Shown here: one piece after another, positions 1 through 34,750 of the stretch
Numbering within the stretch: the stretch's first letter is position 1
How the letters are laid out: the number at the start of each line of letters is the position of its first letter
Source: a virus
Lineage: Duplodnaviria; Heunggongvirae; Uroviricota; Caudoviricetes
Length of the DNA: 34,750 nt
Direction: 5' to 3' (one strand)
Virus record (IMG/VR): IMGVR_UViG_2875703104_000001
Notes under the pieces: model-generated
The model's input: the letters and a program-made list of their open reading frames with translations, nothing else
Told to the model about the DNA's origin: nothing
The model's database searches: none
Position numbers and translations under genes: made by a program

Positions 1-903
1 TTATGAAAGCATAGACCGTTTACCCTCCCTGGGTACGACGGAACAGGGGTCCTGATGGATAATCACATCCGATCCCGGAAAACGCCGTAAAATAGCCTGC
101 TCTACCTGATCCGCCACCATATGTGCCTGAACCAAAGGCAGAGAGTCTTCCATTTCCAAATGAATCTGAATAAAGCGGGTCGGCCCTGACTGCCGCGTGC
201 GAAGATCGTGAGCGCCGCTAACACCCGGCCAGGAAGTCACGATATCAATAATTTCTTGCCGTTCCTCATCAGGTAATGCGCGATCCAGTAATGACTGTAC
301 CGCCTCATATCCCATGCGTAACGCGCTATATAAAATATAGATGCCGATTCCCAATGCAAACAGAGCATCGGCGCGATGCCAGCCGTACCAGGACAACCCC
401 AGCGCCAGCAGAATTGCGCCGTTCATCATAACATCAGACTGGTAATGTAGCATATCAGCCCGCACCGCCTGGCTTTGCGTCCGGCGCACCACCCAACGCT
501 GAAACGAGACAAGGATAATCGTACAAATTAGCGCCACAATTGTCACGATAACCCCGACGCCTGGATCTGTCATCGGTGTTGGAGATACCAGATGTTGAAT
601 ACCCGTCAAAAACAGGAATAGTGCCGAACCGGAGATAAACATACTTTGCGCCAGCGCCGCGAGGGACTCAGCTTTACCGTGACCAAACGAGTGATTATCG
701 TCGGCAGGTTGCAGGGAATATCGCATCACCAGTAAATTCGTCAACGACGCGCCGATATCCACCAGCGAATCCACCAGCGCGGCGAGAATACTCACCGACC
801 CGGTATACCACCATGCAAAAATTTTAATCAGCAATAGCAGCGAAGCCATCGCCGTCGCAGCAATCGCCGCCCGACTGACCAGCCGTCCATAAGATTGATT
901 CAT
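1..903 (-). CDS. fieF: Cation diffusion facilitator family Fe/Zn efflux transporter FieF (YiiP)
   Basis: ORF 1..945 translation from [36 protein letters not shown] onward matches E. coli FieF as I recall it; the true ATG is the reverse complement of 901-903, and the ORF-track start is an upstream in-frame extension. Stop is TAA at 1-3. Confidence 0.93.
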
Positions 904-984
904 AAATACTCCCGCTATCAACTGACGGTAGTATAACGGAAGCAAATCATCTGCAATGCATTAAGCAGCAGGCAAATTGAGGAT

Positions 985-1011
985 AAAAAAAACCCCCACA
1001 TCATGTGGGGG
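985..1011 (-). terminator. Rho-independent terminator (hairpin plus U8) on the minus strand, probably the host cpxP/CpxQ terminator
   Basis: Plus strand reads AAAAAAAA-CCCCCACA-tca-TGTGGGGG; on the minus strand this is an 8-bp GC-rich stem followed by eight U. It sits upstream of fieF, where the cpxP 3' end lies in E. coli. Confidence 0.6.
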
Positions 1012-1045
1012 AAGACAGGGATGGTGTCACAAAAAAGCACCTAAC
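985..1045 (-). ncRNA. cpxQ: Possible CpxQ-like sRNA 3' portion (cpxP 3'UTR-derived); 5' boundary and identity uncertain
   Basis: Minus-strand sequence GUGACACCAUCCCUGUCUUCCCCCACAUGAUGUGGGGGUUUUUUUU resembles the CpxQ/cpxP 3'UTR end as I recall it; not verified by alignment. Confidence 0.3.
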
Positions 1046-1108
1046 CTGATGATATAAATGGATTTATATCAACCACTGTCCACATAGCGTCCACATCGAC
1101 CATAAATA

Positions 1109-1128
1109 AGCCCCTCGACTGAGGGGCT
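1109..1128 (-). terminator. Hairpin immediately downstream of ogr (AGCCCCTC-gact-GAGGGGCT), flanked by T-rich runs on both strands
   Basis: Perfect 8-bp inverted repeat with a 4-nt loop, 11 nt past the ogr stop. Could also overlap the att core, since P2 attP lies just downstream of ogr. Confidence 0.5.
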
Positions 1129-1138
1129 ATTTTTGTGA

Positions 1139-1357
1139 TCACATCCACATAATTTGCTGCCCTGACGGCAACGGGTGCGGCCTTACGGCGTGGACTTCTC
1201 CCGGCTTCACGATGTATCTCTGTACCGACTCATAAGTGATGAACGTGGCGCTGCAATTCACGTTCTGACACTGGTGATAACGCTCTTTTGTCGTGTCAGT
1301 GATATAGCGGCTTGTACGCGCATGTGCGGCATGCTGGCATAAAGGACAATGAAACAT
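1139..1357 (-). CDS. ogr: Late-gene transcriptional activator Ogr (Cys4 zinc finger), 72 aa
   Basis: MFHCPLCQHAAHARTSRYITDTTKERYHQCQNVNCSATF... matches P2 Ogr from memory, with CxxC...CxxxxC zinc-finger cysteines. The ORF-track N-terminal extension to 1420 is rejected. Confidence 0.92.
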   Translation of the reverse strand: MFHCPLCQHAAHARTSRYITDTTKERYHQCQNVNCSATFITYESVQRYIVKPGEVHAVRPHPLPSGQQIMWM

Positions 1358-1438
1358 CGCGAGCACCTCTTCCGGTTTTGTTGATGTTGCCATTTTAGTT
1401 AATTTATACTTACAAAACAAACAGATAAATAAAACACA

Positions 1439-2602
1439 TCACTCATCATCTTCTGTTTCGTACTCCACATCAGAAAGCCTTACCTCAAGCTCCAAAGACG
1501 TCGTGAAGCCGCTATTATTCAGAAAATGTGTCACCTTAGTGATTGTCCAGTCCTGCTCGTCTATGACACGCTTAAAGCCTGACACTTTGACCGGTGTTTC
1601 CGTGTAAATATCTGCCCGACCGGTAGCCAGGCTGATGGAGAACTCCGCAACACCCCGTTGCAGTTTATCCCACTTCGCCTGAGCGGCACGCATGGCCTGC
1701 GCTTTTGTGGCATATACCGTGGTCAGGGCAAAAACATTGTCAGCCTCACCGGCTATGTATTCACCTTCGCGCGCTTCAGGTACTTTTGGCGCTTTCTTCT
1801 GCGTGACCGGTTTCGCTTTCGGGTGCTCCAGTGCGCGCAGGTGTTTTTCTTTCTTTTTGCGTTTCAGTTTTACCTTCTGCTTTTGCGGCTTCGGGTCTTT
1901 GGTGTGTAACCACTTTGCCGTTACGCCGGTATAGGCTCCGCGGTCAGCAATCGCAAAATGATGACAGTCGCCGTCGCTGCGGGTGATGGTAATCTGCGGG
2001 ATTTTTTTACCGCTGGCCGTCACGCCCTGCCCCGCTTTGAGAAACAGCAGTTTTCCCATTTTTACCGACACCTCACCGCCGTTGCGTTCTGCAAGACGGG
2101 TCAGGAATTTCGCATCAGACTCCTGCGACTGGTCGATGTGCGGGATTTTAATTCCGGCCAGTGACGGAGTGACACTGGCTTCCAGCCTGTTACGGGAGGC
2201 TATCGCCTCAACAATCGCACCGAGCGTGGTGTCATGCCATGAGCCTTCCCGGCGGGAATTGAACGTCCCGCGAAAATCTGCACTCCGGGCGCGGATGGTA
2301 ACCACATCCGGCGCGCCCCGGTGTTCAACCTCATCAACGGTAAATTTCCCTTTGCATACCAGGGCAAAACCTTTCCAGCCGATATACACCGTCAGGACAG
2401 CGCCACGAACCGGCAGCCCGACCTGCCCGTCGGCATCGTTCAGTTCAATATCAAGCTGGTCAGCCTCAAAGCCCCGGTTATCCGTCAGGGTCATGCTCAT
2501 CAGACGGTCGCTGATATTGCCGGTAATATCCCTGCTGTCGAGCATCAGCATGTAATCCGGCGTCAGCGTACTGCCTGCATCAAATGTCAGTGCATCCAGC
2601 AT
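1439..2602 (-). CDS. D: Tail protein gpD (387 aa)
   Basis: Position directly upstream of ogr; length equals P2 gpD as recalled; synteny D-U-T. Confidence 0.88.
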   Translation of the reverse strand: MLDALTFDAGSTLTPDYMLMLDSRDITGNISDRLMSMTLTDNRGFEADQLDIELNDADGQVGLPVRGAVLTVYIGWKGFALVCKGKFTVDEVEHRGAPDVVTIRARSADFRGTFNSRREGSWHDTTLGAIVEAIASRNRLEASVTPSLAGIKIPHIDQSQESDAKFLTRLAERNGGEVSVKMGKLLFLKAGQGVTASGKKIPQITITRSDGDCHHFAIADRGAYTGVTAKWLHTKDPKPQKQKVKLKRKKKEKHLRALEHPKAKPVTQKKAPKVPEAREGEYIAGEADNVFALTTVYATKAQAMRAAQAKWDKLQRGVAEFSISLATGRADIYTETPVKVSGFKRVIDEQDWTITKVTHFLNNSGFTTSLELEVRLSDVEYETEDDE

Positions 2603-3081
2603 TATCCCGCCCCCGTCATATCCGTGAATTTAGTCGCCATACTGCCAGCCTTACCGATGAGCGATTCTGCCTGTTTACCGATATCGCCATAAAGCGCGGC
2701 CAGTGATTCATCAACGCGGGTGAGCGACAGCGTAAAATCAATTTTTCGGGGTGTGCCGTCTGCAAAGAAAATACTCCCTGTTTCACTCACCCTGCTGATG
2801 ACATACATGCCGTAAATCATGCCGGTGCCATCCAGCAACGGCCACGCCCGACCTTCCTCTGCCATCAGTCTGAGCGTGGTCATCGTCAGCTTTCCGCCGG
2901 TCAGTTCGGGATAAAGCACACCGGCAAGCGTGATGTTTTCCTCGCCAACACCGAGAAACTGAAAGGCATCCCGTTTACCGATACGGGAATTTGACGGCCA
3001 GCGATAATCTGATTCACGCTGCATGGTCTGGTGTGGCAGCGTCTGGCGCATAAAAACAAACATACCTAACGCGAGCATCAT
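2602..3081 (-). CDS. U: Tail protein gpU (159 aa)
   Basis: Length and position match P2 gpU; stop/start overlap with D is typical translational coupling. Confidence 0.88.
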   Translation of the reverse strand: MMLALGMFVFMRQTLPHQTMQRESDYRWPSNSRIGKRDAFQFLGVGEENITLAGVLYPELTGGKLTMTTLRLMAEEGRAWPLLDGTGMIYGMYVISRVSETGSIFFADGTPRKIDFTLSLTRVDESLAALYGDIGKQAESLIGKAGSMATKFTDMTGAG

Positions 3082-3095
3082 TTTTCGTCACCTCC

Positions 3096-5543
3096 TTAAC
3101 CGTCATGCATCATGCTGGCACGAGCGCGCGCACGTTTATCCCGCTCGTATTTTTCGAGCGCATCCTGTAACTGGCGGTCAAGCTGTATCCCCGGCGCAGT
3201 ACCACCCGTCAGGCTGATGTGATATTCGTTTTTACTCTGGTCCACATAAGAGCGGCCAGCCGGTGCCGTGACCGGCTGATAAGCCTGATAGCCTGCATAA
3301 GAGCTGGTCGCCGGAATATAACCACCGGTGCCATACGTGGCGGCATGAGTTCTGGCGGCGGTCTGGTCAAGTGTGTCTGACTCTTTGTTGATGACCCCGA
3401 GCTTTTCCAGTACCCAGTCAATACCGCTGCGCAGTTTGTTGAACGCATTAAGCGGCAGCATTAGCGCGTCAGCCAGTGCCTGCCCGAACATGACGCCCGT
3501 GTCACGGCAACGATTCAGGGTGTCCTGGGTGGCTTTAACCGGGGCAATCAGGTTTTTAAACCACTGCCACGCGGCCTGTAATTTTTCGCCCAGCCAGTCA
3601 AACACCGGTTTCAGTGGCGTGAACAGCTCCCCCACCGGCGCAAATGCCGCTTTCAGCCCTTCAACCACACCGCCAAAGAATGCGCTGACAGGCTCCCAGT
3701 ATTTACGGATAAGCAACGCCCCGGCGACAATAGCGGCCACCACAGCCACAACCGGCCAGCTAATCGCCCCGATGGCGGTCATAACAGCACTGCCAACCGT
3801 CGTGAAGATTGCCCCCATTGCGCCTGCTGCCGCGATGATGGCATTAATGCCGGTGATAACCGGCCAGGCTACAAGACCAATTGCACCGATGATGCCAGTA
3901 AGCGCCAGCGCGCCACCGGCAATGAGGCCAATGGTTGACGCCAGTGATTTGTTTTTCTGTATCCAGCCATCGAGTTTTAACACATACTTTGTGGCCGTCT
4001 GCGTGAGCTTACGCAGCGAGCCTTCCTGCTGGTCAAACAGGTCAGTCCCCACCGCCTCATAAGCGGACTGAAACTCTTTAAAGTCACCGCCGAGATTGTC
4101 CTGCATGATATTTACCAGCTCGGCGGTCTTCCCGTCTGAGGCTTTAAACGCAGCGGTCAGTTTGTCCAGCTTTCCAGTTGAGGCGGCAGTCATCAGCACG
4201 GCGGCGGCTGAGCTGGCCTCCTCCCCGAAAATAGTTTTCATGTATTCAGCCTGCTGGGCAGTACCGAGCCGGTTTTTCTCAAAACTGGCCTGCATTTCTT
4301 TCAGAATGGTAAATACTGGTCGAGTATTCCCTTTACTGTCTGAGGTTTTCACGCCAAGCTCTTTGAGTGCATCCCATGCTTTTCCCGTTGGTGCCTGCAG
4401 GCGACTTAACACGGCACGGCTTCCCGTCCCCGCCATTGAGCCTGTAATTTTTGCATCATGCAGCGCCCCGACCATTGCGGCGGTTTCTTCAATGCTGACA
4501 CCAGCATTTTTTGCCACAGGTGCGGCATAGGTCAGCGCATCGCTCATGCCATCAAAATCGGCGGCGGTTTTGTTCATCGTCATGGAGAGAACATCCCCGA
4601 TATGAGCGACCTTATCGTTTGAAAGCTGAAAGGCGGATTTCATCCCCATCAGCAGGGCGGCGTTTTCTTCCATCGTGCGACGGTTCGCCAGCGCCATATT
4701 CAGCGTGACCGGCGTTGCCGCCTGAATGGCATCAACATCCCCACCGGCTTTCGCAATAATAATCTGCGCACCGGCTGCATCATCTGCCGAGGCTGCGGTA
4801 TTGTCGCCGAGCTGGCGCGCCTGCTTGCGTAGTGCAGCCATTTCGGCGGAGTCTTTTGCCACACCGAGCACAGCCTGCAATTCTGAGTTTTTCTGCGCAA
4901 ACTCATAACCGGGCATCAGCAACTTAACTCCGGCCATCGTTCCCGCAGCAGCAATCCCCACACCGGCAGCGCCCACTGAGGCCATATTTCCGGCCAGTTC
5001 CTTTCCGGCCTGATAACGCTGTTTTACTGCGTTAAGTTTTGCCTGTTGTGCACTGACACGCGCCAGCGCGTCACGCTGACGGTTAAGCTGTGCGGTGGTT
5101 TCACTGATACGGTTTTTCAGTCCCTGCTCATCATGTGCAAGATTGCGGGTATTAATTCCCACAGCGGCCAGTTCCCGCTGCTGGCGTTTAATGGAATCTG
5201 TCAGGCGGTTATATTTCGCCTGTAAGTCCTCCGCCGCACGCTTTGCGGATTCCAGCACTTTCGCCTGAGCACGGGTCGGACGTTCAGTGTTTTTAAACTG
5301 TGTGGCAAGGGCTTCGGCTTCCTGCCGTGCCTTTTCAAGTGCATGACCAGTCACGGCAAGCTGTGCGCTGGTCTTGCGAAATCCCTCAATACGGGATGCG
5401 TGACCGTTCAGCTCGCGCAGTGATTTTTGTGTTTCCCGGATATCCCCCGACAGCGACTTACTCGCTGTGCGGATGGATTTAAACGGGCGGGATGCCTGGT
5501 CAACAGCCCTGAGCAATACCTGTAATTTTACATTGTTACTCAT
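3096..5543 (-). CDS. T: Tail tape measure protein gpT (815 aa)
   Basis: Long Ala/Gly-rich coiled-coil protein with a hydrophobic central segment, typical of tape measure proteins; length equals P2 gpT as recalled. Confidence 0.9.
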   Translation of the reverse strand: MSNNVKLQVLLRAVDQASRPFKSIRTASKSLSGDIRETQKSLRELNGHASRIEGFRKTSAQLAVTGHALEKARQEAEALATQFKNTERPTRAQAKVLESAKRAAEDLQAKYNRLTDSIKRQQRELAAVGINTRNLAHDEQGLKNRISETTAQLNRQRDALARVSAQQAKLNAVKQRYQAGKELAGNMASVGAAGVGIAAAGTMAGVKLLMPGYEFAQKNSELQAVLGVAKDSAEMAALRKQARQLGDNTAASADDAAGAQIIIAKAGGDVDAIQAATPVTLNMALANRRTMEENAALLMGMKSAFQLSNDKVAHIGDVLSMTMNKTAADFDGMSDALTYAAPVAKNAGVSIEETAAMVGALHDAKITGSMAGTGSRAVLSRLQAPTGKAWDALKELGVKTSDSKGNTRPVFTILKEMQASFEKNRLGTAQQAEYMKTIFGEEASSAAAVLMTAASTGKLDKLTAAFKASDGKTAELVNIMQDNLGGDFKEFQSAYEAVGTDLFDQQEGSLRKLTQTATKYVLKLDGWIQKNKSLASTIGLIAGGALALTGIIGAIGLVAWPVITGINAIIAAAGAMGAIFTTVGSAVMTAIGAISWPVVAVVAAIVAGALLIRKYWEPVSAFFGGVVEGLKAAFAPVGELFTPLKPVFDWLGEKLQAAWQWFKNLIAPVKATQDTLNRCRDTGVMFGQALADALMLPLNAFNKLRSGIDWVLEKLGVINKESDTLDQTAARTHAATYGTGGYIPATSSYAGYQAYQPVTAPAGRSYVDQSKNEYHISLTGGTAPGIQLDRQLQDALEKYERDKRARARASMMHDG

Positions 5544-5963
5544 TCGTGTTTCCGCTTCGCCGGAGCGCCTTTTCGCGCCATGTGATGAGTTCGGTCAGGC
5601 TCATGGGATACAGTTCTGATGGCGGCCAGTGAAATATCACTGCCACATCCGCCATCAGGTCATCGACCGACAGATTTTTCGGGAACGTTACTGCACCGAG
5701 TTCGGCGACAAAAAACCGACCACCTTACCGGCCAGCGCCACAAGGTCAGGCAGTTCCAGCGCGGCGACTTCCTGCTCGGTCAGCATCGGTGCCGTTATGC
5801 GCGGCAGCACCTTAATCAGTGCATCGACTTCTGAGTTTGCGACCGCAGCCAGACTGACACCGCGCAGCGTCCCCGCACTGGGTTTCATCAGCGTGACCTG
5901 TTCGATAACCTGCTCACCACGCTTGACCGGATTGTCCAGGGTAATGACATTTTCTTTGTTCAT
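5536..5963 (-). CDS. E': gpE+E' fusion made by programmed -1 ribosomal frameshift (predicted 142 aa)
   Basis: Slippery heptamer T TTT TTG read on the minus strand at 5715..5709 (zero-frame codons GGT TTT TTG = G F L). The -1 frame is open from 5709 down to TAA at 5536-5538 (...WREKALRRSGNTNE*), overlapping the T start. The 142-aa size equals P2 E+E' as recalled. Confidence 0.8.
5688..5963 (-). CDS. E: Tail assembly chaperone gpE (91 aa, zero-frame product)
   Basis: 91-aa ORF ending ...VVGFLSPNSVQ, immediately upstream of T; contains the slippery site near its 3' end. Confidence 0.88.
   Translation of the reverse strand: MNKENVITLDNPVKRGEQVIEQVTLMKPSAGTLRGVSLAAVANSEVDALIKVLPRITAPMLTEQEVAALELPDLVALAGKVVGFLSPNSVQ
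5709..5715 (-). promoter_or_regulatory. -1 programmed frameshift slippery site TTTTTTG
   Basis: Directly read from sequence (plus strand CAAAAAA at 5709-5715); positioned in frame as X XXY YYZ relative to the E reading frame. Confidence 0.8.
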
Positions 5964-6019
5964 GGTTTTCTCACTTCTGAATCAGGGTTAACCGGTCAGC
6001 CAGGCTGACCGGATGAAAA

Positions 6020-6538
6020 TCACAGGCCGATATTTCGGCGGTGTTGCTCCAGCCGGTCGACGCCGTTCACCTTCTCAATCATGTTGATGGTGTCGATTTC
6101 GACCAGCTCCTTACCGTCCATCGTCAGCCGGAAATAGGTGCAGACCACGGAGATTTTCGACTCGGTGTCTTCTCCCTGTTTACCCTCGCCGGTGTCGATT
6201 TCTTTCTGACGTCCACGCATGACCACTTCGACGGCCACCGTTTCGCCGGTATCGTCGCGCTGGTAAGAGCCTGCAAAACGAATCGGCACGGCATCCACAC
6301 CGGTTGCGGCGTAAAGCTCCCAGATAACCGAATCCGGGAAGCCCCCGAGCGACCACTCCATTGACAGCGCATCGTCATCAAGGCCGAGGTCTACCGGTGC
6401 GCTGCCGTTCATCCCCGCACCGCGATAGTTTTCGAGCTTACGGGTCAGTTTTGGCAGCGTGACGGACTTTGCAACGCCCTGATAGCTGTAGCCGTTCAGA
6501 AAGACGTTCATTAACTTGAGTTTGCGCGGCATTGCCAT
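6020..6538 (-). CDS. FII: Major tail tube protein gpFII (172 aa)
   Basis: Length and position match P2 FII; follows FI. Confidence 0.88.
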   Translation of the reverse strand: MAMPRKLKLMNVFLNGYSYQGVAKSVTLPKLTRKLENYRGAGMNGSAPVDLGLDDDALSMEWSLGGFPDSVIWELYAATGVDAVPIRFAGSYQRDDTGETVAVEVVMRGRQKEIDTGEGKQGEDTESKISVVCTYFRLTMDGKELVEIDTINMIEKVNGVDRLEQHRRNIGL

Positions 6539-6550
6539 CGGTCATGCTCC

Positions 6551-7741
6551 TTAATTGCTGTTAACCGAGGTGACCAGATTTGCCAGGTATTTATCAGTAA
6601 TACGCTGGCGCAGGGTCAGGTTTTCAAGAGGAGGCACCGGGGTATAGTCGTAGTCGATATACAGTTTTCCGGCCTTGAGGGTTTCCGCATCGTTGGATTC
6701 TTCACTGAACCAGCAGGTCGCATCCACGATATAGCCGTTTGTTTTCAGCTCACGGAATTTGGCATTGATGCCGTCAACGATGTCGCGAATCAGCGTTGCG
6801 GTGATGGGCTTGTCCACCGCCCACATGTGCGCCTCAGCCATCGTGTCGGCCAGCACCTGCGCGGTGCGGGTGTAGTTTTCAAAGAGGAACAGCGGGTCAT
6901 CAGAGCAGGTACGGTTACCCCAGAACCGGAAACCGTCACGGCGAATCAGCGTTGTGACGCCTGACTCGTTAAGCAGGTCAGCATCGGTGCCGGACTCCTG
7001 CAAATCCCAGAATACAGATGCGCTGATGCCGGTAACACCGTTCACCCCGACATTGGACAGCGTTTTATGCCAGCCCTGCTCCTGGTCGATTTTAGCGCGC
7101 AGACCCAGCGCACGGGCGGTGGCATACGCGGTGGCGGTGGTACTGGTGACCGTATCCCATGCGAGGAAATCCGGCCAGATGACCATCAGCTCACGCTGGC
7201 TGAAATTCTGGCGGTAGGCTTTCACCTCGGAAATGGTCTTACAGCCCCATGCGCTGATATATCCGAAAGCGCGCAGCTTCTGACAGACTGATGCCAGTGC
7301 AACAGCCACCTCTTTGGTATCCAGCCCCGGCACACCAAGAATACGCGGTTTAACACCGGTTACCGACTCTGCCGCCAGCAGGGCTTTCAGTCCGGTATAC
7401 TGACCATTTTCGTCGGTGGTGCCGATGATATTGGAAACGGTCTGCGCGAGCTTCGTTTCTTCGTCATCGCCGGTGCCGTCTTCCACGCGCACGACAACGG
7501 TGACCGGTTTTGACTGGTCAGCGATGGCCTGCAACGATGCCGCCAGCGTGCCTTTTTTACCGGCCTTTGCAATTGCACTCTGCACATTGGTAATCAGCAC
7601 CGGTTTATTGAGGGGGAAGGTTTCCGCATCCGCATCGCTGGCCGTGCAGACCATGCCGACAATGGCAGTGGATACGGTGGAAATGACGCGGGTGCCGTCG
7701 TTAATCTCCAGCACCTGCACGCCGTGATGATAGTCACTCAT
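6551..7741 (-). CDS. FI: Contractile tail sheath protein gpFI (396 aa)
   Basis: Length and position match P2 FI; first gene of the FI-FII-E-T-U-D operon. Confidence 0.9.
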   Translation of the reverse strand: MSDYHHGVQVLEINDGTRVISTVSTAIVGMVCTASDADAETFPLNKPVLITNVQSAIAKAGKKGTLAASLQAIADQSKPVTVVVRVEDGTGDDEETKLAQTVSNIIGTTDENGQYTGLKALLAAESVTGVKPRILGVPGLDTKEVAVALASVCQKLRAFGYISAWGCKTISEVKAYRQNFSQRELMVIWPDFLAWDTVTSTTATAYATARALGLRAKIDQEQGWHKTLSNVGVNGVTGISASVFWDLQESGTDADLLNESGVTTLIRRDGFRFWGNRTCSDDPLFLFENYTRTAQVLADTMAEAHMWAVDKPITATLIRDIVDGINAKFRELKTNGYIVDATCWFSEESNDAETLKAGKLYIDYDYTPVPPLENLTLRQRITDKYLANLVTSVNSN

Positions 7742-8222
7742 CCGTTTAACTCCGTGGTTAATGGGTGAGTGGTATTTTCAGTTGTACCCGAGATGTCAGA
7801 CTATTTGTCCCGGTTGGCTAATCGACAGCACAACCACCGGTAAAGAAAAGGCGGGCAATTCGCTCGCCTGTCCTGATTTGTACTCACTTATTTCCCGACT
7901 GACAATTTACATAGCCAAAACGCTATCAAATCTGACAGTCTGCTTTGAGCGAGAAGCAGGCCTTACACTGTAATCAGCATAGAATAGGATGCAGAATCGC
8001 TAAACAAATAGATGTCTGTCAGAGTAGTGGCTTTTAGTGGAAATCTATAGTTGCTATAGCTCAGATAATTAAGTGCCGTCTCTGTCCGCAACTCTAGTCA
8101 GAGTTTATTGCACAGGGGAAATAAATAAGTGCATGTGAATCATTGTCACGAAACAGTAAATATTCGTCATGGGTCATCATATCACTATTTATATGTGTCA
8201 GAGTTGATACCCACCACTGAAA

Positions 8223-9269
8223 TCACTTTCCAAACTTATTAAATTGTTCAGCAATGAAATCAATATACTCATTACCTTGGCCGTTATGCCTGAATTTTTG
8301 CTGCCCTTCGAAATCTAAATTAGGTGAAAAATGAATTATTTGGTTATCTTCATACAGTTTTAAAGGAGAATAAAATGACAATGATTTATCATTCAATAAT
8401 TGACGCACTCCTGTTATAGCACTACCAATCAAAATATCACATAATTGAACTGCCGGGCTTAGTTTTGAATCAACTTGGTGAACATGCTCAAGCTTTAATG
8501 GGAATTTAATACTGGCGATTTCAGACATCTTAAACTCGGCTGGCGTCTGACATTTGATAAGCATCGAAAGATATTCATTGTATTGTAAAAGATTTTTAGA
8601 ACGATCATGCTCAATGCTATACGGTCCCTCTGACATTAATTCAGTGCGTGATATTAGTGCTTGAAGAATAACAAATGCTGCATCAGTAGAAATTTTTGGA
8701 TTAGTTATTGCCGTAATACAATCTGGATGCTCTAAAGCTAGTGGCCCCAGCACTTCCGGTAATAGACGCCAATTCACGGCCCTAACGTTCGCAATAAGGT
8801 TATTTACTGCTGTGTGCGTTTTCTCATGCATCGCATTTTGAAAAGATATTAGGATATTATCAAAATCTCTACCAAAGTAGCTTTGGCAGACATAGTAAGC
8901 CATTGATGCCATAGAAACGTTTCCACCATTTTCGTATAGATTTATCCCATGGTCATAGTAAAAAGGCTCTACCGCATACTCAATAAACATTTGAATTAGA
9001 ATCAAACGTTTATCGGCAACACAAGTAACACATGGAAAATTGGCAAGTAGTTCCTGTTGCAAAGTAAAAATTGGTTTTTGATAACTATCTCGCTTTTTAA
9101 GAGAGCTAAATTTCAATTCAGGGGCTTTGTGTTTAGGAAAATGTTGTCTGATAAGATGAAGAGCATCGTCATGACTAATCTTTACAGCGCTGGCCCCTTG
9201 CCAAGGTTGTGACTTTTGAAGAAGATCTCGCCCAGTGTAACCAGACTCATCAATTGAAAATATACTCAT
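8223..9269 (-). CDS. Cargo protein, DUF3800-like (348 aa), function unknown; candidate defence or moron gene
   Basis: N-terminus MSIFSIDESGYTG resembles the DUF3800 signature (hydrophobic-x-IDESG) and a C-terminal VQLCDILIGSAI resembles the DUF3800 QxADxxA-type motif. Gene is markedly AT-rich and sits at the P2 Z/fun position between FI and G. Confidence 0.6.
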   Translation of the reverse strand: MSIFSIDESGYTGRDLLQKSQPWQGASAVKISHDDALHLIRQHFPKHKAPELKFSSLKKRDSYQKPIFTLQQELLANFPCVTCVADKRLILIQMFIEYAVEPFYYDHGINLYENGGNVSMASMAYYVCQSYFGRDFDNILISFQNAMHEKTHTAVNNLIANVRAVNWRLLPEVLGPLALEHPDCITAITNPKISTDAAFVILQALISRTELMSEGPYSIEHDRSKNLLQYNEYLSMLIKCQTPAEFKMSEIASIKFPLKLEHVHQVDSKLSPAVQLCDILIGSAITGVRQLLNDKSLSFYSPLKLYEDNQIIHFSPNLDFEGQQKFRHNGQGNEYIDFIAEQFNKFGK

Positions 9270-9367
9270 TTATTCTGTGTCCATAGCTGTTGTTTCACCC
9301 AAAATACCTTTTTGGATAGTATTGCGCTATAGCCTTTAACCCTATTAATTGAGATCCATCGATGCAA

Positions 9368-9397
9368 GCAACGTCCGCTCATGGCACAGAGCGGACG
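9368..9397 (+). repeat. 30-bp hairpin-forming element, copy A (GCAACGTCCGCTCATGGCACAGAGCGGACG)
   Basis: Internal perfect 9-bp inverted repeat CGTCCGCTC/GAGCGGACG; about 87% identical to copy B at 11114..11143 in the same orientation. Confidence 0.7.
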
Positions 9398-9414
9398 ATA
9401 TCACTGAGCTGAAG

Positions 9415-9438
9415 GTCCGCTGAGAGCGAGGAGCGGAC
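9415..9438 (+). repeat. Second, shorter hairpin with the same GTCCGCT/AGCGGAC arms
   Basis: GTCCGCT-gagagcgagg-AGCGGAC, read directly, 18 bp downstream of copy A. Confidence 0.6.
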
Positions 9439-9548
9439 GTAGGGAATTGGTCCTTTCCCCCAACGATAACGTGTGTTAATCAGCCGAGAGTGGGTTATGA
9501 AACGCGGTGAATAGTTATGTTCCCAGTATCGCCATATTCCAGCCACTT

Positions 9549-10934
9549 TCAACGCATGCTTTTTGCGGTCTTATCTTGCTCCCAATGTGTGACACCTTCG
9601 ACCCCACGCGTCGAGTCAGATGTAAGCATCAATGGCTGTCTAAGGAAGAGCCCCATCAAATCCGGGACACGGGCAAAGTCTTGAACAGTCTCAGCCCACT
9701 CATAGTTGTCCTCTAATGGGTAATAATTAACGGCATGCAGGAAAGCACCCAACACGGTTGTTTTAGAGGCATCGTAGGCCGAGATATGCTCCATGTTTTT
9801 ATCCCTACGTAGTTCTTCAATATCTATGCCTTCGCAAGTCTCATACCAAATATGCACCACGCCAGCACGATCAGGGGGAATCTGCATGACTCCATCATTG
9901 AGCAAGCTCTTGAAATGCTTGGATCTGAGGCCAAGAGAAATCTCATGATCGCAGCACCACTGAGCTCCAACGCACTTTGCAACATCCTCTACAAAAATGT
10001 TGAGAATATCGTTATTGGTGCCAGGACGAATAACTCTCTGAGCGATAGTCGAGATACTTCGTTTCTCATTGCTATCTAGATCCCCAAATACCAGCAATTC
10101 ATGCTGTGGGCTATTGGCTCTGACTGAAAATTTTCTGTAGTGACGTCTGAGACCTAATTTGTCGATGGCTCGTATTCCCACACTGATTGAACCTTCATTA
10201 GCTTTTCCCGTCCCCCCTTTAATGGCTAGATTCACCGCTTTAATAACGTCTGCCGGAGTCACACTGGCGACCTGCTCATGGAAAATTATATCGACAATGT
10301 TCCATGGTGCGACTTTGAGCATATGTTGGCTCAATTGATGCCAGATGTTGGCCCAGGCTTGCTCTTCTGTCTTTGAGTACTTGGTTTGCTTATCCGACCT
10401 TTTGCACTCGACGTAGAACTCCAGATCACCTAACTTGACGAGCATATCCGGTGATTTTTTGGTCTTTCCATCGGGCCAAACAATGCTGCTTTCTGGGATG
10501 AAGGCAACCTCATAGCCGTTCTTTAGGTAGAACGATGCCGTCAGCAGCTCAAAAATTTGAGTTTCTGGTTTATTGTTATTTGCTAGCATTTTGTCCAGAA
10601 CATCATCGACGTATGGGACTTTGCGAAGCTGGTCTGCAACAGCTCCGATGGCCATAGCATAGGGGTAGATACGTCTGCTGCTGTAAGTAGCATCACTATA
10701 TGGAAAATCATGAGACAGATACGACGCCAGAATGTACCAGTCGATGTCATCTTCTGCTGGTATGAAGAGCTGGGGCTCTATCGGCAGATTGATGTTAAAC
10801 TTAGCCTCCTTCTCTCTTATGCGCTTGAAATATGCAGCTTTGCGAGCAGCCCAGGCCTCAGTTCCAAGCCTATCCACAAGCAACTGATAAAAAGCTTTTG
10901 TTCTTAAACGCTCAACACTACTGACACTATCCAT
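9549..10934 (-). CDS. Cargo protein of unknown function (461 aa) with a possible PD-(D/E)xK nuclease-like motif
   Basis: AT-rich ORF with no recognisable P2 counterpart. The segment SPDMLVKLGDLEFYVECK has PD...E-x-K spacing compatible with a restriction-endonuclease-like core; this is weak, motif-only evidence. Confidence 0.55.
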   Translation of the reverse strand: MDSVSSVERLRTKAFYQLLVDRLGTEAWAARKAAYFKRIREKEAKFNINLPIEPQLFIPAEDDIDWYILASYLSHDFPYSDATYSSRRIYPYAMAIGAVADQLRKVPYVDDVLDKMLANNNKPETQIFELLTASFYLKNGYEVAFIPESSIVWPDGKTKKSPDMLVKLGDLEFYVECKRSDKQTKYSKTEEQAWANIWHQLSQHMLKVAPWNIVDIIFHEQVASVTPADVIKAVNLAIKGGTGKANEGSISVGIRAIDKLGLRRHYRKFSVRANSPQHELLVFGDLDSNEKRSISTIAQRVIRPGTNNDILNIFVEDVAKCVGAQWCCDHEISLGLRSKHFKSLLNDGVMQIPPDRAGVVHIWYETCEGIDIEELRRDKNMEHISAYDASKTTVLGAFLHAVNYYPLEDNYEWAETVQDFARVPDLMGLFLRQPLMLTSDSTRGVEGVTHWEQDKTAKSMR

Positions 10935-11113
10935 TGCGGTCTCTCTTGGTTGTTGTATAGAGTCTTTAGCGATATATGTGATTTCAACTTATTGGAGGTA
11001 TTATCCTTCAGAAATCAAAGTTTGCTACCACAAAGAAATAGAAACTCTTTATTGCATCCTGTGTAAGTATCTATCCAAGCGGACCATTAGTTTTTTTAGA
11101 TATCTGACGTCCC

Positions 11114-11143
11114 GCAACGTCCGCTTCTGGCACATAGCGGACT
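11114..11143 (+). repeat. 30-bp hairpin-forming element, copy B (GCAACGTCCGCTTCTGGCACATAGCGGACT)
   Basis: 26/30 identical to copy A; the two copies bracket the 461-aa gene. Confidence 0.7.
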
Positions 11144-11206
11144 GTCAGATTAGGCTTTACTCTGTGCCATAGATATGTAAGCTCACACCAGAGATCATAC
11201 AACTTA

Positions 11207-11731
11207 TTACGGCATTTCCGGCCATTCGGGATTTGCAGGATCCACACGACTGACCAGAACGCTGTAGCGTTCCCATGCTTCCAGTCGGCCGCGTTCCTCA
11301 TCTGTTGCCATATTCAGCCTGACAGCGCGTTCCAGTGGCTGAATGATAGTTTCAGCTTCGGAAAGCAAAGCTGCCTTCTGTAATTCCGCCAGTTGCTCCT
11401 GTTCATCTGCCGTATAAATCCGCTTAATCACAGCACCATCCTTAAACATCCATTTACCTGAGTCATCAGCACGTCGGTTGGAGGTAATATCAGGAACCTC
11501 GACAACGCTGAAACCTTCAGGGTTAAGCGTTGAAGCATCTCTGGTGATGGCGACAATAATATTATTCTCGTCGTAAACAATTTTTATTGTGTCTGGCTGA
11601 AAATTACTTACTTCCTCATACCAGTTTTTTCCGTCTTCGGACCATAACCAGATAACATCAAAATTCTTTGTTAGCTGATATTGTTCTTTTGTTTTTGGAT
11701 TACCTGACTTAATGTTTTCTAAATGCTGCAT
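11207..11731 (-). CDS. G: Tail fibre assembly protein gpG (174 aa)
   Basis: C-terminal region ...[39 protein letters not shown] is the conserved Tfa/gpG-type tail fibre assembly motif; located immediately downstream of H. Confidence 0.85.
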
Positions 11732-11734
11732 AAT

Positions 11735-14544
11735 TTACACCTGCGCAACGTTATACCATGTGCCATTGATGTATTTTTGTATTGGTCTGAATACTGCTGG
11801 GTCATCACCATCGACTTCACCGACAATACCAAGCCCCGTGATTACATGGCCTGATTTTTCATACATCACGCCTTTTTGCATGGTCTGAACAACACGTGTG
11901 CCAAGTCTGACATCTCTCACATAGCGGGAATCAAAGTTACCGTAATCCGAGGGATTAACACTCCCCGTAATATTTATGGTTTTATTACTTTGAATACTTC
12001 CCGAGACAAAGCGCATAACATGGACGCTATTAGCATAAACATCCAGATTACCATCACCATTTTGTTTAAAGCCCGTGTCATTATCACCCAAAACAATCGA
12101 ATTACCGCCAAGAGCACTGGATGTTCCTATACCCAGAGCACCATTCAATTGACCACCAGATAACGGCAGGGCACCGACATCTCCCGCTGTAGGTTTTCGC
12201 GTTGTGGTATAAAACTCAGACCAGTCAGCCTCGAATCCGTAACCGTCACGAGCAGAACGATAAAAAATACCGCCGTTCTTATAATTAACGCGGAACTGGG
12301 CGGCGGGACAACTTCCTTCACCGATATTAAAATGAAGAATTAACGTTGATGCACCACCAATAGTTGCGTTATAGGCTCCGCTACTCCAGTTCCATCCAAC
12401 GGCTTTATCATTCGCAACGGTGTCTCCTGTTTTTCCTGAAGCAAATGCACCAATATTTTTCGGCGTCAGGTTAATATCTGATGTTCCATCAAACGAAACG
12501 TTATTAATTTTATTCCTGAAGCAAATGCACCAATATTTTTCGGCGTCAGGTTAATATCTGATGTTCCATCAAACGAAACGTTATTAATTTTACGGGCTGT
12601 TTTCAGCTTTGTTGCTGTCGCCGCATTGCCGGACAGTTCACCAGAAAGGCCAGCACTGAATGTCTGTTTCGCGCCCCATGTATGGGCTTCGTCAATGATT
12701 GGTACTCGTCTTGTTGTGATCGTGCGGCTTCCCGGATTTCCTGAAATACGCACCATAAAAAAGCGGTAGTTGGCTTTACTTACAGTGCTGCGCCATACAT
12801 GCATTGAGCGCCCCGAACCAGAATCATCACTCGGACCGACTGAGATGTTTATCAGGTTGCCATCAATGACGCCCCAGTCCATACCGTCGGGAATATTGGT
12901 CATGTTATCCAGCCGAACGGTTATCAGACTGCCCGGCACAAAATTGTATGTCTGCCAGTCCAGGCTGGTGAGTTTTGCCACTGCGCCACCGATACCCAAC
13001 TCTAACGGCAAAGAGTTTGAGTTATAAATCTGTCGCCACTCCCCCCACGCGTTAAATGAGCCACCAAGAAACACTCGCTCATATAAACGGTCTTTTGTAG
13101 CTGCGCTGGTTCCTGTGGTCGTGTAACGTTGCAAAACATAGACACCATCCTTGCGCCTGATGACTTCCAGAAAACCAGACTGCCCCTGGATTGGGGTGTG
13201 GGTCGCTTTGCCTGTCACACTGTAAATACCCGGAGACATCAAATCATCCAGGTCATCCTCATAGAAGGTACTACTGGTCTGATAACCAATTTGGATCCAG
13301 TCTTCCCACTGTGGATTTTCTGCATCCCATTTGGCTGTCAGGCCGCGAATATACATAGTCCCGTTACGGGTTGTATAACGCTGCGTGCGTCCATATAGCC
13401 CACCTTCGAAAATTTCCAGAATGCCCTGCGCGTCTCCTCCCTGCTCAGGGTAATGTCGTTCAAAAGAAGCTATTGCTGAACTGCTGTTTCTCCATAGACC
13501 TAAATGTTCTGCGCCACCGAGAGAGTTAAGGTCAATGGTCGTACTTAGAGCACGCGTTACAGCCTGAACATGGCGCCATGCTCCCCATGGTCCATCATTA
13601 CCATTCCATGTTCCAATGAGTTTGCGGGTATACAAATTTCCGTCACGTGTGGTATAGCGTTGCGTGCCTGCAAAATTGCCGCCAGCAAAAACCTCAAGCA
13701 CACCGACAGCATTATCTTCCGGGAAGTTTTTCTCCAGTGTTGCGTTGGTGGATGTTGCTTTAGACCAGATACCTGAATAAGCCTTAACAGGACCAAACGT
13801 ATTCAGATCAGCATTAAGCGGCATTTCGCCATTGTTTTTCATAAACGTCAGGCTGGTAACGCCAACATTGTCCAGAAAAGCGCCCTTATCTGGAATATCG
13901 CCACCGTTCTGGTCTTTCTGCAGACGTTTCTCAGCATTGTCATAGGCTGCTTTTACTGCCTTTGGCGTTGCCGCCAGCTTTTCACTGGTGCTGTTTGTTG
14001 CACTGCTTAACTGAGTAAAACCTTTTTCTGTCAGCGTGGCGTCAGGATGGCGGCGGGACTGCTCATGCTCTGCGATTTTGTCATCGACGTAATCCTGCGT
14101 CGCCATCACTGTGCTGGCATCAATAGTCAGCTCAACAGACGCCACGTTACTGATAATAATAACCATGCGGCAGGTCTGCGCACGTCCGGAGCCTTCAGCC
14201 AGTTCTGGTTTATAGCTTTCTGCCATGTTGGATACCGCAATCAGTGTTCCGGCATCGTCATACAGACCAAGCTCACGCATCCAGAAGCCGCCCACTTCGG
14301 GCGGTACAACCAGTTCAGCCACGATATAGTTTTTATTCTTATTATCCACGCTGACTTTATTCAGAGCGTGACGCCAGACCTCATGCACCAGTTTCGTCTG
14401 ACCGGCATCCGGCACCGGCAATTTGCCATTACCGTCACCCACGGCCATTGCAGACAGGTTTACTTTTTTCCCGCCGGGGACAGTGGCGGCAGCCAGCTTT
14501 GCGGCTCCGGCAGTAGTGATAACGGTTTTAAATTTCGTGCTCAT
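11735..14544 (-). pseudogene. H: Tail fibre gene H, frame-disrupted by an 80-bp tandem duplication (N-terminal ORF 12466..14544; C-terminal open frame 11735..12465)
   Basis: N-terminus MSTKFKTVITTAGAAKLAAATVPGG... matches P2 gpH. The ORF stops 47 nt into the first repeat copy with an aberrant ...GIKLITFRLMEHQILT tail. The other frame is open from 12465 to 11735 and encodes the expected continuation (...KNIGAFASGKTGDTVANDKAVGWNWSSGAYNA...). Deleting one 80-bp copy gives a single 909-codon ORF. Confidence 0.85.
12433..12592. repeat. Perfect 80-bp tandem direct duplication (12433..12512 = 12513..12592) inside gene H
   Basis: Read directly: both copies are TTCCTGAAGCAAATGCACCAATATTTTTCGGCGTCAGGTTAATATCTGATGTTCCATCAAACGAAACGTTATTAATTTTA. 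80 is not a multiple of 3. Confidence 0.95.
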
Positions 14545-14554
14545 TGTTTCTCAC

Positions 14555-15085
14555 TTATCCGGGATAAACAGTAATAACATCACCATCACAGACCACACCG
14601 CCTGTATACAGATAGCCGGGAATGTCCTGGATAATGTTCAGACCGATAAGGTGGCGACTTGCGGGTTTGGCATCGGCAATCAGCCGTTCCATTTCCTGAT
14701 ACATTGCCTCTGTGATACCGCTTTCCAGTACACCAATATCAAGCCGGAAGGTGCCGGGCGGGTCACTGTTTTCCCACCACTCCGTCACGTTGATGAGATA
14801 GCCGAGCGGCTCCACCACACGCCGGATTGCACCTATCGTGCCCTTATGACAGTGGATGAAATACGCATCGCGGATAACGGCGCGTTTTGTCGCTTCCGGC
14901 CACTTTTCATCCCACCTGTCGACCGAAAACGCCCACGCCAGCCACGGCAGCAGATTTGCCGGGCAGGTGTCCGGGTTCCACAGCTCACGAATACTGACCG
15001 GCGTTTTTTCAATTTCCGCACAGGCTTTTGCGGCGGCGACCTCAAGCGGTGATGAGCCGGTCGGCAGCAGTCGCGAATCACTCAT
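14555..15085 (-). CDS. I: Baseplate protein gpI (176 aa)
   Basis: Length and synteny match P2 gpI. Confidence 0.88.
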   Translation of the reverse strand: MSDSRLLPTGSSPLEVAAAKACAEIEKTPVSIRELWNPDTCPANLLPWLAWAFSVDRWDEKWPEATKRAVIRDAYFIHCHKGTIGAIRRVVEPLGYLINVTEWWENSDPPGTFRLDIGVLESGITEAMYQEMERLIADAKPASRHLIGLNIIQDIPGYLYTGGVVCDGDVITVYPG

Positions 15086-15986
15086 CCGAGCCTCCGGTCA
15101 CGACGCGGTATTCGGTACAGAAAGACGCCTGCGTACTGTTGAGCACGATGTCGGCCAGTGGTGCAGCCAGTTCGACACGCTGCACACCTTCCACATGCAA
15201 AGCGGCATAAATGGCAGACAGACGGATGTCGCGCCCCAGCCGGTGCTGTGCCGTGATATACGCTTCCAGCTTTTTCACAGCGGCAGCGCGGATGGGTTCG
15301 CTTTCGGGACCAGGGTAAAGGTAAAGCGTGGCGTTTATCTGGTATTCAACGATGGCGGCAGACTGCACGGTCACGCGGTCGGCCACCGGCCTGACGTCCT
15401 CGCCATTAAGGGCGTTACGCACCACAGCCAGCAGGTCTTCGGATGCGACGCCGTTATTTTCACGTGACAGCACAGAGATGGTGACACAGGCAGGAGACGG
15501 GCTGGTGACAGAGATATCCGCGACACGCCCGTCGGCACTGCGACCATGATACTGATAGGCACCCACCGACCCGGCGACGCTTAAACCTTCAAACGCCTGC
15601 TGAATACGCAGCCGGTAATCGGTGTCAGACTCCATCACTGCCGGTGTCGGCGGGATAGTCGAATCATCTGCCGGGGTGATAATCAGGCGCGTGGTGTTGT
15701 AATTGGCACCAATCACATCAAGGTCATTACCGGCAGCACAGGCCAGCATCACCGCCCGTGCGGCCTCATTCACACGCTGACGCCAGATAAGCTCACGATA
15801 AGCATTTTCCTCCAGCAGTTTGACGAGAGGCTCCGATTCCAGCGTCAGGGTACGGGCGACCGCCTCCTGCTGGTCTTCCGGGTAAAGGGAAATCAGTGTC
15901 GCCTTGCGTTCGGCGAGAATGGTTTCAAAGTCCAGCTCCTCGACCACATCCGGTGCGGGTAGCTGGTTCAGGTCGATAATCGGCAT
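15078..15986 (-). CDS. J: Baseplate protein gpJ (302 aa)
   Basis: Length and synteny match P2 gpJ. Confidence 0.88.
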   Translation of the reverse strand: MPIIDLNQLPAPDVVEELDFETILAERKATLISLYPEDQQEAVARTLTLESEPLVKLLEENAYRELIWRQRVNEAARAVMLACAAGNDLDVIGANYNTTRLIITPADDSTIPPTPAVMESDTDYRLRIQQAFEGLSVAGSVGAYQYHGRSADGRVADISVTSPSPACVTISVLSRENNGVASEDLLAVVRNALNGEDVRPVADRVTVQSAAIVEYQINATLYLYPGPESEPIRAAAVKKLEAYITAQHRLGRDIRLSAIYAALHVEGVQRVELAAPLADIVLNSTQASFCTEYRVVTGGSDE

Positions 15987-15990
15987 GGTT

Positions 15991-16338
15991 TCAACTCACA
16001 GGGATGGTTAACGAAAGTGGCTGGCCGGTGTCGTTGTGCTGGCCGGTTAACGTGACCGTCATTCGCCCGTCAAAACTGCGCGCCGTGGTGACGGATGACA
16101 GGGTGACGCGGGGTTCCCATTTCAGCACTGCCATGTAACAGGCGACTTTAATCTGCAACTCAAGCGCCGGGGTCTGCGGCTGGTCAATCATTGATGCCAG
16201 CAACGAGCCGTAATCACGACGCATCACCCGTGAGTCGACCGGTGTGCGCAGGATATCGCCGATACTCTGGCTGATATGCTCAAGGTCAGTGACCGTCAGG
16301 CCATTACTGCGATTCATTCCGAGATAACGCGCTGTCAT
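15991..16338 (-). CDS. W: Baseplate protein gpW (115 aa)
   Basis: Length and synteny match P2 gpW. Confidence 0.88.
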   Translation of the reverse strand: MTARYLGMNRSNGLTVTDLEHISQSIGDILRTPVDSRVMRRDYGSLLASMIDQPQTPALELQIKVACYMAVLKWEPRVTLSSVTTARSFDGRMTVTLTGQHNDTGQPLSLTIPVS

Positions 16339-16976
16339 TTTGTCCCCTGTGTCCAGTTGTCTCCTGACTTAACACCACCGTGACCGTGGTCATCCACCTG
16401 AACGCCGTTAGAAGTGAATTTCCCGTCGGTATGCTCGATGTTGCCGTGCATCTTCCCGCCCTTCTGCACTTCCAGCGTGCCGGTAGTCAGCTTGTTGGTG
16501 CAGACCACCTCCGGTGTGTCCAGAGTGACGCGGGTTGACGCTTTCACCATGGCCACCGGCACCGTGGCGGTAACAGAATCAGAAGCCGTCACGCTGGCCG
16601 TTTTAATTCCGCTTACCGTGAGTGCACTGGTTTCGGGTTCATATTCAATCACCGCCCCGTCAGGGAAACGGATATGCAGGGCATCCGCCGACGCAGACGG
16701 CGCGGGGTTATCGCCGGAATAAATCCCCGGCAGAACGAACGCCGTGTCGAGTTCACCGCCCACGGCCAGAATCAGCACCTGCTCCCCCACGGAAGGTGCC
16801 CACCATGTGCGCGAACGCCCGGCGCGATGGGTCAGCCACTGAAGCCAGTCAGTGCACATGCCACCAGTCTGCACTCGGCAGCGACCGGCGTTAAGGTCGG
16901 TTTCGACGACAAGGCCGGTGCGGATCATGTTGCGCAGTGCGCGCGCGATTTCCTGAATATTTGCGAGAGTGTTCAT
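16335..16976 (-). CDS. V: Baseplate spike/assembly protein gpV (213 aa)
   Basis: Length and synteny match P2 gpV; first gene of the V-W-J-I-H-G operon. Confidence 0.88.
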   Translation of the reverse strand: MNTLANIQEIARALRNMIRTGLVVETDLNAGRCRVQTGGMCTDWLQWLTHRAGRSRTWWAPSVGEQVLILAVGGELDTAFVLPGIYSGDNPAPSASADALHIRFPDGAVIEYEPETSALTVSGIKTASVTASDSVTATVPVAMVKASTRVTLDTPEVVCTNKLTTGTLEVQKGGKMHGNIEHTDGKFTSNGVQVDDHGHGGVKSGDNWTQGTK

Positions 16977-17042
16977 AACGGGAAGGATGCCGCCGGGTCA
17001 TACCGGCGGCAATGTGACGATGAGGTGTCGGGAATGGCACAA

Positions 17043-17495
17043 CTAACGGTCGAGGTGAGCCAGGATAATCTCTTCAATCATCTGTACATCCTCACCGGTG
17101 AAGCCGAGCAGAGGGCGCGCCGGATAATCAATTTTCTTACCGTCTTTCCGGTTTTCTTCCGACAGACCGAACTGATGCACACTGGCGATTTTCGGTGACT
17201 TCCCGCCGTAAAACTCCATTGATGCCTGCTCCGGGCTGGCGCGGATATGCAAAAAACGACTGGTGATAAGTTTCGCAAACATTTTTCGCTTAACACGACC
17301 GGTCTTTTTTCTGGCGCTCTGCTGCTGGCGTGGCACGTAGGGTGTGCCGTCCGGGGCTTTCTGTGCCATCACCCGACGCTGCTGACTCTGCCGCAGGCGC
17401 TTCGCCAGTTCGGCACTCAGTCGCCGACGCCCTGACGGTGACAGCGATTCAGTCAGTCCGGTCAGCCGGTCTTCAAAACGCTTAAACTCATTCAT
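17043..17495 (-). CDS. S: Tail completion protein gpS (150 aa)
   Basis: Length and synteny match P2 gpS. Confidence 0.85.
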   Translation of the reverse strand: MNEFKRFEDRLTGLTESLSPSGRRRLSAELAKRLRQSQQRRVMAQKAPDGTPYVPRQQQSARKKTGRVKRKMFAKLITSRFLHIRASPEQASMEFYGGKSPKIASVHQFGLSEENRKDGKKIDYPARPLLGFTGEDVQMIEEIILAHLDR

Positions 17496-17955
17496 CCCAC
17501 TTGCTCACCAGTTCGCCATTGATATAAAGCTCCATCGGGCGGTTGACCGGCTCCGGCGGCGGGGGTTCCGGGATATTCTTCACATGCAGTGCGCCGTCCA
17601 CCTCACTGACCAGCGTGCGCTCGGTCAGCATCAGGCTGATACTGATATCAAAGCTGCTGTCATTGTTGATGTCTGCATAAAACGTGAAGCCCTTTTTCTG
17701 GCCTTCGTCGGTGGTCATGATGTCGGGCTGATTTTCCCGCAGCCACGCCAGCACCGGCACGATGAGCAGGTCAAAATCACCGGTAAAGTCGGTCACAATG
17801 ACATTGAGCGTGTAACGTTTTTCGAATGACAGCGACGTCGCCAGCGTGGAGGCAATACTCCCGTTATCCACGAATATCCGCAGCATCTCGGGACTGGTTT
17901 TCAGCACCGTGACGGCATCAGTCAGCGCCCTGCGCAGGCTGTCGGGTTTGAGCAT
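17488..17955 (-). CDS. R: Tail completion protein gpR (155 aa, start at second in-frame Met)
   Basis: Length from MLKPDSLRR... equals P2 gpR as recalled; the ORF-track start at 17964 adds 3 codons. Confidence 0.8.
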   Translation of the reverse strand: MLKPDSLRRALTDAVTVLKTSPEMLRIFVDNGSIASTLATSLSFEKRYTLNVIVTDFTGDFDLLIVPVLAWLRENQPDIMTTDEGQKKGFTFYADINNDSSFDISISLMLTERTLVSEVDGALHVKNIPEPPPPEPVNRPMELYINGELVSKWDE

Positions 17956-18208
17956 CGTTTTCATCCTGACAGTGTTTAATCATTTTTACCTGGCTGGCAC
18001 AGCGTGCCAGCGCGTTCTCAAGCTGCCGGATATCGGCACTTAAATCGCCGTTCGTCTGCGGGTCACTGCCCGGCATCGGGCAAAGGCTCACTTTCGGGCA
18101 GGCGTTGTGGACAATCACTGGCGTCTGCGCAGGCCGGGCGCTGGTGCAACCGGCGCACAGCATCAGGCAGGTCAGCGCCGTACCAGCGGCGGAAATCTTC
18201 GTTTTCAT
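17918..18208 (-). CDS. lysC: LysC, o-spanin (Rz1-like outer-membrane lipoprotein), 96 aa, nested in lysB and overlapping R
   Basis: MKTKISAAGTALTCLMLCAGCTS contains a lipobox (LCAGC). It starts inside the lysB reading frame in a different frame, as is typical for embedded spanins. Confidence 0.75.
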   Translation of the reverse strand: MKTKISAAGTALTCLMLCAGCTSARPAQTPVIVHNACPKVSLCPMPGSDPQTNGDLSADIRQLENALARCASQVKMIKHCQDENDAQTRQPAQGAD

Positions 18209-18488
18209 TGAGTAATCTCGTGATGGTTTTCTCGCGCTGAGCTTCACGCTTCGCGGCGTTTTCCAGTTCCTGACGCAGTGCCACCTGCGCCAGCTCGTTT
18301 TTGTCTGCCCTGGTGAGCGCAACATGAAGCTGATTTTTCAGCATGGTGATGGTCGCCTGCTGCTCGCTGGCTACGTTGTTTGCCCTGTCCAGTGAGGTGC
18401 GCAGGCTGGCGTTTTTATGCTTCGCCAGAAACAGACCCGCCACCGCCAGCGATAACAACACGACCAGCACAATCATCAGCTTTGACAT
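18063..18488 (-). CDS. lysB: LysB, i-spanin (Rz-like), 141 aa
   Basis: N-terminal transmembrane segment MSKLMIVLVVLLSLAVAGLF followed by a coiled-coil-like region; length and position match P2 LysB. Confidence 0.82.
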   Translation of the reverse strand: MSKLMIVLVVLLSLAVAGLFLAKHKNASLRTSLDRANNVASEQQATITMLKNQLHVALTRADKNELAQVALRQELENAAKREAQREKTITRLLNENEDFRRWYGADLPDAVRRLHQRPACADASDCPQRLPESEPLPDAGQ

Positions 18489-18901
18489 GGTTCCCGCCCC
18501 TCAAAACGCTGACGGCAGGCCGTACGTATCAGCCGGAAGAACAGCGACGCCACGAGATAAATCAGCGCGGTAAAAATCCACCCGGCAGCGACCAGCGAGA
18601 TAAACGTCGCCACCATCACCACCAGAGCCGCCGCCCGTCTGCGCCACGGCACCGGCTGCAAAAACAGCGACGTGACAATCTTCACGGCCAGCGATTCCGG
18701 TGGCAGCTCCCGCCCGTAGCGTTCCAGTACATACTCCGTGGCATACACACCGACACCACCGGCAACCACACAGATAACCGTCGCCAGAATCGCCCAGGTG
18801 GCGACAAAACTGACGGCCACGCTCTGCGGGTAAATCAGGGACAGTGCCAGCATCAGCGCCAGCGACACGTTCAGCATCAGTGAAAGGGATAATTTCTTCA
18901 T
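18476..18901 (-). CDS. lysA: LysA, membrane protein modulating lysis timing (141 aa)
   Basis: Multi-transmembrane hydrophobic protein located between K and lysB as in P2. Confidence 0.8.
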   Translation of the reverse strand: MKKLSLSLMLNVSLALMLALSLIYPQSVAVSFVATWAILATVICVVAGGVGVYATEYVLERYGRELPPESLAVKIVTSLFLQPVPWRRRAAALVVMVATFISLVAAGWIFTALIYLVASLFFRLIRTACRQRFEGREPCQS

Positions 18902-18915
18902 GGTGTTTACTCCGT

Positions 18916-19413
18916 TTAAGCCGGTACGCCGCCAGCGGTACGCCAGACGGTGACCAGTTTTTCCAGTGAATGCTCACGCTGACCGTAACCGGCACCCGGC
19001 AGGGACGCCCAGATATTGCGACAGCGTGAAATGGCGCGCTCAATGCGTCCCGCCCGGATGTCATCCAGTGCACCGCGTTCGCGGATCAACTGAATGGCAA
19101 GTCTGTCCTGTGACAACGGACTGAAATCCGGCAGGGCAAGCTGTTTGCGGTAATGCGGCCAGAACAGGTAAAGCTGCTGATAGCGACCGGAGGCCGTGGA
19201 TTTTTCACCGCGACGGTTAAACACCTTCGCCGGTCGGCCATGCGCGAACGGGTGGTCACTGTAGTCGGTGAAAATTTCCGGCTTTCCGTCCAGTCCGGTG
19301 ACTATCACGTCATAGCCCCGGTTTTTCGTCAGCGGATGATTCGCCGTCCCTTCGGACACGGCCAGCATGTCGAGAAAGGCGGCGATATTCTGATGCGTGT
19401 TAATTACCGGCAT
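18916..19413 (-). CDS. K: Endolysin gpK (165 aa)
   Basis: Length and position match P2 gpK; directly follows holin Y. Confidence 0.88.
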   Translation of the reverse strand: MPVINTHQNIAAFLDMLAVSEGTANHPLTKNRGYDVIVTGLDGKPEIFTDYSDHPFAHGRPAKVFNRRGEKSTASGRYQQLYLFWPHYRKQLALPDFSPLSQDRLAIQLIRERGALDDIRAGRIERAISRCRNIWASLPGAGYGQREHSLEKLVTVWRTAGGVPA

Positions 19414-19694
19414 TACTGTTTCCCCCTGCCCTTAAAGCGGCGCTGAATGGCAATCTCAATCACCTGATAACCGGCGATACCCAGCATGGAGCCGATGCCG
19501 CACACCGCAGGCAGTGACAGGTCAGGAAACTGCACCAGAACAACACCGGCAACCATCGAGACAAAACCACCGAGCAACATGCGCCCGATAAACAGACGCG
19601 GGGTGATGGGTTCACCACCGGCAAGCACCTTGCCGACAACAATCAACACCCCAATCATGAAAAGCGACAGGACGCTTTTTTCTTCTGCTGTCAT
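19413..19694 (-). CDS. Y: Holin gpY (93 aa)
   Basis: Small protein with hydrophobic transmembrane stretches and a charged C-terminus (RRFKGRGKQ); length matches P2 gpY. Confidence 0.85.
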   Translation of the reverse strand: MTAEEKSVLSLFMIGVLIVVGKVLAGGEPITPRLFIGRMLLGGFVSMVAGVVLVQFPDLSLPAVCGIGSMLGIAGYQVIEIAIQRRFKGRGKQ

Positions 19695-19697
19695 GCG

Positions 19698-19901
19698 TTA
19701 CTCCCACAGATTGACAGTTTCAGCCACGGGCGCGGTCTGAACGTCGGGCAGTTCGACGGCGGTGCCGTGCGGCAGCACCGCACCCAGTTCAGCCAGTCCC
19801 GGATTTGCGGCGAGCACGGTCTCAACCACGCCCTCAGTGCGCCCGTAATACCGGACACAAATGGCGTCGAGCGTGTCGCCCTGTAGCGCAAAGGTCTTCA
19901 T
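19698..19901 (-). CDS. X: Tail protein gpX (67 aa)
   Basis: MKTFALQGDTLDAICVRYYGRTEGVVETVLAANPGL... matches P2 gpX as recalled; the ORF-track upstream extension is rejected. Confidence 0.85.
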   Translation of the reverse strand: MKTFALQGDTLDAICVRYYGRTEGVVETVLAANPGLAELGAVLPHGTAVELPDVQTAPVAETVNLWE

Positions 19902-20410
19902 CAGATTTGACTCACGATGCAGCGCGGCTTGTCCTGGATGCGCGCCACTGCCCAGCGCATATCCCGCCACAGCTCATCAATGGTGCTGTCAATGCTGTCG
20001 GCCTTCTTGTCTCCTTTCGCACTGGCATCCACGCCGCGGTAACGCTCATAAAGCGACGCGGTCGCCATCGCACACACGGCGCGCTCGTAGTAAAAAACTT
20101 TGATACTTTCACCGTCGATATCGTCCGCCGGAACGTCCGCCAGACGCGTAAAACCGGCGGCAATTTTCTGTTCGCGGTACTCGTACAGCTCCGCATTTGT
20201 TTCCGCCATGCCTGACTTGATGGCCTCACGCAGACGGGCGGGGGCGACGGTCTGCTCAAGGCGCATACGTTCCCGGACGCGCTTCGGGTCGATATCGGGA
20301 AAAAAGAACGTGTTTTTAATCACCGGCTCGTCGCCTGCCGGTTGCGGGATGACCACCGTACCCTCACCGGACACGGGAGCCTCCTTTCGCGGAATAATCA
20401 GCGTCATCAT
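19901..20410 (-). CDS. L: Head completion/stabilisation protein gpL (169 aa)
   Basis: Length from the internal MMTLIIPRKEAP start equals P2 gpL; synteny M-L-X. Confidence 0.85.
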   Translation of the reverse strand: MMTLIIPRKEAPVSGEGTVVIPQPAGDEPVIKNTFFFPDIDPKRVRERMRLEQTVAPARLREAIKSGMAETNAELYEYREQKIAAGFTRLADVPADDIDGESIKVFYYERAVCAMATASLYERYRGVDASAKGDKKADSIDSTIDELWRDMRWAVARIQDKPRCIVSQI

Positions 20411-20509
20411 GACTACCTCTGAAAAGTCGGGCGGTGGACGCCGGTGCAGTGTCAGGTGATTCACCCTCACTGACCGGCGTGCCGCCCTGGCGCGGGGCGC
20501 ATTCGGTTG

Positions 20510-21253
20510 TTAACTGGCTTTCTTTTTCGGGCGTCCACGTTTTGCCGGTGTCACGCTCCGGGTCTTACGCGTGGCACGGGTGGCCGCTTTGGGTTGCGGC
20601 TCCGGCTTAGGTTTCAGCTCCCGCTCCAGTCGCTCAATCTCTTTTTTGACGCCTGCCTGACAGTCGAGCTGTGTCGCACGTTGCAGGTGAGCCAGCGCAC
20701 CGGCGGCATCACCACCGTCACGCAGAAACAGACCGGTGATTTTGTGCAGCTTTGCGCGCACTTCATCAGGCATGTCAGCAGCGGCAGTCAGTTCAAGGGT
20801 CTCCGTCAGCAGGCGGGTATCCACAGACTCACCGGCCGCGTGGGCGCGCATGGCCGCGAGCGCGACCTCCTCGGTGAACATATACGGCGGGGTGCGGCGG
20901 TGTTTACCCGGCATGGTCAGACCGTATTTCAGGGCATAACGGGCAATCTCCAGCGCACCGGCAATATCGTCGGTATCCAGACGCCACAGCATGACCGTCA
21001 TCAGAATGTCATCCTGTGCGCCTTTGCCCTGCTCCAGCACGCCGTTCACCCACGGCAACCAGAACGGCAGCAGTTCGCGTTTTTTCGCGGCCTTCAGCTC
21101 TTTTGAGTAAATCGCTTTCAGTGTGCGCTGGTCTGCGGCCAGCTTGACCAGCATCTGCTCATAGACAGTTGCATGTCGCAGCGGGGCGGCTTCCCGCTGC
21201 GCGGTCATCGCTGCCGAAACCCGCATCATGTGGCGCTGTGCGGGACTCGTCAT
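20510..21253 (-). CDS. M: Terminase endonuclease (small) subunit gpM (247 aa)
   Basis: Length and synteny match P2 gpM; basic C-terminal tail. Confidence 0.88.
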   Translation of the reverse strand: MTSPAQRHMMRVSAAMTAQREAAPLRHATVYEQMLVKLAADQRTLKAIYSKELKAAKKRELLPFWLPWVNGVLEQGKGAQDDILMTVMLWRLDTDDIAGALEIARYALKYGLTMPGKHRRTPPYMFTEEVALAAMRAHAAGESVDTRLLTETLELTAAADMPDEVRAKLHKITGLFLRDGGDAAGALAHLQRATQLDCQAGVKKEIERLERELKPKPEPQPKAATRATRKTRSVTPAKRGRPKKKAS

Positions 21254-21256
21254 CAG

Positions 21257-22330
21257 TTACGCTCCCGGCTCTGCGGTCGCCTTGGCCGGTGTGGAGAAAT
21301 CACCGACCTTAATTTTTTCCACCAGGCAACCGGCGGCGTAGTCTTCCACCACGTAATCAATATTCATTGACTCGTAGTTCTCCACGCGGTCGAGTTTCGG
21401 GTTTTCCTCAATCACGCGGCGATGGCTGTCATCCATGTAGTAGATGGACAGGTTTTCCAGCTTCGTGATGAGCATCGCATCCGCCGGGAAGTACGGGACG
21501 CGTACCGCCGGCAGGTTACCGATGCGTTTCTGGCTGATGATGACGTCAGCGGCCAGCATTTCGCTGTTGTCCTGCTCCTTGTTGACGATGGGGAAATATT
21601 TGTCCGCCAGCAGCTGACGCCCCACAATCACCACAAGGTCAGGGTCTTCCTGATACCACGGCTCAATCAGGTTGTTAGTCGCATCCATCACCAGTGCATC
21701 GAGGCTGGCATAATCACCGCCCTTACCCACGCGGATGACCTCAGAGGTGGTGTGCCCTTCCTCGTCAGTGACCTTGCTCATCACACGCGCCGGGGCTTCA
21801 TTGCGGTATTTCTGCAGCCAGCCGACCGCCACATCCTGCAACATCGGATTACTGTTGCGGTCAGAGGTTTCTGCACGCTTCACGCCGTTAAAACCGGCCA
21901 TGATGAAATCAAGGGACTGGCGTTTGATAATGGCGTTACGGATACGGAGCTGGAAATCCTGATAACGCGCCCACAGGTCCAGCGTTTTGTAGCGGATATA
22001 AAAATCGAAGTTAATCTGGTCGCATTCGTACTTGTTTGACGCCAGCTTCGAGAAGTCCTTCGGCTGACGCTCGGTGCCACCGGCGGTGTCGGTGGTGCTG
22101 GCGATGGAGCCGGTGACACCGATGCCAATTTTTTCCCCTTTCATTTCACTGACCGGCACAATGTTGATGCGGGTCAGAAAGTCAGAGGACTCCTGCATGG
22201 TGTTCATCAGGGTCTGGGTGACCGACGGTTCAACGGTGAATTTTTTCGACACATCACCGGCGTCGATGCCGTTCAGTTCGGCAACACGGGACAGGTAGGC
22301 ATTAAATTTAAAGCGGGTTTCCTGGCGCAT
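21257..22330 (-). CDS. N: Major capsid protein gpN (357 aa)
   Basis: Length and synteny match P2 gpN. Confidence 0.9.
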   Translation of the reverse strand: MRQETRFKFNAYLSRVAELNGIDAGDVSKKFTVEPSVTQTLMNTMQESSDFLTRINIVPVSEMKGEKIGIGVTGSIASTTDTAGGTERQPKDFSKLASNKYECDQINFDFYIRYKTLDLWARYQDFQLRIRNAIIKRQSLDFIMAGFNGVKRAETSDRNSNPMLQDVAVGWLQKYRNEAPARVMSKVTDEEGHTTSEVIRVGKGGDYASLDALVMDATNNLIEPWYQEDPDLVVIVGRQLLADKYFPIVNKEQDNSEMLAADVIISQKRIGNLPAVRVPYFPADAMLITKLENLSIYYMDDSHRRVIEENPKLDRVENYESMNIDYVVEDYAAGCLVEKIKVGDFSTPAKATAEPGA

Positions 22331-22388
22331 AGTTTTTCCTGAAATTAAGGGTTAATCGTGAAGGTTTTCCCGGACTGACTGACGCCGG

Positions 22389-23243
22389 TCAGCAGTTCGT
22401 CATCAGGGCGTCACCGCCACCACCGGTGGCCTTGCTGCGGCGCTGCTGGGTCAGACTTTCGGTGTGGTCGAGACTGTTTTTCAGGCGGGTGAATGCCTGG
22501 CTGGTTTCATCCGCCCTGTCAGTCACATCCTGCTTAAGTGCGGAAAAAGCGGTTTCCATCTCAGCGAGGCGCTGCTCAGTGGCGCTCAGTTTTTCCTGCA
22601 CATGTTCAGCAACAGCGGTCACCGCTTCATGCACGTCATTCAGACGGGCGTCATCGCTGGCCTGTTTGCGGCCAAAAATGGACTTCACCTTTTCGGTCAG
22701 GGCGGTGAACACGGTTTCAGGCAGGTCTTCAAATTCCAGCTCAACGGGCGTTGCCACTGAAATCAGGTTTTCAGGGCTTAATTTGAAGCGGTTCAGGGGG
22801 TTGTGTTTTGCCGTGCGGCAGAATTCCAGGTATTCCGTGCCGAGGCTTGCCGGGTCATCGGTGACGGCCAGCCCCACCAGATAACACTTGCCGGTGTTGG
22901 CAAAGTTCGGCTGAATTTCCATTGAGGTATAGACCTTCTGCGCGGCCTTGTTCATCGCGATAAGGTCATCGGTCGGGGTGATTTTCGCAAACAGCGCCCA
23001 TTTGCCTTTCAGCGCCGAATCGTCGTCAATCTTTTCGGCCTTCAGTTCGGCCACATCGCCATAACGTTTAAAAATACCGTCAGGCAGGATGCCGCGCAGA
23101 TGTTCCAGGTTAATGCGGCAACCATAGACACGCGGGTCAAAGGTTTCGGCCATTTCCTGAATATCCTGCGCACTGATGACACGCCCGTCACAGGTGTCAC
23201 CCTCAACGCCGATACGAAAGAATTTTGAGACTTTTTTTGCCAT
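22389..23243 (-). CDS. O: Capsid scaffolding protein gpO (284 aa)
   Basis: Length from the internal MAKKVSKFFRIGVEG start equals P2 gpO; divergent from P. Confidence 0.88.
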   Translation of the reverse strand: MAKKVSKFFRIGVEGDTCDGRVISAQDIQEMAETFDPRVYGCRINLEHLRGILPDGIFKRYGDVAELKAEKIDDDSALKGKWALFAKITPTDDLIAMNKAAQKVYTSMEIQPNFANTGKCYLVGLAVTDDPASLGTEYLEFCRTAKHNPLNRFKLSPENLISVATPVELEFEDLPETVFTALTEKVKSIFGRKQASDDARLNDVHEAVTAVAEHVQEKLSATEQRLAEMETAFSALKQDVTDRADETSQAFTRLKNSLDHTESLTQQRRSKATGGGGDALMTNC

Positions 23244-23416
23244 TGTCAGGAGTCCTGAATAGTGATTAGAGGAGTCACATGTCGGCATCAGTTTCCCGAC
23301 GATGCGCATCCTCCGCCATCAGTCCCGGATGGCTTATCACTGACACAACAGCACCTTAGCGAATCGCGGGGCGCGACTCAGTAGCCTTGCCGTGTATTCA
23401 TCACGGCGAGGTATTC
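23244..23416. promoter_or_regulatory. Divergent late promoter region between O and P (expected Ogr-dependent promoters)
   Basis: Position only: intergenic region between the divergently transcribed O-N-M-L and P-Q operons. I could not confirm a clean activator-binding motif by eye. Confidence 0.4.
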
Positions 23417-25189
23417 ATGACCATCACCACAGACACCACTCTTTTACACGACCCGCGTCGTCAGGCGGCGCTGCTGTACTGGCAGGGGTTTTCCGTGCCG
23501 CAGATTGCCGCCATGTTGCAGATGAAACGCCCGACGGTGCAGAGCTGGAAACAGCGCGACGGCTGGGACAGCGTTGCCCCCATCAGCCGTGTCGAAATGA
23601 GTCTGGAAGCGCGGCTGACCCAGCTCATCATCAAACCGCAGAAAACCGGCGGTGACTTCAAGGAAATTGACCTGCTGGGACGCCAGATTGAACGACTGGC
23701 ACGGGTAAACCGTTACAGTCAGACCGGCAACGAGGCAGACCTTAATCCGAACGTCGCTAACCGCAACAAAGGCGGGCGTCGCAAACCGAAAAAGAATTTT
23801 TTCAGTGACGAGGCCATCGAAAAGCTGGAGCAGATTTTCTTTGAGCAGTCTTTCGACTATCAGTTGCACTGGTATCGCGCCGGGCTTGAGCACCGCATCC
23901 GCGATATCCTGAAATCCCGCCAGATTGGCGCGACGTTTTATTTTTCCCGCGAGGCGCTGCTGCGCGCCCTGAAAACCGGTCATAACCAGATTTTTCTGTC
24001 GGCCAGTAAAACGCAGGCGTATGTGTTCCGTGAATACATCATCGCCTTTGCCCGGCTGGTTGACGTTGACCTGACCGGTGACCCGATTGTCCTGGGCAAT
24101 AACGGCGCAAAACTGATTTTTCTCGGCACCAACTCCAACACCGCACAGAGCCATAACGGCGACCTGTACGTCGATGAGATTTTCTGGATCCCGAATTTTC
24201 AGGTACTGCGTAAGGTGGCATCAGGTATGGCCTCACAGAGTCACCTGCGCTCGACCTATTTCTCCACCCCGTCCACGCTGGCGCACGACGCCTACCCGTT
24301 CTGGTCGGGTGAACTGTTCAACCGGGGACGCGCCAGCGCCGCCGAACGCGTGGAAATCGACGTCAGTCATAACGCCCTTGCCGGTGGGCTTCTCTGTGCG
24401 GACGGCCAGTGGCGGCAGATTGTCACCATTGAGGACGCCCTGAAAGGTGGCTGCACGCTGTTCGACATTGAGCAGCTCAAACGTGAAAACAGCGCCGACG
24501 ATTTTAAAAACCTGTTCATGTGTGAATTTGTTGACGACAAGGCGTCGGTGTTCCCGTTCGAGGAGCTGCAACGCTGCATGGTCGACACGCTGGAAGAATG
24601 GGAAGACTATGCGCCGTTTGCCGCCAATCCGTTCGGCTCCCGCCCGGTATGGATTGGTTACGACCCGTCACACCGTGGCGACAGCGCCGGATGCGTGGTG
24701 CTGGCACCGCCGGTGGTGGCCGGTGGCAAATTCAGAATACTTGAGCGTCACCAGTGGAAAGGCATGGACTTTGCCACCCAGGCGGAATCCATCCGCAAAC
24801 TCACCGAAAAATATAACGTTGAATACATCGGGATTGATGCCACCGGCCTCGGTGTCGGCGTGTTCCAGCTCGTGCGCTCGTTCTATCCCGCCGCGCGCGA
24901 TATCCGCTACACGCCGGAAATGAAAACCGCAATGGTGCTCAAGGCAAAAGACGTTATCCGCCGTGGCTGTCTGGAATATGACGTCAGCGCCACCGACATC
25001 ACCAGCTCGTTTATGGCTATCCGCAAGACCATGACCAGCAGCGGACGCAGCGCCACCTATGAGGCCAGCCGCAGCGAGGAAGCCAGCCACGCCGACCTCG
25101 CCTGGGCGACCATGCACGCCCTGTTAAATGAGCCACTCACCGCCGGTATCAGCACCCCGCTGACATCCACCATTCTGGAGTTTTACTGA
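23417..25189 (+). CDS. P: Terminase ATPase (large) subunit gpP (590 aa)
   Basis: MTITTDTTLLHDPRRQAALLYWQGFSVPQIAAMLQMKRPTVQSW matches P2 gpP as recalled; the ORF-track start at 23387 adds 10 codons. Confidence 0.9.
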   Translation: MTITTDTTLLHDPRRQAALLYWQGFSVPQIAAMLQMKRPTVQSWKQRDGWDSVAPISRVEMSLEARLTQLIIKPQKTGGDFKEIDLLGRQIERLARVNRYSQTGNEADLNPNVANRNKGGRRKPKKNFFSDEAIEKLEQIFFEQSFDYQLHWYRAGLEHRIRDILKSRQIGATFYFSREALLRALKTGHNQIFLSASKTQAYVFREYIIAFARLVDVDLTGDPIVLGNNGAKLIFLGTNSNTAQSHNGDLYVDEIFWIPNFQVLRKVASGMASQSHLRSTYFSTPSTLAHDAYPFWSGELFNRGRASAAERVEIDVSHNALAGGLLCADGQWRQIVTIEDALKGGCTLFDIEQLKRENSADDFKNLFMCEFVDDKASVFPFEELQRCMVDTLEEWEDYAPFAANPFGSRPVWIGYDPSHRGDSAGCVVLAPPVVAGGKFRILERHQWKGMDFATQAESIRKLTEKYNVEYIGIDATGLGVGVFQLVRSFYPAARDIRYTPEMKTAMVLKAKDVIRRGCLEYDVSATDITSSFMAIRKTMTSSGRSATYEASRSEEASHADLAWATMHALLNEPLTAGISTPLTSTILEFY

Positions 25190-26223
25190 TGAGCAAGAAA
25201 AAAGGGAAAACACCGCGACCAGCGGCAAAAACAATGACCGCCAGCGCCCCGAAAATGGAGGCATTCACCTTTGGTGAGCCGGTGCCGGTACTCGACCGCC
25301 GTGACATTCTGGATTACGTCGAGTGCATCAGTAACGGCAGATGGTATGAGCCACCGGTCAGCTTTACCGGTCTGGCAAAAAGCCTGCGTGCTGCCGTACA
25401 TCACAGCTCGCCAATTTACGTCAAACGCAATATTCTGGCCTCGACATTTATCCCGCACCCGTGGCTTTCCCAGCAGGATTTCAGCCGTTTTGTGCTGGAT
25501 TTTCTGGTGTTCGGTAATGCGTTTCTGGAAAAGCGTTACAGCACCACCGGTAAGGTCATCAGACTGGAAACCTCACCGGCCAAATATACCCGTCGTGGCG
25601 TGGAGGAGGATGTTTACTGGTGGGTGCCGTCCTTCAACGAGCCGACAGCCTTCGCGCCCGGCTCCGTGTTTCACCTGCTGGAGCCGGATATTAATCAGGA
25701 GCTGTACGGCCTGCCGGAATATCTCAGCGCCCTTAACTCTGCCTGGCTGAATGAATCGGCCACGCTGTTCCGCCGCAAGTATTACGAAAACGGCGCACAT
25801 GCCGGATACATCATGTACGTCACCGATGCCGTGCAGGATCGCAACGATATCGAAATGCTTCGCGAAAACATGGTTAAGTCGAAAGGCCGCAATAACTTTA
25901 AAAATCTGTTTCTCTATGCCCCTCAGGGGAAAGCCGACGGCATTAAAATTATCCCCCTCAGTGAAGTGGCAACGAAGGACGATTTTTTTAATATCAAAAA
26001 ATCCAGCGCCGCTGACCTGCTGGACGCGCACCGCATCCCCTTTCAGTTGATGGGCGGCAAGCCGGAGAACGTCGGGTCGCTGGGTGATATTGAGAAAGTG
26101 GCAAAGGTCTTTGTCCGCAATGAGCTTATCCCGTTACAGGACAGGATTCGGGAAATAAACGGCTGGCTCGGTCAGGAGGTCATCCGCTTTAAAAACTACT
26201 CACTGGACACTGACAACGGCTGA
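25189..26223 (+). CDS. Q: Portal protein gpQ (344 aa)
   Basis: Length and synteny match P2 gpQ; start overlaps the P stop. Confidence 0.9.
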   Translation: MSKKKGKTPRPAAKTMTASAPKMEAFTFGEPVPVLDRRDILDYVECISNGRWYEPPVSFTGLAKSLRAAVHHSSPIYVKRNILASTFIPHPWLSQQDFSRFVLDFLVFGNAFLEKRYSTTGKVIRLETSPAKYTRRGVEEDVYWWVPSFNEPTAFAPGSVFHLLEPDINQELYGLPEYLSALNSAWLNESATLFRRKYYENGAHAGYIMYVTDAVQDRNDIEMLRENMVKSKGRNNFKNLFLYAPQGKADGIKIIPLSEVATKDDFFNIKKSSAADLLDAHRIPFQLMGGKPENVGSLGDIEKVAKVFVRNELIPLQDRIREINGWLGQEVIRFKNYSLDTDNG

Positions 26224-26228
26224 ACATC

Positions 26229-26250
26229 GCCGCCTGCGGGCGGCTTTTTT
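26229..26250 (+). terminator. Rho-independent terminator after Q (GCCGCC-tgcg-GGCGGC followed by TTTTTT)
   Basis: Read directly; 6 nt after the Q stop codon. Confidence 0.75.
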
Positions 26251-26392
26251 ACACCCCGCCATCACGCCCTCACACGCTCATCACCGCACAAAACATCCCG
26301 CAGACACACCAACGCCCCGGCGAACAATCTAAACGCCGTCACGACGCGCTCAGACGCTGAAAAAATAAAATCAGCACCACCGCCAGCGCGCA

Positions 26393-26411
26393 GTGCTTTC
26401 CCCGCCTCGCC
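26393..26411. other. cos: cos site: 19-nt cohesive-end sequence of P2 type
   Basis: GTGCTTTCCCCGCCTCGCC is the reverse complement of the P2 cohesive end GGCGAGGCGGGGAAAGCAC as I recall it; located about 170 bp past Q, as in P2. Confidence 0.75.
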
Positions 26412-26531
26412 CGCCCGCTTCGTGGGACGATTTTAATGCAGTTGCCCGCATTAGCTGAATCCGCGCCAGAACAGACATTATGGATATGTCAATACGAACT
26501 TATTGACGTGCAAAATCATGCAATCAAGCGC

Positions 26532-26557
26532 AAAAAAAACCGCCTTCAAAGAGGCGG
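26532..26557 (-). terminator. Rho-independent terminator downstream of the kinase-HIRAN gene (minus strand)
   Basis: Plus strand AAAAAAAA-CCGCCT-tcaaag-AGGCGG; on the minus strand this is a hairpin followed by U8, about 20 nt after the stop at 26577. Confidence 0.7.
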
Positions 26558-26576
26558 TTTATGTTATCCCATTGGA

Positions 26577-28220
26577 TTAAGATCTACATTCAACTAAAAG
26601 GTACACTAATGGACGTTCTGGCGTCCCATTCTTCTTTGCAACAAAAGCAGATATTTTGTGTTTTGCTATTTTTTGCTTGAGTTTTTTACATAACACTTTG
26701 TTTATATAACCAAGTTTCCCGCTCTCATGAACAACAGCTATAGCATGTGGATCAACCGGGTTATCCTCTTCAGGAACAAGCTTGACCAAATCACCGACCA
26801 TTACTTTCGACAAATCAAGCCCTTCCTGATAACGAGTTCCTGCCACTTCAAAAAGAAGCTCACCTTCACTATTAAGAATTTCTGGATCTGGCACCAAACA
26901 AAAACCATCGCCAGGTGATTTTGCTCCTGTATATCCTAACAGCGCAAAATCAGAGCCTTCAAATGGATGGGGGAGCAAATGTTGAGCCAGATACTCAGCA
27001 AAGTCTTTTCTTTTCCGTGGTGGTAAACGCCGAACAAACGGGTCAAGCACGTTGTTCGTATGTTCTTCACTTTTCAGACTAAATGCGGGATGTCCTGCAA
27101 ACCCTTTCTCTTGGGCTTTAGCATAATCTTCTGACTGAAAATGGTATGTGAAGACGTAGTTATCCCCTTGCTGACGATCAATCTGACCAACAACATAACG
27201 AGTACCGCCTGTGGGTGGCTGCCATGTAAGAAGCAACCGAGTAGGCTCCATTATTCTGTTTATAGTACGCATATTTAGAATCAGTGATAACCTTAGGTAT
27301 CTACGCCTCAATAAACGAATCGTCCAATCCGCTCGTTCCCTAGTGAACGGCACATCGGAGCTAATTTCGCAAAGTGAATCTATCTTGTCGACCAGTTCCT
27401 GAAAATCAAATTCAAGTCTCCGGGCCAAGTACGCTTTTGACTGCTCATCAAGAGCCAAATCCTGTATAGAAGAAATATGACCTAATCGTTCATGCGTGTC
27501 TGCCCGATTCTTCCGCAAATGATGACAACCACGCTGTATGTATTCATCTACATTTTGATGGTTCCATCCTCTGATCCTCTCTACATACCTTTCATGCCCC
27601 AAACTAGTACCATTATCGAAATATGGTGCGAGATATCCCTTCACTTTAGGTGGCGTTATGCCTGGTGCAGATTCAGGTACAAAAACAAAACCCCAATTCT
27701 CTTGGTGTCTATCACTATTACCGATGAGCGCATCAAAAAGCAGCATATCGTAAAGCCATTGGATCCAGTCTGGAGAGATCAGGCCGCGGATACTAAAAGC
27801 CCTACAAATTAAGCGTAGATCAACAAGGTTATGGTGTCTTCCGGAAGAGTCATCAAAATCCGATATCAACACATGAAAAAAATCAGACGCATGAACAAAT
27901 AACTGGCTACTTTGATCGTAAAACCACTCAAGCAAAGCTCCATATTCGTATTCACCGTTCTCCATCATTCTTCGCGCTGGCAATGCTTTAGGAACAGGAA
28001 CGCCCATAACATCTCCAACTATATAAGCAACGGTTTCCATCCAGTACTGATCGGGATAAGCATCTCTTGAGAGTTTAAAAAGATAAGGCCATTCCGGTTT
28101 TATCCCCTCAGGAGCATCATTCGGTGACCAAAGCATTTTTTTATCCCTCGCTCCTCGAGGAAAAATGCCATGCTCATCATCTTTACGCCAACTAGTTACA
28201 TCTATTAAATTGATATCCAT
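26577..28220 (-). CDS. HipA-like Ser/Thr kinase domain protein with C-terminal HIRAN-like domain (547 aa); candidate defence or toxin effector
   Basis: LFDALIGNSDRHQENWGFVF fits the HipA-family catalytic loop (GNxDxHxxN) and LAPYFDNGTSLG the downstream HipA motif. C-terminus LFEVAGTRYQEG...LVPEEDNPVDPHAIAVVHESGKLGYINK fits the HIRAN signature. Gene is AT-rich and sits between cos and A. Confidence 0.65.
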   Translation of the reverse strand: MDINLIDVTSWRKDDEHGIFPRGARDKKMLWSPNDAPEGIKPEWPYLFKLSRDAYPDQYWMETVAYIVGDVMGVPVPKALPARRMMENGEYEYGALLEWFYDQSSQLFVHASDFFHVLISDFDDSSGRHHNLVDLRLICRAFSIRGLISPDWIQWLYDMLLFDALIGNSDRHQENWGFVFVPESAPGITPPKVKGYLAPYFDNGTSLGHERYVERIRGWNHQNVDEYIQRGCHHLRKNRADTHERLGHISSIQDLALDEQSKAYLARRLEFDFQELVDKIDSLCEISSDVPFTRERADWTIRLLRRRYLRLSLILNMRTINRIMEPTRLLLTWQPPTGGTRYVVGQIDRQQGDNYVFTYHFQSEDYAKAQEKGFAGHPAFSLKSEEHTNNVLDPFVRRLPPRKRKDFAEYLAQHLLPHPFEGSDFALLGYTGAKSPGDGFCLVPDPEILNSEGELLFEVAGTRYQEGLDLSKVMVGDLVKLVPEEDNPVDPHAIAVVHESGKLGYINKVLCKKLKQKIAKHKISAFVAKKNGTPERPLVYLLVECRS

Positions 28221-28229
28221 ATCTTACGG

Positions 28230-28781
28230 TTACCCAGCTAATGCACGGAAAGCAGCACTAACATAAGCTACCTGAAACTTTGCATCTCGAAGCGCATGAT
28301 GCGCATCAGTAACATTAATGGAAAAATTTGCCCTTACATCAATATTCTTAAGGCTTTTAGCTAGTTCAACGATGGTACGCACGTCTCGATCATTTCGAAA
28401 ACGCCATGGGATATTTTGCGCATGTTTACGGTAAACCGCTGCCAATATAGCGTTATCAAAGCTTGCCCCATTCCCCCAAACTTGTACGTCATCGTTACTA
28501 CGACTTCGTACAAATAGAGAAAATTCTTGTAAGGCTTCATGTAAGTCAACAGCAGACGGGTCATTAAAAACCGCCCTTGCAGAATCGCTTTGTATCATCC
28601 ACCACTGTAAAGTTTTTGGGTCTACAAAACTATTTTCCAATGCAGATGATAGGGTTATAACTCTATAAAACTCATCCCCACACTTGCCAGTCAGAGGCTC
28701 AAAGAACACAGCGCCGATTGAAATCAAAGGAGCATCCATTGACACACCTAATGTTTCTATATCGAGCATTAAATTATTCAT
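28230..28781 (-). CDS. DEDDh-family (DnaQ/RNase T-like) 3'-5' exonuclease (183 aa)
   Basis: Exo I motif LDIETLG (D-x-E), central FDNAIL aspartate and C-terminal AHHALRDA (H-x4-D). GGAGG ribosome-binding site 4 nt before the ATG; 9-nt gap to the kinase gene suggests one operon. Confidence 0.7.
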   Translation of the reverse strand: MNNLMLDIETLGVSMDAPLISIGAVFFEPLTGKCGDEFYRVITLSSALENSFVDPKTLQWWMIQSDSARAVFNDPSAVDLHEALQEFSLFVRSRSNDDVQVWGNGASFDNAILAAVYRKHAQNIPWRFRNDRDVRTIVELAKSLKNIDVRANFSINVTDAHHALRDAKFQVAYVSAAFRALAG

Positions 28782-28921
28782 TTAACCTCCACCCCAGACA
28801 TAGCTCAGGGAAACGTAACCTATTGAAATAACGAATCAAGTATTTGTCACATTCTATACTAAAACATTCGAATTCCAAAACTTCAGCTTTTGCAACCCCT
28901 TACAAGTCAATTGATCCATAA

Positions 28922-28941
28922 TACTGTATACATACACAGTA
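28922..28941. promoter_or_regulatory. LexA (SOS) box TACTGTATACATACACAGTA
   Basis: Matches the E. coli LexA consensus TACTG(TA)5CAGTA with a perfect CTGT-N8-ACAG core. It lies 19 bp past the A stop and about 140 bp upstream of the exonuclease start. Confidence 0.7.
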
Positions 28942-28959
28942 CTACATTTGAAAAACAAA

Positions 28960-31236
28960 TCAAGGGAAATCATTAAAACCCGGCCAATCACAACAAGGCG
29001 GATAAACAAATTTTTTCATGTCATAAATAACTTCTGCCCCACGAGCCAGCGCCTCAAGCTCCCATCTCTGAGGCCTGATACCGTTCTGAGCAAGGTCAAC
29101 GCGGATACGGGTGATTTGCAATCGTTCAGACCGGGTCAGTCTGGCCGATGGTGCAATTTCATGCGGTTTTAACGGGCTTCCGTTTCTTTGCTGACGGTTT
29201 GGTCTTCTCAGGCCGTATTTTAATGCACCTCTGAGCGCCCTCACGACCTCCGGGTCATTCCATTCGATAACACCGTCATCAACCAGATTAAGCACTGCTG
29301 CGGCGTGCTCAGAAGGTGTGGGAGCCAGTAACGAAGTATCACCACCGGTGAGCTTTCCACAGTTATTGACAGGACTCCGAGGCGCGGCGATGCCGCTTTT
29401 TAAAGTCAAAGGCTCAACGACCGGAACTTTCGGCACAATGCGCCAGTCCGTCGTTCTGGTGATATGAATATGACGCGCGCCGAGATGCGGCGCGTAAATG
29501 CCGACCACTCTCTCGACTTCTTCCTCGTACTCGTTAACGTCATCCGACGGACTACGGGCGACCCTGACAGTCTGACAATCGCGCGGGACATTTGCCCCGC
29601 CCTGCGCGCTGATATACAGCGCAAAATCGCCACTGTCTGCGGCAGCGCGTGCAGCCTCCACGCGTTCGTCAAACTCATCAGCAATACTGACGCCGCGAGG
29701 CAATTTACGTAGTTCACGGTAAGCCCCCATTGTCGGCAGTCCAACCGTTTTAAATTGCGGGATGCGCCACGTTGACGCCCATGCGGTAACAGCCGCGGCA
29801 GTATCTTTAAGCGGCTTACCGGTATCGTTATCGAGCTGACCATCCAGTGCATAGCCGTCGATATTTTTTGAAATGTATTTCGCGATATATCCCGCAGCAC
29901 CGCCCCGGTTAAGATGCTTTGCCTGAAAACGGTTTCGCGCGGCTCCTCTTTCGTCACCATCCTCTTTGAGCGCATAGCGACGCATGATTTCGATAATCTG
30001 GTTACGCTGGCGTGGATTACAAAAAAGCATCATATGCCAGTGCGGCGTTCCGTCGTGGTGTGGCTCGACGACACGCAAACCGTAGACCTGTAAATCATTA
30101 TCCTTGAATGCCGTACGCATCAGGCTCCAGATACGGCAGAGATAACGCTGCGCATCCTTTGGATTAAATGCCTCATCATTCCAGCCGTGATTAAGCTGGA
30201 CGGTTTTACTTTCGCCTTTTCCGACCTGACGTGTCGGATGATACTTTGACGGCGCGGTCATCGTGATAAACATCCCCACATCACCCTCTGCGGCGGCGTA
30301 ACGCTCAATTCCGGCGATGGTGTTCATCAGCTCCATCCGGCGAATTTCAGGATTAGAAATACTGCCCATCACCTTACTGATAAGGTCGATGCGCTCGCCG
30401 GTTTCCCTGTTTTCAAGGTCACACGATTTAAGAAATTCCAGATTTGCCTGGCGGCGCGCACGCACATCACGAATGGCATGTTTACTGGCATAAGGAGAAC
30501 GGTCTTTATTGACCTCCCCGACAGCAATCAGTAACGCCTCATGCCAGCGCATACGCTGGCCTTTAAGCTGATGAGTCCACCACTCATCGTTAAACAGACG
30601 GGCAATGGCAGAATATGCCTGCCTCGTGGTCATCTGTCCTTTACGGTATTTTTTCCAGTAGAGCGGGGAAATATTGAAAGCACGTGCAGCGCCAGCAACA
30701 TGACCATACAGGTGAGCCTGCGCCTCATCCGTAAACAGCGATTCTTTTTCGCCATGCGCATCCACCCAGGCATCGCAGAGTTCCTCATACATCATGAAAA
30801 GCTGCGATGAGATTCGGGCGGCAAACTTTTTCAGCTCCTTGTCATTCATCCCCGGCAGGCGCGCATACTGGTCGCGCTCTGCCAGAAACAGCAACGACGC
30901 GTCGGTGTTCATTTCATGGCGCTGATTCACGCGCTCAATGCGCGGCCATAAACGACGCTGAAAAGTGGATGTGAGGAAATAAAACCCGTGCACCGGGCTT
31001 TTATTGCGCCGGATGTAGTCATAGCGTGAAGTAAACAGCGAACGCAAAAAGTAAGGCAGGCGGTTAATCGTGGATAAAACACCTTGCACCTGACGCATCT
31101 CGTCACGTGTAAGGGGTCTTTCGCGCCCGACAGCCTCGCGTGGCGCGTTCCATGCATAAGCACCGGTAAACGCCTTACCGGTGCCTGCGGCAAATGCTGA
31201 CGGAGGGACAAAACGCCCGGAGGCTTTAACGGCCAT
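28960..31236 (-). CDS. A: Replication initiation protein gpA (rolling-circle HUH endonuclease), about 758 aa
   Basis: Contains the HUH motif (GTPHWHMMLF) and the P2 gpA-like N-terminus MAVKASGRFVPP. The ORF-track start at 31278 is 14 codons further upstream; start choice is uncertain. Confidence 0.88.
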   Translation of the reverse strand: MAVKASGRFVPPSAFAAGTGKAFTGAYAWNAPREAVGRERPLTRDEMRQVQGVLSTINRLPYFLRSLFTSRYDYIRRNKSPVHGFYFLTSTFQRRLWPRIERVNQRHEMNTDASLLFLAERDQYARLPGMNDKELKKFAARISSQLFMMYEELCDAWVDAHGEKESLFTDEAQAHLYGHVAGAARAFNISPLYWKKYRKGQMTTRQAYSAIARLFNDEWWTHQLKGQRMRWHEALLIAVGEVNKDRSPYASKHAIRDVRARRQANLEFLKSCDLENRETGERIDLISKVMGSISNPEIRRMELMNTIAGIERYAAAEGDVGMFITMTAPSKYHPTRQVGKGESKTVQLNHGWNDEAFNPKDAQRYLCRIWSLMRTAFKDNDLQVYGLRVVEPHHDGTPHWHMMLFCNPRQRNQIIEIMRRYALKEDGDERGAARNRFQAKHLNRGGAAGYIAKYISKNIDGYALDGQLDNDTGKPLKDTAAAVTAWASTWRIPQFKTVGLPTMGAYRELRKLPRGVSIADEFDERVEAARAAADSGDFALYISAQGGANVPRDCQTVRVARSPSDDVNEYEEEVERVVGIYAPHLGARHIHITRTTDWRIVPKVPVVEPLTLKSGIAAPRSPVNNCGKLTGGDTSLLAPTPSEHAAAVLNLVDDGVIEWNDPEVVRALRGALKYGLRRPNRQQRNGSPLKPHEIAPSARLTRSERLQITRIRVDLAQNGIRPQRWELEALARGAEVIYDMKKFVYPPCCDWPGFNDFP

Positions 31237-31501
31237 ATGAGCCAAAAGCCTCTGAACAACGCTTGCTGAGTTGCTCAACCTGCGCGTTTAAATCAGCAAA
31301 AGACTTTGCGCTTCCGGTCAGAATATCGTGATGCATCAGGCCGGAAACGAGCTGGCTTAATTTCGGGTAATAACCAACCACCGACAGCCATTCCTGACCG
31401 GCGTTTTTACCGCTTTCCGCTCTCTTTTTCTCGTGGAGAACAAACTGAAAGCTGTCACTGGTAACGACATAACGTTCGCCAATTTCAATACGAATACTCA
31501 T
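31226..31501 (-). CDS. Small early-operon protein, P2 orf83-like by position (91 aa)
   Basis: Position immediately upstream of A in the cox-B-A operon; no motif recognised. Confidence 0.6.
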   Translation of the reverse strand: MSIRIEIGERYVVTSDSFQFVLHEKKRAESGKNAGQEWLSVVGYYPKLSQLVSGLMHHDILTGSAKSFADLNAQVEQLSKRCSEAFGSYGR

Positions 31502-31722
31502 GCCGTTCTCCGGTAATGTTTGTTTTTTGCTTCAAAGACTGACTGACAGGAAACACAACGCGTGGCTGACGGATAAGCCGCACGACGGGCAGCAGGTATT
31601 GGCGCGTCACACTCTTCGCAAACCAGCGCAGAAGCACCGCAATGTTTTACCCTTGCCGCGTTAATCTGGCGCTCCAGTAATTCAGCCTGTTGTTCCTGAA
31701 TAAAATCTACGTTGTCCGGCAT
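31498..31722 (-). CDS. TraR/DksA-type C4 zinc-finger protein, P2 orf82-like (74 aa)
   Basis: CEECDAPIP...CVSCQ gives a CxxC-N17-CxxC arrangement typical of phage TraR/DksA-family proteins. Confidence 0.7.
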   Translation of the reverse strand: MPDNVDFIQEQQAELLERQINAARVKHCGASALVCEECDAPIPAARRAAYPSATRCVSCQSVFEAKNKHYRRTA

Positions 31723-32027
31723 TACCAGTTCCTTTTGTCGTTCAGTTTTTTAAATTCATCAGCGCAATAGCTGGCGATTTCTGTCGTTAATTTCGTCAGT
31801 TCATCCACGGAGGAAATTTGCTTGTGAAATACAGCGCGTTTAACAAGTAAATTGACCACATCAGACAGGAGGTTTAATTCACTCTGATAAATCGCGATAA
31901 CAGATTCAGTTATTTCGCGTTTTTCTTTATCAAGACCAAGTTGAATAAGAGACAAATCGCCATTTTTCATAACGGCGATTTTTAAGGCATTGTTCAGTAA
32001 AACAACTGAACGAGAACAGGACATCAA
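31722..32027 (-). CDS. Small early-operon protein, P2 orf81-like by position (101 aa)
   Basis: Position and size only. Confidence 0.55.
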
Positions 32028-32281
32028 AGCACCTCCCCGCGAGACAATCCGATGTTGTGAAATTTTTCCGACTCCTGACTGAGCAGCTCGACTATCTCCA
32101 CGCGGGATAACTCCGCCTTTGTGATGTGGCGAATCATGGCGTCAAGATGAGAAGAAAAGCGCGTCGCTGCATCGGCCTGTGCTTCGGTTCTGGCCTGTTG
32201 CAGCAGTAATGCGTATTTACCGCACTGATTTTCAGAAACTGTATGCATGACTTTCTCCAGGCAAAAAGAAGCCCCGCACAA
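32024..32281 (-). CDS. Small early-operon protein, P2 orf80-like by position (85 aa, or 74 aa from the internal Met)
   Basis: Position and size only; start codon ambiguous. Confidence 0.5.
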
Positions 32282-32311
32282 TTAAGTGCGTTAAAAACTC
32301 TGGTTAATTAC

Positions 32312-32818
32312 TTAATGCAGATATTGCTCTGGTTTTACCGACGTCAGAATTGTCGGTGCATACTCAAACAGGCTGAATAATTCACGTAATGCACGGAATA
32401 AAGCATCACGCCAGTAACATGACTCTTCATTAATTCGCCAGTATGGCTGGTTGAATTCTTTTTCAGTCAATCCGGCATGCATAAATAAAGTGCGACGCTG
32501 ACTGACTGTTAAAAAACTAATATATGCATACTCACTTGCGCCAACCTGACGGCGTTTTGAGAATGCCCCACGCAATTCATCAATTGCACAAACCAGCCGT
32601 TCACGTTCGACGTCGTTCATTTCTTCAAAACGCATCGTTGCGTGACGCTGTTTTAACTGCGCATGAAAGCAAACCGTTAGCCGTTCGCGCTCCATCATCT
32701 GATTATAATAATCACATGTATCCTGCCAGCGAGGAACGGCAAGATGCTTACCAATTATCCGGCGCATAGCTGCTGGCTGTTTTTCAACGAGATTGAGCGT
32801 CATCACTGTCATTTCCAT
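32312..32818 (-). CDS. B: Putative replication protein gpB (helicase loader), 168 aa
   Basis: Position (second substantial gene of the early operon after cox) and length close to P2 gpB; not confirmed at sequence level. Confidence 0.6.
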   Translation of the reverse strand: MEMTVMTLNLVEKQPAAMRRIIGKHLAVPRWQDTCDYYNQMMERERLTVCFHAQLKQRHATMRFEEMNDVERERLVCAIDELRGAFSKRRQVGASEYAYISFLTVSQRRTLFMHAGLTEKEFNQPYWRINEESCYWRDALFRALRELFSLFEYAPTILTSVKPEQYLH

Positions 32819-33006
32819 ACCCTCCGGCTTTTCAGAAAGGTCAGAGCCTTTTTTAACGGACTCTGTTTTTTGGTGCGGATAATGATTCCCTTACGCCCCT
32901 TACCGTGGGTGATGGTGAAGTCAATCGCCCTTGGGCTTTCGTTACGCAGTAACTGAGCAATACAACGCGGTTCACTCATAATCACAACCCCATCCACAAA
33001 AGCCAT
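32809..33006 (-). CDS. Small ORF between cox and B, P2 orf78 position (65 aa or shorter)
   Basis: Position only; overlaps the cox 3' end unless translation starts at the internal Met (MSEPRC). Confidence 0.4.
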   Translation of the reverse strand: MAFVDGVVIMSEPRCIAQLLRNESPRAIDFTITHGKGRKGIIIRTKKQSPLKKALTFLKSRRVWK

Positions 33007-33254
33007 GCATCACGCTGTTCAACTGGTCGGTTATAAAACGCCTCTCGTACAGCGCGATTAAACTCTGGAATGAAAACCCACTTCTCACCGACACGAGCGT
33101 TCGGCTTACTTGGATCACGAAGCTCAATAACTGGCAATTTATTCTCTTTTACCATCTTGACTACAGCCGTTTCTGGCTTACCAAGTAACTCTGCAAACTT
33201 AACCGTATGTACCGCATCAATCGGGTACTGAATCACATAGTCATTGACTTCCAT
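32982..33254 (-). CDS. cox: Cox: excisionase and repressor of the lysogenic promoter (90 aa)
   Basis: C-terminal ...GEKWVFIPEFNRAVREAFYNRPVEQRDAWLLWMGL resembles P2 Cox (...YWVYLPAWN...RDGWLMWLGL) as recalled; divergent from C. Confidence 0.8.
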   Translation of the reverse strand: MEVNDYVIQYPIDAVHTVKFAELLGKPETAVVKMVKENKLPVIELRDPSKPNARVGEKWVFIPEFNRAVREAFYNRPVEQRDAWLLWMGL

Positions 33255-33406
33255 TGATTAGCCCTTTTTGCTTTCGTGTTACCCTTATTAGATCCAGTCC
33301 CTTCTAGGTCGCCCCTGTCCTTTCTAGGGACTGGCTAACACACTCAAAAGGTCACCAATACACAACCTTTTGACGGGAATATAAGTCACCAATAGGTTAC
33401 TGTCAA
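33255..33406. promoter_or_regulatory. Lysis/lysogeny switch region between cox and C
   Basis: 152-bp intergenic region between divergent cox and C. Contains direct repeats GTCACCAATA at 33351-33360 and 33385-33394 and an inverted repeat CCAGTCCCT / AGGGACTGG at 33294-33302 and 33326-33334. Confidence 0.6.
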
Positions 33407-33700
33407 ATGCAGACATTCGAAAAACTGAAAGCGATTAGGAAAGCAGAAGGCTTAACACAGGCGAAATTCAGCGAAATTAGCGGGATAGCTCTAGGAACAG
33501 TCAAAAATTACGAAAGTGGGCATAAAGACCCTGGTCTCAGCATCGTTATGCGAGTCACAAATACGCCTTTATTTAAAAAATATACGCTCTGGTTAATGAC
33601 TGGTGATACGTCACCACAAGCTGGTCAGATCGCGCCGGCTCTCGCACACATTGGGCAAAAACCAACAGAATCAGACCACTCCGAAAAACAGACTGGTTAA
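33407..33700 (+). CDS. C: Immunity repressor C (HTH, 97 aa)
   Basis: ...LWLMTGDTSPQAGQIAPALAHIGQKP resembles the P2 C repressor C-terminus (QIAPALAHFGQ) as recalled; helix-turn-helix-like region LTQAKFSEISGIALGTVKNYESG. Confidence 0.82.
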   Translation: MQTFEKLKAIRKAEGLTQAKFSEISGIALGTVKNYESGHKDPGLSIVMRVTNTPLFKKYTLWLMTGDTSPQAGQIAPALAHIGQKPTESDHSEKQTG

Positions 33701-33769
33701 CACTCTATAAACATTATATTTTCACCATTTGTTACCAAGATGGTGAATACAGCGTCAGAGGGCTTTCTT

Positions 33770-34750
33770 ATGTCAATTAAGAAGCTCGATGATGGACGCT
33801 ATGAAGTGGACATTAGACCTCGCGGTCGCGACGGAAAACGCATCCGCAGGAAATTTGAAAGAAAAGCTGAGGCTGTAGCATTTGAGCGATACACAATCGC
33901 CTACGCCAGCCAGAAAGAATGGGCAGGTCAGCGAGCAGATCGCAGAACTTTGAGTGAGTTGCTGGACATCTGGTGGAAATATCACGGGCAAAACCACGAG
34001 CATGGAACAAAAGAGTTTAATCATCTGCTCAAAACCATCAGCGGCATAGGTGATATACCAGTGAGCCGGATGAGCAAAAGAGCTTTGATGGATTATCGTT
34101 CCATGCGACTACGTGATGGTATCAGTGCCGCAACGATAAACCGTGACATGTACCGATTATCCGGCATGTTCACAAAATTAATTCAATTGGATGAATTTTC
34201 CGGGCAACACCCAATTCACGGACTGCCGCCACTGGCGGAGGCCAACCCTGAAATGACGTTCCTGGAAAAAGCAGAAATCGAAAAACTGTTAAATGTTTTG
34301 GATGGTGATGACTTACTTGTCGCACTTTTATGTCTGAGCACTGGAGGAAGATGGACGGAAGTTGCCACGCTAAAACCAGCACAGATTACAAATTGCAGGG
34401 TTACCTTCCTGAAAACCAAAAACGGTAAAAAGCGAACCGTGCCGATTTCTGAGGAACTGGAGAAAAAAGTTAAAGAGGAGGCCAGCGCTAAATTATTCAA
34501 AGTTGATTATGAGAAGTTTTGCGGGATTTTACGCAGAGTGAAGCCAGATATACCACCCAATCAGGCAACCCACATCCTGCGGCATACATTCGCAAGCCAT
34601 TTCATGATGAATGGGGGCAATATAATCGCACTGCAACAGATTCTGGGACATGCGAGCATTCAGCAGACGATGGCCTATGCGCACCTTGCGCCTGACTACC
34701 TGCAAAATGCCGTCGCGCTGAATCCTCTAAAAGGCGGAGTGACGTTATAA
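33770..34750 (+). CDS. int: Tyrosine integrase, P2 Int family (326 aa from MSIKKLDDGRYEV)
   Basis: N-terminus MSIKKLDDGRYEVDIRPRGRDGKRIRRKF matches P2 Int as recalled; C-terminal catalytic region HILRHTFASHFMMNGG...LGHASIQQTMAYAHL has the R...HxxR...Y tyrosine-recombinase residues. Stop is at the final 3 bases of the window. Confidence 0.92.
   Translation: MSIKKLDDGRYEVDIRPRGRDGKRIRRKFERKAEAVAFERYTIAYASQKEWAGQRADRRTLSELLDIWWKYHGQNHEHGTKEFNHLLKTISGIGDIPVSRMSKRALMDYRSMRLRDGISAATINRDMYRLSGMFTKLIQLDEFSGQHPIHGLPPLAEANPEMTFLEKAEIEKLLNVLDGDDLLVALLCLSTGGRWTEVATLKPAQITNCRVTFLKTKNGKKRTVPISEELEKKVKEEASAKLFKVDYEKFCGILRRVKPDIPPNQATHILRHTFASHFMMNGGNIIALQQILGHASIQQTMAYAHLAPDYLQNAVALNPLKGGVTL

Follow-up and report, generated by a model that had tools for sequence, protein, structure and literature searches.

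A junction between cpxP and fieF as the probable attL of a Wφ-type, P2-like prophage whose attachment core overlaps the 3′ part of the small RNA CpxQ

Introduction

Positions 946-1138 of the viral DNA analysed here, a stretch of 34,750 nucleotides referred to as the window, are with high confidence the attL of a P2-like (Peduovirus) prophage of the Wφ type, inserted at the normal attB of Wφ between cpxP and fieF. The attachment core of this junction consists of the 3′ 44 nt of a small RNA of 58 nt, CpxQ, together with 3 nt past its U-tail, and leaves the 14-nt 5′ seed of that RNA outside. CpxQ is an Hfq-dependent sRNA that RNase E cuts from the cpxP 3′ UTR (PMC6755755, PMC9438474), with the nhaB and cfa seed at its 5′ end (PMC6755755). 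The assignment to the Wφ type is anchored by four observations: a core shared by the attachment sites, a P2-family integrase gene at the opposite prophage end, arm-type repeats beside the core, and the existence of both empty sites and free attP.

The attB of Wφ was reportedly defined by Karlsson et al. in 2006, and CpxQ is said to have been defined by Chao and Vogel in 2016. As an insertion site, the locus appears in the genome paper of E. coli W, which tabulates 'cpxP-fieF: Wphi1 (P2)' (PMC3032704), and in an O157 study, where a prophage of 31 kb is given for the interval between the two genes. In a study of Salmonella Infantis, the fieF- and cpxP-flanking primers of one strain are separated by about 31.7 kb, so that an insertion at cpxP-fieF is suggested for that strain as well. 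Across the literature searched, no link of CpxQ to integrases, att sites or prophages was found, and the site is named only as cpxP-fieF. The cpxP-fieF site and the Wφ att system are already published, and the explicit overlap with CpxQ is an annotation-level addition to them.

Results

The window and its prophage

The window opens with the host gene that flanks the prophage, named fieF after the annotation of the corresponding gene in matching E. coli genomes (Table 1). From position 1139 on it consists of a P2-like prophage in reversed orientation, comprising ogr, D, tail genes, head genes and replication genes; the stop codon of ogr occupies 1139-1141, and the counterpart of this gene is annotated ogrK in a matching genome. 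At the far end, the stop codon of int forms the last bases of the window, with attR just beyond it. Because the window stops exactly at this codon, it holds no att repeat pair, and a repeat search of the 34,750 nt found no second copy of the att core, which is single-copy there. The attR sequence was taken from a matching genome, NZ_AP021963, which is identical to the window over a 281-nt query (880-1160) and in which attR lies 116 nt after the int stop codon.

The integrase gene is 99.8% identical to that of Wφ at the DNA level, and its protein is about 100% identical to Wφ Int. Taken as a whole, the att system is without difference from that of Wφ (Peduovirus Wphi): int, the 47-bp core and the host locus are the same, and the P′ arm is nearly identical. 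The remaining prophage, on the other hand, differs from Wφ. It is a mosaic with other cargo genes, and its tail-fibre gene is split by an 80-bp duplication.

Table 1. Features of the window and of its left prophage junction, with positions counted from the first base of the window
Feature	Position	Strand	Basis
fieF (CDF cation-efflux transporter; host gene flanking the prophage)	1..903	-	Pfam Cation_efflux and ZT_dimer
Host arm of attL: native cpxP-fieF intergenic DNA with the fieF upstream/promoter region	904..981	-	equals prophage-free attB
att identity core, 47 bp, common to attL, attR, attB and Wφ attP	982..1028		four-way comparison
5′-truncated CpxQ duplicate: most of stem-loop 1 and terminator, without the 14-nt seed	985..1028	-	alignment to cpxP 3′ UTR (attR, attB)
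cpxP/CpxQ Rho-independent terminator	985..1011	-	terminator scan and fold; stem 993-1000/1004-1011, loop 1001-1003, U8 985-992
Polymorphic terminator loop base (third loop base)	1001		T in phages and many hosts, G in K-12-type hosts
Inverted repeat AGACA-N7-TGTC(T), equal to CpxQ stem-loop 1; candidate integrase core-site pair	1013..1029		inferred
Phage P′ arm of attL	1029..1107		near-identity to Wφ attP between core and ogr
Perfect 9-bp inverted repeat in P′ arm	1051..1070		read from sequence; hairpin in fold
Two arm-type integrase direct repeats in P′ arm, 11-bp period	1078..1095		consensus match; binding predicted
Bidirectional hairpin terminator between ogr and int of the circular phage	1109..1128	both	scan matches and folds on both strands
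ogr (late-gene activator; first prophage gene)	1139..1357	-	Pfam Ogr_Delta, 1.1e-21
cox	32982-33254	-	
C	33407-33700	+	
int (Wφ-type tyrosine integrase)	33770..34750	+	Pfam Int_N and Phage_integrase

The attachment core

Four sequences were aligned: the window (attL), NZ_AP021963 (attR), the prophage-free genome NZ_CP051727 (attB) and phage Wφ, AY135739 (attP). Common to all four is the core GATAAAAAAAACCCCCACATCATGTGGGGGAAGACAGGGATGGTGTC, whose size of 47 bp, like the position of the CpxQ 5′ end, is based on our alignments and on secondary literature. This core has one occurrence in the window, against 0 expected by chance. To the left of the core attL equals attB and is host DNA, and to its right, over 1029-1140, attL follows Wφ attP nearly base for base, the P′ arm being absent from the prophage-free genomes compared. 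A megablast of 880-1160 matched 880-1028 in 5,426 of 5,426 complete E. coli genomes, and only in 584 of these does the match run on into ogr. Unoccupied attB is present in 4,591 of the 5,426 genomes, and attP in 43 phage records. The core is also common to L-413C and many 'Yersinia' and 'Escherichia' P2-like phages.

These comparisons bear directly on the first-pass annotation, which had proposed that integration rebuilds the 3′ end of cpxP, had placed attL in about 1012..1108, and had named an alignment with prophage-free E. coli and a direct repeat downstream of int as the evidence to look for. The alignment match stops at 1028 and does not continue uninterrupted to 1138, and the second core copy is found directly after int at attR and not elsewhere. 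The rebuilding of the cpxP 3′ end is borne out as well, in that attP and the host share the core and a reconstituted cpxP-CpxQ stands at attR, outside the window. The proposed interval was right in part: it takes in the P′ arm and the point (1028/1029) at which the window parts from the empty site, and it misses the left half of the core together with the terminator. Taken literally, a junction at 1012-1108 would leave the terminator hairpin as purely host DNA outside the att site. This is extremely improbable, given that the whole hairpin and its U8 are present in the attP of free Wφ and of 42 other phage records, that the identity between attL and attR starts at 982, and that the attR loop base and everything 3′ of it are phage-derived.

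On the host side, 904..981 is identical to two prophage-free attB sequences, and the DNA upstream of fieF is undisturbed by the insertion. A CGTTATACTA motif upstream of fieF is kept across genera; the fieF promoter region as such is a prediction.

Overlap with CpxQ

In the empty site the cpxP stop codon TAG lies 28 nt to the right of the core, and the minus strand then reads UAAACCCUG-UUUUCCUUGCCAUAGACACCAUCCCUGUCUUCCCCCACAUGAUGUGGGGGUUUUUUUU. The extent of CpxQ was set by counting 58 nt back from the U-tail. The 14 nt of CpxQ that this count leaves outside the core, UUUUCCUUGCCAUA, are replaced by phage sequence in the window copy, and a U-rich stretch, GCUUUUUUGU, stands directly 5′ of the window's CpxQ fragment. 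In the predicted fold of CpxQ, an unpaired 5′ end is followed by a small stem-loop, AGACA-CCAUCCC-UGUCU (stem-loop 1, with a predicted 5-bp stem and 7-nt loop), and by the terminator; both predicted stem-loops and the U8 are kept in the window fragment.

The window copy shares with CpxQ a Rho-independent terminator with a long U-tail. The gene upstream of it on the minus strand is ogr and not cpxP, which lies outside the window. Because the copy is detached from cpxP and is not full length with the seed, it is not a CpxQ member functionally, and the alignments place the intact cpxP-CpxQ unit at attR, beyond the window. An Rfam search of the window returned no family at its gathering score. The one related model, Hrs1 (RF02628), which lies on the strand opposite cpxP, reached 31.8 bits in the window and 44.5 bits at the intact locus, against a cut-off of 56.4.

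Two hairpins on the minus strand

The first-pass annotation had also described a strong minus-strand hairpin with U8 that resembles the cpxP/CpxQ terminator, followed about 95 bp further by an ogr terminator hairpin, and both are present, at a spacing of 98 nt. The first, CCCCCACA-UGA-UGUGGGGG (1011..993), has an 8-bp stem and a 3-nt loop, with U8 behind it (992..985); its sequence is the same as that of the cpxP/CpxQ terminator in E. coli without the prophage, and it folds at -16.5 kcal/mol inside the 44-nt fragment (z = -2.9). The second, AGCCCCUC-AGUC-GAGGGGCU (1128..1109 on the minus strand) with the tail UAUUUAUGG, starts 10 nt past the ogr stop codon and folds at -18 kcal/mol on the minus strand (z = -5.0) and at -19.9 kcal/mol on the other, with z about -5 for both. 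On the plus strand this second hairpin scores as a terminator too, with the tail ATTTTTG, which would set it between the convergent int and ogr genes of the circular phage. It is modelled as the minus-strand terminator of ogr and, once the phage is circular, the plus-strand terminator of int. A terminator scan of 850-1500 gave 3 terminator-like sites against 0.7 expected from shuffles. The two hairpins are unequal in their tails: the U-tract after the ogr hairpin is poor, whereas the CpxQ terminator downstream of it is strong.

The phage-derived side of the core

The window and Wφ have T as the third base of the terminator loop (position 1001), where K-12/MC4100 has G, and this polymorphism marks the origin of the core on either side of an integrated prophage. 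Alleles were counted as perfect matches to 95-nt junction-specific queries, a typing that left out junctions with extra mismatches (256 attL and about 189 type-2 attR). Among the 4,591 genomes with an empty attB, 3,215 match the T query perfectly and 894 the G query; among the 786 with attL, the corresponding counts are 378 and 152. At attR the picture is different. No perfect G match was found in the 260 genomes with a Wφ-type P arm, for which the G variant alone was searched, and none in the 527-528 genomes with the second P-arm type, 339 of which match T perfectly. The 43 records of free-phage attP, compared with the G query, likewise hold no G; 34 of them differ from that query by one base, consistent with T. 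Single genomes that combine G at attL with T at attR include M217, 4/2-1, ECCWS199, H9Ecoli and AR435.

Base 1001 appears from this distribution to be host-derived at attL and phage-derived at attR, and to lie outside the heteroduplex overlap. With the alleles so divided, the population SNP pattern would bound strand exchange to 1002-1028. The terminator hairpin was considered as the crossover site and is ruled out, since its loop base 1001 segregates cleanly outside the overlap. In lysogens, at least the last 17 nt of CpxQ, made up of the final base of the loop, the 3′ stem half and the U8, would be phage DNA, and the earlier suggestion that the phage may supply part of CpxQ holds in this form. 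In K-12-type hosts, integration turns the CpxQ terminator loop from UGC to UGA.

A finer placement is offered by the inverted repeat that coincides with CpxQ stem-loop 1. There is about an even chance that the exchange falls inside a 7-bp overlap at 1018-1024 flanked by this repeat, in which case the phage would supply about 34-40 of the 58 nt of CpxQ. The identity block ends on the right at 1028 in the Wφ type and at 1026 in the type of L003, a circular element described below, and the left ends differ. Positions 1012-1028 are invariant in all species scanned, and lysogens outside E. coli gave attR only, with no further narrowing of the crossover.

Integrase arm sites

The arm-type repeats of the P′ arm have the form GTCCACAT-N3-GTCCACA, a pattern with a single match in the window, at 1078-1095, against 0.01 expected, and the P arm at attR has a matching repeat pair, GTCCACATAGTGTCCACA. 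The repeats of both arms agree with tgTGGaCa, the consensus for arm sites of the P2 type (Nilsson et al. 2011, PMC3448106); the same paper records that the Wφ integration site in E. coli was identified earlier and that the core of L-413C is the same. Closer to the core, the perfect inverted repeat GATATAAAT-GG-ATTTATATC may be the site of an accessory factor, Cox or IHF. An analogous AT-rich inverted repeat is found in the attP of the L003-type element.

Spread of the site

The junction is present in about 14.5% of the 5,426 complete E. coli genomes, or about one in seven. A cross-genus scan, with one genome per species that has CpxP, returned 80 loci. The first ~40 nt of CpxQ, from the 5′ seed to the start of the terminator stem, are invariant across genera in about 80 species, and variation is confined to the terminator loop, the upper part of its stem and the bases past the U8. 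Differing terminator stems, of the CCCCCUCA.../...UGAGGGGG types, were seen in Kosakonia, Leclercia and Pseudescherichia.

In 9 of the 80 loci, the terminator is followed directly by a P2-type integrase gene in antisense orientation to cpxP. Five of the nine carry a Wφ-type Int (85-98% amino acid identity over the four full-length genes; 75% for one partial gene), two a second type (67% identity), and one a third type (66%), the last locus holding an integrase remnant. The 67% type was also seen in Salmonella, and an E. coli assembly has it on a circular element of 32.3 kb that bears the label 'plasmid' (L003). Judged by these sequences, the CpxQ terminator is a common target of at least three P2-like integrase lineages across Enterobacteriaceae.

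Proposed mechanism and role of the attL copy

Integration may be pictured as follows. Wφ Int would bind the arm-type GTCCACA pairs in the P and P′ arms and swap strands within the 47-bp sequence common to attP and the host, and, with the phage bringing its own copy, the segment would be duplicated. At attR, cpxP would retain a complete CpxQ whose 3′ end is now phage DNA; at attL, a seedless CpxQ fragment with a full terminator would remain, with ogr on one side and the intact fieF promoter region on the other. Most likely, the attL copy acts only as a recombination (excision) substrate and as a second terminator that shields fieF from ogr and late transcription. The strong CpxQ terminator would back up the weak-tailed ogr hairpin, and the copy would preserve the native order of terminator, fieF promoter region and fieF.

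The poor U-tract of the ogr hairpin, with the strong CpxQ terminator 98 nt further on, also lends itself to a more active interpretation, in which ogr read-through or late-operon transcripts are processed into a seedless, CpxQ-like, Hfq-binding RNA. Such an RNA, made of stem-loop 1, the terminator and the U-tail, would compete for Hfq or act on host targets through internal pairing. The retention of both predicted stem-loops and the U8 in the fragment and the U-rich stretch just 5′ of it are in keeping with this idea. We nevertheless regard it, including its consequences for Hfq and host targets, as quite unlikely: a promoter scan of the minus strand between ogr and the core detected no promoter-like site, the documented seed for nhaB and cfa is the CpxQ 5′ end that is missing here, and the role as a recombination substrate explains the sequence fully, so that its conservation gives no independent support. 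The preferred account of the attL copy remains that of an excision substrate and second terminator.

The other end of the prophage raises a separate question, namely whether a constitutive transcript from Pc through C and int crosses attR and, being antisense to CpxQ and to the 3′ part of cpxP, lowers the output of CpxQ and CpxP. At attR, int on the plus strand is oriented towards the core and towards the minus-strand gene cpxP. The plus-strand terminator of the free phage is the ogr hairpin, which integration parts from int, and a consensus scan found no plus-strand terminator from the int stop codon to about 220 nt inside cpxP. This was, however, a simple consensus search, and Rho-dependent termination or termination at the reverse-read A8-hairpin may act in this interval. 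The expression of int is low in P2-type lysogens, and the frequency of the junction among E. coli genomes is not suggestive of a strong cost. An antisense effect of this kind is, on balance, unlikely.

Combining these elements, one could propose that Wφ-type lysogeny rewires the non-coding arm of the Cpx envelope-stress response by replacing the 3′ part of CpxQ, imposing an antisense C-int transcript and adding a second, seedless module. We hold this combination to be a long shot. If it were true, lysogens would differ in CpxQ/CpxP dosage, or would make a phage-controlled CpxQ decoy during induction.

Discussion

Integration at the 3′ end of a conserved RNA gene with reconstitution of that gene is well known for tRNA and tmRNA genes, and likewise for sRNA genes, among them cyaR/ryeE, rybB and ryeB. 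As reportedly set out by Williams in 2002, the anticodon arm is the classical target of tyrosine integrases, with an overlap of about 7 bp between inverted core sites, and the phage is said to carry the part of the gene that lies between the crossover and the 3′ end. The Wφ site shares this architecture with the integrators of tRNA genes, such as 186 in tRNA-Ile and HP1 in tRNA-Leu, in that the identity block likewise extends from a symmetric stem-loop to past the RNA 3′ end, and CpxQ stem-loop 1, with its 5-bp stem and 7-nt loop, resembles a tRNA anticodon arm. In contrast to those systems, the target here is not a tRNA, and a crossover in stem-loop 1 is inferred, the bound itself being 5′ of the last base of the terminator loop. 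Phages of the 186 type have long cores that keep the RNA gene intact (PMC3448106).

A parallel may also be drawn with P2-like and other phages whose site of integration is the 3′ end of an sRNA gene, a class of gene suggested as a target in earlier work (PMC3603311). For E. coli W, rybB, cyaR and ssrA are tabulated as P2-type sites beside cpxP-fieF (PMC3032704). In such systems (P2 at cyaR/ryeE; prophages at rybB, ryeB/sdsR and ssrA), as in the one described here, a hairpin-rich, conserved RNA end is targeted, and the phage copy of the RNA end restores the gene. Two features set the present site apart from the sRNA-gene sites. CpxQ is cut from the 3′ UTR of an mRNA, and so the target doubles as the terminator of a protein-coding gene; and the duplication here extends over just the 3′ 44 of 58 nt, with the seed left in single copy.

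With the 3′ two-thirds of CpxQ as the Wφ attB core, an sRNA derived from a 3′ UTR joins the RNA-gene ends used as attachment sites. The availability of the site across Enterobacteriaceae is explained by the first ~40 nt of CpxQ, which do not vary in about 80 species. In lysogens, a natural polymorphism reveals on which side the core derives from the phage. For work on CpxQ in wild E. coli, the partial second copy in about 14.5% of genomes means that probes will cross-hybridise and reads will map to more than one place, and in those lysogens the 3′ end of CpxQ itself would be phage DNA.

Gene content and integrity of the prophage

The tail-fibre gene of the prophage is interrupted by a tandem duplication of 80 bp, in perfect register and with copies that are 99% identical (see table). 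With both copies in place, no open frame in this region exceeds 694 aa, and the frame of that length corresponds to the N-terminal part of the tail fibre; once one copy is taken out, a single 911-aa tail-fibre frame is restored. The tail fibre is therefore thrown out of frame by the duplication, which may reflect a prophage that is defective or else an artefact of assembly. In NZ_AP021963, the genome that matches the attL query and supplies attR, the int end lies 80 bp nearer fieF than expected from the window.

Cargo genes occupy two regions. In the P2 hot spot, a 547-aa protein combines a HipA-like kinase with a fused HIRAN domain, such that one protein matches both A and B of the PADLOC candidate system PDC-M03, and its gene adjoins that of a 183-aa Rv2179c-like 3′-5′ exoribonuclease. 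Two further ORFs lie where P2 has its Z/fun locus; one encodes a 348-aa DUF3800 protein, and the 461-aa product of the other has no match in Pfam or PADLOC.

Coordinates of the features discussed
Feature	Sequence	Position	Strand	Location
Cargo genes	window	26577-28781	minus	P2 hot spot, portal gene to replication gene
Two more cargo ORFs	window	8223-10934	minus	tail sheath to tail-fibre genes
80-bp tandem duplication	window	12430-12589		inside tail-fibre gene
642-bp gene (WP_000416606.1)	L008	1432-2073		between P′ arm and ogr
642-bp gene (WP_000416606.1)	L009	1156-1797		between P′ arm and ogr
Locus compared with Rfam	L002	1606-1678		cpxP-fieF
Locus compared with Rfam	window	985-1051		cpxP-fieF
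Closely spaced att junctions (ECCWS199)	NZ_CP032237.1	4512379-4514328		attL-type to attR-type junction

Wφ-type prophages in other genomes

Many Wφ-type prophages, L008 and L009 among them, carry an extra hypothetical gene next to ogr, which is probably part of the reason why 786 E. coli genomes contain the attL junction but only 584 match through ogr. The prophage of this kind in strain M217 is full of IS elements. The two types of att junction in strain ECCWS199 are only ~1.9 kb apart, which suggests the remnant of an almost wholly deleted prophage, with the CpxQ 3′ end still duplicated.

The CpxQ locus in Rfam and a related phage

No Rfam family by the name of CpxQ matched the cpxP-fieF locus, whether in the empty site (L002) or in the window. 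The sole matching model was Hrs1 (RF02628, "Hfq-regulated sRNA 1"), at 44.5 bits in L002, under the cut-off of 56.4. Its alignment runs on the strand opposite cpxP, with the A-run first and the hairpin after it, and Hrs1 appears to model the CpxQ locus in the opposite orientation.

A 32,330-bp circular sequence labelled "plasmid unnamed3" in an E. coli assembly (L003; NZ_JBQJRQ010000002.1) is the entire genome of a P2-like phage in circular form, with an attP that contains a 45-bp version of the CpxQ att core. The integrase of this phage shares only 68% identity with Wφ Int. This Int type also adjoins cpxP in species representatives of Salmonella and Kosakonia.

What the first reader, a model, noticed from the sequence alone, without database searches (positions are those of the whole stretch)
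7742..11206. AT-rich cargo island at the P2 Z/fun hotspot between FI and G
In P2 the non-essential gene Z/fun sits between the tail fibre assembly gene G and the sheath gene FI. Here that slot holds about 3.4 kb of visibly AT-rich DNA with two orphan genes (348 aa and 461 aa) on the late-gene strand, long AT-rich intergenic regions and structured repeats. None of it resembles P2 core genes. This is the second candidate for an accessory or defence system.
Basis: partly seen in the sequence, partly recalled or inferred. Interest (0 to 1): 0.8.

Follow-up and report, generated by a model that had tools for sequence, protein, structure and literature searches.

The report
Two nuclease cassettes in P2 hotspot
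The gap between the tail genes G and FI of this P2-like prophage holds two separately mobile, hairpin-bounded single-gene cassettes, each encoding an uncharacterised nuclease-like protein that is probably an anti-phage defence gene, in a slot already known as a P2 defence hotspot.

Summary
Between G (11207-11731) and FI (6551-7741) lie about 3.2 kb of cargo (7958-11115, GC 0.42 against 0.56 for FI) with two genes on the late strand. The slot is the known P2 Z/fun locus, where three defence systems have been validated.

The island is not one system. Each gene sits between its own inverted hairpins (GTCCGCT-N10-AGCGGAC).
- The 461-aa gene occurs at 99% identity without its neighbour in other E. 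coli islands and non-P2 viral contigs, with homology ending at the hairpins.
- The 348-aa gene occurs hairpin to hairpin in a Proteus lambda-like prophage.
- None of 90 loci with a relative of the 348-aa gene holds a relative of the 461-aa gene.

The 461-aa protein has an invariant PD-ExK nuclease motif and fold. Its relatives lie beside Lamassu, AbiTii, a type IIG restriction-modification gene and PD-T4-3.

Neither matches a known defence system in PADLOC-DB v2. My best reading is two independent single-gene nuclease defences. Their function is untested. A side lead: the hairpins mark a widespread cassette array in E. coli, often beside a 200-aa tyrosine recombinase.

The parts
7742..7928 (-). 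Conserved P2 backbone upstream of FI. It holds the region homologous to the P2 pF late promoter and its activator site, and a terminator-like hairpin at 7854-7868. It is not cargo.
   Evidence: 95.5% identical to P2 over window 7602-7957. P2 annotation of the pF start and the activator site. Terminator-like site.
7929..7964 (.). R2: the FI-side inverted repeat. It contains a degenerate hairpin, GTCTGCT-ttgagcgaga-AGCAGGC (7938-7961), and the outer box AATCTGACA. It is shared by P2-like phages that carry different cargo.
   Evidence: 36-nt inverted repeat, 81% complementary to 11116-11151. The same element lies at the FI side of P2-EC30, Wphi, YpM_46 and a prophage carrying an S1 peptidase, with homology breaking at the inner arm.
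7965..8222 (-). Non-coding tail of the DUF3800 cassette. The stretch 7995-8198 (204 nt) is absent from the Proteus copy. It contains three ACTCTGAC repeats (8012-8025, 8097-8108, 8191-8208) and a fragment GTTGCGGAC that resembles the inner flank of an L element. It is probably the decayed scar of an earlier cassette junction.
   Evidence: Gap in the alignment with L014. Repeats D3 and D6. Sequence read directly. Not significantly structured as RNA, z = -0.68. No Rfam match.
8223..9269 (-). gB: a 348-aa DUF3800 protein with an RNase HII/HIII-like fold. Invariant residues are D7-E8-S9-G10, E101, D196, H221-D222 and Q275..D278.
9368..9440 (.). Internal hairpin doublet. It consists of L2 (9373-9396, upstream of gB), an 18-nt spacer, and R1 (9415-9438, downstream of gA). 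It is the junction between the two cassettes. As a single strand it folds into one long imperfect hairpin.
   Evidence: Repeats D1 and I3. Exact pattern matches. RNA fold -35.8 kcal/mol, z = -4.98. The same doublet is found in 480 of 5426 E. coli genomes and is never annotated.
9549..10934 (-). gA: a 461-aa protein with an N-terminal helical region, a PD-ExK nuclease core (invariant E129, P162-D163, E176-C-K178) and a C-terminal alpha/beta region of unknown role (about residues 210-430).
11114..11154 (.). L1: the G-side inverted repeat. It has the hairpin GTCCGCT-tctggcacat-AGCGGAC (11119-11142) and the outer box TGTCAGATT. It is the upstream boundary of the gA cassette and is shared by P2-like phages with other cargo.
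   Evidence: Homology of stand-alone gA cassettes ends at 11138-11154. P2 homology begins at 11116.
9409..11154 (-). gA cassette as a mobile unit (L1, gA, R1).
   Evidence: 99.3-99.7% identical in E. coli islands L004, L005 and L006 and in non-P2 viral contigs L105, L106 and L110, with homology stopping at the hairpins.
7924..9396 (-). gB cassette as a mobile unit (L2, gB, R2).
   Evidence: 81% nucleotide identity to Proteus lambda-like prophages L014-L017 from window 9396 to 8199, then from 7994 to 7924. That is hairpin to hairpin.

Best explanation
The G-FI interval is the known P2 Z/fun cargo slot. It is occupied here by a tandem array of two independent single-gene cassettes. Each cassette has the form L hairpin, gene, R hairpin, and L and R are inverted copies of one motif (GTCCGCT-N10-AGCGGAC).

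Shown:
- The cassettes are separate mobile units with different histories.
- They were exchanged by recombination at the hairpins.

Inferred:
- Each gene is a stand-alone anti-phage defence gene, expressed from the prophage to exclude other phages.
- gA is a PD-ExK DNA endonuclease. Its non-catalytic N- and C-terminal domains would sense a feature of infection and license cleavage.
- gB is a type-2-RNase-H-like nuclease (DUF3800). It most likely acts on RNA/DNA hybrids or structured nucleic acid made during phage replication. This fits the use of DUF3800 as the effector beside retron type VII reverse transcriptases.

The two genes need not cooperate. The recombinase that moves the cassettes is not encoded in the window. 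A 200-aa tyrosine recombinase found beside hairpin arrays elsewhere in E. coli is a candidate.
For: Slot identity and variability:
- The flanks match P2, and the cargo differs among 75 phage records and 1763 E. coli genomes.
- Literature: Z/fun is flanked by inverted repeats (PMC8987985) and is a second P2 defence hotspot with three validated systems (PMC9519451).

Independence of the two cassettes:
- gA is in 42 E. coli genomes and gB in 36. Six genomes have gA alone in non-P2 islands.
- Six of 7 IMG/VR contigs have gA without gB.
- Homology ends at the hairpins.
- The gB cassette occurs hairpin to hairpin in a Proteus prophage.
- 0 of 90 gB-family loci hold a gA relative, and 1 of 17 gA-family loci holds gB.
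- GC3 is 0.28 for gB against 0.48 for gA.
- Another array, L108, pairs gA with a HEPN_LA2681 cassette.

Nuclease assignments:
-.

Defence neighbourhoods:
- gA lies beside LmuB_C/MC3 and AbiTii; a type IIG restriction-modification gene; patatin, MbcA and a ubiquitin-like Bub module; PD-T4-3 (E 4e-140); and PDC-S64.
- gB lies beside AbiH (17 of 79 loci), GajA+GajB directly downstream (11-12 loci), an LmuB-like SMC ATPase directly downstream (12 loci), RES, PDC-S05 and a NACHT protein. It also lies in ICE cargo slots and at a prophage moron position.
Against: - There is no experimental evidence for defence by either family.
- PADLOC-DB v2 gives no hit for gA and only a 33-residue marginal hit (PDC-M04A, E 7e-4) for gB. 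NCBIfam gives nothing.
- Guilt by association rests on a small sample for gA (about 10 distinct contexts).
- No convincing promoter or terminator was found for either gene, so expression in the lysogen is unshown.
- gB relatives often sit immediately upstream of ABC/SMC ATPases (24 of 79 loci). The family may therefore normally need a partner that is missing here.
- The substrate of DUF3800 is unknown, and its third and fourth catalytic residues were not mapped.
- Within E. coli the two genes always travel together at 100% identity in one prophage lineage. That does not exclude a functional link in this lineage.
Confidence: 0.6

Rival explanations
1. One two-gene defence system. gA and gB act together, for example as sensor plus effector or as two nucleases in one pathway, as the first reader's 'system' implies.
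For: They are adjacent, on the same strand, and always together at 100% identity in 36 E. coli genomes and two phage records.
Against: Those 36 genomes look like one prophage lineage, because the sequence is identical. Elsewhere the genes are apart: six E. coli genomes and six viral contigs have gA alone, and 0 of 90 gB-family loci hold a gA relative. A hairpin doublet that is itself a recurrent junction element separates the two genes. Their composition differs.
Confidence: 0.08
2. The cassettes are morons with a function other than defence. Possibilities are anti-defence (for example degrading another system's nucleic-acid signal or msDNA), prophage addiction or toxin modules, or accessory nucleic-acid metabolism for the phage.
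For: Hotspots in P2 also carry non-defence cargo such as partition systems and cytolethal distending toxin (PMC9122126). Nucleases serve many roles. No known defence model matches.
Against: Both families recur next to bona fide defence genes in chromosomal islands, ICE cargo slots, plasmids and prophages of many genera, not only in phages. The Z/fun slot yielded validated defence genes. Most unknown genes tested from the sister P4 hotspot were defensive: 6 of 8 (PMC13586616).
Confidence: 0.2
3. Selfish IS-like or homing elements. The inverted repeats are transposon ends, and the RNase-H-fold (DDE-like) or PD-ExK protein is each cassette's own transposase or homing nuclease.
Confidence: 0.07
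4. Decaying, non-functional insert. The AT-rich DNA holds chance ORFs or pseudogenes.
For: There are long non-coding stretches and a scar-like 204-nt segment.
Against: Both proteins are full-length members of conserved families with 58-81 invariant columns, including catalytic motifs. Their structure models are confident, with pLDDT 88-91.
Confidence: 0.02

Closest known systems
P2 Z/fun (TO-region) lysogenic-conversion slot, also called P2 defence hotspot #2 (Nilsson et al. 2004; Vassallo et al. 2022)
   Same: Same position between G and FI. The same conserved inverted repeats lie at both edges. The cargo is GC-poor and differs from phage to phage. The cargo is also found, with its repeats, outside P2.
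   Different: The cargo here is neither Fun(Z), nor EC30 ORF1 (no similarity), nor any PD-T4, PD-T7 or PD-lambda system in PADLOC-DB v2. The slot holds two cassettes joined by an internal hairpin doublet rather than one.
DUF3800 (PF12686) proteins: the retron type VII effector, the TPR-DUF3800 proteins next to Cas12a2/a3, and the genes associated with the DUF3800-I to -XI RNA motifs
   Same: gB passes the Pfam threshold and has the N-terminal DE and C-terminal QxxD motifs and the RNase H2-like fold described for the family (PMC7736814, PMC10910872).
   Different: No reverse transcriptase, CRISPR array or TPR domain is present. No Rfam DUF3800 RNA motif was found in the window or in 15 related loci. 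gB is a stand-alone 348-aa protein with a large helical insertion.
Single-polypeptide PD-(D/E)xK defence nucleases (Shedu SduA, Hachiman HamA, NucC, type IV restriction enzymes)
   Same: gA has the PD-ExK motif and core fold. It is a single gene in defence neighbourhoods.
Integron gene cassettes and Acinetobacter pdif modules (cassette exchange at short recombination sites; integrons act as defence biobanks, bioRxiv 10.1101/2024.07.02.601686)
   Same: Short, promoter-poor modules, mostly of one gene, are bounded by imperfect palindromes and arranged in arrays. Presence/absence polymorphisms have breakpoints inside the palindromes.
   Different: Each cassette has two inverted sites rather than one attC. 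No IntI-type integrase and no XerC/D-like site sequence is present. The candidate recombinase is a 200-aa catalytic-domain-only tyrosine recombinase located elsewhere in the genome.

Membership tests
P2 Z/fun (TO-region) hotspot cargo | Located between tail-fibre assembly gene G and sheath gene FI of a P2-like phage | tested here: met
   ORFs and P2 homology.
P2 Z/fun (TO-region) hotspot cargo | Bounded by the conserved inverted repeats shared by P2-like phages that carry different inserts | tested here: met
   The R and L elements are present in P2, EC30, Wphi, YpM_46, R18C (L only) and a prophage carrying an S1 peptidase. Homology breaks at the inner arm.
P2 Z/fun (TO-region) hotspot cargo | Insert varies between otherwise similar phages | tested here: met
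   36 of 1763 E. coli genomes with the flanks carry this cargo. Other genomes carry an Sll1717-type ATPase, an S1 peptidase, DUF3606 or hypothetical genes.
DUF3800 (Pfam PF12686) | Score above the Pfam gathering threshold | tested here: met
   26.3 bits against a cut-off of 21, over residues 6-283.
DUF3800 (Pfam PF12686) | N-terminal DE motif and C-terminal QxxD motif (as described in PMC7736814) | tested here: met
   D7, E8, Q275 and D278 are invariant in 39 sequences.
DUF3800 (Pfam PF12686) | RNase H-like fold | tested here: met
Type 2 RNase H (RNase HII/HIII) enzymes | Sequence membership (Pfam RNase_HII) and the DEDD catalytic tetrad in equivalent positions | tested here: inconclusive
   No Pfam RNase_HII hit and no PDB sequence hit. 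The D-E pair aligns in motif form (IDESG). The other two carboxylates were not mapped by superposition.
Type 2 RNase H (RNase HII/HIII) enzymes | Cleaves the RNA strand of RNA/DNA hybrids | not testable with these tools
   Needs biochemistry.
Retron type VII (RT + ncRNA + DUF3800) | Adjacent reverse transcriptase and msr/msd ncRNA | tested here: not met
   No reverse transcriptase ORF in 7742-11206. No retron model hit in PADLOC. No Rfam hit.
PD-(D/E)xK nuclease superfamily (gA) | Conserved D...(D/E)xK motif on the core beta-sheet, and the restriction-endonuclease-like fold | tested here: met
AHJR-like REase (PF18743) (gA) | Score above the Pfam gathering threshold | tested here: not met
   16.4 bits against a cut-off of 26.1.
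Known anti-phage systems (PADLOC-DB v2.0.0, including PD-T4/T7/lambda, Gabija, Lamassu, Shedu, retrons) | Significant match of the proteins to a system's HMMs, with the required partner genes present | tested here: not met
   gA: no family. gB: only PDC-M04A, E 7e-4 over 33 residues. No GajA, GajB or LmuB in the window.
Anti-phage defence gene (functional class) | Reduces phage plating or burst when expressed | not testable with these tools
   Only neighbourhood evidence is available.
Integron gene cassette | A single 3' attC with R''/R' core sites (RYYYAAC / GTTRRRY) and an IntI integrase with attI | tested here: not met
   Each gene has two inverted hairpins. The sequence after the L hairpin is GTTGC, which does not fit GTTRRRY. 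No integrase lies in the slot.
Insertion sequence / transposon | Terminal inverted repeats specific to the encoded transposase | tested here: not met
   The same repeats flank unrelated genes.

The most novel reading that the evidence does not exclude
The GTCCGCT-N10-AGCGGAC hairpins may mark an unrecognised, integron-like cassette-exchange platform of Enterobacteriaceae. It would consist of single-gene modules, largely defence genes (gA, gB, PD-T4-3, a HEPN_LA2681 protein, Fun(Z) and others), each bounded by inverted hairpins. These modules would be shuffled between the P2 Z/fun slot, lambdoid and Rac-like prophages, and chromosomal islands. The recombinase would act in trans: a 200-aa, catalytic-domain-only tyrosine recombinase that sits divergently next to hairpin arrays in about 860 of 5426 E. 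coli genomes. In addition, stand-alone DUF3800 would be a new single-gene defence family that acts on RNA/DNA hybrids.
Probability: 0.25. Interest if true: 0.8.

Novelty: new member of a known kind. Interest (0 to 1): 0.5.

Why it matters
The slot and its general behaviour are already known, so the island is not a new kind of thing. It does offer two compact, clonable candidates from a hotspot with a high validation rate.

The DUF3800 cassette is the more valuable of the two. DUF3800 is widespread. It is linked to retron type VII, to Cas12a2/a3 loci and to eleven unexplained RNA motifs, and no function has been demonstrated for it. A stand-alone copy in a proven defence slot would make its activity directly testable.

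The finding also corrects a likely annotation error, which is to call adjacent hotspot genes one 'system'. Finally, it points to hairpin-mediated cassette exchange, possibly with a dedicated small tyrosine recombinase, as the way defence genes move between phages and islands in E. coli.

Tried and rejected
1. Structured RNA partner for DUF3800. An Rfam E-value scan of 7500-11500 gave only chance hits. A gathering-threshold scan of 15 related loci found only a tRNA. The 258-nt region downstream of gB is not unusually stable (z = -0.68). Rejected for lack of evidence.

2. Homology to P2 Fun(Z) or P2-EC30 ORF1. None found.

3. Sequence search of the PDB with profiles. Nothing for gA, and only spurious TPR hits for gB.

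4. Promoter and terminator scans. Counts were no higher than in shuffles, so they are uninformative.

5. A conserved partner gene for either family. Clustering of 711 neighbour ORFs in 80 loci gave no universal partner.

6. Literature look-ups by protein accession, by hairpin sequence and by keywords. No paper was found on these proteins or hairpins. Supplements of two hotspot papers had no mention or were not held. The primary paper on the slot (Nilsson 2004, PubMed id 12949155) is not in the library, so its description of the repeats is known only through citing papers.

7. 'Recombinase family protein' hits at the FI edge. These proved to be a different P2-like architecture with an invertible tail-fibre segment, which is irrelevant here.

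8. Hairpins as intrinsic terminators. They have 7-bp stems, 10-nt loops and no U-tract, and single hairpins are not more stable than shuffles. Unlikely.
Full report
**1. Observation**

The window is a P2-like prophage with its late genes on the minus strand. FI (sheath) is 6551-7741 and G (tail-fibre assembly) is 11207-11731. Between them lie two minus-strand ORFs. I call them gB (348 aa, 8223-9269) and gA (461 aa, 9549-10934). They are separated by non-coding stretches of 481, 279 and 272 nt.

GC falls from 0.54-0.58 to the left of 7.5 kb to 0.35-0.48 between 8.0 and 11.0 kb. Values by segment:
- FI 0.562
- cargo 0.419
- gB 0.364
- gA 0.462
- G 0.442
- H 0.43-0.49

The left break is therefore sharp, but there is no break at 11.2 kb, because the tail-fibre genes are themselves GC-poor.

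Alignment with P2 shows that 7602-7957 (95.5%) and 11116-11395 (88.9%) are conserved backbone. The cargo proper is 7958-11115.

The island is 100% identical to Escherichia phage 899 and Yersinia phage GMG73. In 73 other phage records only the edges match. The edges occur in 1763 of 5426 complete E. coli genomes, and the whole island in 36.

**2. The slot is known**

P2 carries fun(Z) here. [quoted passage not shown] Rousset et al. studied the other hotspot, between A and Q (PMC9122126). A 2026 survey names the Z/fun locus as a P2 defence locus (PMC13586616).

**3. Anatomy: two cassettes, not one island**

The repeat search found a hairpin motif, GTCCGCT-N10-AGCGGAC. It occurs exactly three times in the window (9373-9396, 9415-9438, 11119-11142). 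The expected number is 0.13, and no shuffle reached the observed count. A degenerate fourth copy lies at 7938-7961.

Read in the gene sense, the order is: L1, gA, R1, an 18-nt spacer, L2, gB, R2. L elements have the loop xTGTGCCAxx, and R elements have the loop CCTCGCTCxx. L and R are inverted copies of each other.

The outer pair (L1 and R2, with the boxes AATCTGACA and TGTCAGATT) is shared by P2, P2-EC30, Wphi, YpM_46, R18C and a prophage carrying an S1 peptidase. All of these hold different cargo, and their homology breaks at the inner arm of the hairpin.

The internal R1-L2 doublet folds as one long hairpin (-35.8 kcal/mol, z = -5).

**4. The two genes move separately**

gA:
- gA is present at 99% or higher identity in 42 E. 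coli genomes, and gB in 36.
- The six extra genomes carry gA alone. In some it lies in an IS-rich island next to a VbhA antitoxin. In another it lies in a tRNA-Phe island next to a restriction endonuclease and a GIY-YIG gene.
- Homology to the window runs from 9409 to 11154, or from 9403 to 11138. That is hairpin to hairpin.
- In IMG/VR, six of seven contigs with gA lack gB and share nothing else with this P2-like window. Again the breakpoints lie at the hairpins.

gB:
- The gB cassette is found at 81% nucleotide identity at the end of the tail region of Proteus lambda-like prophages.
- The match runs from window 9396 to 8199 and resumes at 7994-7924. The window therefore has an extra 204 nt (7995-8198). 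This segment holds three ACTCTGAC repeats and an L-flank-like fragment, and it looks like a decayed junction scar.

Across all loci:
- None of 90 gB-family loci holds a gA relative.
- Only 1 of 17 gA-family loci holds gB, and that locus is identical to the window.
- GC3 differs strongly between the genes: 0.28 for gB against 0.48 for gA.
- Another array, L108, pairs gA with a second hairpin-bounded cassette that encodes a HEPN_LA2681 protein.

I conclude with high confidence that the island is a tandem array of two independent cassettes. The co-occurrence in 36 identical E. coli copies reflects one prophage lineage.

**5. gA**

- No Pfam family passes threshold. The weak AHJR-like restriction-endonuclease hit scores 16.4 bits against a cut-off of 26.1 and covers residues 133-204.
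- The family is small, with 132 clusters at 90% identity. Members are about 460 aa and occur in Enterobacteriaceae, Pseudomonas, Aeromonas and Stenotrophomonas.
- Among 38 sequences, E129, P162-D163 and E176-C-K178 are invariant. This is a textbook PD-ExK motif.
- The C-terminal alpha/beta part matches only the non-catalytic central domain of acetyl-CoA carboxylase, which is uninformative.

Neighbourhoods of gA:
- In P. aeruginosa it lies between LmuB_C/MC3 (Lamassu-like) and AbiTii.
- In Pseudomonas sp. GM50 it lies near patatin, MbcA, an M78/HTH pair and a Multi_ubiq/ThiF/BubE module.
- In Stenotrophomonas it lies near a type IIG restriction-modification gene.
- In L110 it is adjacent to PD-T4-3 (PADLOC E 4e-140), and in L006 to a gene annotated as a LEM-3-like GIY-YIG protein, the same Pfam domain as the L110 PD-T4-3 protein. 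In L109 it is adjacent to PDC-S64.
- There is no conserved partner.

Inference: gA is a single-polypeptide DNA endonuclease defence whose flanking domains act as sensor or regulator.

**6. gB**

- Pfam DUF3800 scores 26.3 bits against a cut-off of 21.
- More than 900 clusters are about 350 aa long and about 50% identical across alpha-, beta-, gamma- and delta-proteobacteria and beyond.
- Invariant residues are D7-E8-S9-G10, E101, D196, H221-D222 and Q275..D278. These include the DE and QxxD motifs described for DUF3800 (PMC7736814).

In 79 genome loci there is no universal neighbour. Recurrent neighbours are:
- AbiH (17 loci)
- GajA+GajB immediately downstream (11-12 loci)
- an LmuB-like SMC ATPase of about 900 aa immediately downstream (12 loci)
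- a RES toxin (6 loci)
- PDC-S05 (2 loci)

Several loci show gB alone between ICE backbone genes. An E. coli plasmid copy sits beside a NACHT protein.

The literature links DUF3800 to retron type VII, to Cas12a2/a3 loci and to eleven RNA motifs. None of these partners is present here.

Inference: gB is a stand-alone RNase-H2-like nuclease defence that most plausibly attacks RNA/DNA hybrids or structured replication intermediates. The frequent ABC/SMC-ATPase neighbour elsewhere is a caveat.

**7. Comparison with known systems and novelty**

PADLOC-DB v2 recognises neither protein. NCBIfam gives nothing. PHROGs lists both only as 'unknown function'.

The island is a new member of a known kind: uncharacterised, probably defensive cargo in the known P2 Z/fun hotspot. 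It is not a member of retron VII, Gabija, Lamassu, Shedu, integron cassettes or insertion sequences, because defining features of each were tested and not met. Details are in the membership table.

**8. Side lead: a wider hairpin-cassette network**

The R-L doublet is present, unannotated, in 480 of 5426 E. coli genomes at 80% or more coverage of the query, and in 899 genomes with any match.

Sampled loci (CFT073, 64.1, 8178, 124, BE311) show arrays of hairpin-bounded modules. At one chromosomal site, a 1-kb module is present in one strain and absent in another, with breakpoints inside two direct R hairpins.

Four of these five loci carry a 200-aa tyrosine recombinase (Pfam Phage_integrase, E 5e-19), and so do three further loci found through the recombinase gene itself. 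In at least four of these seven loci it sits divergently from the adjacent upstream gene. All seven recombinase loci sampled have hairpins of this family within 4.5 kb. The relaxed hairpin pattern has a background rate of about 1 per 20 kb.

The recombinase is absent from the window. This is an integron-like layout and a candidate mobilisation mechanism, but it is only a lead.

**9. Verdict**

- Observation: confirmed.
- Interpretation: partly supported.
- Best explanation: two independent hairpin-bounded single-gene nuclease cassettes, probably anti-phage. Confidence is about 0.85 for the cassette architecture and about 0.6 for the whole statement including the defence function.

Noticed in passing
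window 12433-12592: A perfect 80-bp tandem duplication (12433-12512 equals 12513-12592) lies inside the tail-fibre gene H. It is absent from the otherwise identical phage 899. It shifts the frame, so H reads 14544 to 12466 (692 aa) and the remainder survives only as ORF 12148 to 11735. Either the prophage has a broken tail fibre or this is an assembly artefact.
   Followed up: yes
window 9368-9440; loci L112, L118-L121: The internal double hairpin is a recurrent, never-annotated element. It is found in 480 of 5426 E. coli genomes (899 with any match). It lies in arrays of hairpin-bounded modules in chromosomal islands and Rac-like prophages. At one site a 1-kb module is present in L119 and absent in L121, with breakpoints inside direct R hairpins.
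   Followed up: partly
L112 7126-7728; L118, L119, L120, L122-L124: A 200-aa tyrosine recombinase with only the catalytic domain (WP_001305361 and relatives) occurs in 863 of 5426 E. coli genomes. It sits next to hairpin arrays in 7 of 7 sampled loci, and in at least four of them it is divergent from the adjacent upstream gene. It is a candidate trans-acting recombinase for the cassettes. It is absent from the window.
   Followed up: partly
L027, L031, L034, L037, L038, L040, L044, L049, L055, L066 and L021 (Gabija); L057-L060, L064, L067, L086, L090, L092, L094, L095, L098 (SMC ATPase): Relatives of the DUF3800 gene lie directly upstream, on the same strand and separated by -26 to about 100 nt in most loci, of either GajA+GajB or an LmuB-like SMC ATPase of about 900 aa. 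This holds in about 24 of 79 loci from many genera. DUF3800 may be an accessory or effector of ABC-ATPase systems there.
   Followed up: partly
L108 1570-3491: A second hairpin-bounded cassette next to gA in an IMG/VR contig encodes a 588-aa HEPN_LA2681 protein. PADLOC does not recognise it.
   Followed up: partly
window 26500-29000: A second GC-poor block (0.38-0.44) with strongly negative GC skew. It is presumably the other P2 cargo hotspot, the old/tin position between A and Q.
   Followed up: no
window 31500-34750 and 1000-1500: Further stretches of lower GC (0.43-0.47) at the window ends. I did not examine them.
   Followed up: no
L113 (E. coli FDAARGOS_1058) 5060-6504: Some P2-like prophages lack the Z/fun slot altogether. 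Next to FI they carry instead a frameshifted serine-type 'recombinase family protein' with alternative tail-fibre and assembly genes, that is, an invertible host-range segment.
   Followed up: partly

Follow-up and report, generated by a model that had tools for sequence, protein, structure and literature searches.

The locus analyzed here raises the question of what a gene of the DUF3800 family does between two tail genes of a phage. The whole stretch of DNA under study (34,750 nucleotides, hereafter the window) is a P2-like prophage, and the gene in question (8223..9269, minus strand) is an ATG-to-stop open reading frame for a protein of 348 amino acids, with a predicted type-2 RNase H-like core that holds a helical insert. 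DUF3800 proteins recur in immunity, namely in type VII retrons, with Cas12a2, Cas12a3 and type VI-F, and beside eleven RNA motifs, yet their biochemistry is absent from the literature searched. Indeed, the original prediction described the family as having no established function, and in that literature we have found no paper giving an experimentally shown one, nor an experiment in which a stand-alone DUF3800 protein defends against phage. The reading that we favor, at a probability of about one half, is that the cassette in this slot is an autonomous moron whose DUF3800 protein would act as a metal-dependent nuclease protecting the lysogen against superinfecting phage.

The DUF3800 protein and its predicted fold

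The protein begins with MSIFSIDESGYTG and carries VQLCDILIGSAI at residues 274-285; these had been taken for the N- and C-terminal motifs of the family, and both are indeed present. DUF3800 (PF12686) is its sole Pfam domain, with residues 6-283 aligned to profile positions 4-145 of 149 (E = 1.4e-5) and a score of 26.3 bits, which passes the membership cut-off set by the gathering score of 21. Also, PHROG 12991, a family of unknown function, is matched end to end (E = 4.6e-161). Clearly, the family match is far beyond chance, and membership is supported by the Pfam threshold, by both signature motifs and by the RNase H-like fold. An indexed search yielded 932 homologues at E <= 1e-3, many of them with a precomputed PF12686 match, and an exhaustive profile search resulted in 1,449 clusters at 50% identity. 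Because the family is this large and the RefSeq name of the protein is already 'DUF3800 domain-containing protein', the term 'orphan' that had been applied to it is wrong.

Over 41 aligned sequences, the most distant at 48% identity, no change is seen in D7-E8-S9-G10, in Q275...D278 or in D222, and relatives at about 30% identity still have IDE(S/C)G, IHD and GLQxAD. The gene is under strong purifying selection, with dN/dS values of 0.07-0.15 between copies from different contexts and a 348-codon frame that is intact in all of them (7/7).

The predicted structure of the protein has an RNase H-like fold, for which the best structural matches are housekeeping type 2 RNases H (RNase HII, HIII and H2A, e.g. 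PDB 1io2, 4py5, 3puf and 2d0a). A helical insert of about 125 residues (approximately 87-212) divides the core, and a C-terminal helical region of some 60 residues (about 295-348) follows the core; the splitting of the core by the insert accounts for the spread of the roughly 149 model positions of PF12686 over residues 6-283. In RNase H-fold enzymes metal is bound at the ends of the core strands and in the following helix, and in the prediction D7, E8, D222 and D278 are found at the C-terminal ends of core strands or in the next helix. We have thus retained D7, E8, H221/D222 and Q275/D278 as catalytic candidates; in the model, strand 1 would end in D7/E8 and strand 4 in H221/D222, and the active site would join these residues to Q275/D278 in the helix that follows.

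Clear homology to a characterized housekeeping enzyme had been named beforehand as an argument against the assignment. The part of it that holds is the resemblance of the fold to RNase HII/HIII, whereas a sequence relationship is undetectable: phmmer and profile searches matched no PDB chain, hhalign against E. coli RnhB (RNase HII) returned a probability of 0.3%, and Pfam RNase_HII has no match in the protein. A sequence-level link to RNase HII was rejected on these grounds, and, the tests being negative, the apparent similarity of IDESGYTG to VDEVGRGP lacks support. As judged from the predicted structure, the RNase H link is one of fold only. The protein differs from type 2 RNases H in its large helical insert and in being cargo of mobile elements rather than a housekeeping gene. 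Where RNase HII has its C-terminal aspartate arrangement, the protein has instead a helix with a QxxD motif, a feature of DUF3800 that Altae-Tran et al. have termed a 'catalytic rearrangement'.

The G-FI slot and its cassettes

The gene lies between two conserved flanks, both on the minus strand: on the right the P2-type tail sheath gene FI (6551..7741; Pfam Phage_sheath_1, E = 9.8e-34, and P2 annotation) and on the left the P2-type tail-fiber assembly gene G (11207..11731; Caudo_TAP, E = 1.1e-33, and P2 annotation). This is the Z/fun slot, in which phage P2 has the T5-blocking gene fun(Z) according to the P2 annotation, and the initial placement of the gene 'in the hotspot' was therefore right, as the slot is a recognized accessory and defense hotspot of P2. 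Indeed, the tail-gene slot holds 16% of P2 defense systems (PMC13586616). The same position also takes up cargo outside defense, such as the virulence-linked acyltransferase gene neaT in CFT073 (PMC3573123), for which reason location in the slot is not proof of a defense role. The comparison with fun(Z), which together with old and tin makes up the classical lysogenic-conversion exclusion genes of P2, is the closest one in terms of setting, with the same slot, the same flanking hairpins and the same type of phage; however, its protein is unrelated to the DUF3800 protein, and fun(Z) opposes the tail genes whereas the DUF3800 cassette is co-oriented with them.

Only two open reading frames of at least 100 amino acids are found in the slot, the DUF3800 gene and a gene for a protein of 461 amino acids (9549..10934, minus strand), a probable PD-(D/E)xK nuclease. 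The G+C content amounts to about 35% in the former, 46% in the latter and 55% in the phage backbone. In E. coli the DUF3800 gene has a patchy distribution, being present in 36 of 5,426 genomes, in exactly one copy each, and thus in 36 of the approximately 1,763 that have the flanks of the slot. These 36 genomes are 99-100% identical over the region of the two genes and therefore represent a single lineage. E. coli P2-like phages with the DUF3800 locus have also been deposited, as Escherichia phage 899 and Yersinia phage GMG73.

The analysis of inverted repeats evidenced a regular arrangement, with six matches to the hairpin pattern in the window where 0.10 would be expected. Next to G, the edge of the slot is marked by an L-type hairpin (11114..11142) that forms the 5' end of the 461-aa cassette; in 25 of 26 P2-like loci an L hairpin follows G at a distance of 55-70 nt, and P2 itself has the same type just after this gene. 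A second L-type hairpin (9368..9396, GTCCGCT-N10-AGCGGAC), 90% identical to the first over 29 nt, marks the 5' boundary of the DUF3800 cassette. The upstream cassette is closed by an R-type hairpin (9410..9438) that is 77% identical to the R copy at the FI-proximal edge (7932..7957), where the DUF3800 cassette has its 3' end; the latter has a P2 homologue beside the pF promoter region and is kept in the Phytobacter and Serratia copies of the locus. The slot is thus made of two hairpin-bounded cassettes, of which the second holds the DUF3800 gene, and the internal R-L junction formed by 9410-9438 and 9368-9396, whose geometry recurs in another P2-like phage (L164), is characteristic of a tandem of two cassettes.

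Starting with its L-type hairpin, the region upstream of the gene (9270..9396, minus strand, about 125 bp) travels with it: it is kept in every compared copy of at least 84% identity, shows 80-96% conservation when copies from five other contexts are compared, and includes a palindrome, CCAAAA-AGGTA-TTTTGG, that is invariant and lies at 9299-9315, 29 nt before the ATG. We presume that this piece comprises the promoter and 5' UTR of the gene. No sigma-70 consensus site is found inside it, and a scan of the cassette for promoter and terminator consensus sequences gave no more sites than in shuffled sequence. On the other side of the gene, a non-coding stretch runs from the stop codon to the R-type hairpin (7958..8222, minus strand; about 290 nt with the hairpin). 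It is 72-96% identical in loci L003, L082/83 and L092 and absent in L084/85, L093 and L096, so that the 3' boundary varies between contexts. This stretch has only short, unconvincing open reading frames and no Rfam match, and its candidacy as an essential non-coding RNA or small reading frame was discarded, as four close copies lack it and no reading frame is convincing. Since only some copies keep it, it is probably an ancestral flank and not an essential element.

Taken together, the gene is non-core and lies between conserved phage genes, has an atypical G+C content and is accompanied by upstream DNA that moves with it, all of which are properties of a moron. The cassette can plausibly be regarded as an autonomous moron of a single gene, with the promoter activity being presumed.

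Relatives, neighborhoods and possible partners

Copies with 84-96% identity are found alone in other prophage slots and elements: they occupy the gpA-portal hotspot of a Serratia P2-like phage, follow the tail fiber in a Proteus lambdoid prophage and occur in a distant myovirus. Copies in this identity range are also present in further viral contigs and in a Phytobacter genome. The gene is clearly mobile as a single unit. Around the DUF3800 loci, 306 flanking proteins fall into 224 clusters and the commonest neighbor cluster is present at no more than 16 of 80 loci. More distant relatives reside on plasmids and in ICE islands; among the matching plasmids 206 of 233 are conjugative, with about one copy of the gene per plasmid.

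Many neighbors of these relatives are ordinary or unknown genes without a link to defense. Others belong to defense families: Gabija GajA/GajB (11 loci), AbiH (16) and an SMC-like ATPase (12) adjoin the relatives, RES toxins and OLD/AriA-like ATPases also flank them in the cargo regions of ICEs, and a 61%-identical copy adjoins a NACHT protein on a plasmid. The DUF3800 loci do reside in defense-rich variable regions, an association that is qualitative and no formal enrichment, as it consists of family counts from 139 neighbor representatives scanned with PADLOC and Pfam, and that is partly non-independent because much of the signal comes from related ICEs. The suggestion that the gene is a candidate single-gene effector gains support from these results, given that it moves alone with its upstream DNA, that its neighbor in the window does not follow it and that the slot is a defense hotspot.

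The relation to this neighbor deserves consideration, as the two genes could form one system, either of two nucleases or of a sensor and an effector. All 36 E. coli genomes with the DUF3800 gene, and the two deposited phages as well, have the two side by side in the same orientation, but these genomes are one lineage and the 461-aa protein is encoded at none of 80 related DUF3800 loci, the close copies in other prophages being without it. Conversely, at least six E. coli genomes have the 461-aa gene outside this prophage type, and the two such loci examined lie in unrelated islands without DUF3800. The unequal G+C content and the 279 bp with the R-L hairpin junction that separate the genes argue in the same direction. 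A two-gene system is thus highly improbable; the 461-aa protein was rejected as a partner in view of its lack of co-occurrence, the G+C difference, the junction and its separate loci, and its gene, in a cassette of its own, is independent cargo.

The protein shares with PF12686 and PHROG 12991 the N-terminal DE, the C-terminal QxxD and the predicted RNase H-like fold, and long forms of about 350 residues like this one constitute a coherent clade of 1,449 clusters at 50% identity, in which full-length members among the best 150 have no extra domains. Type VII retrons employ DUF3800 as their effector (PMC7736814; Retron_VII_2 DUF3800 in Mestre et al. 2020), and the DE and QxxD motifs have been described there (PMC7736814). 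The retron effector agrees with the present protein in its Pfam domain and predicted RNase H2-like fold and belongs to a phage-defense setting, yet retron-linked DUF3800 proteins are without the conserved Q of QxxD, whereas Q275 is invariant in the 41 sequences of the present family. Neither a reverse transcriptase (Pfam) nor a retron or RT-associated RNA (Rfam) was detected in the slot. TPR-DUF3800 proteins are predicted accessory RNase H-fold nucleases of Cas12a2, Cas12a3 and type VI-F CRISPR loci; these have the same domain, but the TPR is absent from the stand-alone protein studied here. No cas gene was found among the scanned proteins of the window, and a repeat search over 7700-11300 detected no CRISPR-like array.

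Eleven RNA motifs, DUF3800-I to -XI in Rfam, have been reported as neighbors of DUF3800 genes (Weinberg 2017). With Rfam 15, which includes these families, none reached the gathering score across the window, none appeared at E <= 10 in 7700-11300, and 18 loci with proteins of the same clade had none either. The folding of the 279-nt intergenic region is little better than that of shuffled sequence (z = -2.2), and the conserved upstream piece has no conserved RNA fold or covarying structure. A structured RNA partner of this type was ruled out from these results. With respect to defense models, the protein is not recognized by the current HMM set PADLOC-DB v2, in which it has only a marginal match (PDC-M04A, E = 7e-4) limited to the QxxD motif (residues 259-291); 'DUF3800 domain-containing protein' is among the ranked protein names of a DefensePredictor supplementary table.

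Proposed role and competing explanations

Combining these observations we infer a nuclease activity, a substrate, expression in the lysogen and an anti-phage phenotype for the DUF3800 protein. The gene would be expressed in the lysogen from its own upstream region, and the helical insert and the C-terminal region may serve in substrate recognition or auto-inhibition. Upon infection the enzyme could cut nucleic acid of the incoming phage, such as an RNA-DNA hybrid, an R-loop, or branched or replicating DNA; alternatively, it could be unleashed on the nucleic acids of the host, which would abort the infection. In either case the lysogen, and hence the prophage, would be protected from superinfecting phages.

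An alternative would be a role in the metabolism of nucleic acids of the host, be it repair or RNA processing, or in lysogenic conversion without any conflict with phages, and the gene might even be effectively neutral cargo. The precedent of neaT in the slot, the housekeeping RNase HII/HIII that are the best structural matches, and the many ordinary or unknown neighbors of the relatives are compatible with it. However, the strong purifying selection together with constant relocation among cargo sites of mobile elements is typical of conflict genes, a sequence homology to real RNase HII is absent (hhalign against E. coli RnhB), both rnhA and rnhB are already present in E. coli, and the patchy occurrence in this species speaks against a general metabolic role. 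We thus regard this explanation as unlikely. Distinctly unlikely, in our judgement, is that the nuclease acts against defense or for phage fitness, by destroying msDNA-RNA hybrids of retrons, CRISPR R-loops or guide RNAs, or by aiding replication of the element that carries it. RNA-DNA hybrids are indeed plausible substrates for an RNase HII-like fold and the carriers are phages, ICEs and mostly conjugative plasmids, among them R27, where the genes in its vicinity include those for an orphan Dcm methylase, a thermonuclease and a PLD protein, a combination that might serve against restriction. Against this, the position of the gene in the examined prophages, between late structural operons or behind them and accompanied by upstream DNA of its own, is that of a lysogen-expressed moron and not of an early anti-defense gene; also, the gene occurs frequently in chromosomal and ICE islands, immediately next to Gabija and AbiH, and the known associations of DUF3800 are as effector or accessory of defense systems. 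As to phage fitness, its rarity among genomes with the slot flanks indicates that a P2-like phage does not need it.

The hairpins themselves suggest a further possibility, namely that the protein is a selfish enzyme which moves its own cassette, the RNase H fold being also that of DDE transposases, RuvC and integrases. We find this very improbable. The same hairpins bound unrelated cargo, that is the 461-aa cassette, fun(Z) in P2 and, by inference, other G-FI cargoes, whose insert sizes of 1.1-5.6 kb are mostly unfit for a DUF3800 cassette; since they surround unrelated proteins, the hairpins are independent of DUF3800. In fact, the exact hairpin pattern is absent at 89 of 98 DUF3800 loci, including most of the relatives in ICE islands, and the variable 3' boundary of the cassette, the single copy in each E. 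coli genome, the about one copy per plasmid and the nearest structures, which are RNase HII/HIII and not transposases, all argue against such an enzyme.

Protection of the lysogen thus remains the reading that we favor for this gene. A broader proposal, which we put forward tentatively and consider rather doubtful, is that long-form stand-alone DUF3800 proteins are a widespread, so far unrecognized type of single-gene anti-phage nuclease that acts without a reverse transcriptase, CRISPR or RNA partner, perhaps sensing RNA-DNA hybrids or ribonucleotide-containing intermediates of phage replication, and that P2-like phages exchange them as hairpin-bounded cassettes which can stack in tandem, in the manner of integron arrays. 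The locus is a simple test object, as it consists of one gene of 1 kb and its native upstream DNA, and D7, E8, D222 and D278 are clear targets for point mutation. Should the gene confer phage resistance, this would establish a new single-gene nuclease defense and provide a handle on DUF3800 in retron and CRISPR settings, and should resistance be absent, this would usefully caution against equating presence in a hotspot with defense. A separate lead is offered by the G-FI cassettes, which being hairpin-bounded and stackable may inform on how phage hotspots exchange their cargo; the inverted repeats of the slot were reportedly the subject of a 2004 paper by Nilsson and co-workers in Mol Biol Evol 21:1, which is said to propose a recombination model.

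Family membership and predicted fold of the DUF3800 protein

The open reading frame singled out in the original prediction is found at exactly 8223–9269 on the minus strand, runs from ATG to stop and encodes 348 amino acids, with both motif sequences in place: the protein starts with MSIFSIDESGYTG and carries VQLCDILIGSAI at residues 274–285. The Pfam search bears out the proposed kinship with DUF3800, as PF12686 matches residues 6–283 with 26.3 bits (E = 1.4e-5), above its curated cut-off of 21 bits. The match to PHROG 12991, whose function is unknown, spans the protein end to end; no NCBIfam model covers it, and the PADLOC match is marginal and limited to the C-terminal QxxD motif. The product had also been described as an orphan, a term that has to be abandoned: an indexed search retrieves 932 homologues, nearly all of 345–355 amino acids, an exhaustive profile search yields 1,449 clusters at 50% identity, and RefSeq already names the protein 'DUF3800 domain-containing protein'. 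The full-length members among the best 150 of the exhaustive search all share one stand-alone architecture of ~345–410 residues. Indeed, family and domain are already recognised by Pfam, PHROGs and RefSeq, and the RNase H fold of DUF3800 and its links to defence systems are already published, as predictions.

Our AlphaFold2 model, derived from 41 homologues, has high confidence (mean pLDDT 91.2, pTM 0.89), and its fold and invariant residues agree with those predictions. It comprises strands 1 (residues 2–9), 2 (23–29) and 3 (80–86), an all-helical insert (87–212), strand 4 (217–222) followed by a helix, strand 5 (260–266) and a long helix (272–294). The conserved carboxylates stand at the expected positions: the invariant polar residues fall at the end of strand 1 (D7 and E8) and of strand 4 (H221 and D222), after strand 5 (D267 and S268) and in the helix that follows (Q275 and D278). 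Relatives at ~30% identity keep IDE(S/C)G, VEP (E101), the equivalent of D196, IHD and GLQxAD, and do not keep D267. Structural comparison ranks RNase HII/HIII first and then other RNase H-fold nucleases (terminase nuclease domain, Argonaute PIWI, RuvC and retroviral integrase); Foldseek agrees weakly with this assignment. The core of the model is similar to that of RNase HII, but no sequence-level link was found to the E. coli enzyme or to any solved structure, so that the refuting condition of the original prediction, homology to a characterised housekeeping enzyme, is touched at the level of fold only. Judged by its predicted fold, the protein is a putative RNase H-fold nuclease outside the RNase HII family.

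The G–FI slot and its tandem cassettes

The window is a P2-like prophage, and the gene lies in the slot between the tail-fibre assembly gene G (11207–11731) and the tail sheath gene FI (6551–7741). The hotspot location suggested at the outset is sound, as this P2 slot is published as a defence hotspot and tail-gene hotspot systems make up 16% of P2 defence systems (PMC13586616). The position has been termed 'moron position 2' (PMC3573123) and in P2 is occupied by fun(Z), a lysogenic-conversion gene blocking T5; the detailed study of Rousset et al. 2022 concerned the other hotspot, gpQ–gpA. Escherichia phage 899 and Yersinia phage GMG73 share the 3.5 kb at 7742–11206 with 100% identity, whereas phage P2 matches at the two ends only (~9% of the length). 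The G+C content falls from ~55% in the tail genes to ~35% in the DUF3800 gene and ~46% in the gene upstream of it (9549–10934, minus strand), which encodes a 461-residue probable PD-(D/E)xK nuclease.

The slot holds four copies of a short GC-rich hairpin of two types. The L-type hairpins (GTCCGCT-N10-AGCGGAC) lie at 11114–11142 and 9368–9396 and are 90% identical over 29 nt, and the R-type hairpins (loop CTCGCTC) lie at 9410–9438 and 7932–7957; the hairpin pattern occurs six times in the window, where chance would give 0.10 matches. In P2 the same L hairpin directly follows G and the same R hairpin adjoins the pF promoter region, and in the GenBank records of Nilsson et al. both insert edges bear annotated repeat regions, one record naming a 'left inverted repeat' and another a 'right inverted repeat'. 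On the gene strand the order is G, L, 461-residue gene, R, L, DUF3800 gene, R, pF, FI: the slot consists of two tandem cassettes joined by an R–L junction, and is not one operon.

Among 26 P2-like viral loci with both G and FI, 16 carry one hairpin of each type, eight an L and a diverged R, and one neither; a single locus (L164) has two of each with an internal R–L junction, as in the window, its two cassettes being of other sizes and devoid of the 461-residue protein, so that the cargo differs. Cargo at the P2 G–FI slot is thus delimited by the two hairpin types (seen in the window and at comparison loci L081, which is P2, L082, L084, L085, L090, L091 and L164). The hairpins accompany both genes outside P2 slots as well, and flank the 461-residue gene in the non-P2 islands L090 and L091. 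These results suggest a cassette-level exchange at the G–FI slot, integron-like in appearance.

The second, cos-proximal hotspot of the prophage (26577–28781, minus strand) lies between portal gene Q (25189–26223) and gpA (28960–31278) and holds two genes, one for a 547-residue protein whose N-terminal half matches the PADLOC candidate-system component PDC-M03A and whose C-terminal half matches its counterpart PDC-M03B, as if fused, and the other for a 183-residue DEDDh exonuclease-like protein.

Mobility as a single gene

That the DUF3800 gene and its 461-residue neighbour are independent is supported by several concordant observations. None of the 80 genomic loci encoding relatives of the DUF3800 protein encodes a relative of the neighbour. 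Of 5,426 E. coli genomes, 36 carry the DUF3800 gene, each in single copy, and 42 the 461-residue gene. Two of the genomes with the latter outside this prophage type were examined: one has it in an ICE region flanked by IS elements, the other in a tRNA-Phe island, next to a restriction endonuclease. DUF3800 copies stand alone in the gpA–portal hotspot of a Serratia P2-like prophage (87% identity), in a lambdoid prophage of Proteus, behind its tail-fibre gene (84%), and after the tail genes of a distant myovirus (88%). A small Rep3 plasmid carries a 61%-identical paralogue next to a NACHT protein and ParD; the paralogue is also found on 233 larger plasmids, 206 of them conjugative, including the IncHI1 plasmid R27 (plasmid loci L097, for R27, and L086–L088). 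In R27 (NC_002305.1, 137384–138430) its upstream neighbour, 51 bp away, is an ISNCY transposase; it adjoins PLD, thermonuclease and Dcm methylase genes and may be an insertion-sequence passenger.

Across the compared copies of at least 84% identity the gene is constantly accompanied by ~125 bp of upstream DNA, beginning at the L hairpin, while the downstream 290 nt are retained in some copies only. Within this upstream DNA, 29 nt ahead of the start codon, lies a palindrome of 17 nt (CCAAAA-AGGTA-TTTTGG on the gene strand, 9299–9315) that is invariant in seven copies from different elements; it might act as an operator or form a small hairpin in the 5' UTR. Seven copies from different contexts give pairwise dN/dS values of 0.07–0.15 and all retain an intact 348-codon frame, so that the gene is functional and under purifying selection wherever it lands.

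Candidate function and genomic neighbourhoods

Among known DUF3800 settings, a retron effector is ruled out, there being no reverse transcriptase or retron ncRNA at the gene. A CRISPR-associated protein is likewise ruled out, as the protein lacks a TPR domain and no cas gene is present among the proteins scanned in the window; none of the Rfam DUF3800 RNA motifs accompanies the gene in the window or in 18 loci of the same clade.

The flanks of the 80 genomic relatives are highly varied, 306 flanking proteins forming 224 clusters and no partner exceeding 16 loci. Recurrent neighbours are AbiH (16 loci), an SMC-like ATPase immediately downstream (12), the complete Gabija pair GajA and GajB (11), a RES toxin with its partner, OLD-like and AriA-like ATPases, PLD nucleases, transposases and the ICE conjugation genes TraD, DUF4400 and DUF2895. 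This is the signature of defence-rich variable cargo regions on mobile elements; many of the loci, however, are related ICEs, so that the counts are not independent and the association is qualitative.

We estimate at about one half the probability that the DUF3800 protein protects the lysogen against superinfecting phages. In this reading the autonomous single-gene accessory cassette, most probably active in the lysogen, would encode a metal-dependent nuclease whose core resembles RNase HII and which might cut an invader-specific nucleic-acid structure or act by abortive infection. Family membership and fold, the placement of the conserved carboxylates, purifying selection, single-gene mobility and the location in hotspots and defence islands are shown, whereas catalysis, lysogenic expression, substrate and anti-phage phenotype are inferred. 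No consensus promoter was found for the cassette, and the literature searched yielded no validated stand-alone DUF3800 protein; in the DefensePredictor work, DUF3800 is mapped only to the DefenseFinder model Retron_VII_2 in a supplementary table and occurs in 0 of 42 validated systems.

That the gene serves conversion or nucleic-acid metabolism unrelated to phage conflict, or is neutral cargo, is unlikely, even with neaT as a cargo showing that the slot is not reserved for defence (PMC3573123). An anti-defence or phage-fitness nuclease we regard as rather improbable. A selfish mobility enzyme seems very unlikely, and a two-gene system with the 461-residue neighbour, which is absent from the 80 loci of relatives, is scarcely to be expected.

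The present analysis adds the delineation of a long stand-alone DUF3800 clade with a helical insert, evidence for its transfer between several prophage slots in the form of a one-gene cassette, the lack of any RNA, RT or CRISPR partner, and the tandem hairpin-bounded structure of the G–FI slot in this prophage. The cassette is a good and cheap experimental target, though one among many hotspot candidates. In 12 of the 80 loci (L034, L037 and ten others; ~9028–11778 in locus coordinates) the downstream SMC/AAA_23-like ATPase, of ~908 residues and with PADLOC matches to mad3 and LmuB, is on the same strand as the DUF3800 gene and overlaps it or lies within ~110 bp; possibly, Pseudomonas-type ICEs carry a version of the system made up of these two genes.

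Follow-up and report, generated by a model that had tools for sequence, protein, structure and literature searches.

Paired palindromic sites at the boundaries of cargo cassettes in the G/FI hotspot of an Escherichia coli P2-like prophage

Genes and palindromic sites of the G/FI hotspot

The window, that is, the whole stretch of 34,750 nucleotides analysed here (IMG/VR record IMGVR_UViG_2875703104_000001), is an E. coli P2-like prophage. Its G/FI (Z/fun) hotspot was identified by gene order and by 100% identity to Escherichia phage 899, and the hotspot flanks are conserved across 118 phage records. In P2-like phages this locus holds exchangeable, often anti-phage, cargo (PMC9122126, PMC13586616). 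Inside the variable hotspot between G and FI lie four hairpins that form two inverted A/B pairs, each enclosing a single cargo gene. The layout reads G-A[461 aa]B-18nt-A[DUF3800]B-terminator-FI and comprises two cassettes, with the sites in the order B, A, B, A on the plus strand. The features are, from gene G to gene FI:

11207..11731, minus strand: gpG tail-fibre assembly gene (Pfam Caudo_TAP), left backbone boundary
11119..11142, minus strand: type A site, G-proximal and terminal, reading GTCCGCT ATGTGCCAGA AGCGGAC on the minus strand; conserved outer flank CCTAATCTGACA at 11143-11154, inner flank GTTGC at 11114-11118
9549..10934, minus strand: cargo gene 1, 461 aa, with only a weak AHJR-like nuclease match
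9415..9438, minus strand: type B site, internal, closing the cassette of the 461-aa gene, reading GTCCGCT CCTCGCTCTC AGCGGAC on the minus strand
9397..9414, minus strand: 18-nt spacer of the B-18-A junction, reading CTTCAGCTCAGTGATATC on the minus strand
9373..9396, minus strand: type A site, internal, opening the DUF3800 cassette, GTCCGCT CTGTGCCATG AGCGGAC, then GTTGC
8223..9269, minus strand: cargo gene 2, 348 aa, DUF3800 family
7938..7961, minus strand: type B site, FI-proximal and terminal, GCCTGCT TCTCGCTCAA AGCAGAC, with six of seven arm pairs; conserved outer flank TGTCAGATTTGATAGCG...TGTCAG, from 7937 down to ~7899
7842..7868, minus strand: hairpin with T-run resembling an intrinsic terminator (GGCGAGCgaattGCCCGCC TTTTCTTT), located after the B site and before the FI promoter region
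6551..7741, minus strand: gpFI tail sheath gene (Pfam Phage_sheath), right backbone boundary

A first-pass annotation made from the sequence had described two elements, at 9368-9397 (GCAACGTCCGCTCATGGCACAGAGCGGACG) and 11114-11143 (GCAACGTCCGCTTCTGGCACATAGCGGACT), as about 87% identical and in the same orientation. Both were quoted exactly, 26 of their 30 positions are identical and the orientations agree. The GTCCGCT/AGCGGAC arms that it reported are perfect over 7 bp and surround a 10-nt loop in both copies and at 9415-9438, and the pattern GTCCGCT-N10-AGCGGAC occurs three times in the window against an expectation of 0.01, a count reached in none of 100 shuffled sequences. The hairpin at 9415-9438, which had been taken for a third and shorter one, does have the same arms but is not a weaker copy; it is the inverted partner, type B, and its loop matches that of the FI-proximal B class. 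A fourth, slightly imperfect copy at 7938-7961 had been overlooked. The hairpins do flank the 461-aa gene, as had been claimed, one site lying 185 nt before its start and another 111 nt past its end, with the DNA between them (9439-11118) making up its cassette, but in P2-like phages the G-proximal copy is the conserved left end of the entire hotspot. The 18-nt spacer is similar to the backbone flank beyond terminal B sites.

Exact-protein look-ups with both cargo proteins returned the same prophage only and no circular cassette contigs, and PADLOC made no confident defence assignment for either of the two. Anti-phage genes were found among the cargo of other arrays, including HEC-08, PD-T7-1, PDC-S31 and Hachiman.

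Site anatomy and folding

An alignment of 183 distinct sites gave a consensus of ~36 nt which, from the outside to the inside of the cassette, reads CTGACA GTCYGCT YTG[T/A]GC[C/G]ARR AGCRGAC RTT. It consists of 9-bp inverted arms (GTCYGCTYT/RRAGCRGAC) and a 6-nt centre, GTGCCA in A sites or GAGCGA in B sites, a geometry of the tyrosine-recombinase core type, in which two inverted arms surround a central region of 6-8 bp. In this reading direction, CTGACA, both arms and seven of ten loop bases are common to A and B. Conservation extends to the cargo-side arms and to the RTT/AAY triplet even though the cargo is unrelated, with GTT or ATT present in 55-60% of the sites, and the non-pairing loop bases are conserved throughout the set. 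To our knowledge, the sites have no sequence resemblance to the invertase sites gix, hix and cix, to dif or to the P2 att core.

A palindrome with conserved non-pairing bases is also what dimeric DNA-binding proteins recognise, and the sites could be operators at which a regulator, of the phage or of the host, silences or insulates expression of the cargo. Such a role appears extremely improbable for sites that occur in unrelated replicons without a common regulator, stand at both cassette ends whatever the orientation of the gene and are often far from start codons.

Taken singly, the hairpins fold like shuffled sequence (z about -1). The B-18-A junction folds as one 70-nt imperfect hairpin (z -3.8 to -5.3) and, as RNA, reaches -35.8 kcal/mol with a z of -5.3. 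Stem covariation was rejected as proof of folding, since the sole polymorphic pair among the 183 sites varies independently; its absence fits recognition of double-stranded DNA and lends no support to a folded, attC-like substrate. A search of Rfam at permissive thresholds found no family matching the sites. The first-pass annotation had noted the lack of a T-run and concluded that the elements were not simple terminators, which was borne out: none of the four copies is followed by a T-run on either strand, and a terminator scan was blank there and reported 7868-7854 instead. The hairpin at 7842-7868, which matches the terminator consensus, is likely to be the real terminator of transcription from G and the cargo genes.

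The intergenic DNA that holds the sites is transcribed and follows G and the cargo genes, and the hairpins might act in RNA: as stem-loops punctuating the long late transcript and the cargo messages, they would stabilise 3' ends, direct processing or serve as weak terminators that depend on a factor. Their placement at boundaries would then be a consequence of this role. The stable fold of the composite would agree with this, as would a segment of the upstream backbone that is complementary to the A loop and G-U wobbles that keep the pairing in one variant. We nevertheless judge an RNA role highly improbable. The canonical terminator lies further downstream, the lone hairpins show neither unusual stability nor covariation, the sites are inverted at both cassette ends and cargo open reading frames run in both directions relative to them (52 sense, 37 antisense); such a role would also leave the boundaries of shared cassettes and the recombinase half-site, described below, unaccounted for.

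Distribution in genomes and shared cassettes

The B-18-A junction (9366-9444) was found at a cover of at least 80% in 785 of 5,426 E. coli genomes, with 1-3 copies in each, and the pair at 9373-9438 constitutes a conserved 66-nt inter-cassette junction. Site-like matches occurred at 1-3 places per genome and in only 1,116 of the 5,426; the E. coli representative genome had zero sites, and the flanked pattern was detected in 26 stretches among 185,579 species genomes. These copy numbers rule out a host REP repeat, the genome-wide kind of element that the first-pass annotation had named as a finding that would overturn its reading.

Three cassettes are common to P2 hotspots and an island or IncF plasmid at 99% identity or more, and in each the homology stops at the hairpins. 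The cassette of the 461-aa gene was found with 99.3% identity over 1,746 nt, both hairpins included, in an IS-rich island of E. coli TW14425 and NCTC9038. A 1,024-nt cassette of another P2 hotspot (L017) matched an IncF plasmid at 99.7%, exactly from A to B. The DUF3800 cassette was present in 36 E. coli genomes, every one of which also carried the cassette of the 461-aa gene. The island L238 differs from L236 by a two-cassette insertion of ~3.2 kb, bounded by a duplicated A site.

Site positions and homology breakpoints in P2-like phages

In a set of 95 distinct P2-like hotspots whose cargo falls into 52 unrelated types, the sites occupied the same backbone positions: 92 had an A site after gene G, and 83 had a B site ~216 nt ahead of the FI start codon. 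The first-pass annotation had proposed to check whether the element coincides with the cassette boundaries of related prophages, and it does. The absence from related hotspot cargo that it had named as a refutation was not seen: nearly all related hotspots carry the element.

Backbone homology between the window and ~50 other phages stops at 11113-11131 and restarts at 7950-7966. Natural variants place the switch within the sites themselves. In A sites, positions 1-12 track the backbone and 13-24 the cargo; in B sites, positions 1-9 track the cargo and 10-24 the backbone; phage P2 breaks after CTGTG. These switch points fall in the loop, from which we infer that strand exchange would take place within the central region. 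Homology breakpoints lay at most 10 nt from a site in 24 of 73 cases, against 1.2 +/- 1.1 at random, in a test that includes non-phage loci and terminal-versus-internal comparisons; two thirds of the breakpoints lie away from sites, and in a stricter test none of nine ends was at a site. No empty site, consisting of one full palindrome, was found in IMG/VR, and none of the 95 hotspots was shorter than ~0.9 kb.

As true inverted repeats of ~33-36 nt, CTGACA included, A and B could be the terminal repeats of cargo-carrying, non-autonomous (MITE-like) transposons that rely on a transposase in trans and target the DNA downstream of tail-fibre assembly genes. Arrays do occur either way round relative to the neighbouring tail-fibre assembly gene (L111), and the sharing of cassettes by unrelated replicons would also be in keeping with transposition. 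What makes this very unlikely is that no target-site duplication was seen at P2 (CCTAAT / ATTTGA), island or plasmid boundaries, that the homology switch lies inside the repeat and not at its outer end, and that no transposase recurs beside the arrays, the protein that does recur in them being a tyrosine recombinase.

A 200-aa tyrosine recombinase associated with the arrays

The array-associated recombinase is a conserved protein of 200 aa whose sole domain is Pfam Phage_integrase (catalytic domain only) and which aligns to the HxxR...H...Y region of XerD; one representative is WP_001305361 from E. coli Nissle 1917. Its best 120 homologues were 76-96% identical and came from many gammaproteobacterial genera. 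The gene was detected in 773-928 of the 5,426 E. coli genomes, in four P2 hotspots (L047, L102, L117 and L197) and as partial copies in two more (L208 and L200), as well as between the arsenic and copper modules of an integrative and conjugative element (ICE) with a DUF3150/CobT/RadC/primase backbone. The window encodes no member of this family, and most arrays are without one in cis.

After the stop codon of the recombinase gene, 12 of 13 distinct contexts carry a half-site, CAGGGCTG-N5-CAGCC CTGTGCCA, with minor variants. Beyond it, different cargo joins directly after GTGCCA, and contexts diverge past this point even where the recombinase is identical (L236/L238, L244/L245 and L255/L257). 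Full sites lie at most 10 kb from the recombinase in nearly all contexts examined. This co-occurrence makes the 200-aa protein a candidate for the enzyme that would cut and join at A and B sites. It could also be merely another cargo gene, with the downstream site an ordinary cassette boundary.

The palindromes might, alternatively, be 'linker' sequences conserved for another reason and used as short homology arms, by which cassettes move through host RecA or the Red/RecET-type recombinases of co-resident prophages with no dedicated site-specific enzyme. Together with their flanks, the sites give every cassette 24-45 nearly identical nucleotides at either end, which could also serve homologous (Red/RecET-type) exchange; a duplicated A site around inserted cassettes would arise just as well if a circle entered by one homologous crossover, the hotspot backbone is highly recombinogenic and the scarcity of recombinase genes in cis would be natural. 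We consider this account unlikely. It leaves unexplained the inner arm and RTT found on all unrelated cargo, the conserved non-pairing loop bases and the switch inside the loop, and the presence in the arrays of a conserved recombinase that has a half-site of its own. Unrelated mobile elements also lack the flanking homology that would be needed (PMC13586616); the sites could supply it, in which case their own origin would be unaccounted for.

A model for cassette exchange

Taken together, the comparisons indicate that the hairpins are probably site-specific recombination sites delimiting the mobile cassettes of an integron-like system. The first-pass annotation had offered recombination sites marking a gene cassette, regulator-binding sites or a miniature repeat element as possibilities; comparative evidence favours the first, recombination itself being what we infer from it, and that interpretation is partly supported.

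In the model, a cassette would consist of A, cargo and B, with A and B as inverted repeats, and an array of cassettes joined by B-18nt-A junctions. A cassette circle carrying one B-18-A junction could integrate by A x A or B x B recombination with strand exchange in the loop, and paired exchanges at A and B would swap cassettes among phages, islands, plasmids and ICEs. The candidate enzyme is the 200-aa tyrosine recombinase with its own attI-like half-site. Since the window is without this gene, the enzyme would have to be supplied in trans; otherwise the sites in the window would be relics of past events. The centres of A and B differ, and excision of a single cassette is therefore not explained by the recombination-site reading.

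A more far-reaching version, which may hold and which we put forward tentatively, is that of a previously unrecognised, Gammaproteobacteria-wide integron-like cassette system made up of the 200-aa recombinase, A/B sites of ~36 nt and, where the recombinase gene ends, an attI-like site, with the A/B sites in the window used in trans. Such a system would shuttle anti-phage, metal-resistance and metabolic genes among the hotspots of P2-like phages, those of SXT/R391-type and other ICEs, plasmids (IncF and others) and chromosomal islands, and more distant relatives of the recombinase would be found in Beta- and Alphaproteobacteria.

Phage and satellite hotspots are now a main source of new anti-phage systems. 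A survey of thousands of P2/P4 elements treated the mechanism of exchange with other mobile genetic elements as open, listing transposition, homologous recombination and illegitimate recombination as unsatisfying options, and pointed to many 'cryptic genomic islands of unknown mobility' that carry P2-type defences (PMC13586616). A conserved site at cassette ends combined with a small recombinase would offer a concrete and testable route by which cargo could pass between phages, plasmids, ICEs and islands. Cassettes, and hence candidate defence genes, could be delimited in any genome by a search for the site, and the pair of recombinase and site could become a compact recombination tool.

Relation to known systems

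Reportedly, as its title has it, a study by Nilsson et al. (2004, Mol Biol Evol 21:1) ascribes exchanges at the Z/fun locus to site-specific recombination. Keyword literature searches, whose reach did not extend to that study, returned no description of the present sites, and the two papers on hotspot cargo (PMC9122126 and PMC13586616) make no mention of a hairpin, palindrome or inverted repeat.

The arrays resemble integrons in consisting of mostly single-gene cassettes with imperfect palindromes of ~60-70 nt, which fold as hairpins, in between. In related loci outside the window, a tyrosine recombinase is found beside a proximal site where varied cassettes join at one point. Further likenesses are the many arrays without a recombinase in cis, as in CALIN arrays, the cargo rich in anti-phage genes and a GTT/AAC preference at cassette edges. 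Other features differ. The recombinase has only 200 aa and the catalytic domain, scores 58 bits against the XerA/integron-integrase model, far below its cut-off of 220, and no IntI-type integrase was found in the window. Instead of complementary RYYYAAC/GTTRRRY boxes there is only the AAY...RTT preference in just over half of the sites, and the flanks of the composite in the window (CCCTAC / GTTGCT) are not complementary. Each cassette has two inverted sites where an integron cassette has one attC, with two sites at each junction; the open reading frames face both ways; and the arrays reside in plasmids, islands and the hotspots of phages and ICEs, not on an integron platform.

In the pdif modules of Acinetobacter plasmids, cargo lies between inversely oriented short sites and is shuffled among replicons, and the module itself encodes no recombinase; the pdif sites are dif-like 28-mers bound by XerC/XerD, and neighbouring modules share a single site. 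Discrete modules, inverted short sites, movement between replicons and the absence of a recombinase from the module are features common to both, whereas the sites described here are unrelated to dif in sequence, occur as two sites with an 18-nt spacer and are associated with a dedicated small recombinase. The pdif modules are named in passing in PMC9771954.

XerC tyrosine-recombinase transposons of the Tn6212 type were described from the cargo regions of Pseudomonas syringae ICEs as blocks headed by a tyrosine recombinase gene and 'flanked by short palindromic sequences', which occur singly or in tandem with heavy-metal clusters 'surrounded by the same repeats' (PMC3583860, PMC10945833). We take the ICE with the recombinase between its arsenic and copper modules to be of the Tn6212-bearing type. 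At its boundaries Tn6212 has a published 14-bp direct repeat, AAATACGTTATCAC (PMC3583860, PMC10945833), which differs from GTCCGCT..AGCGGAC, and no link to phage hotspots was described.

With REP/BIME elements the sites share the form of short, GC-rich imperfect palindromes in intergenic DNA, arranged as inverted pairs with a short linker; the B-18nt-A composite at 9373-9438 is such a pair and is conserved in other arrays. REPs number hundreds per genome, whereas the present sites amount to 1-3 per genome, occur only at cassette boundaries and lack the GTAG tetranucleotide. Hairpins with the same arms were also seen between ordinary chromosomal genes in Woeseiaceae, Pseudomonas and other environmental assemblies (L212, L216, L221 and L225); they were left out of the family count and may be repeats of those genomes' own.

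Hairpin sites in the Z/fun hotspot

The window represents an E. coli P2-like (Peduovirus) prophage in reverse orientation, with region 7700-12500 sharing 100% identity with Escherichia phage 899, Yersinia phage GMG73 and prophages of 36 complete E. coli genomes. The first-pass annotation had described two near-identical, similarly oriented 30-bp hairpin elements bracketing a gene for a 461-aa protein, and a third hairpin with the same arms. Both 30-mers were found as quoted (26/30 identical), and the window holds three GTCCGCT-N10-AGCGGAC matches where 0.01 would be expected. All three hairpins are real, and a fourth had been overlooked: in a relaxed scan the 34.7 kb contained exactly four members of the family, every one of them in the variable locus that separates genes G and FI, the 'Z/fun' hotspot. 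As stated previously, they are not simple terminators; no copy is followed by a T-run, and a terminator scan was empty at the hairpins. The G+C content of the cargo DNA is 41.8%, compared with 51.5% for the window.

Features of the variable locus
6551-7741, minus strand, gene FI (sheath), one edge of the locus
7868-7842, minus strand, terminator-like hairpin with T-run, between the last B site and FI
7938-61, minus strand, B site, FI-proximal
9373-96, minus strand, A site, internal
9415-38, minus strand, B site, internal
11119-42, minus strand, A site, G-proximal
11207-11731, minus strand, gene G (tail-fibre assembly), other edge of the locus

The minus-strand order is G, A, the 461-aa gene, B, 18 nt, A, a 348-aa DUF3800 gene, B, the terminator-like hairpin and FI. 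Loops are CTGTGCCARR in A and YYTCGCTCAA in B. A and B are versions of a single ~36-nt element, inverted relative to each other, which from cassette exterior to interior reads CTGACA GTCYGCT YTG[T/A]GC[C/G]ARR AGCRGAC RTT; the near-identical pair are therefore both A sites and the 'third hairpin' is a B site.

On the outer side of the G-proximal A site and close to it, backbone segment CTCTGTGCC (11160-11168) complements the A-loop region GGCACATAG (11129-11137) at 8/9 positions in the window and 9/9 in most phages; the upstream copy in P24C9 carries two transitions that would preserve G-U pairs in RNA. This segment could be an alternative pairing or accessory element. Just inside the same site, 11101-11118 reads GTTGCGGGAC GTCAGAT, which resembles a further inner arm in degenerate form together with another copy of the outer flank TGTCAGAT, and an extended inverted repeat, ATCTGAC...GTCAGAT, surrounds the site. 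The tape-measure gene contains a site-like sequence at two mismatches, GTCCGCTTATGAGGCGGTGGGGAC (4045-4068). All relatives keep it as coding sequence, and it appears to match by chance rather than as a member of the family. One E. coli genome carries this prophage with its 461-aa gene split by an IS3-family element (L262, 3023-5721).

Elsewhere in the window, 26577-28781 holds minus-strand ORFs of 547 and 183 aa, just past a 344-aa ORF (25189-26223) that may be the portal gene, a guess from its size. This pair of ORFs may represent the cargo at the tin/old position, the second P2 hotspot. Neither A nor B occurs at 26577-28781, so the second hotspot does not use these sites.

Cassette boundaries in related prophages

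Cassette boundaries in related prophages coincide with the element, homology breaking at A and B sites. L-413C, P24C9, 720R8 and YpM_22 share sequence from G to the end of the A hairpin and diverge immediately after it; P2 itself has only the left arm of A, with the break after CTGTG. Among 80 IMG/VR relatives, backbone homology stops at 11113-11131 and restarts at 7950-7966, and none shares the window's cargo. In 95 distinct hotspots with both backbone flanks, comprising 52 cargo types, A was present in 92, B in 83, internal sites in 18 and the B-A composite (B, 18-nt spacer, A) in 7; cargo ORFs were sense in 52 cases and antisense in 37.

Multi-cassette arrays of up to 7 sites were also seen in three IMG/VR contigs that are not P2-like (L184, 7966-11607; L111; L199), downstream of a distant tail-fibre assembly gene (33-35% identical). 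The L111 array is inverted relative to that gene and contains an ORF of 461 aa.

Position of the exchange point

In hotspot pairs with the same backbone tag and different cargo, positions 1-12 of A are constant and 13-24 variable; in B, positions 1-9 vary with cargo and 10-24 go with the backbone. Where one cargo is terminal in one phage and internal in another (hotspots L047/L054 and L035/L077), the cargo-side arm and adjoining loop bases move with it. Of 73 between-locus homology breakpoints, 24 were no more than 10 nt from a site, where random positions gave 1.2 +/- 1.1; an earlier test, which was too strict, gave 9 ends, none at sites. Homologous recombination, with the sites serving as short homology arms, is a serious rival explanation. 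The reading best supported by these sequence comparisons is that the hairpins would be site-specific recombination sites of an integron-like cassette system. It differs from integrons in having no IntI and no R-box pairing, and instead has two inverted sites per cassette and genes in both orientations.

The title of Nilsson et al. 2004 reportedly credits P2 cargo exchange to site-specific recombination, and part of the boundary structure may already have been published there. Neither Rousset et al. 2022 (PMC9122126) nor a study of thousands of P2/P4 elements (NAR 2026, PMC13586616) mentions a hairpin, palindrome or inverted repeat; the latter regards how exchange with other MGEs takes place as unsettled, and the cassette-boundary reading makes this current open question directly testable. 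The closest description found is that of Tn6212, a 'XerC tyrosine-recombinase transposon' of Pseudomonas syringae ICEs with cargo blocks 'flanked by short palindromic sequences' (PMC3583860, PMC10945833), the likeness being one of description.

Cassettes outside phages

The proposal that the hairpins are recombination sites marking a gene cassette is supported by comparison and extends beyond phages. The 461-aa cassette recurs at 99.3% identity in an IS-rich island carried by E. coli TW14425 and NCTC9038, with A and B still at its ends and diverged outer flanks. P2 hotspot L017 and an IncF plasmid share a 1,024-nt cassette, exactly A to B, at 99.7% identity. Islands of Nissle 1917 (L236) and strain AF51 (L238) were 99.7% identical up to an A site, beyond which L238 has ~3.2 kb extra (two cassettes) with a duplicated A at its boundary. 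Defence proteins, known or candidate (HEC-08, PD-T7-1, PDC-S31, Hachiman), are encoded by neighbouring cassettes; neither of the window's two cargo proteins received a confident assignment.

Distribution and RNA folding

The element is not a genome-wide REP-type repeat, as had been considered: there are 1-3 composite copies per E. coli genome. The 79-nt composite occurred in 1,116 of 5,426 E. coli genomes (785 with at least 80% cover), always in unannotated intergenic DNA. Across one genome each of 185,579 species, the flanked pattern gave 26 stretches, mostly in Enterobacterales, plus Idiomarina. The hairpins had no Rfam match, and single hairpins folded no better than shuffled sequence. The composite folds into one 70-nt imperfect hairpin (z -3.8 to -5.3). 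Across the sites, the only stem pair that varies shows no covariation.

Environmental assemblies (L212, L216, L221 and L225; Woeseiaceae, Pseudomonas and others) carry hairpins with GTCCGCT/GACCGCT...AGCGGAC/AGCGGTC arms, often followed by RTT, between ordinary chromosomal genes and up to 6 per 8 kb. At pair 2, both bases change, T-A becoming A-T; these hairpins may be repeats native to those genomes and were not counted in the family.

A small tyrosine recombinase

Arrays of three E. coli islands encode a 200-aa protein whose gene lies between degenerate B and A sites. Its only Pfam domain is Phage_integrase; it aligns to XerD over the HxxR...H...Y region and matches none of the curated NCBIfam families. 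The gene is absent from the window; some P2 hotspots (L047 and relatives, 92.6% identical) carry it as cargo. It was found in 773-928 of 5,426 E. coli genomes and, counting more distant Beta-/Alphaproteobacteria relatives, on 444 plasmids. The best 120 homologues (76-96% identical) came from E. coli, Sodalis, Providencia, Proteus, Pantoea, Pectobacterium, Erwinia, Idiomarina, Pseudoalteromonas, Cycloclasticus and others.

Contexts of the small recombinase gene
Providencia ssrA island
Proteus mutS-rpoS region
Idiomarina chromosome
ICE, with arsenic and copper modules flanking the gene
SXT/R391-type ICE hotspot adjoining traF

After the stop codon, 12 of the 13 distinct contexts carry CAGGGCTG-N5-CAGCC CTGTGCCA or a minor variant of it; past CTGTGCCA, sequences diverge into NN-AGCRGAC-RTT and differing cargo, even with identical recombinases. 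Nearly every one of these contexts has a full A or B site within 10 kb. Co-occurrence and the position of the switch point suggest that this recombinase may carry out the exchange. The recombinase-proximal half-site would capture cassettes at one fixed point, and the palindromic sites would delimit cassettes in arrays from which the enzyme is often missing in cis.

Ahead of the recombinase-proximal site, CAGGGCTG...CAGCCCTG shows a layout comparable to that of CTCTGTGCC and the A loop. A perfect 12-bp inverted repeat, ACTCAAATCTCC-N8-GGAGATTTGAGT (L236, 7729-7765; also L237, L047, L258 and L264), ends at the recombinase start codon and spans its ribosome-binding region; it is kept, with variants, in Providencia and Proteus copies and may control expression. 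On Phaeobacter inhibens plasmid pP30_b (L265), a 5.5-kb metabolic module lies between two inverted distant homologues (2860-3492 and 8956-9588; ~57% identity); after each homologue come a GC-rich hairpin and then ...CGGACC. The ssrA-linked island of a Providencia chromosome (L243) also contains, a few kb away from the small recombinase gene, a tandem set of three tyrosine recombinase genes (16832-20077) that resembles a 'recombinase in trio' element.

Follow-up and report, generated by a model that had tools for sequence, protein, structure and literature searches.

A candidate anti-phage nuclease with a predicted PD-(D/E)xK core at the Z/fun hotspot of a P2-like prophage

Main

A 461-aa protein encoded by a P2-like prophage carries a predicted PD-(D/E)xK nuclease core and is probably a single-protein nuclease effector directed against phages or other mobile elements, carried as exchangeable cargo in the Z/fun hotspot of P2. 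Its gene lies at 9549..10934 on the minus strand of the window, by which we mean the whole stretch of 34,750 nucleotides that was analysed (IMG/VR virus record IMGVR_UViG_2875703104_000001) and which is, judged by its sequence, a P2-like (Peduovirus) prophage. The protein family is uncharacterised, is of a very common kind and has already been flagged in silico by DefensePredictor; as a mobile cargo gene in a known anti-phage hotspot, it plausibly encodes a defence nuclease. Were the phenotype to be confirmed, the anti-phage repertoire would gain one more single-gene nuclease family, one that spans Enterobacteriaceae, Pseudomonas, Aeromonas, Stenotrophomonas and Collimonas genomes as well as conjugative plasmids. 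The gene also accounts for a position in the second P2 hotspot that had lacked annotation.

In the mechanism that we favour, the stand-alone, horizontally mobile gene would be expressed from the lysogen, and the non-catalytic regions of its product would sense an infection cue or a feature of foreign nucleic acid. These regions would gate the nuclease, which would then cut DNA. We infer that the protein has nuclease activity, that DNA is its substrate, that the flanking regions gate it and that it confers defence; the gating model is speculative.

A conserved nuclease core

The first-pass annotation had called a 461-aa frame at 9549-10934, and the call holds: the ORF list gives an ATG-initiated frame on the minus strand, RefSeq annotates the same frame in an identical prophage, and homologues can be aligned from residue 1 to the end. 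In Escherichia coli lysogens the protein is WP_001774109.1, annotated as a ‘hypothetical protein’. The PD-N12-E-x-K spacing that had been pointed out in this protein is really there. Residues 161–178 (10401..10454, minus strand) read SPDMLVKLGDLEFYVECK, in which D163 of the catalytic motif SPD163-N12-E176-C-K178 is followed by 12 residues and then by E176-C-K178. When the protein was shuffled, the exact pattern PD-x12-E-x-K arose in 0.4% of shuffles and the looser pattern [PSTG]D-x8-30-[DE]xK in 67%; because the loose pattern arises so often, the motif alone is weak evidence for a nuclease.

Structure prediction, proposed earlier as a check on the fold, returned a canonical core. An AlphaFold2 model of the protein, built with 44 sequences (pLDDT 87.2, pTM 0.87), contains at residues ~120–220 (10275..10577, minus strand) an alpha-beta-beta-beta-alpha-beta unit formed by a helix (residues 123–138), three strands (142–145, 164–168 and 171–179), a second helix (188–208) and a last strand (212–218), with a local pLDDT of 89–96. 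In the model, E129 lies on the first helix, D163 enters strand 2, and E176 and K178 lie on strand 3; the core as modelled is of canonical PD-(D/E)xK topology.

The earlier annotation had also asked whether the motif residues are conserved in homologues, and they are. Conservation was read from an alignment of 105 relatives with 18–54% identity, drawn from 507 found by profile search. The upstream acidic residue E129 (codon at 10548-10550, minus strand) is present in all 105 sequences (100%), D163 in 102 (97%), with E in the remaining 3, and E176 and K178 in 104 each (99%). E190 (104 of 105), C177 (100) and Y186 (97) are conserved as well, and the nuclease core is the best-conserved part of the protein.

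No conserved family had been recognised by eye, and curated resources name none either. The best Pfam result is a sub-threshold match to an AHJR-like restriction endonuclease at residues 133–204 (E 0.0066); for the Hjc/AHJR-like families (PF01870, PF18743) the score is 16.4 bits against a cut-off of 26.1. NCBIfam and PADLOC gave no match to the protein, with no family of PADLOC-DB 2.0 (which includes PD-T7-1, PD-T7-5, Shedu and Hachiman) reached at E<=1, and the PHROG that contains it carries no assigned function. Across the alignment, 21 of the 105 members give weak matches to PD-(D/E)xK Pfam families, and unrelated families yield only single scattered matches.

Profile–profile comparison, for which an HHpred search had been suggested, gave a divided answer. 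With hhalign, the family profile aligned insignificantly to a single Mrr-type sequence, and against an alignment of 31 Mrr sequences the E, D and ExK residues fell in register at an E value of 0.65, also insignificant, so assignment to a named family is not secured at the sequence level. The HHpred searches reported with DefensePredictor, on the other hand, reach about 95% probability for PD-T7-1 and PD-T7-5, as detailed below. Querying the PDB by sequence, first with the protein itself and then with the 105-sequence profile, returned nothing meaningful. Foldseek comparison of the whole model with the PDB and BFVD gave local Hjc-like matches and no global match; structural similarity to solved PD-(D/E)xK members is present, and most of the structural matches are DNA nucleases. 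Together, the predicted fold and the conservation of the catalytic residues back the core that had been put forward as possible, and support the central ~100 residues as a PD-(D/E)xK (restriction-endonuclease-like, Mrr/Hjc-type) core with intact catalytic residues in what is a predicted nuclease.

Beyond the core, the protein departs from known members of the fold. The matched Hjc chains are about 113–126 residues long, whereas the present protein has 461 aa and several parts and is found on mobile elements. It likewise differs from Shedu SduA, Hachiman HamA, NucC, Can2/Card1 and the PD-(D/E)xK systems validated by DefensePredictor: none of their PADLOC models matches it, it is without CARF, DUF4263 and DUF1837 regions, it appears to need no helicase or cyclase partner, and its overall architecture finds no match in the PDB or BFVD.

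Flanking regions and a second invariant site

Around the core, the model places an N-terminal helical region and a C-terminal alpha/beta region, a scaffold that seems to be specific to the family; Foldseek found no counterpart of this arrangement in either structure collection. The C-terminal region holds a second invariant polar cluster at residues 351–415 (9690..9884, minus strand), comprising Q351, H361, E365, R376, H400 and E415. Q351 and H361 occur in 105 of 105 relatives, E415 in 100 and E365 in 96, and R376 and H400 are nearly invariant across the same range of 18–54% identity. The cluster lies outside the nuclease core and matches no known motif or fold. When modelled alone, the C-terminal 247 residues gave a poor model (pLDDT 70, pTM 0.46), which suggests that this part packs on the rest of the protein.

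The unassigned flanks and the second invariant site are the likeliest place for something new, and the flanking regions could reveal a new way to switch on a restriction-like nuclease. It is conceivable, if doubtful, that the protein represents a new self-contained class of immune sensor-effector with two sites, a PD-(D/E)xK centre and the C-terminal polar cluster, the latter serving as a separate catalytic site or as a ligand- or metal-sensing site that gates the nuclease.

Position in the P2 fun(Z) locus

Positions 7700-11300 of the window align with Escherichia phage 899 and Yersinia phage GMG73 at 100% identity, and the ends of this segment match the P2 genes FI (tail sheath; 6551-7741, minus strand) and G (tail-fibre assembly; 11207-11731, minus strand). 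G is upstream of the 461-aa gene and FI is downstream, beyond the gene of a 348-aa DUF3800 protein (8223..9269, minus strand; Pfam DUF3800 E 1.4e-5, with a weak PADLOC PDC-M04A match). By sequence comparison, the G-to-FI segment corresponds to the fun(Z) locus of P2, and the 461-aa gene is placed between G and FI, inside the inverted repeats of the locus, where hotspot cargo lies. Vassallo et al. (PMC9519451) describe Z/fun as a second defence-enriched hotspot of P2-like phages; the analysis of Rousset et al. was limited to the other P2 hotspot, at old/tin. P2 fun, which occupies the same locus as the 461-aa gene, blocks T5. The 461-aa gene resembles Fun(Z) of P2 in its G–FI location, in having the same bounding inverted repeats and in being accessory cargo of lower GC content, but the proteins are unrelated, the P2 gene has the opposite orientation and two cassettes stand in tandem here.

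The gene had been described as AT-rich. Its GC content is indeed below that of the window (46.2% against 51.5%), although only modestly so; FI has 56% and the DUF3800 gene 36%. The non-coding region upstream of the gene (10935..11113, minus strand) travels with it, at ~90–99% nucleotide identity to copies in Buttiauxella, Pantoea, E. coli islands and a Klebsiella plasmid. This region contains a GAGAG ribosome-binding site and, 66 nt upstream of the start codon, a promoter-like TAGCAA-N16-GATAAT (11000-11027, minus strand), which falls below the threshold of a consensus scan, is kept in the Buttiauxella and Pantoea cassette copies and may be the promoter of the gene.

Hairpin repeats delimit a 1.73-kb cassette

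The repeats that had been said to bracket the gene are real. GTCCGCT-N10-AGCGGAC occurs in three exact copies (9373-9396, 9415-9438 and 11119-11142), and at <=2 mismatches there are four matches where 0.13 would be expected. The repeat that we call A' (GCAAC-GTCCGCT-N10-AGCGGAC-TGTCAGATT; 11114..11151) forms the G-proximal boundary of both the hotspot and the 461-aa cassette. Repeat B (9404..9440), inverted relative to A' and 76% complementary to it over 37 nt, is the distal boundary of that cassette; repeat A (9368..9396), 90% identical to A', is the proximal boundary of the DUF3800 cassette; and repeat C (7929..7964), inverted relative to A' and 81% complementary over 36 nt, is the FI-proximal boundary of the hotspot. 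The order on the plus strand is C, DUF3800 gene, A, B, 461-aa gene, A', which we read as two cassettes in tandem, with the extra back-to-back A/B pair marking the junction of stacked cargo.

A' is located just after G in P2 and four other P2-like phages, C is kept upstream of FI in P2, vB_YpM_46, 12474III, P2DC1 and Wphi, and the pair bounds the hotspot in these phages regardless of its cargo. Among 5426 E. coli genomes, A' is present in 2061, close to the number with P2-like flanks. Since the same repeats surround unrelated cargo, they belong to the locus and not to the 461-aa gene. The hairpin repeats are already known rather than new: PMC8987985 credits Nilsson et al. 2004 with reporting inverted repeats that flank fun and allow exchange between phage and bacteria.

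When the window was compared with five other contexts (E. coli NCTC9038, E. coli A30, Buttiauxella, Pantoea and a Klebsiella IncFIB plasmid; 90–99% identity), the DNA match broke off inside the repeats in every case, at 9375-9424 towards FI and at 11134-11154 towards G, which delimits a mobile unit of ~1.73 kb that includes ~180 bp of conserved upstream sequence. Flanking repeats of this type were not found beside the Pseudomonas, Aeromonas and Enterobacter homologues. The cassette is a clear case of the Z/fun inverted repeats delimiting swappable cargo, and the presence of the 1.73-kb unit in chromosomal islands and on a plasmid bears on how P2 hotspots exchange defence genes.

The spacer between the two genes measures 279 bp by ORF coordinates (9270-9548), as had been stated. 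It had also been called structured, which is true in part: it folds moderately better than shuffled sequences (z = -2.16; 6 of 200 shuffles fold as well), but it has no Rfam match, and its RNA structure consists of the two adjacent hairpin repeats pairing together. A riboswitch or small RNA in the spacer was rejected on these same grounds. We also set aside intrinsic terminators (the hairpins have no T-run and are not called by a consensus scan), a genome-wide REP-like element (the copy number tracks P2-like prophages) and integron attC-like sites. The attC core site is GTTRRRY, and the flanks, inspected by eye, do not fit it.

Homologues and genomic neighbourhoods

The protein had been labelled an orphan, which is wrong. 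It has 132 close homologues (53–98% identity) in Klebsiella, Enterobacter, Pantoea, Aeromonas, Pseudomonas, Stutzerimonas, Stenotrophomonas, Comamonas and other genera, and a profile search of 1.8 billion cluster representatives found the 507 relatives mentioned above at E<=1e-3, mostly over their full length. Distant members are mostly metagenomic and their names are uninformative; no characterisation of the protein came up when the literature was searched by accession, by PHROG id and for DUF3800. The family is carried on 60 plasmids, 50 of them conjugative, and among 50,697 phage records it is found only in two copies of this same phage. In two lysogens of the same prophage the gene has been inactivated, by a 1-nt deletion in one and in the other by an IS3-family insertion near codon 250 (window ~10181-10193), which fits a dispensable and possibly costly accessory gene.

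Many neighbours of the homologues are defence genes. In P. aeruginosa, Lamassu-like genes and AbiTii stand beside integrases, and the Stenotrophomonas context has a restriction-modification methylase and specificity subunit. Three Pseudomonas and Stutzerimonas contexts have, directly upstream, an ABC-3C/PDC-M68B protein, an LmuB-like SMC ATPase and Hachiman HamA/HamB. On the Aeromonas plasmid pAsa4 the neighbours are an AAA ATPase and a UvrD helicase, a pair that we read as Gabija-like, and a distant member is accompanied by SIR2 and Piwi, and by ArdA. E. coli A30 carries the gene in a tRNA-Phe island, adjoining an Mrr-type endonuclease and a GIY-YIG protein, and E. coli NCTC9038 carries it in an IS-rich island. 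In Buttiauxella the gene sits among aldo/keto reductase genes, not in a defence island.

Published predictions bear on the same gene. We take PD-T7-5, from its name, to belong to the same Vassallo set as PD-T7-1. In Vassallo et al. 2022 (PMC9519451), PD-T7-1 is a validated E. coli defence system with homologues in prophages and defence islands. DefensePredictor (PMC13092281) lists WP_000378754.1 and WP_258314113.1, alleles with 99.6% DNA identity to the window gene, each as a ‘Predicted novel defense gene’ (log-odds 7.6 and 11.8), and gives for them HHpred probabilities of 94.9 and 95.4% to PD-T7-1 and PD-T7-5. This similarity is limited to 13% of the protein, presumably the nuclease core, and the PADLOC models of the two systems do not match the protein at E<=1. 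Neither the accession nor the sequence of the 461-aa protein is present in the tested-construct and hit tables of DefensePredictor.

Alternative explanations

Enzymes with PD-(D/E)xK folds also take part in repair, recombination, transposition and RNA cleavage, and the alternatives to a defence effector differ chiefly in substrate and trigger. Against the defence reading itself stand the lack of a curated profile at threshold, the insignificant Mrr comparison and the fact that some contexts are not defence islands. The alternative that carries most weight, although we consider it unlikely, is a solitary type IV (modification-dependent) restriction endonuclease of the Mrr kind, with flanks that read modified bases such as the hmC and glucosyl-hmC of T-even DNA. 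Such an enzyme would cut modified DNA directly and so confer direct immunity, rather than sensing infection and then committing suicide. Yet no family member reaches the Pfam threshold for Mrr_cat (PF04471; best E 0.0025 among the 105, not significant), the window protein itself has no Mrr_cat match, profile–profile comparison with the Mrr family by hhalign is insignificant, and no modified-base reader (Mrr_N, SRA or YTH-like) was found by Pfam or fold search, Pfam giving no domain at all outside the core. The layout differs as well: the nuclease domain is central here but C-terminal in Mrr, the Mrr_N winged helix is absent, and neither Mrr nor AF1548 (PDB 1y88) has anything equivalent to the extra 120 residues on the N-terminal side and 240 on the C-terminal side. 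An RNA-directed toxin that uses the fold as a tRNase or RNase, as Burkholderia CdiA-CT does, and halts translation once activated is improbable; the structural matches are mostly to DNA nucleases, and no adjacent immunity or antitoxin gene is conserved across loci.

The DUF3800 neighbour raises a different possibility, in which the 461-aa protein would work only together with the DUF3800 protein. In the window, as in 36 E. coli genomes, the two genes lie side by side in the same orientation; in complete E. coli genomes this DUF3800 allele is seen only beside the 461-aa gene (36 of 36); and the DefensePredictor table (PMC13092281) lists DUF3800 together with retron type VII systems. We nevertheless hold such dependence to be highly improbable. 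At 19 other loci with a homologue of the 461-aa protein, including relatives of 90–93% identity, no DUF3800 homologue lies within 8 kb and no neighbour family is common across loci. The 461-aa gene is present in 42 complete E. coli genomes against 36 for the DUF3800 gene, six genomes having the nuclease gene alone (two of which, NCTC9038 and A30, were inspected); two boundary repeats lie between the genes, whose GC content differs by 10 points; and both lysogens with a disrupted nuclease gene keep the DUF3800 gene intact. The independence that had been proposed for the 461-aa gene is borne out by these loci and counts, and the DUF3800 gene, on this reading of the sequences, forms a cassette of its own and does not partner the nuclease. 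Least probable in our judgement, and very unlikely, is a selfish-element enzyme: a nuclease for homing or transposition that would recognise the hairpin inverted repeats and so mobilise its own cassette. In six contexts inverted hairpin repeats do form sharp boundaries of the cassette, and the Hjc-like structural similarity would suit this idea, branched or cruciform DNA being a natural substrate for such an enzyme. However, in all five of the other P2-like phages compared, these repeats enclose unrelated cargo (Fun(Z), a SMEK-domain protein, orf44 and others), and the Pseudomonas, Aeromonas and Enterobacter homologues stand without them. We therefore prefer a single-protein defence effector carried as cargo of the hotspot.

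Other features of the prophage

Elsewhere in the prophage, the tail-fibre gene H (minus strand) contains a perfect 80-bp tandem duplication at 12433-12592 that shifts its frame and splits it into a 692-aa ORF (12466-14544) and a 137-aa C-terminal ORF (11735-12148). In phage 899 and other lysogens the 80-bp unit is present once and H is an intact 909-aa gene. Unless the duplication arose during assembly of the sequence, this copy of the prophage probably has a tail-fibre defect. A second low-GC cargo block spans ~26000-29500 and, from its position, is probably at the old/tin hotspot. It includes two ORFs on the minus strand: one (26577-28220) encodes a 547-aa fusion protein whose N-terminal half matches the PADLOC candidate PDC-M03A and whose C-terminal half matches the candidate PDC-M03B, and the adjoining one (28230-28781) encodes a 183-aa DEDDh-type exonuclease.

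What the first reader, a model, noticed from the sequence alone, without database searches (positions are those of the whole stretch)
12433..12592. Tail fibre gene H is split by a perfect 80-bp tandem duplication
The two 80-bp copies are identical and adjacent. Because 80 is not divisible by 3, the H reading frame shifts in the first copy and terminates at 12466 with a 15-residue aberrant tail. The remaining tail fibre C-terminus is intact but in another frame, down to 11735. The prophage is therefore predicted to make no functional tail fibre unless the duplication is an assembly artefact or collapses at some frequency by homologous recombination, which would act as an on/off switch for infectivity.
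Basis: seen in the sequence. Interest (0 to 1): 0.7.

Follow-up and report, generated by a model that had tools for sequence, protein, structure and literature searches.

The report
Probable assembly artefact splitting tail-fibre gene
The perfect 80-base duplication that breaks the prophage tail-fibre gene is really in the deposited sequence, but its geometry and its identical twin in a second, unrelated prophage of the same assembly point to a contig-joining error, not to a biological switch.

Summary
Window 12433..12592 is a perfect 2 x 80 nt tandem repeat. It frameshifts P2-type gene H (692 aa, then a 15-residue aberrant tail). Removing one copy restores a 909-aa H ending at 11735.

The biological reading is not supported.
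- The window comes from E. coli ST1193 chromosome CP035330.1. Over 31 kb it differs from ST1193 strain SCU-204 only by one SNP (in fieF) and this duplication.
- Of 207 copies of this fibre segment in 5,426 complete E. coli genomes, none has the junction. It is also absent from the phage, genome and metagenome collections searched.
- The only other occurrence is a Mu-like prophage whose truncated fibre protein lies on a contig of identical length (5,110,451 bp), so it is taken to be the same chromosome.
- Once collapsed, the two fibre genes share a single exact block longer than 150 nt (219 nt). The duplicated unit sits at its centre.
- Each locus therefore reads as a 151-mer starting at the upstream copy-specific SNP, followed by a 150-mer ending at the downstream one. 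That is what abutting two read-length contig ends would give.

Most likely (about 0.8) this is an assembly or finishing artefact. A real duplication copied by gene conversion stays possible (about 0.1 to 0.15). Raw reads were not available.

The parts
12513..12592 (-). 80-nt unit, first copy in gene orientation. Read in the H frame it encodes (R)KINNVSFDGTSDINLTPKNIGAFASG, residues 652-677 of intact H.
12433..12512 (-). 80-nt unit, second copy in gene orientation. It is read out of frame and holds the premature stop at 12466-12468.
12466..14544 (-). 5' part of tail-fibre gene H as it stands in the record: 692 aa = 677 genuine residues plus 15 aberrant ones. The exact protein is WP_434087632.1, found on one contig only (CP035330.1).
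11735..12511 (-). 3' part of H, open in the original H frame (258 codons plus stop). It carries the receptor-binding end, with gp37_C-like matches. Gene callers call only the 137-aa TTG ORF 11735..12148.
11207..11731 (-). Gene G, tail-fibre assembly chaperone (Caudo_TAP), immediately downstream of H.
12364..12662 (.). Block identical between this P2-like locus and the Mu-like prophage taken to be in the same chromosome: 299 nt with the duplication, 219 nt collapsed. It is the only exact shared block longer than 150 nt, and the unit is centred in it, with margins of 69 and 70 nt.
12663..12663 (.). Upstream (gene orientation) SNP distinguishing the two copies. 12663..12513 = 151 nt.
12363..12363 (.). 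Downstream SNP distinguishing the two copies. 12512..12363 = 150 nt.

Best explanation
The duplication is most likely an error made when the chromosome CP035330.1 was assembled or finished. It is probably not a feature of the bacterium's DNA.

This E. coli ST1193 genome appears to hold two prophages, the P2-like one in the window and a Mu-like one next to emrD. Their tail-fibre genes share one exact 219-nt stretch, which is too long for a single ~150-nt read to span.

Inferred mechanism: at each locus the contig coming from either side could be extended into the shared stretch only as far as a read anchored on the last copy-specific SNP reaches. That is 151 nt from the upstream side and 150 nt from the downstream side. 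The two ends overlap by 80 nt. They were abutted, or gap-closed, without merging the overlap. This writes the central 80 nt twice, with no junction microhomology, and does so identically at both loci.

On this view the real prophage carries an intact 909-aa H gene, as in every other ST1193 genome examined.

Shown: the sequence facts, the uniqueness to this assembly, the twin locus and the 151/150 geometry. Inferred: that short reads of about 150 nt and an end-to-end join were involved.
For: (1) Apart from one SNP in fieF, window 1..31236 is identical to ST1193 strain SCU-204 except for the 80 nt. Many other ST1193 chromosomes are 100.0% identical over the first 25 kb in two pieces spanning 24,920 nt. 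H there is an intact 2,730-nt gene.

(2) The junction 80-mer has no match in 5,426 complete E. coli genomes or 50,697 phage records. A control 80-mer across the normal unit edge finds 207 places in 195 genomes at the same threshold. The junction 50-mer is also absent from genome contigs and metagenome contigs.

(3) The only other hit is IMGVR_UViG_2875703104_000002, a Mu-like prophage beside emrD. It shares nothing with the window except the fibre 3' part and the chaperone gene, yet it has the identical 2 x 80 nt and the same aberrant tail.

(4) Both truncated proteins (692 aa and 637 aa) each occur on exactly one contig among about 15 billion proteins. Both contigs are 5,110,451 bp long, which is the length of CP035330.1, so they are taken to be the same chromosome.

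(5) After collapsing, the maximal exact matches between the two loci are 219, 142, 101, 67... nt. The duplication lies in the only one longer than 150 nt and is centred in it, at positions -70..+148 relative to the unit. The pieces measure 151 and 150 nt.

(6) The 219-nt block is invariant in Mu-like relatives that lack the duplication, so no conversion tract is visible.

(7) Partial fibre proteins from many draft assemblies stop inside this same motif, and one Logan contig starts exactly at the unit's end. This region habitually breaks short-read contigs.

(8) Neither this record nor another of the same Brazilian accession series (BR43-DEC, CP035377) is in the RefSeq collection of complete-genome-level assemblies, although RefSeq protein accessions exist. 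This is weak and circumstantial.
Against: I could not see reads, the assembly method or the sequencing platform.

If the chromosome was assembled from long reads alone, an 80-nt insertion at two loci would be hard to explain as an artefact.

The piece lengths are 151 and 150, not equal, so a perfectly symmetric read- or k-mer-based rule would give 79 or 81 nt, not 80. An asymmetric convention has to be assumed.

The geometry argument was found after looking at the data.

No other stretch of this chromosome could be checked for similar joins.

Premature termination of this H gene does occur elsewhere: a TGA at codon 717 in GCA_044545475.1. So real inactivation of H in this prophage lineage is not implausible in itself.
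Confidence: 0.8

Rival explanations
1. The duplication is real and is plain decay. An 80-nt tandem duplication arose in one fibre gene of this isolate and was then copied into the homologous gene of the other prophage by short-tract gene conversion. Both prophages then lack a functional fibre.
For: The sequence is in a deposited chromosome and NCBI annotated both halves as proteins. The two loci share about 98% identity over roughly 800 nt around the site, enough for RecA-mediated conversion. An independent nonsense mutation of the same H gene exists in another assembly, so H inactivation can occur in this prophage lineage.
Against: It needs two rare events fixed in a lineage that otherwise differs from its clone-mates by one SNP in 31 kb. 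The first is a duplication without any microhomology. The second is a conversion confined to 70-nt arms, because the flanking SNPs at 12363 and 12663 were not co-converted. It does not explain why the unit is centred to within one base in the only block longer than 150 nt, nor why the pieces equal a standard read length. It was not seen in any of 207 other copies.
Confidence: 0.1
2. The duplication is real and works as a reversible frameshift switch. Precise loss of one 80-nt copy by recombination or replication slippage would restore H, so a subpopulation of induced phage is infectious. This would resemble capsule phase variation by cap3A duplications in pneumococcus.
For: A perfect tandem repeat would be expected to collapse precisely, and collapse restores the full 909-aa frame. 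Reversible in-ORF duplications are an established on/off mechanism in cap3A (Waite et al. 2001, as summarised in PMC11163986). Presence in two fibre genes could be read as selection.
Against: Everything listed against the decay reading applies here too. In addition, a switch used by this phage family should leave duplicated alleles in other lysogens, but 0 of 207 copies in complete genomes carry it, and none in IMG/VR, phage records or metagenomes. No specialised repeat, recombinase or inverted repeat is present.
Confidence: 0.04
3. A mixed case. The duplication is real at one of the two loci and was written into the other by consensus polishing with multiply-mapping short reads.
For: Reads lying wholly inside the 219-nt shared block cannot be assigned to one locus, so a polisher could in principle carry an indel from one copy to the other.
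Against: It still needs a real microhomology-free duplication that happens to be centred between the two SNPs at read-length distances. Anchored reads reaching from the SNPs would contradict the insertion at the unaffected locus.
Confidence: 0.04

Closest known systems
Uncollapsed overlaps at contig joins, gap closures or circularisation points in genome assemblies (false tandem duplications). This class is named from my own knowledge; a literature search for a specific reference found nothing directly relevant.
   Same: A perfect two-copy tandem repeat with no junction microhomology. It is unique to one assembly, sits in a sequence repeated elsewhere in the genome, recurs at the only other known copy of that repeat, and its length is fixed by the data: 151 + 150 - 221 = 80.
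   Different: The usual examples have the length of the assembler's k-mer and sit at contig or replicon ends. Here the length follows from read length minus repeat length, and the site is internal to a 5.1-Mb record. The pipeline used is unknown to me.
Bacteriophage P2 tail fibre gpH with its chaperone gpG (Peduovirus)
   Same: N-terminal Phage_tail_fib collar domain, Phage_fiber_2 repeat, gp37_C-like distal part, a Caudo_TAP chaperone gene directly downstream, and P2 gene order V-W-J-I-H-G. The segment around the unit is 98-99% identical to the fibre genes of P2-like phages.
   Different: In the record the gene is split by the 80-nt duplication. All compared phages and prophages have one copy.
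Phase variation by reversible tandem duplication inside an ORF (pneumococcal cap3A; Waite et al. 2001, cited in PMC11163986)
   Same: A perfect in-ORF duplication whose length is not a multiple of 3 and whose precise loss restores the gene.
   Different: In cap3A the off state depends on the duplication and the on state on its reversion. Here there is one allele, in one assembly, with no population evidence and a geometry that tracks read length.
Invertible tail-fibre segments (Mu G/Gin, P1 C/Cin, e14 P/Pin, p15B Min). Named from my own knowledge.
   Same: They act on the same class of fibre genes and would likewise switch the receptor-binding end.
   Different: They use a serine invertase and inverted crossover sites and yield alternative functional C-termini. 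No resolvase/invertase match was found in the four cargo proteins scanned, and no inverted repeat of at least 16 nt flanks the fibre 3' part. The repeat here is direct and destroys the frame.

Membership tests
P2-type tail fibre gene H (Peduovirus) | N-terminal tail-collar fibre domain and fibre repeat | tested here: met
   PF12571 at 1.5e-57 (residues 1-151) and PF03406 at 7.6e-21. The same families are listed for the 692-aa product.
P2-type tail fibre gene H (Peduovirus) | Position between baseplate gene I and chaperone gene G in the P2 late-gene order | tested here: met
   Gene order V, W, J, I, H, G (Caudo_TAP), then sheath and tube.
P2-type tail fibre gene H (Peduovirus) | One continuous ORF through the receptor-binding C-terminus | tested here: not met
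   The gene is split at 12512/12513 in the record. It is continuous (909 aa) only after one unit is removed.
Assembly join artefact (uncollapsed overlap) | Confined to one assembly; near-identical genomes have one copy | tested here: met
   0 junction matches against 207 control matches in complete E. coli genomes. ST1193 relatives are otherwise identical. Each truncated protein is on a single contig.
Assembly join artefact (uncollapsed overlap) | Lies in a sequence repeated within the genome and recurs at the other copies | tested here: met
   The same 2 x 80 nt is in the Mu-like prophage, whose truncated protein sits on a contig of the same 5,110,451-bp length. Only these two copies could be examined.
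Assembly join artefact (uncollapsed overlap) | Boundaries set by read or k-mer length measured from the edges of the repeat | tested here: met
   151 nt and 150 nt from the two copy-distinguishing SNPs, and the unit is centred in the only exact block longer than 150 nt. The actual read length is unknown.
Assembly join artefact (uncollapsed overlap) | Junction absent from the raw reads | not testable with these tools
   No access to reads. Among the hits returned by an 81-residue query that included the 15-residue aberrant tail, and among the cluster members listed, only the two CP035330.1 proteins carry that tail. This is very weak, because only cluster representatives are searched.
Reversible tandem-duplication phase variation (cap3A type) | Perfect in-ORF duplication whose loss restores the frame | tested here: met
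Reversible tandem-duplication phase variation (cap3A type) | Duplicated alleles recur among independent isolates or populations | tested here: not met
   No other occurrence in any collection searched.
Reversible tandem-duplication phase variation (cap3A type) | Observed switching (mixed one-copy and two-copy population, phenotype change) | not testable with these tools
   Needs reads, PCR or plaque assays.
Invertase-driven tail-fibre switching (Gin/Cin/Pin/Min) | Adjacent serine invertase gene and inverted crossover sites within the fibre gene | tested here: not met
   There are only weak short inverted repeats, both downstream of H within or beside gene G (11186..11579), and none flanks the fibre 3' part. 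The ORFs downstream of G show DUF3800 and a weak below-threshold AHJR-like hit, not resolvase.

The most novel reading that the evidence does not exclude
The duplication is real at both loci. A microhomology-free 80-nt duplication in a conserved fibre motif has been exchanged by gene conversion between a P2-like and a Mu-like prophage of one ST1193 cell. Its precise collapse would act as a shared, reversible frameshift switch that silences and re-arms the receptor-binding ends of two unrelated prophages.
Probability: 0.05. Interest if true: 0.6.

Novelty: not a real feature. Interest (0 to 1): 0.1.

Why it matters
If it is an artefact, the practical points are these.
- CP035330.1 (GCA/GCF_004116855.1) probably mis-states two prophage tail-fibre genes as broken. 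The proteins WP_434087632.1 and WP_250188905.1 and the two 137-aa 'phage tail proteins' would then be artefactual products.
- The prophage should be scored as carrying an intact H gene.
- The case gives a simple rule for spotting such errors: a perfect tandem duplication, centred in an exact intra-genomic repeat, of length (2 x read length) minus the repeat length.

If it were real, it would be an unusual reversible lesion shared by two prophages. Nothing found here favours that.

Tried and rejected
- Ordinary strain-specific mutation in one prophage: rejected as sufficient once the identical duplication turned up in the Mu-like prophage taken to be in the same chromosome.
- Independent recurrence in different hosts: I first took the IMG/VR hit for a second, independent genome. 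Both truncated proteins sit on a contig of the same length, 5,110,451 bp, so this is not independent support.
- Gene-conversion footprint: I looked for SNPs erased around the unit by comparing the Mu-like copy with its relatives in strains 1290 and S6. The 219-nt block is invariant in all of them, so there is no footprint either way.
- k-mer overlap artefact: k-1 = 80 for k = 81 would put duplications at the edges of the 219-nt block, not at its centre. SPAdes-type k up to 127 would give about 35 nt. Only a length of about 150-151 fits (reasoning).
- Whether the two delimiting SNPs are themselves artefacts: they are private to the Mu-like copy (37 other loci carry A/C; one search found the upstream allele only in that UViG). 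The search for the downstream allele was uninformative for that contig, because the pattern spans a storage-chunk boundary, and it found no other contig. Other private SNPs occur at about 1 per 100 nt there, so I treat them as natural.
- Searching for the aberrant peptide with an 81-residue query that included the 15-residue tail: only 13 short, otherwise frameshifted proteins were returned, none with that tail. Not informative, because cluster representatives hide such members.
- Strain, method and platform: the accession and neighbouring accessions gave only ST1193 / Brazil / about 2015 and the BR-DEC accession series. Plasmid and RefSeq look-ups failed.
- Literature search for a specific reference on join-induced duplications gave nothing directly relevant.

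Full report
**1. The observation**

Tandem Repeats Finder finds one array in the 34,750-nt window. It lies at 12433..12592, with period 80, 2.0 copies, 100% matches and no indels. The two 80-mers are identical. The array cannot be extended or rotated by a single base, so there is no microhomology at the junction or at the edges.

The window is a P2-like (Peduovirus) prophage in reverse orientation. It runs from the host gene fieF and ogr at the left to the integrase at the right. Gene H runs 14544->12466 on the minus strand. At the copy junction (12513|12512) the frame is lost, and 15 aberrant residues (IKLITFRLMEHQILT) precede a stop.

The remainder of H is open in the original frame from 12511 to 11735. 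Removing one copy gives a 909-aa protein with a Phage_tail_fib collar domain, a Phage_fiber_2 repeat and gp37_C-like distal matches. It is followed by the Caudo_TAP chaperone gene G at 11207..11731.

**2. Where the window comes from**

An exact look-up of the 692-aa truncated product finds one record: NCBI GCA_004116855.1, CP035330.1, a 5,110,451-bp E. coli chromosome. One paper cites this assembly as an ST1193 isolate from Brazil, circulating since at least 2015 (PMC11888992).

Many ST1193 chromosomes are 100.0% identical to the first 25 kb of the window, in two pieces that together span 24,920 nt, which is 80 fewer than the query. A base-by-base comparison with strain SCU-204 over window 1..31236 shows only two differences: one SNP at 726 in fieF, and the 80-nt duplication. 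In SCU-204, H is annotated as one 2,730-nt gene.

**3. How widespread the duplication is**

All close matches to 12200..12820 in 5,426 complete E. coli genomes and 50,697 phage records span 540-541 nt, not 621. An 80-mer centred on the junction has no match in either collection at E <= 1e-20. A control 80-mer across the normal unit edge, at the same threshold, finds 207 places in 195 genomes.

The junction 50-mer is absent from the species-representative genomes and from the JGI metagenomes. Four other contigs that encode the same 137-aa downstream ORF have no duplication. One is a draft NCBI assembly and three are Logan read assemblies. Three of them hold one copy of the unit, and the fourth starts at the unit's last base.

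**4. The one other occurrence**

The junction is found once in IMG/VR, in IMGVR_UViG_2875703104_000002. This is a Mu-like prophage, with Mu-type baseplate genes, com/mom and the host gene emrD beside it. It has no similarity to the window except the 3' part of the fibre gene and the chaperone gene, which match at 92% overall.

Its fibre gene (637 aa as called) carries the identical 2 x 80 nt and the same aberrant tail. Exact look-ups show that this 637-aa protein (WP_250188905.1) and the window's 692-aa protein (WP_434087632.1) each occur on one contig only among about 15 billion proteins. Both contigs are 5,110,451 bp long. The second occurrence is therefore taken to be in the same chromosome, not in an independent genome.

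The nearest relatives of this Mu-like prophage in complete genomes (strains 1290 and S6, 95.7% identity) have one copy and an intact fibre gene.

**5. Geometry**

After one copy is collapsed at each locus, the maximal exact matches between the two loci are 219, 142, 101, 67, 65... nt. The duplication lies in the only block longer than 150 nt. Counting from the first base of the unit in gene orientation, the block covers -70..+148 and the unit covers 0..79. The margins are therefore 70 and 69 nt.

In window coordinates the copy-distinguishing SNPs are at 12663 and 12363. The stretch 12663..12513 is 151 nt and the stretch 12512..12363 is 150 nt. Each locus therefore reads as a 151-mer beginning at the upstream SNP, followed by a 150-mer ending at the downstream SNP.

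This is what results if two contig ends are joined end to end without merging their 80-nt overlap, each end having been extended into an unspannable repeat by one read length from its last unique anchor. The same reasoning accounts for four observations:
- both loci carry the same duplication (four contig ends, two joins);
- there is no junction microhomology;
- the shorter shared blocks (142 nt and below) are unaffected;
- no other ST1193 genome has it, because none of the complete genomes searched holds a close relative of this Mu-like prophage.

My rough estimate is that the chance of a real duplication being centred to within one base, with piece lengths equal to a standard Illumina read length, is below 1%, even allowing for the post-hoc nature of the argument.

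The two delimiting alleles (G at -71, A at +149) are private to the Mu-like copy: 37 other loci carry A and C, and the upstream allele occurs in IMG/VR only in that UViG. The search for the downstream allele found no contig at all, because in that UViG the pattern spans a storage-chunk boundary. That prophage has other private SNPs at about 1 per 100 nt, so I take these two as natural. The 219-nt block is invariant in all relatives, so no gene-conversion footprint can be seen.

**6. Supporting circumstances**

Partial fibre proteins from many draft assemblies end inside the KINNVSFDG...GAFASG motif, and one Logan contig begins exactly at the unit's last base. This conserved fibre motif is thus a regular contig break point.

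Neither CP035330 nor CP035377 is in the collection of RefSeq assemblies at complete-genome level, although RefSeq protein accessions exist. CP035377 is strain BR43-DEC, from the same accession series and also from Brazil. This suggests chromosome-level pseudomolecules, not finished assemblies, but it is only circumstantial.

**7. Verdict**

The sequence feature is real in the record. The most likely explanation (about 0.8) is an assembly or finishing artefact, and the true prophage probably has an intact 909-aa H gene.

Three alternatives remain:
- A real duplication plus short-tract gene conversion (about 0.1).
- The same, acting as a reversible switch like pneumococcal cap3A (about 0.04).
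- A real duplication at one locus, copied to the other by polishing (about 0.04).

All three need a microhomology-free duplication that happens to sit at read-length distances from both SNPs. The first two also need a second rare event in a lineage that differs from its clone-mates by one SNP in 31 kb.

An invertase-type fibre switch is excluded: the repeat is direct, no invertase match was found in the cargo proteins scanned, and there are no flanking inverted repeats.

**8. Limits**

I had no access to reads, to the assembly method, or to the rest of the chromosome. The 151/150 asymmetry needs an asymmetric join rule. The geometry was noticed after the fact. Reads or one PCR would settle the matter (see next steps).

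Noticed in passing
L003 9863..13038 (IMGVR_UViG_2875703104_000002; taken to be the same chromosome as the window): A Mu-like prophage beside emrD carries a fibre gene whose 3' third and chaperone gene are homologous to P2 H/G of the window: about 98% identity near the unit and about 88% at the distal end. This is a clear case of fibre-module sharing between a Mu-like and a P2-like prophage, apparently in one cell.
   Followed up: yes
window 26577..28781 (-): Cargo between portal gene Q and replication gene A (the P2 old/tin hotspot, named from my own knowledge). A 547-aa HipA-like kinase plus HIRAN protein matches both PADLOC candidate components, PDC-M03A (residues 4-308, 4e-31) and PDC-M03B (residues 325-525, 1e-30), fused in one polypeptide. 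It is followed by an Rv2179c-like 3'-5' exonuclease.
   Followed up: partly
window 8223..10934 (-): Cargo between chaperone gene G and sheath gene FI (the P2 Z/fun hotspot, named from my own knowledge). It comprises a 461-aa protein with no family (only a weak AHJR-like nuclease hit, E 0.0066, below cut-off) and a 348-aa DUF3800 protein. Neither has a convincing PADLOC match.
   Followed up: partly
L084 511..3274 (GCA_044545475.1, JBIYQT010000192.1): A near-identical copy of the same H gene in another E. coli assembly has a GGA->TGA nonsense change at codon 717. This gives a 716-aa product plus the same 137-aa downstream ORF, an independent disruption of the gene.
   Followed up: partly
proteins P0025, P0036, P0038, P0040 (cluster members of the fibre proteins); L086 position 1: Partial fibre proteins from draft assemblies repeatedly end within or next to the KINNVSFDGTSDINLTPKNIGAFASG motif, and a Logan contig starts exactly at the unit's last base. 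The motif is a habitual contig break point in short-read assemblies.
   Followed up: partly
L003 3611..4098: A 186-nt tandem repeat, 2.6 copies at 91% identity, in the Mu-like prophage, upstream of the DNA circularization gene.
   Followed up: no
window 726: The only point difference from ST1193 strain SCU-204 in 31 kb is a T/C SNP inside the host gene fieF.
   Followed up: no

Follow-up and report, generated by a model that had tools for sequence, protein, structure and literature searches.

An exonuclease-HipL kinase cassette in the cargo hotspot between gene A and cos of a P2-like prophage resembles an SOS-controlled defence or growth-arrest module

What is encoded by the cargo between gene A and the cos end of a P2-like prophage, and what would it do for its carrier? 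Many cargos of this hotspot are proven defence systems (PMC9122126). The stretch of DNA analysed here (the window; 34,750 nucleotides, IMG/VR record IMGVR_UViG_2875703104_000001) carries two genes at this position, for which an initial annotation had proposed a DEDDh exonuclease and a HipA-like kinase fused to a HIRAN domain, read together as a DNA-end-sensing toxin or abortive-infection module. We judge this reading to be reasonable. The accompanying statement that no described system contains such a gene pair, which made it a candidate for an undescribed system, has to be withdrawn: HipL kinases, to which this one belongs, have been published (PMC8262856), the PADLOC candidate models PDC-M03A and PDC-M03B cover its two halves, and the exact locus has already been cloned as pFR108 (Rousset et al. 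2022).

In this work we describe the region as a two-gene cassette, self-contained and horizontally mobile, that occupies the A-to-cos hotspot and has the appearance of an SOS-controlled defence or growth-arrest module of predicted function. New here are the mobility of the two genes as one cassette, the presence of the exonuclease gene upstream of all sampled fused enterobacterial HipL genes and the LexA box found in most lineages.

A mobile two-gene cassette

The elements of the locus, in window coordinates, are:

25189..26223, plus strand: portal gene Q, flanking the cassette on one side
26560..26537, minus strand: intrinsic terminator, a G+C-rich stem of 9 bp and then eight T in a row
26577..28220, minus strand: HipL kinase gene, encoding 547 amino acids
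28221..28229, minus strand: 9-nt intergenic spacer CCGTAAGAT between the exonuclease and kinase open reading frames
28230..28781, minus strand: DEDDh exonuclease gene (predicted), encoding 183 amino acids
28878..28851, minus strand: best sigma-70-like promoter, TTGGAA-16-TAGAAT, a predicted consensus-scan match only
28922..28941, minus strand: LexA (SOS) box TACTGTGTATGTATACAGTA, 18/20 matches to consensus
28960..31278, minus strand: gene A, flanking the cassette on the other side

Both genes of the cassette are transcribed in the same direction, from the minus strand, between P2 gene A and the cos/portal side; the cos end of phage P2 corresponds to positions 26300-26445 of the window with a 95% match. 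The structural features pointed out in the initial annotation were confirmed. The two genes form a tightly linked operon, in which the 9-nt spacer offers a weak Shine-Dalgarno sequence. They are AT-rich in comparison with their surroundings, with a GC content of 0.41-0.45 over 26400-29000 (~0.42 overall) as against 0.52-0.59 on either side, and are followed by the Rho-independent terminator, which begins 17 nt past the kinase stop codon. The complete 2.7-kb interval was present in only 61 of the 5426 complete E. coli genomes, as compared with 2155 in which the flank was matched, therefore the cassette is variable cargo of the hotspot and not a part of the phage core. An Rfam scan of positions 26100-29100 returned no family near threshold, so there was no sign of an RNA antitoxin.

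In every fused enterobacterial HipL sampled (the window, L001-3, L081-85, L087-91 and L095-114) the exonuclease gene lies directly upstream of the kinase gene, the gap ranging from -17 to +15 nt, and this set includes a Proteus chromosomal copy located outside an intact prophage. The exonuclease gene also accompanies some loci in which the kinase is split into hipI and hipN (L004, L116, L118-122 and L135). Among relatives at large the gap ranges from -17 to +19 nt. Gene order and gap are kept down to ~40% identity, and the short or overlapping gap is consistent with co-translation. The identities of the two proteins co-vary strongly (Mantel r 0.97, 0/5000 permutations; 25 distinct exonuclease-kinase pairs of 40-100% identity). 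Near-identical backbones (A 97%, Q 99%) harbour cassettes that are only 55% identical, and an identical cassette resides in a backbone with A at 88% and Q at 79%. The exonuclease and the kinase travel as one cassette, decoupled from the phage backbone. A megablast comparison with complete E. coli genomes did not find the second E. coli variant, of the L087 type.

In general the kinase module can do without the exonuclease, which is absent from most hipIN relatives and from one fused HipL (Aeromonas L086). The exonuclease-less hipIN relatives are found within type I restriction-modification operons (at least 12 loci) or adjoining integrases, which is a defence-island context. In relatives L004-L080 the kinase and the HipS-HIRAN halves are encoded by split genes.

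The two proteins and their known relatives

The 183-aa protein is, as had been assigned initially, a predicted DEDDh 3′-5′ exonuclease of the DexA/RNase T type with intact catalytic motifs. Its only Pfam match is Rv2179c-like (PF16473; E 7e-57, 192 bits, cut-off 27), and 87 homologues show little or no variation at residues D7, E9, D109, H161 and D166. The AlphaFold2 model (pLDDT 92.6) gave T4 DexA as the best Foldseek match (8KEL; 2e-10, query-normalised TM-score 0.79), and RNase T and Orn ranked next. DexA shares the DEDDh active site with the window protein, but the identity is only ~20% and the lengths differ (227 and 183 aa). A domain scan gave no helix-turn-helix match in this protein encoded upstream of the kinase, hence no HipB-type antitoxin. 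The NrnC-like (RNase D-type) family of deoxydinucleotide-specific nucleases (diDNases) does not accommodate it either, given the DEDDh motif with His161 and the fold neighbours DexA, RNase T and Orn.

The exonuclease family occurs mostly as a stand-alone phage gene, 78 of the 80 viral loci being without a Hip kinase. In a neighbour-joining tree these 78 form a single clade, and the Hip-linked exonucleases all fall outside it, in one large clade and a separate deep L116/L118 branch. A literature search on Rv2179c-type proteins in phages gave nothing useful.

An E. coli homologue of DexA, EcD ("HREX"), has been reported to digest 5hmC-modified DNA and, when plasmid-borne, to protect against T4 (Kang et al. 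2025, PMC12153337). Identity of the window exonuclease with EcD (HAK9828821.1) was rejected on a comparison through the primer-encoded ends of EcD only (MIDTET... and ...TIPETYD), which had no matching member in the assembled sets. The EcD-type features considered were the loss of the D90 tetramer contact and the retention of a tryptophan and an acidic residue recognising 5hmC; in the phmmer alignment DexA D90, an alanine in EcD, faces the acidic E82 of the window protein, and the alignment stops before D169.

The 547-aa protein is HipL, a predicted Ser/Thr kinase of the HipA family with HipS-like and HIRAN domains in cis. The HipA/CtkA-like core occupies residues ~1-320, the HipS-like part ~325-440 and HIRAN ~453-545. 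Of the layout given in the initial annotation the kinase and HIRAN stood, the latter with 41.2 bits over residues 453-525 (Pfam cut-off 24.7); the HipS-like Couple_hipA domain (26.7 bits, residues 343-437, cut-off 22.5) had been missed. The kinase assignment needed other support than its eponymous profile: HipA_C (PF07804) scored 25.8 bits, just under the gathering cut-off of 30.5, though a precomputed PF07804 match is present in most homologues. The sub-threshold match is rescued by the PDC-M03A profile, by a PDB profile search that found CtkA at 1e-10, by the fold match and by the catalytic motifs. Invariant in 117 sequences are G23, R25 and K27 of the glycine-rich loop, the ATP-binding lysine K49, the catalytic loop D170-x-H172-x-x-N175 and the Mg-binding D202-N203-G204. 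The compact AlphaFold2 model (pLDDT 92.5, pTM 0.92) matched CtkA (1e-11, target-normalised TM-score 0.75), HipA (8e-7) and HipT (4e-6), as well as the HIRAN domain of HLTF bound to DNA (3e-4). NCBIfam contained no informative family. Among PADLOC models the N-terminal half corresponds to PDC-M03A (4e-31) and the C-terminal half to PDC-M03B (1e-30); on these profiles the predicted HipL amounts to the two PDC-M03 genes joined into one.

The HipL family has been described from sequence only, as "monocistronic", by Gerdes, Baerentsen and Brodersen (2021, mBio; PMC8262856), and the literature on HipL yielded nothing beyond that study; an apparent HIRAN mention in the Millman preprint turned out to be the author name Hirano. 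The window kinase has the same architecture of core kinase, internal HipS-like domain and C-terminal HIRAN, and belongs to the Gram-negative subclade. In contrast to the monocistronic description it is the second gene after a DEDDh exonuclease, its fused enterobacterial relatives share the exonuclease-headed operon, and a LexA box is often located upstream. As to hipIN/PDC-M03, itself an unvalidated candidate that occurs in defence islands, both models are matched and the kinase cores are 40-56% identical; two adjacent genes there are replaced here by a single fused open reading frame with an added exonuclease gene. The cassette is thus a fused, exonuclease-equipped form of the hipIN/PDC-M03 candidate. 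With HipBA and HipBST it has in common the kinase fold, the catalytic motifs and the HipS-like element, and by analogy translation arrest may be expected. Unlike these systems it is without the HipB helix-turn-helix antitoxin, carries the HipS-like part fused C-terminally of the kinase, and has in addition a putative HIRAN sensor and an exonuclease partner.

In Actinomycetes and Clostridia, NrnC-like diDNases directly adjoin HipA and HIRAN genes in ~1/3 of cases (Mortensen et al. 2025, PMC11706625). There, as here, a DEDD nuclease is coupled to a Hip kinase and HIRAN on mobile elements, whereas the nuclease is NrnC-like in place of DEDDh Rv2179c-like, the phyla are other ones and the genes are separate. 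This is an independent precedent for a DEDD nuclease being paired with a Hip kinase and HIRAN. The diDNase-type association (DEDDy-type nuclease) was not reproduced at distant phage-borne hipIN loci, apparently Gram-positive, where none of ten neighbouring proteins was a DEDD nuclease; the neighbours comprised an amidase, a trypsin-like peptidase, a portal protein, domains of unknown function and others.

The LexA box

The LexA box that the initial annotation had placed ahead of the genes was confirmed as the sole site in the window with at most three mismatches, and a comparable site arose in 0/100 shuffles. By this consensus box the cassette would be a member of the LexA regulon, repression by LexA being presumed. 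The -35 hexamer of the only good sigma-70 match follows the box at a distance of ~44 nt and the exonuclease ATG at 160 nt, therefore the geometry of repression in this copy is not a classical overlap. The promoter-like block 28851..28878 is conserved in the Serratia locus L001, and in L087 and L119/L120 the box overlaps promoter-like hexamers, as judged by eye.

In most related cassettes a box with a perfect CTGT-N8-ACAG core and 16-19/20 matches precedes the exonuclease gene, and between the window and Serratia L001 substitutions in the box are confined to the central spacer, where LexA tolerates change, whereas its flanks have diverged. In Fels-2, PSP3 and Klebsiella-type backbones the box heads backbone genes, namely a conserved 55-62-aa open reading frame, which is a candidate counterpart of PSP3 tumA, and dinI/tumB. 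Since it heads tumA and tumB/dinI in Fels-2/PSP3-type relatives, the box in the window could be a relic. A purely cassette-borne origin of the box was ruled out on account of these backbones, and we did not accept a pure backbone relic either, the box being kept directly before the exonuclease gene in tum-less lineages, among them the Proteus chromosomal copy, with substitutions restricted to its tolerant spacer. In relatives with tum genes, the SOS-controlled tumA and dinI lie upstream of the cassette.

Possible roles of the cassette

The phage challenge suggested in the initial annotation, with the cloned locus under its native promoter, has essentially been done already. Rousset et al. (2022, PMC9122126) cloned the locus with its native promoter as "Exonuclease + HipA" (pFR108) and listed it in Table S2B, among systems without detected activity, after testing against eight phages: lambda, T4, P1, 186cIts, CLB_P2, LF82_P8, AL505_P2 and T7. 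The clone spans positions 26204-29085 of the window, with perfect matches for both primers (26204..26223 and 29066..29085). Its first protein is 100% identical to the window exonuclease and the locus sequence shows no difference; the second is given from M29, a truncated start (519-aa annotation) in comparison with the 547 aa found here. The absence of a phenotype, an outcome that the initial annotation had named as speaking against its reading, applies only to this eight-phage panel and to LexA-repressed native expression. We flag it as a likely false negative of a much-used hotspot screen, since cargo gated by LexA would stay silent when cloned behind its native promoter.

HIRAN is a binder of DNA 3′ ends (3′-OH), and a regulation of the kinase by HipS-like domains has been suggested (PMC8262856). 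The reading that we prefer, tentatively and as one possibility among several, is a toxin-kinase module triggered by DNA 3′ ends and gated by the SOS response, in which the exonuclease would tune the signal. Transcription would be gated by LexA, whose box is observed and whose repression is presumed, and HipL would be kept inactive by its own HipS-like domain. Free single-stranded 3′ ends or short DNA oligonucleotides, arising from phage replication, DNA degradation or DNA damage, would be captured in the HIRAN pocket and thereby free the kinase. Its target may be a translation factor that the cell cannot do without, by analogy with GltX for HipA and TrpS for HipT, and phosphorylation of this factor would arrest the cell in abortive infection or dormancy. 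The exonuclease encoded by the upstream gene would continuously clear the 3′ ends and oligonucleotides as an enzymatic "antitoxin", and in so doing would set the activation threshold and reset the switch.

For this mechanism we counted the intact motifs, the linkage, the co-divergence, the decoupled backbone, the separate clades of the Hip-linked exonucleases, the defence-island relatives and the LexA boxes; against it, the negative eight-phage test, the exonuclease-less relatives, the stand-alone exonucleases, the position of the box off the promoter, its possible origin as a tum relic and the failure to find a DEDD nuclease beside the distant phage-borne hipIN loci. A fuller version is more doubtful: a three-function immune or stress switch in which HIRAN would be the danger sensor, the cis-inhibited kinase would bring about translation arrest and the exonuclease would be the off switch, with LexA silencing accounting for the negative screen and the diDNase pairing in Gram-positive bacteria being convergent.

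Two other readings appear unlikely. The exonuclease may itself be the effector, degrading incoming and possibly modified phage DNA from 3′ ends, with HipL either an independent neighbour or a second, abortive layer; in the latter case HipL would be triggered by accumulating degradation products or ends. That T4 DexA is the top fold match and that EcD reportedly protects against T4 and digests 5hmC DNA (PMC12153337) speak for it, as do the stand-alone exonucleases widespread in prophages, which imply an autonomous function for the family; however, T4 was in the panel of Rousset et al. and no protection by the locus was recorded, EcD is a different protein with alanine where the window enzyme has the acidic E82, and the Hip-linked exonucleases lie outside the stand-alone clade.

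An equally unlikely explanation is that the cassette is not primarily anti-phage and is an SOS-induced DNA-damage or dormancy module benefiting the lysogen or the prophage, in which HipL would arrest growth as 3′ ends build up following DNA damage, with a persistence resembling that of the LexA-controlled TisB toxin, and the exonuclease would process damaged ends. The conservation of the LexA box with the cassette, including the non-prophage Proteus copy, the place of the cassette downstream of SOS-controlled genes in tum-carrying relatives, the negative anti-phage test, the action of HIRAN domains at stalled forks in eukaryotes and the persistence caused by HipA kinases (PMC8262856) agree with such a role, but the hotspot is one with many proven defence cargos (PMC9122126) and the split relatives are embedded in restriction-modification operons. 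That two unrelated cargo genes merely co-travel, or that the cassette is decaying without a joint function, is quite improbable: each component is found elsewhere without the other and the phage test was negative, but gene order and the gap of -17 to +19 nt are kept down to ~40% identity, co-divergence is strict despite swapped backbones, the catalytic residues of both proteins are invariant and the Hip-linked exonucleases have their own clades, separate from the stand-alone enzymes.

Both the 519-aa annotation of the kinase gene and the "monocistronic" label under which HipL was published prove incomplete. If the cassette were inert, it would be one more uncharacterised P2 cargo. If the toxin-kinase mechanism is true, it would for the first time assign a function and a trigger to the HipL/HipIN (PDC-M03) branch of HipA kinases, bacterial HIRAN domains would be DNA-end danger sensors, and the recurrence of DEDD nucleases beside such kinases would be explained.

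Organization of the cassette and its two enzymes

The exonuclease and kinase genes occupy the interval between gene A and cos/Q of the prophage as listed here.

Features of the cassette and its surroundings in the window
23387..25189, plus strand, P, on the downstream side of the cassette (portal/terminase genes)
25189..26223, plus strand, Q, on the same side (portal/terminase genes)
26300-26445, cos region, downstream of the cassette, 95% identity with the P2 right end
26560..26537, minus strand, terminator with a 9-bp stem and then a run of eight T, 17 nt past the kinase stop codon
26577..28220, minus strand, HipL kinase gene, ORF of 547 aa
28137..28220, minus strand, first 28 kinase codons, absent from the 519-aa annotation starting at M29
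9 nt between the exonuclease and kinase ORFs, minus strand, intergenic spacer CCGTAAGAT with a weak Shine-Dalgarno sequence only
28230..28781, minus strand, exonuclease gene, ORF of 183 aa
28922..28941, minus strand, LexA box TACTGTGTATGTATACAGTA, 18/20 matches to the consensus
28960..31278, minus strand, gene A (P2 replication), upstream of the cassette in the direction of transcription
32982-34750, Cox, C repressor and integrase, with the window classed as a P2-type prophage

The GC content of the cassette is 0.41-0.45 vs 0.52-0.59 on either flank; together with the two ORFs, the terminator and the LexA box, this drop confirms the description of the locus in the initial annotation as two-gene AT-rich cargo. 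Its placement at a hotspot was also borne out: the A-to-Q interval is variable hotspot cargo, with 61 among 5426 complete E. coli genomes having it in full and 2155 matching the conserved flank. Nearly all exonuclease-bearing cassettes were located between P2-type A and Q genes. Escherichia phage 899 and Yersinia phage GMG73 match the window at 100% identity over the 2.7 kb compared. A second AT-rich island of the window (8223..10934, minus strand, GC 0.36-0.45), adjoined by a 396-aa ORF at 6551..7741, is probably the cargo of the other P2 hotspot; its two ORFs encode a 348-aa DUF3800 protein (Pfam, 1.4e-05; weak PADLOC match to PDC-M04A) and a 461-aa protein with an AHJR-like restriction-endonuclease match below threshold only.

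Both enzymes of the cassette are intact. The 183-aa protein belongs to the Pfam family Rv2179c-like (PF16473, formerly DUF5051; 7e-57), and its DEDDh residues D7, E9, D109, H161 and D166 are shared by all or almost all of 87 homologues. Its confident AlphaFold2 model (pLDDT 92.6) has T4 DexA (8KEL, E 2e-10, query-normalised TM-score 0.79) as best structural match, followed by RNase T with single-stranded DNA and then oligoribonuclease. Because of this family match, the conserved residues and the modelled fold, the protein is predicted to be an exonuclease trimming single-stranded 3′ ends.

In the 547-aa protein a HipA-like kinase core is followed by a HipS-like domain (Couple_hipA, residues 343-437) and, at the C-terminal end, by HIRAN (residues 453-525). 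Profile searches upheld the proposed exonuclease and HIRAN assignments, whereas HipA_C scored 25.8 bits, slightly below the cut-off of 30.5, and the kinase half was matched instead by PDC-M03A of PADLOC (4e-31), with the C-terminal half matching PDC-M03B (1e-30). All 117 kinase homologues retain G23, R25 and K27 in the glycine-rich loop, K49, D170-R-H-Q-E-N175 as catalytic loop, and the D202-N-G motif. AlphaFold2 modelled the protein with high confidence as a compact structure (pLDDT 92.5, pTM 0.92), whose Foldseek matches include CtkA (1e-11), HipA, HipT from HipS-HipT complexes and the DNA-bound HIRAN domain of HLTF, the fold of which the HIRAN domain of HipL shares. The GenBank entry of phage 899 (1560-nt CDS) and Table S2B of Rousset et al. 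give a 519-aa product starting at M29. Since residues 1-28 are conserved in the 117 homologues and hold the glycine-rich loop, as well as the invariant W11, the alignment indicates that the 547-aa start is the real one and that the annotated start lies too late.

Joint inheritance and genomic context

Linkage was examined in 80 genomic and 73 viral loci encoding kinase relatives, plus individually examined homologues, by profile-HMM scans for three components (kinase, HipS-HIRAN part, exonuclease). In every sampled case the fused HipL of Enterobacterales (E. coli, Serratia, Klebsiella, Atlantibacter, Proteus and viral contigs; 50-100% identity) had the exonuclease directly upstream, at a spacing of -17 to +15 nt; the chromosomal cassette of Proteus mirabilis adjoins ahpCF and no longer lies inside an intact prophage. 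The exonuclease also accompanies the split form, hipI (kinase) with hipN (HipS-HIRAN), at ~43% identity in loci L004, L116, L118-122 and L135 of the relatives fetched for comparison. Aeromonas L086, with a fused HipL at 41% identity, and ~75 split hipIN loci lack it. ORFs of 211 aa with no Pfam match follow HipL in a Serratia prophage (L081, 8063-8698, plus strand) and in the Proteus chromosomal copy (L083, 7708-8343, minus strand), oppositely oriented in the two and with no counterpart in the window.

Exonuclease and kinase identities correlate with r 0.97 (Mantel test, 25 distinct pairs, 0 of 5000 permutations). The backbone genes A and Q served as a control for mere co-residence on one phage. 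In L087-89 they are 97% and 99% identical to those of the window and the cassette merely 55%, while L097 carries a cassette identical to that of the window on a backbone with 88% (A) and 79% (Q) identity. As cassette and backbone identities are uncoupled, the two genes are swapped jointly as one cassette.

The converse scan covered the best 80 of at least 559 confirmed exonuclease relatives in the viral collection and found a Hip kinase in 2 of these loci; a Klebsiella homologue (48% identity) occurs without a Hip kinase among the early genes of a lambdoid prophage. Neighbour joining, without bootstraps, placed the 78 stand-alone exonucleases in a single clade and the Hip-linked ones outside it, in one large clade and a separate deep L116/L118 branch. 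The scarcity of Hip kinases and this separation indicate a family general to phages, sub-lineages of which have specialised with Hip kinases.

Exonuclease-less hipIN occurs in a classical defence-island context. In at least 12 loci it lies inside type I restriction-modification operons, directly after hsdS and with HsdM and HsdR encoded nearby (L017-L020, L022, L024, L030, L033, L037, L041, L049, L058), and further pairs are near MmeI-like methylases or integrases. The fused HipL of an Aeromonas salmonicida prophage (L086, 5292-8918) follows the gene of an S24-peptidase (LexA-like) CI repressor in the same orientation, at a distance of 25 nt, and precedes the integrase, a cargo slot different from A-to-Q in which expression in the lysogen would be expected. 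Distant phage-borne hipIN (21-32% identity; L140, L144, L165-L167) is found directly upstream of a ~410-aa ORF. In L140, the one locus of the five in which this ORF was scanned, it encodes a phage portal protein (PF04860, E 4e-128). Here too hipIN would occupy a cargo slot next to a packaging or head module.

The LexA box and probable SOS control

The LexA box is the sole such site in the window, and 0 of 100 shuffles gave one. It is conserved: boxes with a perfect core and 16-19/20 matches precede the cassette in most lineages. On backbones of the Fels-2/PSP3 type a conserved ORF of 55-62 aa (MQDYFLESLKLQRIDFF...; no Pfam match) comes first after the box and often a DinI-family gene next, both upstream of the cargo. 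This ORF follows the box after gene A in Fels-2, PSP3 and Klebsiella-type relatives.

Loci with a LexA box and the 55-62-aa ORF, often with the DinI-family gene next
L090, 4600-4830
L168 (Fels-2), 3501-3933
L003; L105-L112; L119-L121

The DinI-family gene is annotated in the Fels-2 record as similar to PSP3 TumB, and we infer that the small ORF is the counterpart of PSP3 tumA. On tum-bearing backbones the box forms part of the phage's own SOS-controlled tum promoter. Neither gene is present in the window, yet the box is kept. In tum-less lineages (the window, Serratia L001, Proteus L083, E. coli L087, and L116) it lies 100-260 nt before the exonuclease gene. The boxes of the window and L001 differ at two central spacer positions only, while the flanks have diverged; the window and L083 have the motif after the box in common though their proteins are merely ~50% identical. 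Visual inspection shows promoter-like hexamers overlapping the box in L087 and L119/L120, and in the window the sole good sigma-70 match lies 44 nt further downstream than the box. To judge from these sequences, SOS gating of the window copy is likely. A second perfect CTGT-N8-ACAG core inside the kinase ORF (26927..26942), with more than three mismatches to the 20-nt LexA consensus, is probably due to chance, since sites with at most one mismatch occur at the expected rate (11 observed, 10.8 expected).

Earlier work and possible function

The initial annotation took the gene pair to have no described name, which was wrong. The kinase has exactly the domain architecture of HipL, defined from sequence by Gerdes et al. 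2021 (PMC8262856); its halves are PDC-M03A/B, PADLOC candidate PDC-M03 being the split hipI + hipN counterpart of the fused window protein; and the locus is pFR108, 'Exonuclease + HipA', a two-gene clone from the P2 locus of E. coli TA255 (Rousset et al. 2022, PMC9122126, Table S2B). Protein 1 of that entry is identical to the window exonuclease and protein 2 to the kinase from M29 over the part shown. Because both primers match the window with 0 mismatches (26204..26223 and 29066..29085), the insert corresponds to 26204-29085, LexA box included. Table S2B lists 'additional tested systems' and Table S2A the validated ones; 3 of 8 additional P2 systems tested were active. The plaque assays used MG1655, a pSC101 vector, native promoters and phages lambda, T4, P1, 186cIts, CLB_P2, LF82_P8, AL505_P2 and T7. 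As one PARIS variant in that paper was active from an inducible promoter only, native-promoter negatives are not decisive, above all for a LexA-boxed operon.

The same study records 'DUF5051 + HipA_C + HIRAN' arrangements (Table S5) and a Vibrio 'HIRAN-kinase' (Table S6). In roughly a third of cases, NrnC-like deoxydinucleotide-specific nucleases are immediate neighbours of HipA + HIRAN genes (Mortensen et al. 2025, PMC11706625), but they represent a DEDD family other than that of the window exonuclease. EcD, an E. coli DexA homologue reported to protect against T4 (Kang et al. 2025, PMC12153337), is a different protein.

The reading as a defence module is reasonable in its proposed biology, but the pair was neither unnamed nor untested, and the sole experiment so far was negative. 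We tentatively prefer a model, possible rather than probable, in which DNA ends sensed by HIRAN trigger a cis-inhibited HipL, the exonuclease tunes the signal and LexA gates the operon. The HipS-like domain would keep HipL off in cis until the HIRAN domain detects free DNA 3′ ends or short oligonucleotides; the released kinase might then block translation, by analogy with HipA and HipT. The upstream exonuclease would clear the same 3′-ended species, setting the threshold and resetting the switch, and LexA would confine expression to damage or infection states. It is less likely that the exonuclease is a direct anti-DNA effector with HipL as back-up, and equally unlikely that the cassette serves SOS dormancy or the DNA-damage response and not defence. 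Other roles, e.g. competition between phages or with satellites, take up the remaining probability, and the reading of the two genes as neighbours with unrelated functions is improbable.

The present analysis adds to the earlier work that exonuclease and HipL form a co-inherited cassette, offers the recurrent LexA box as a plausible reason for the negative screen, and corrects both the 'monocistronic' label of HipL and the annotated kinase start. The fused, exonuclease-equipped, SOS-boxed cassette is a variant of a known but unvalidated candidate system.
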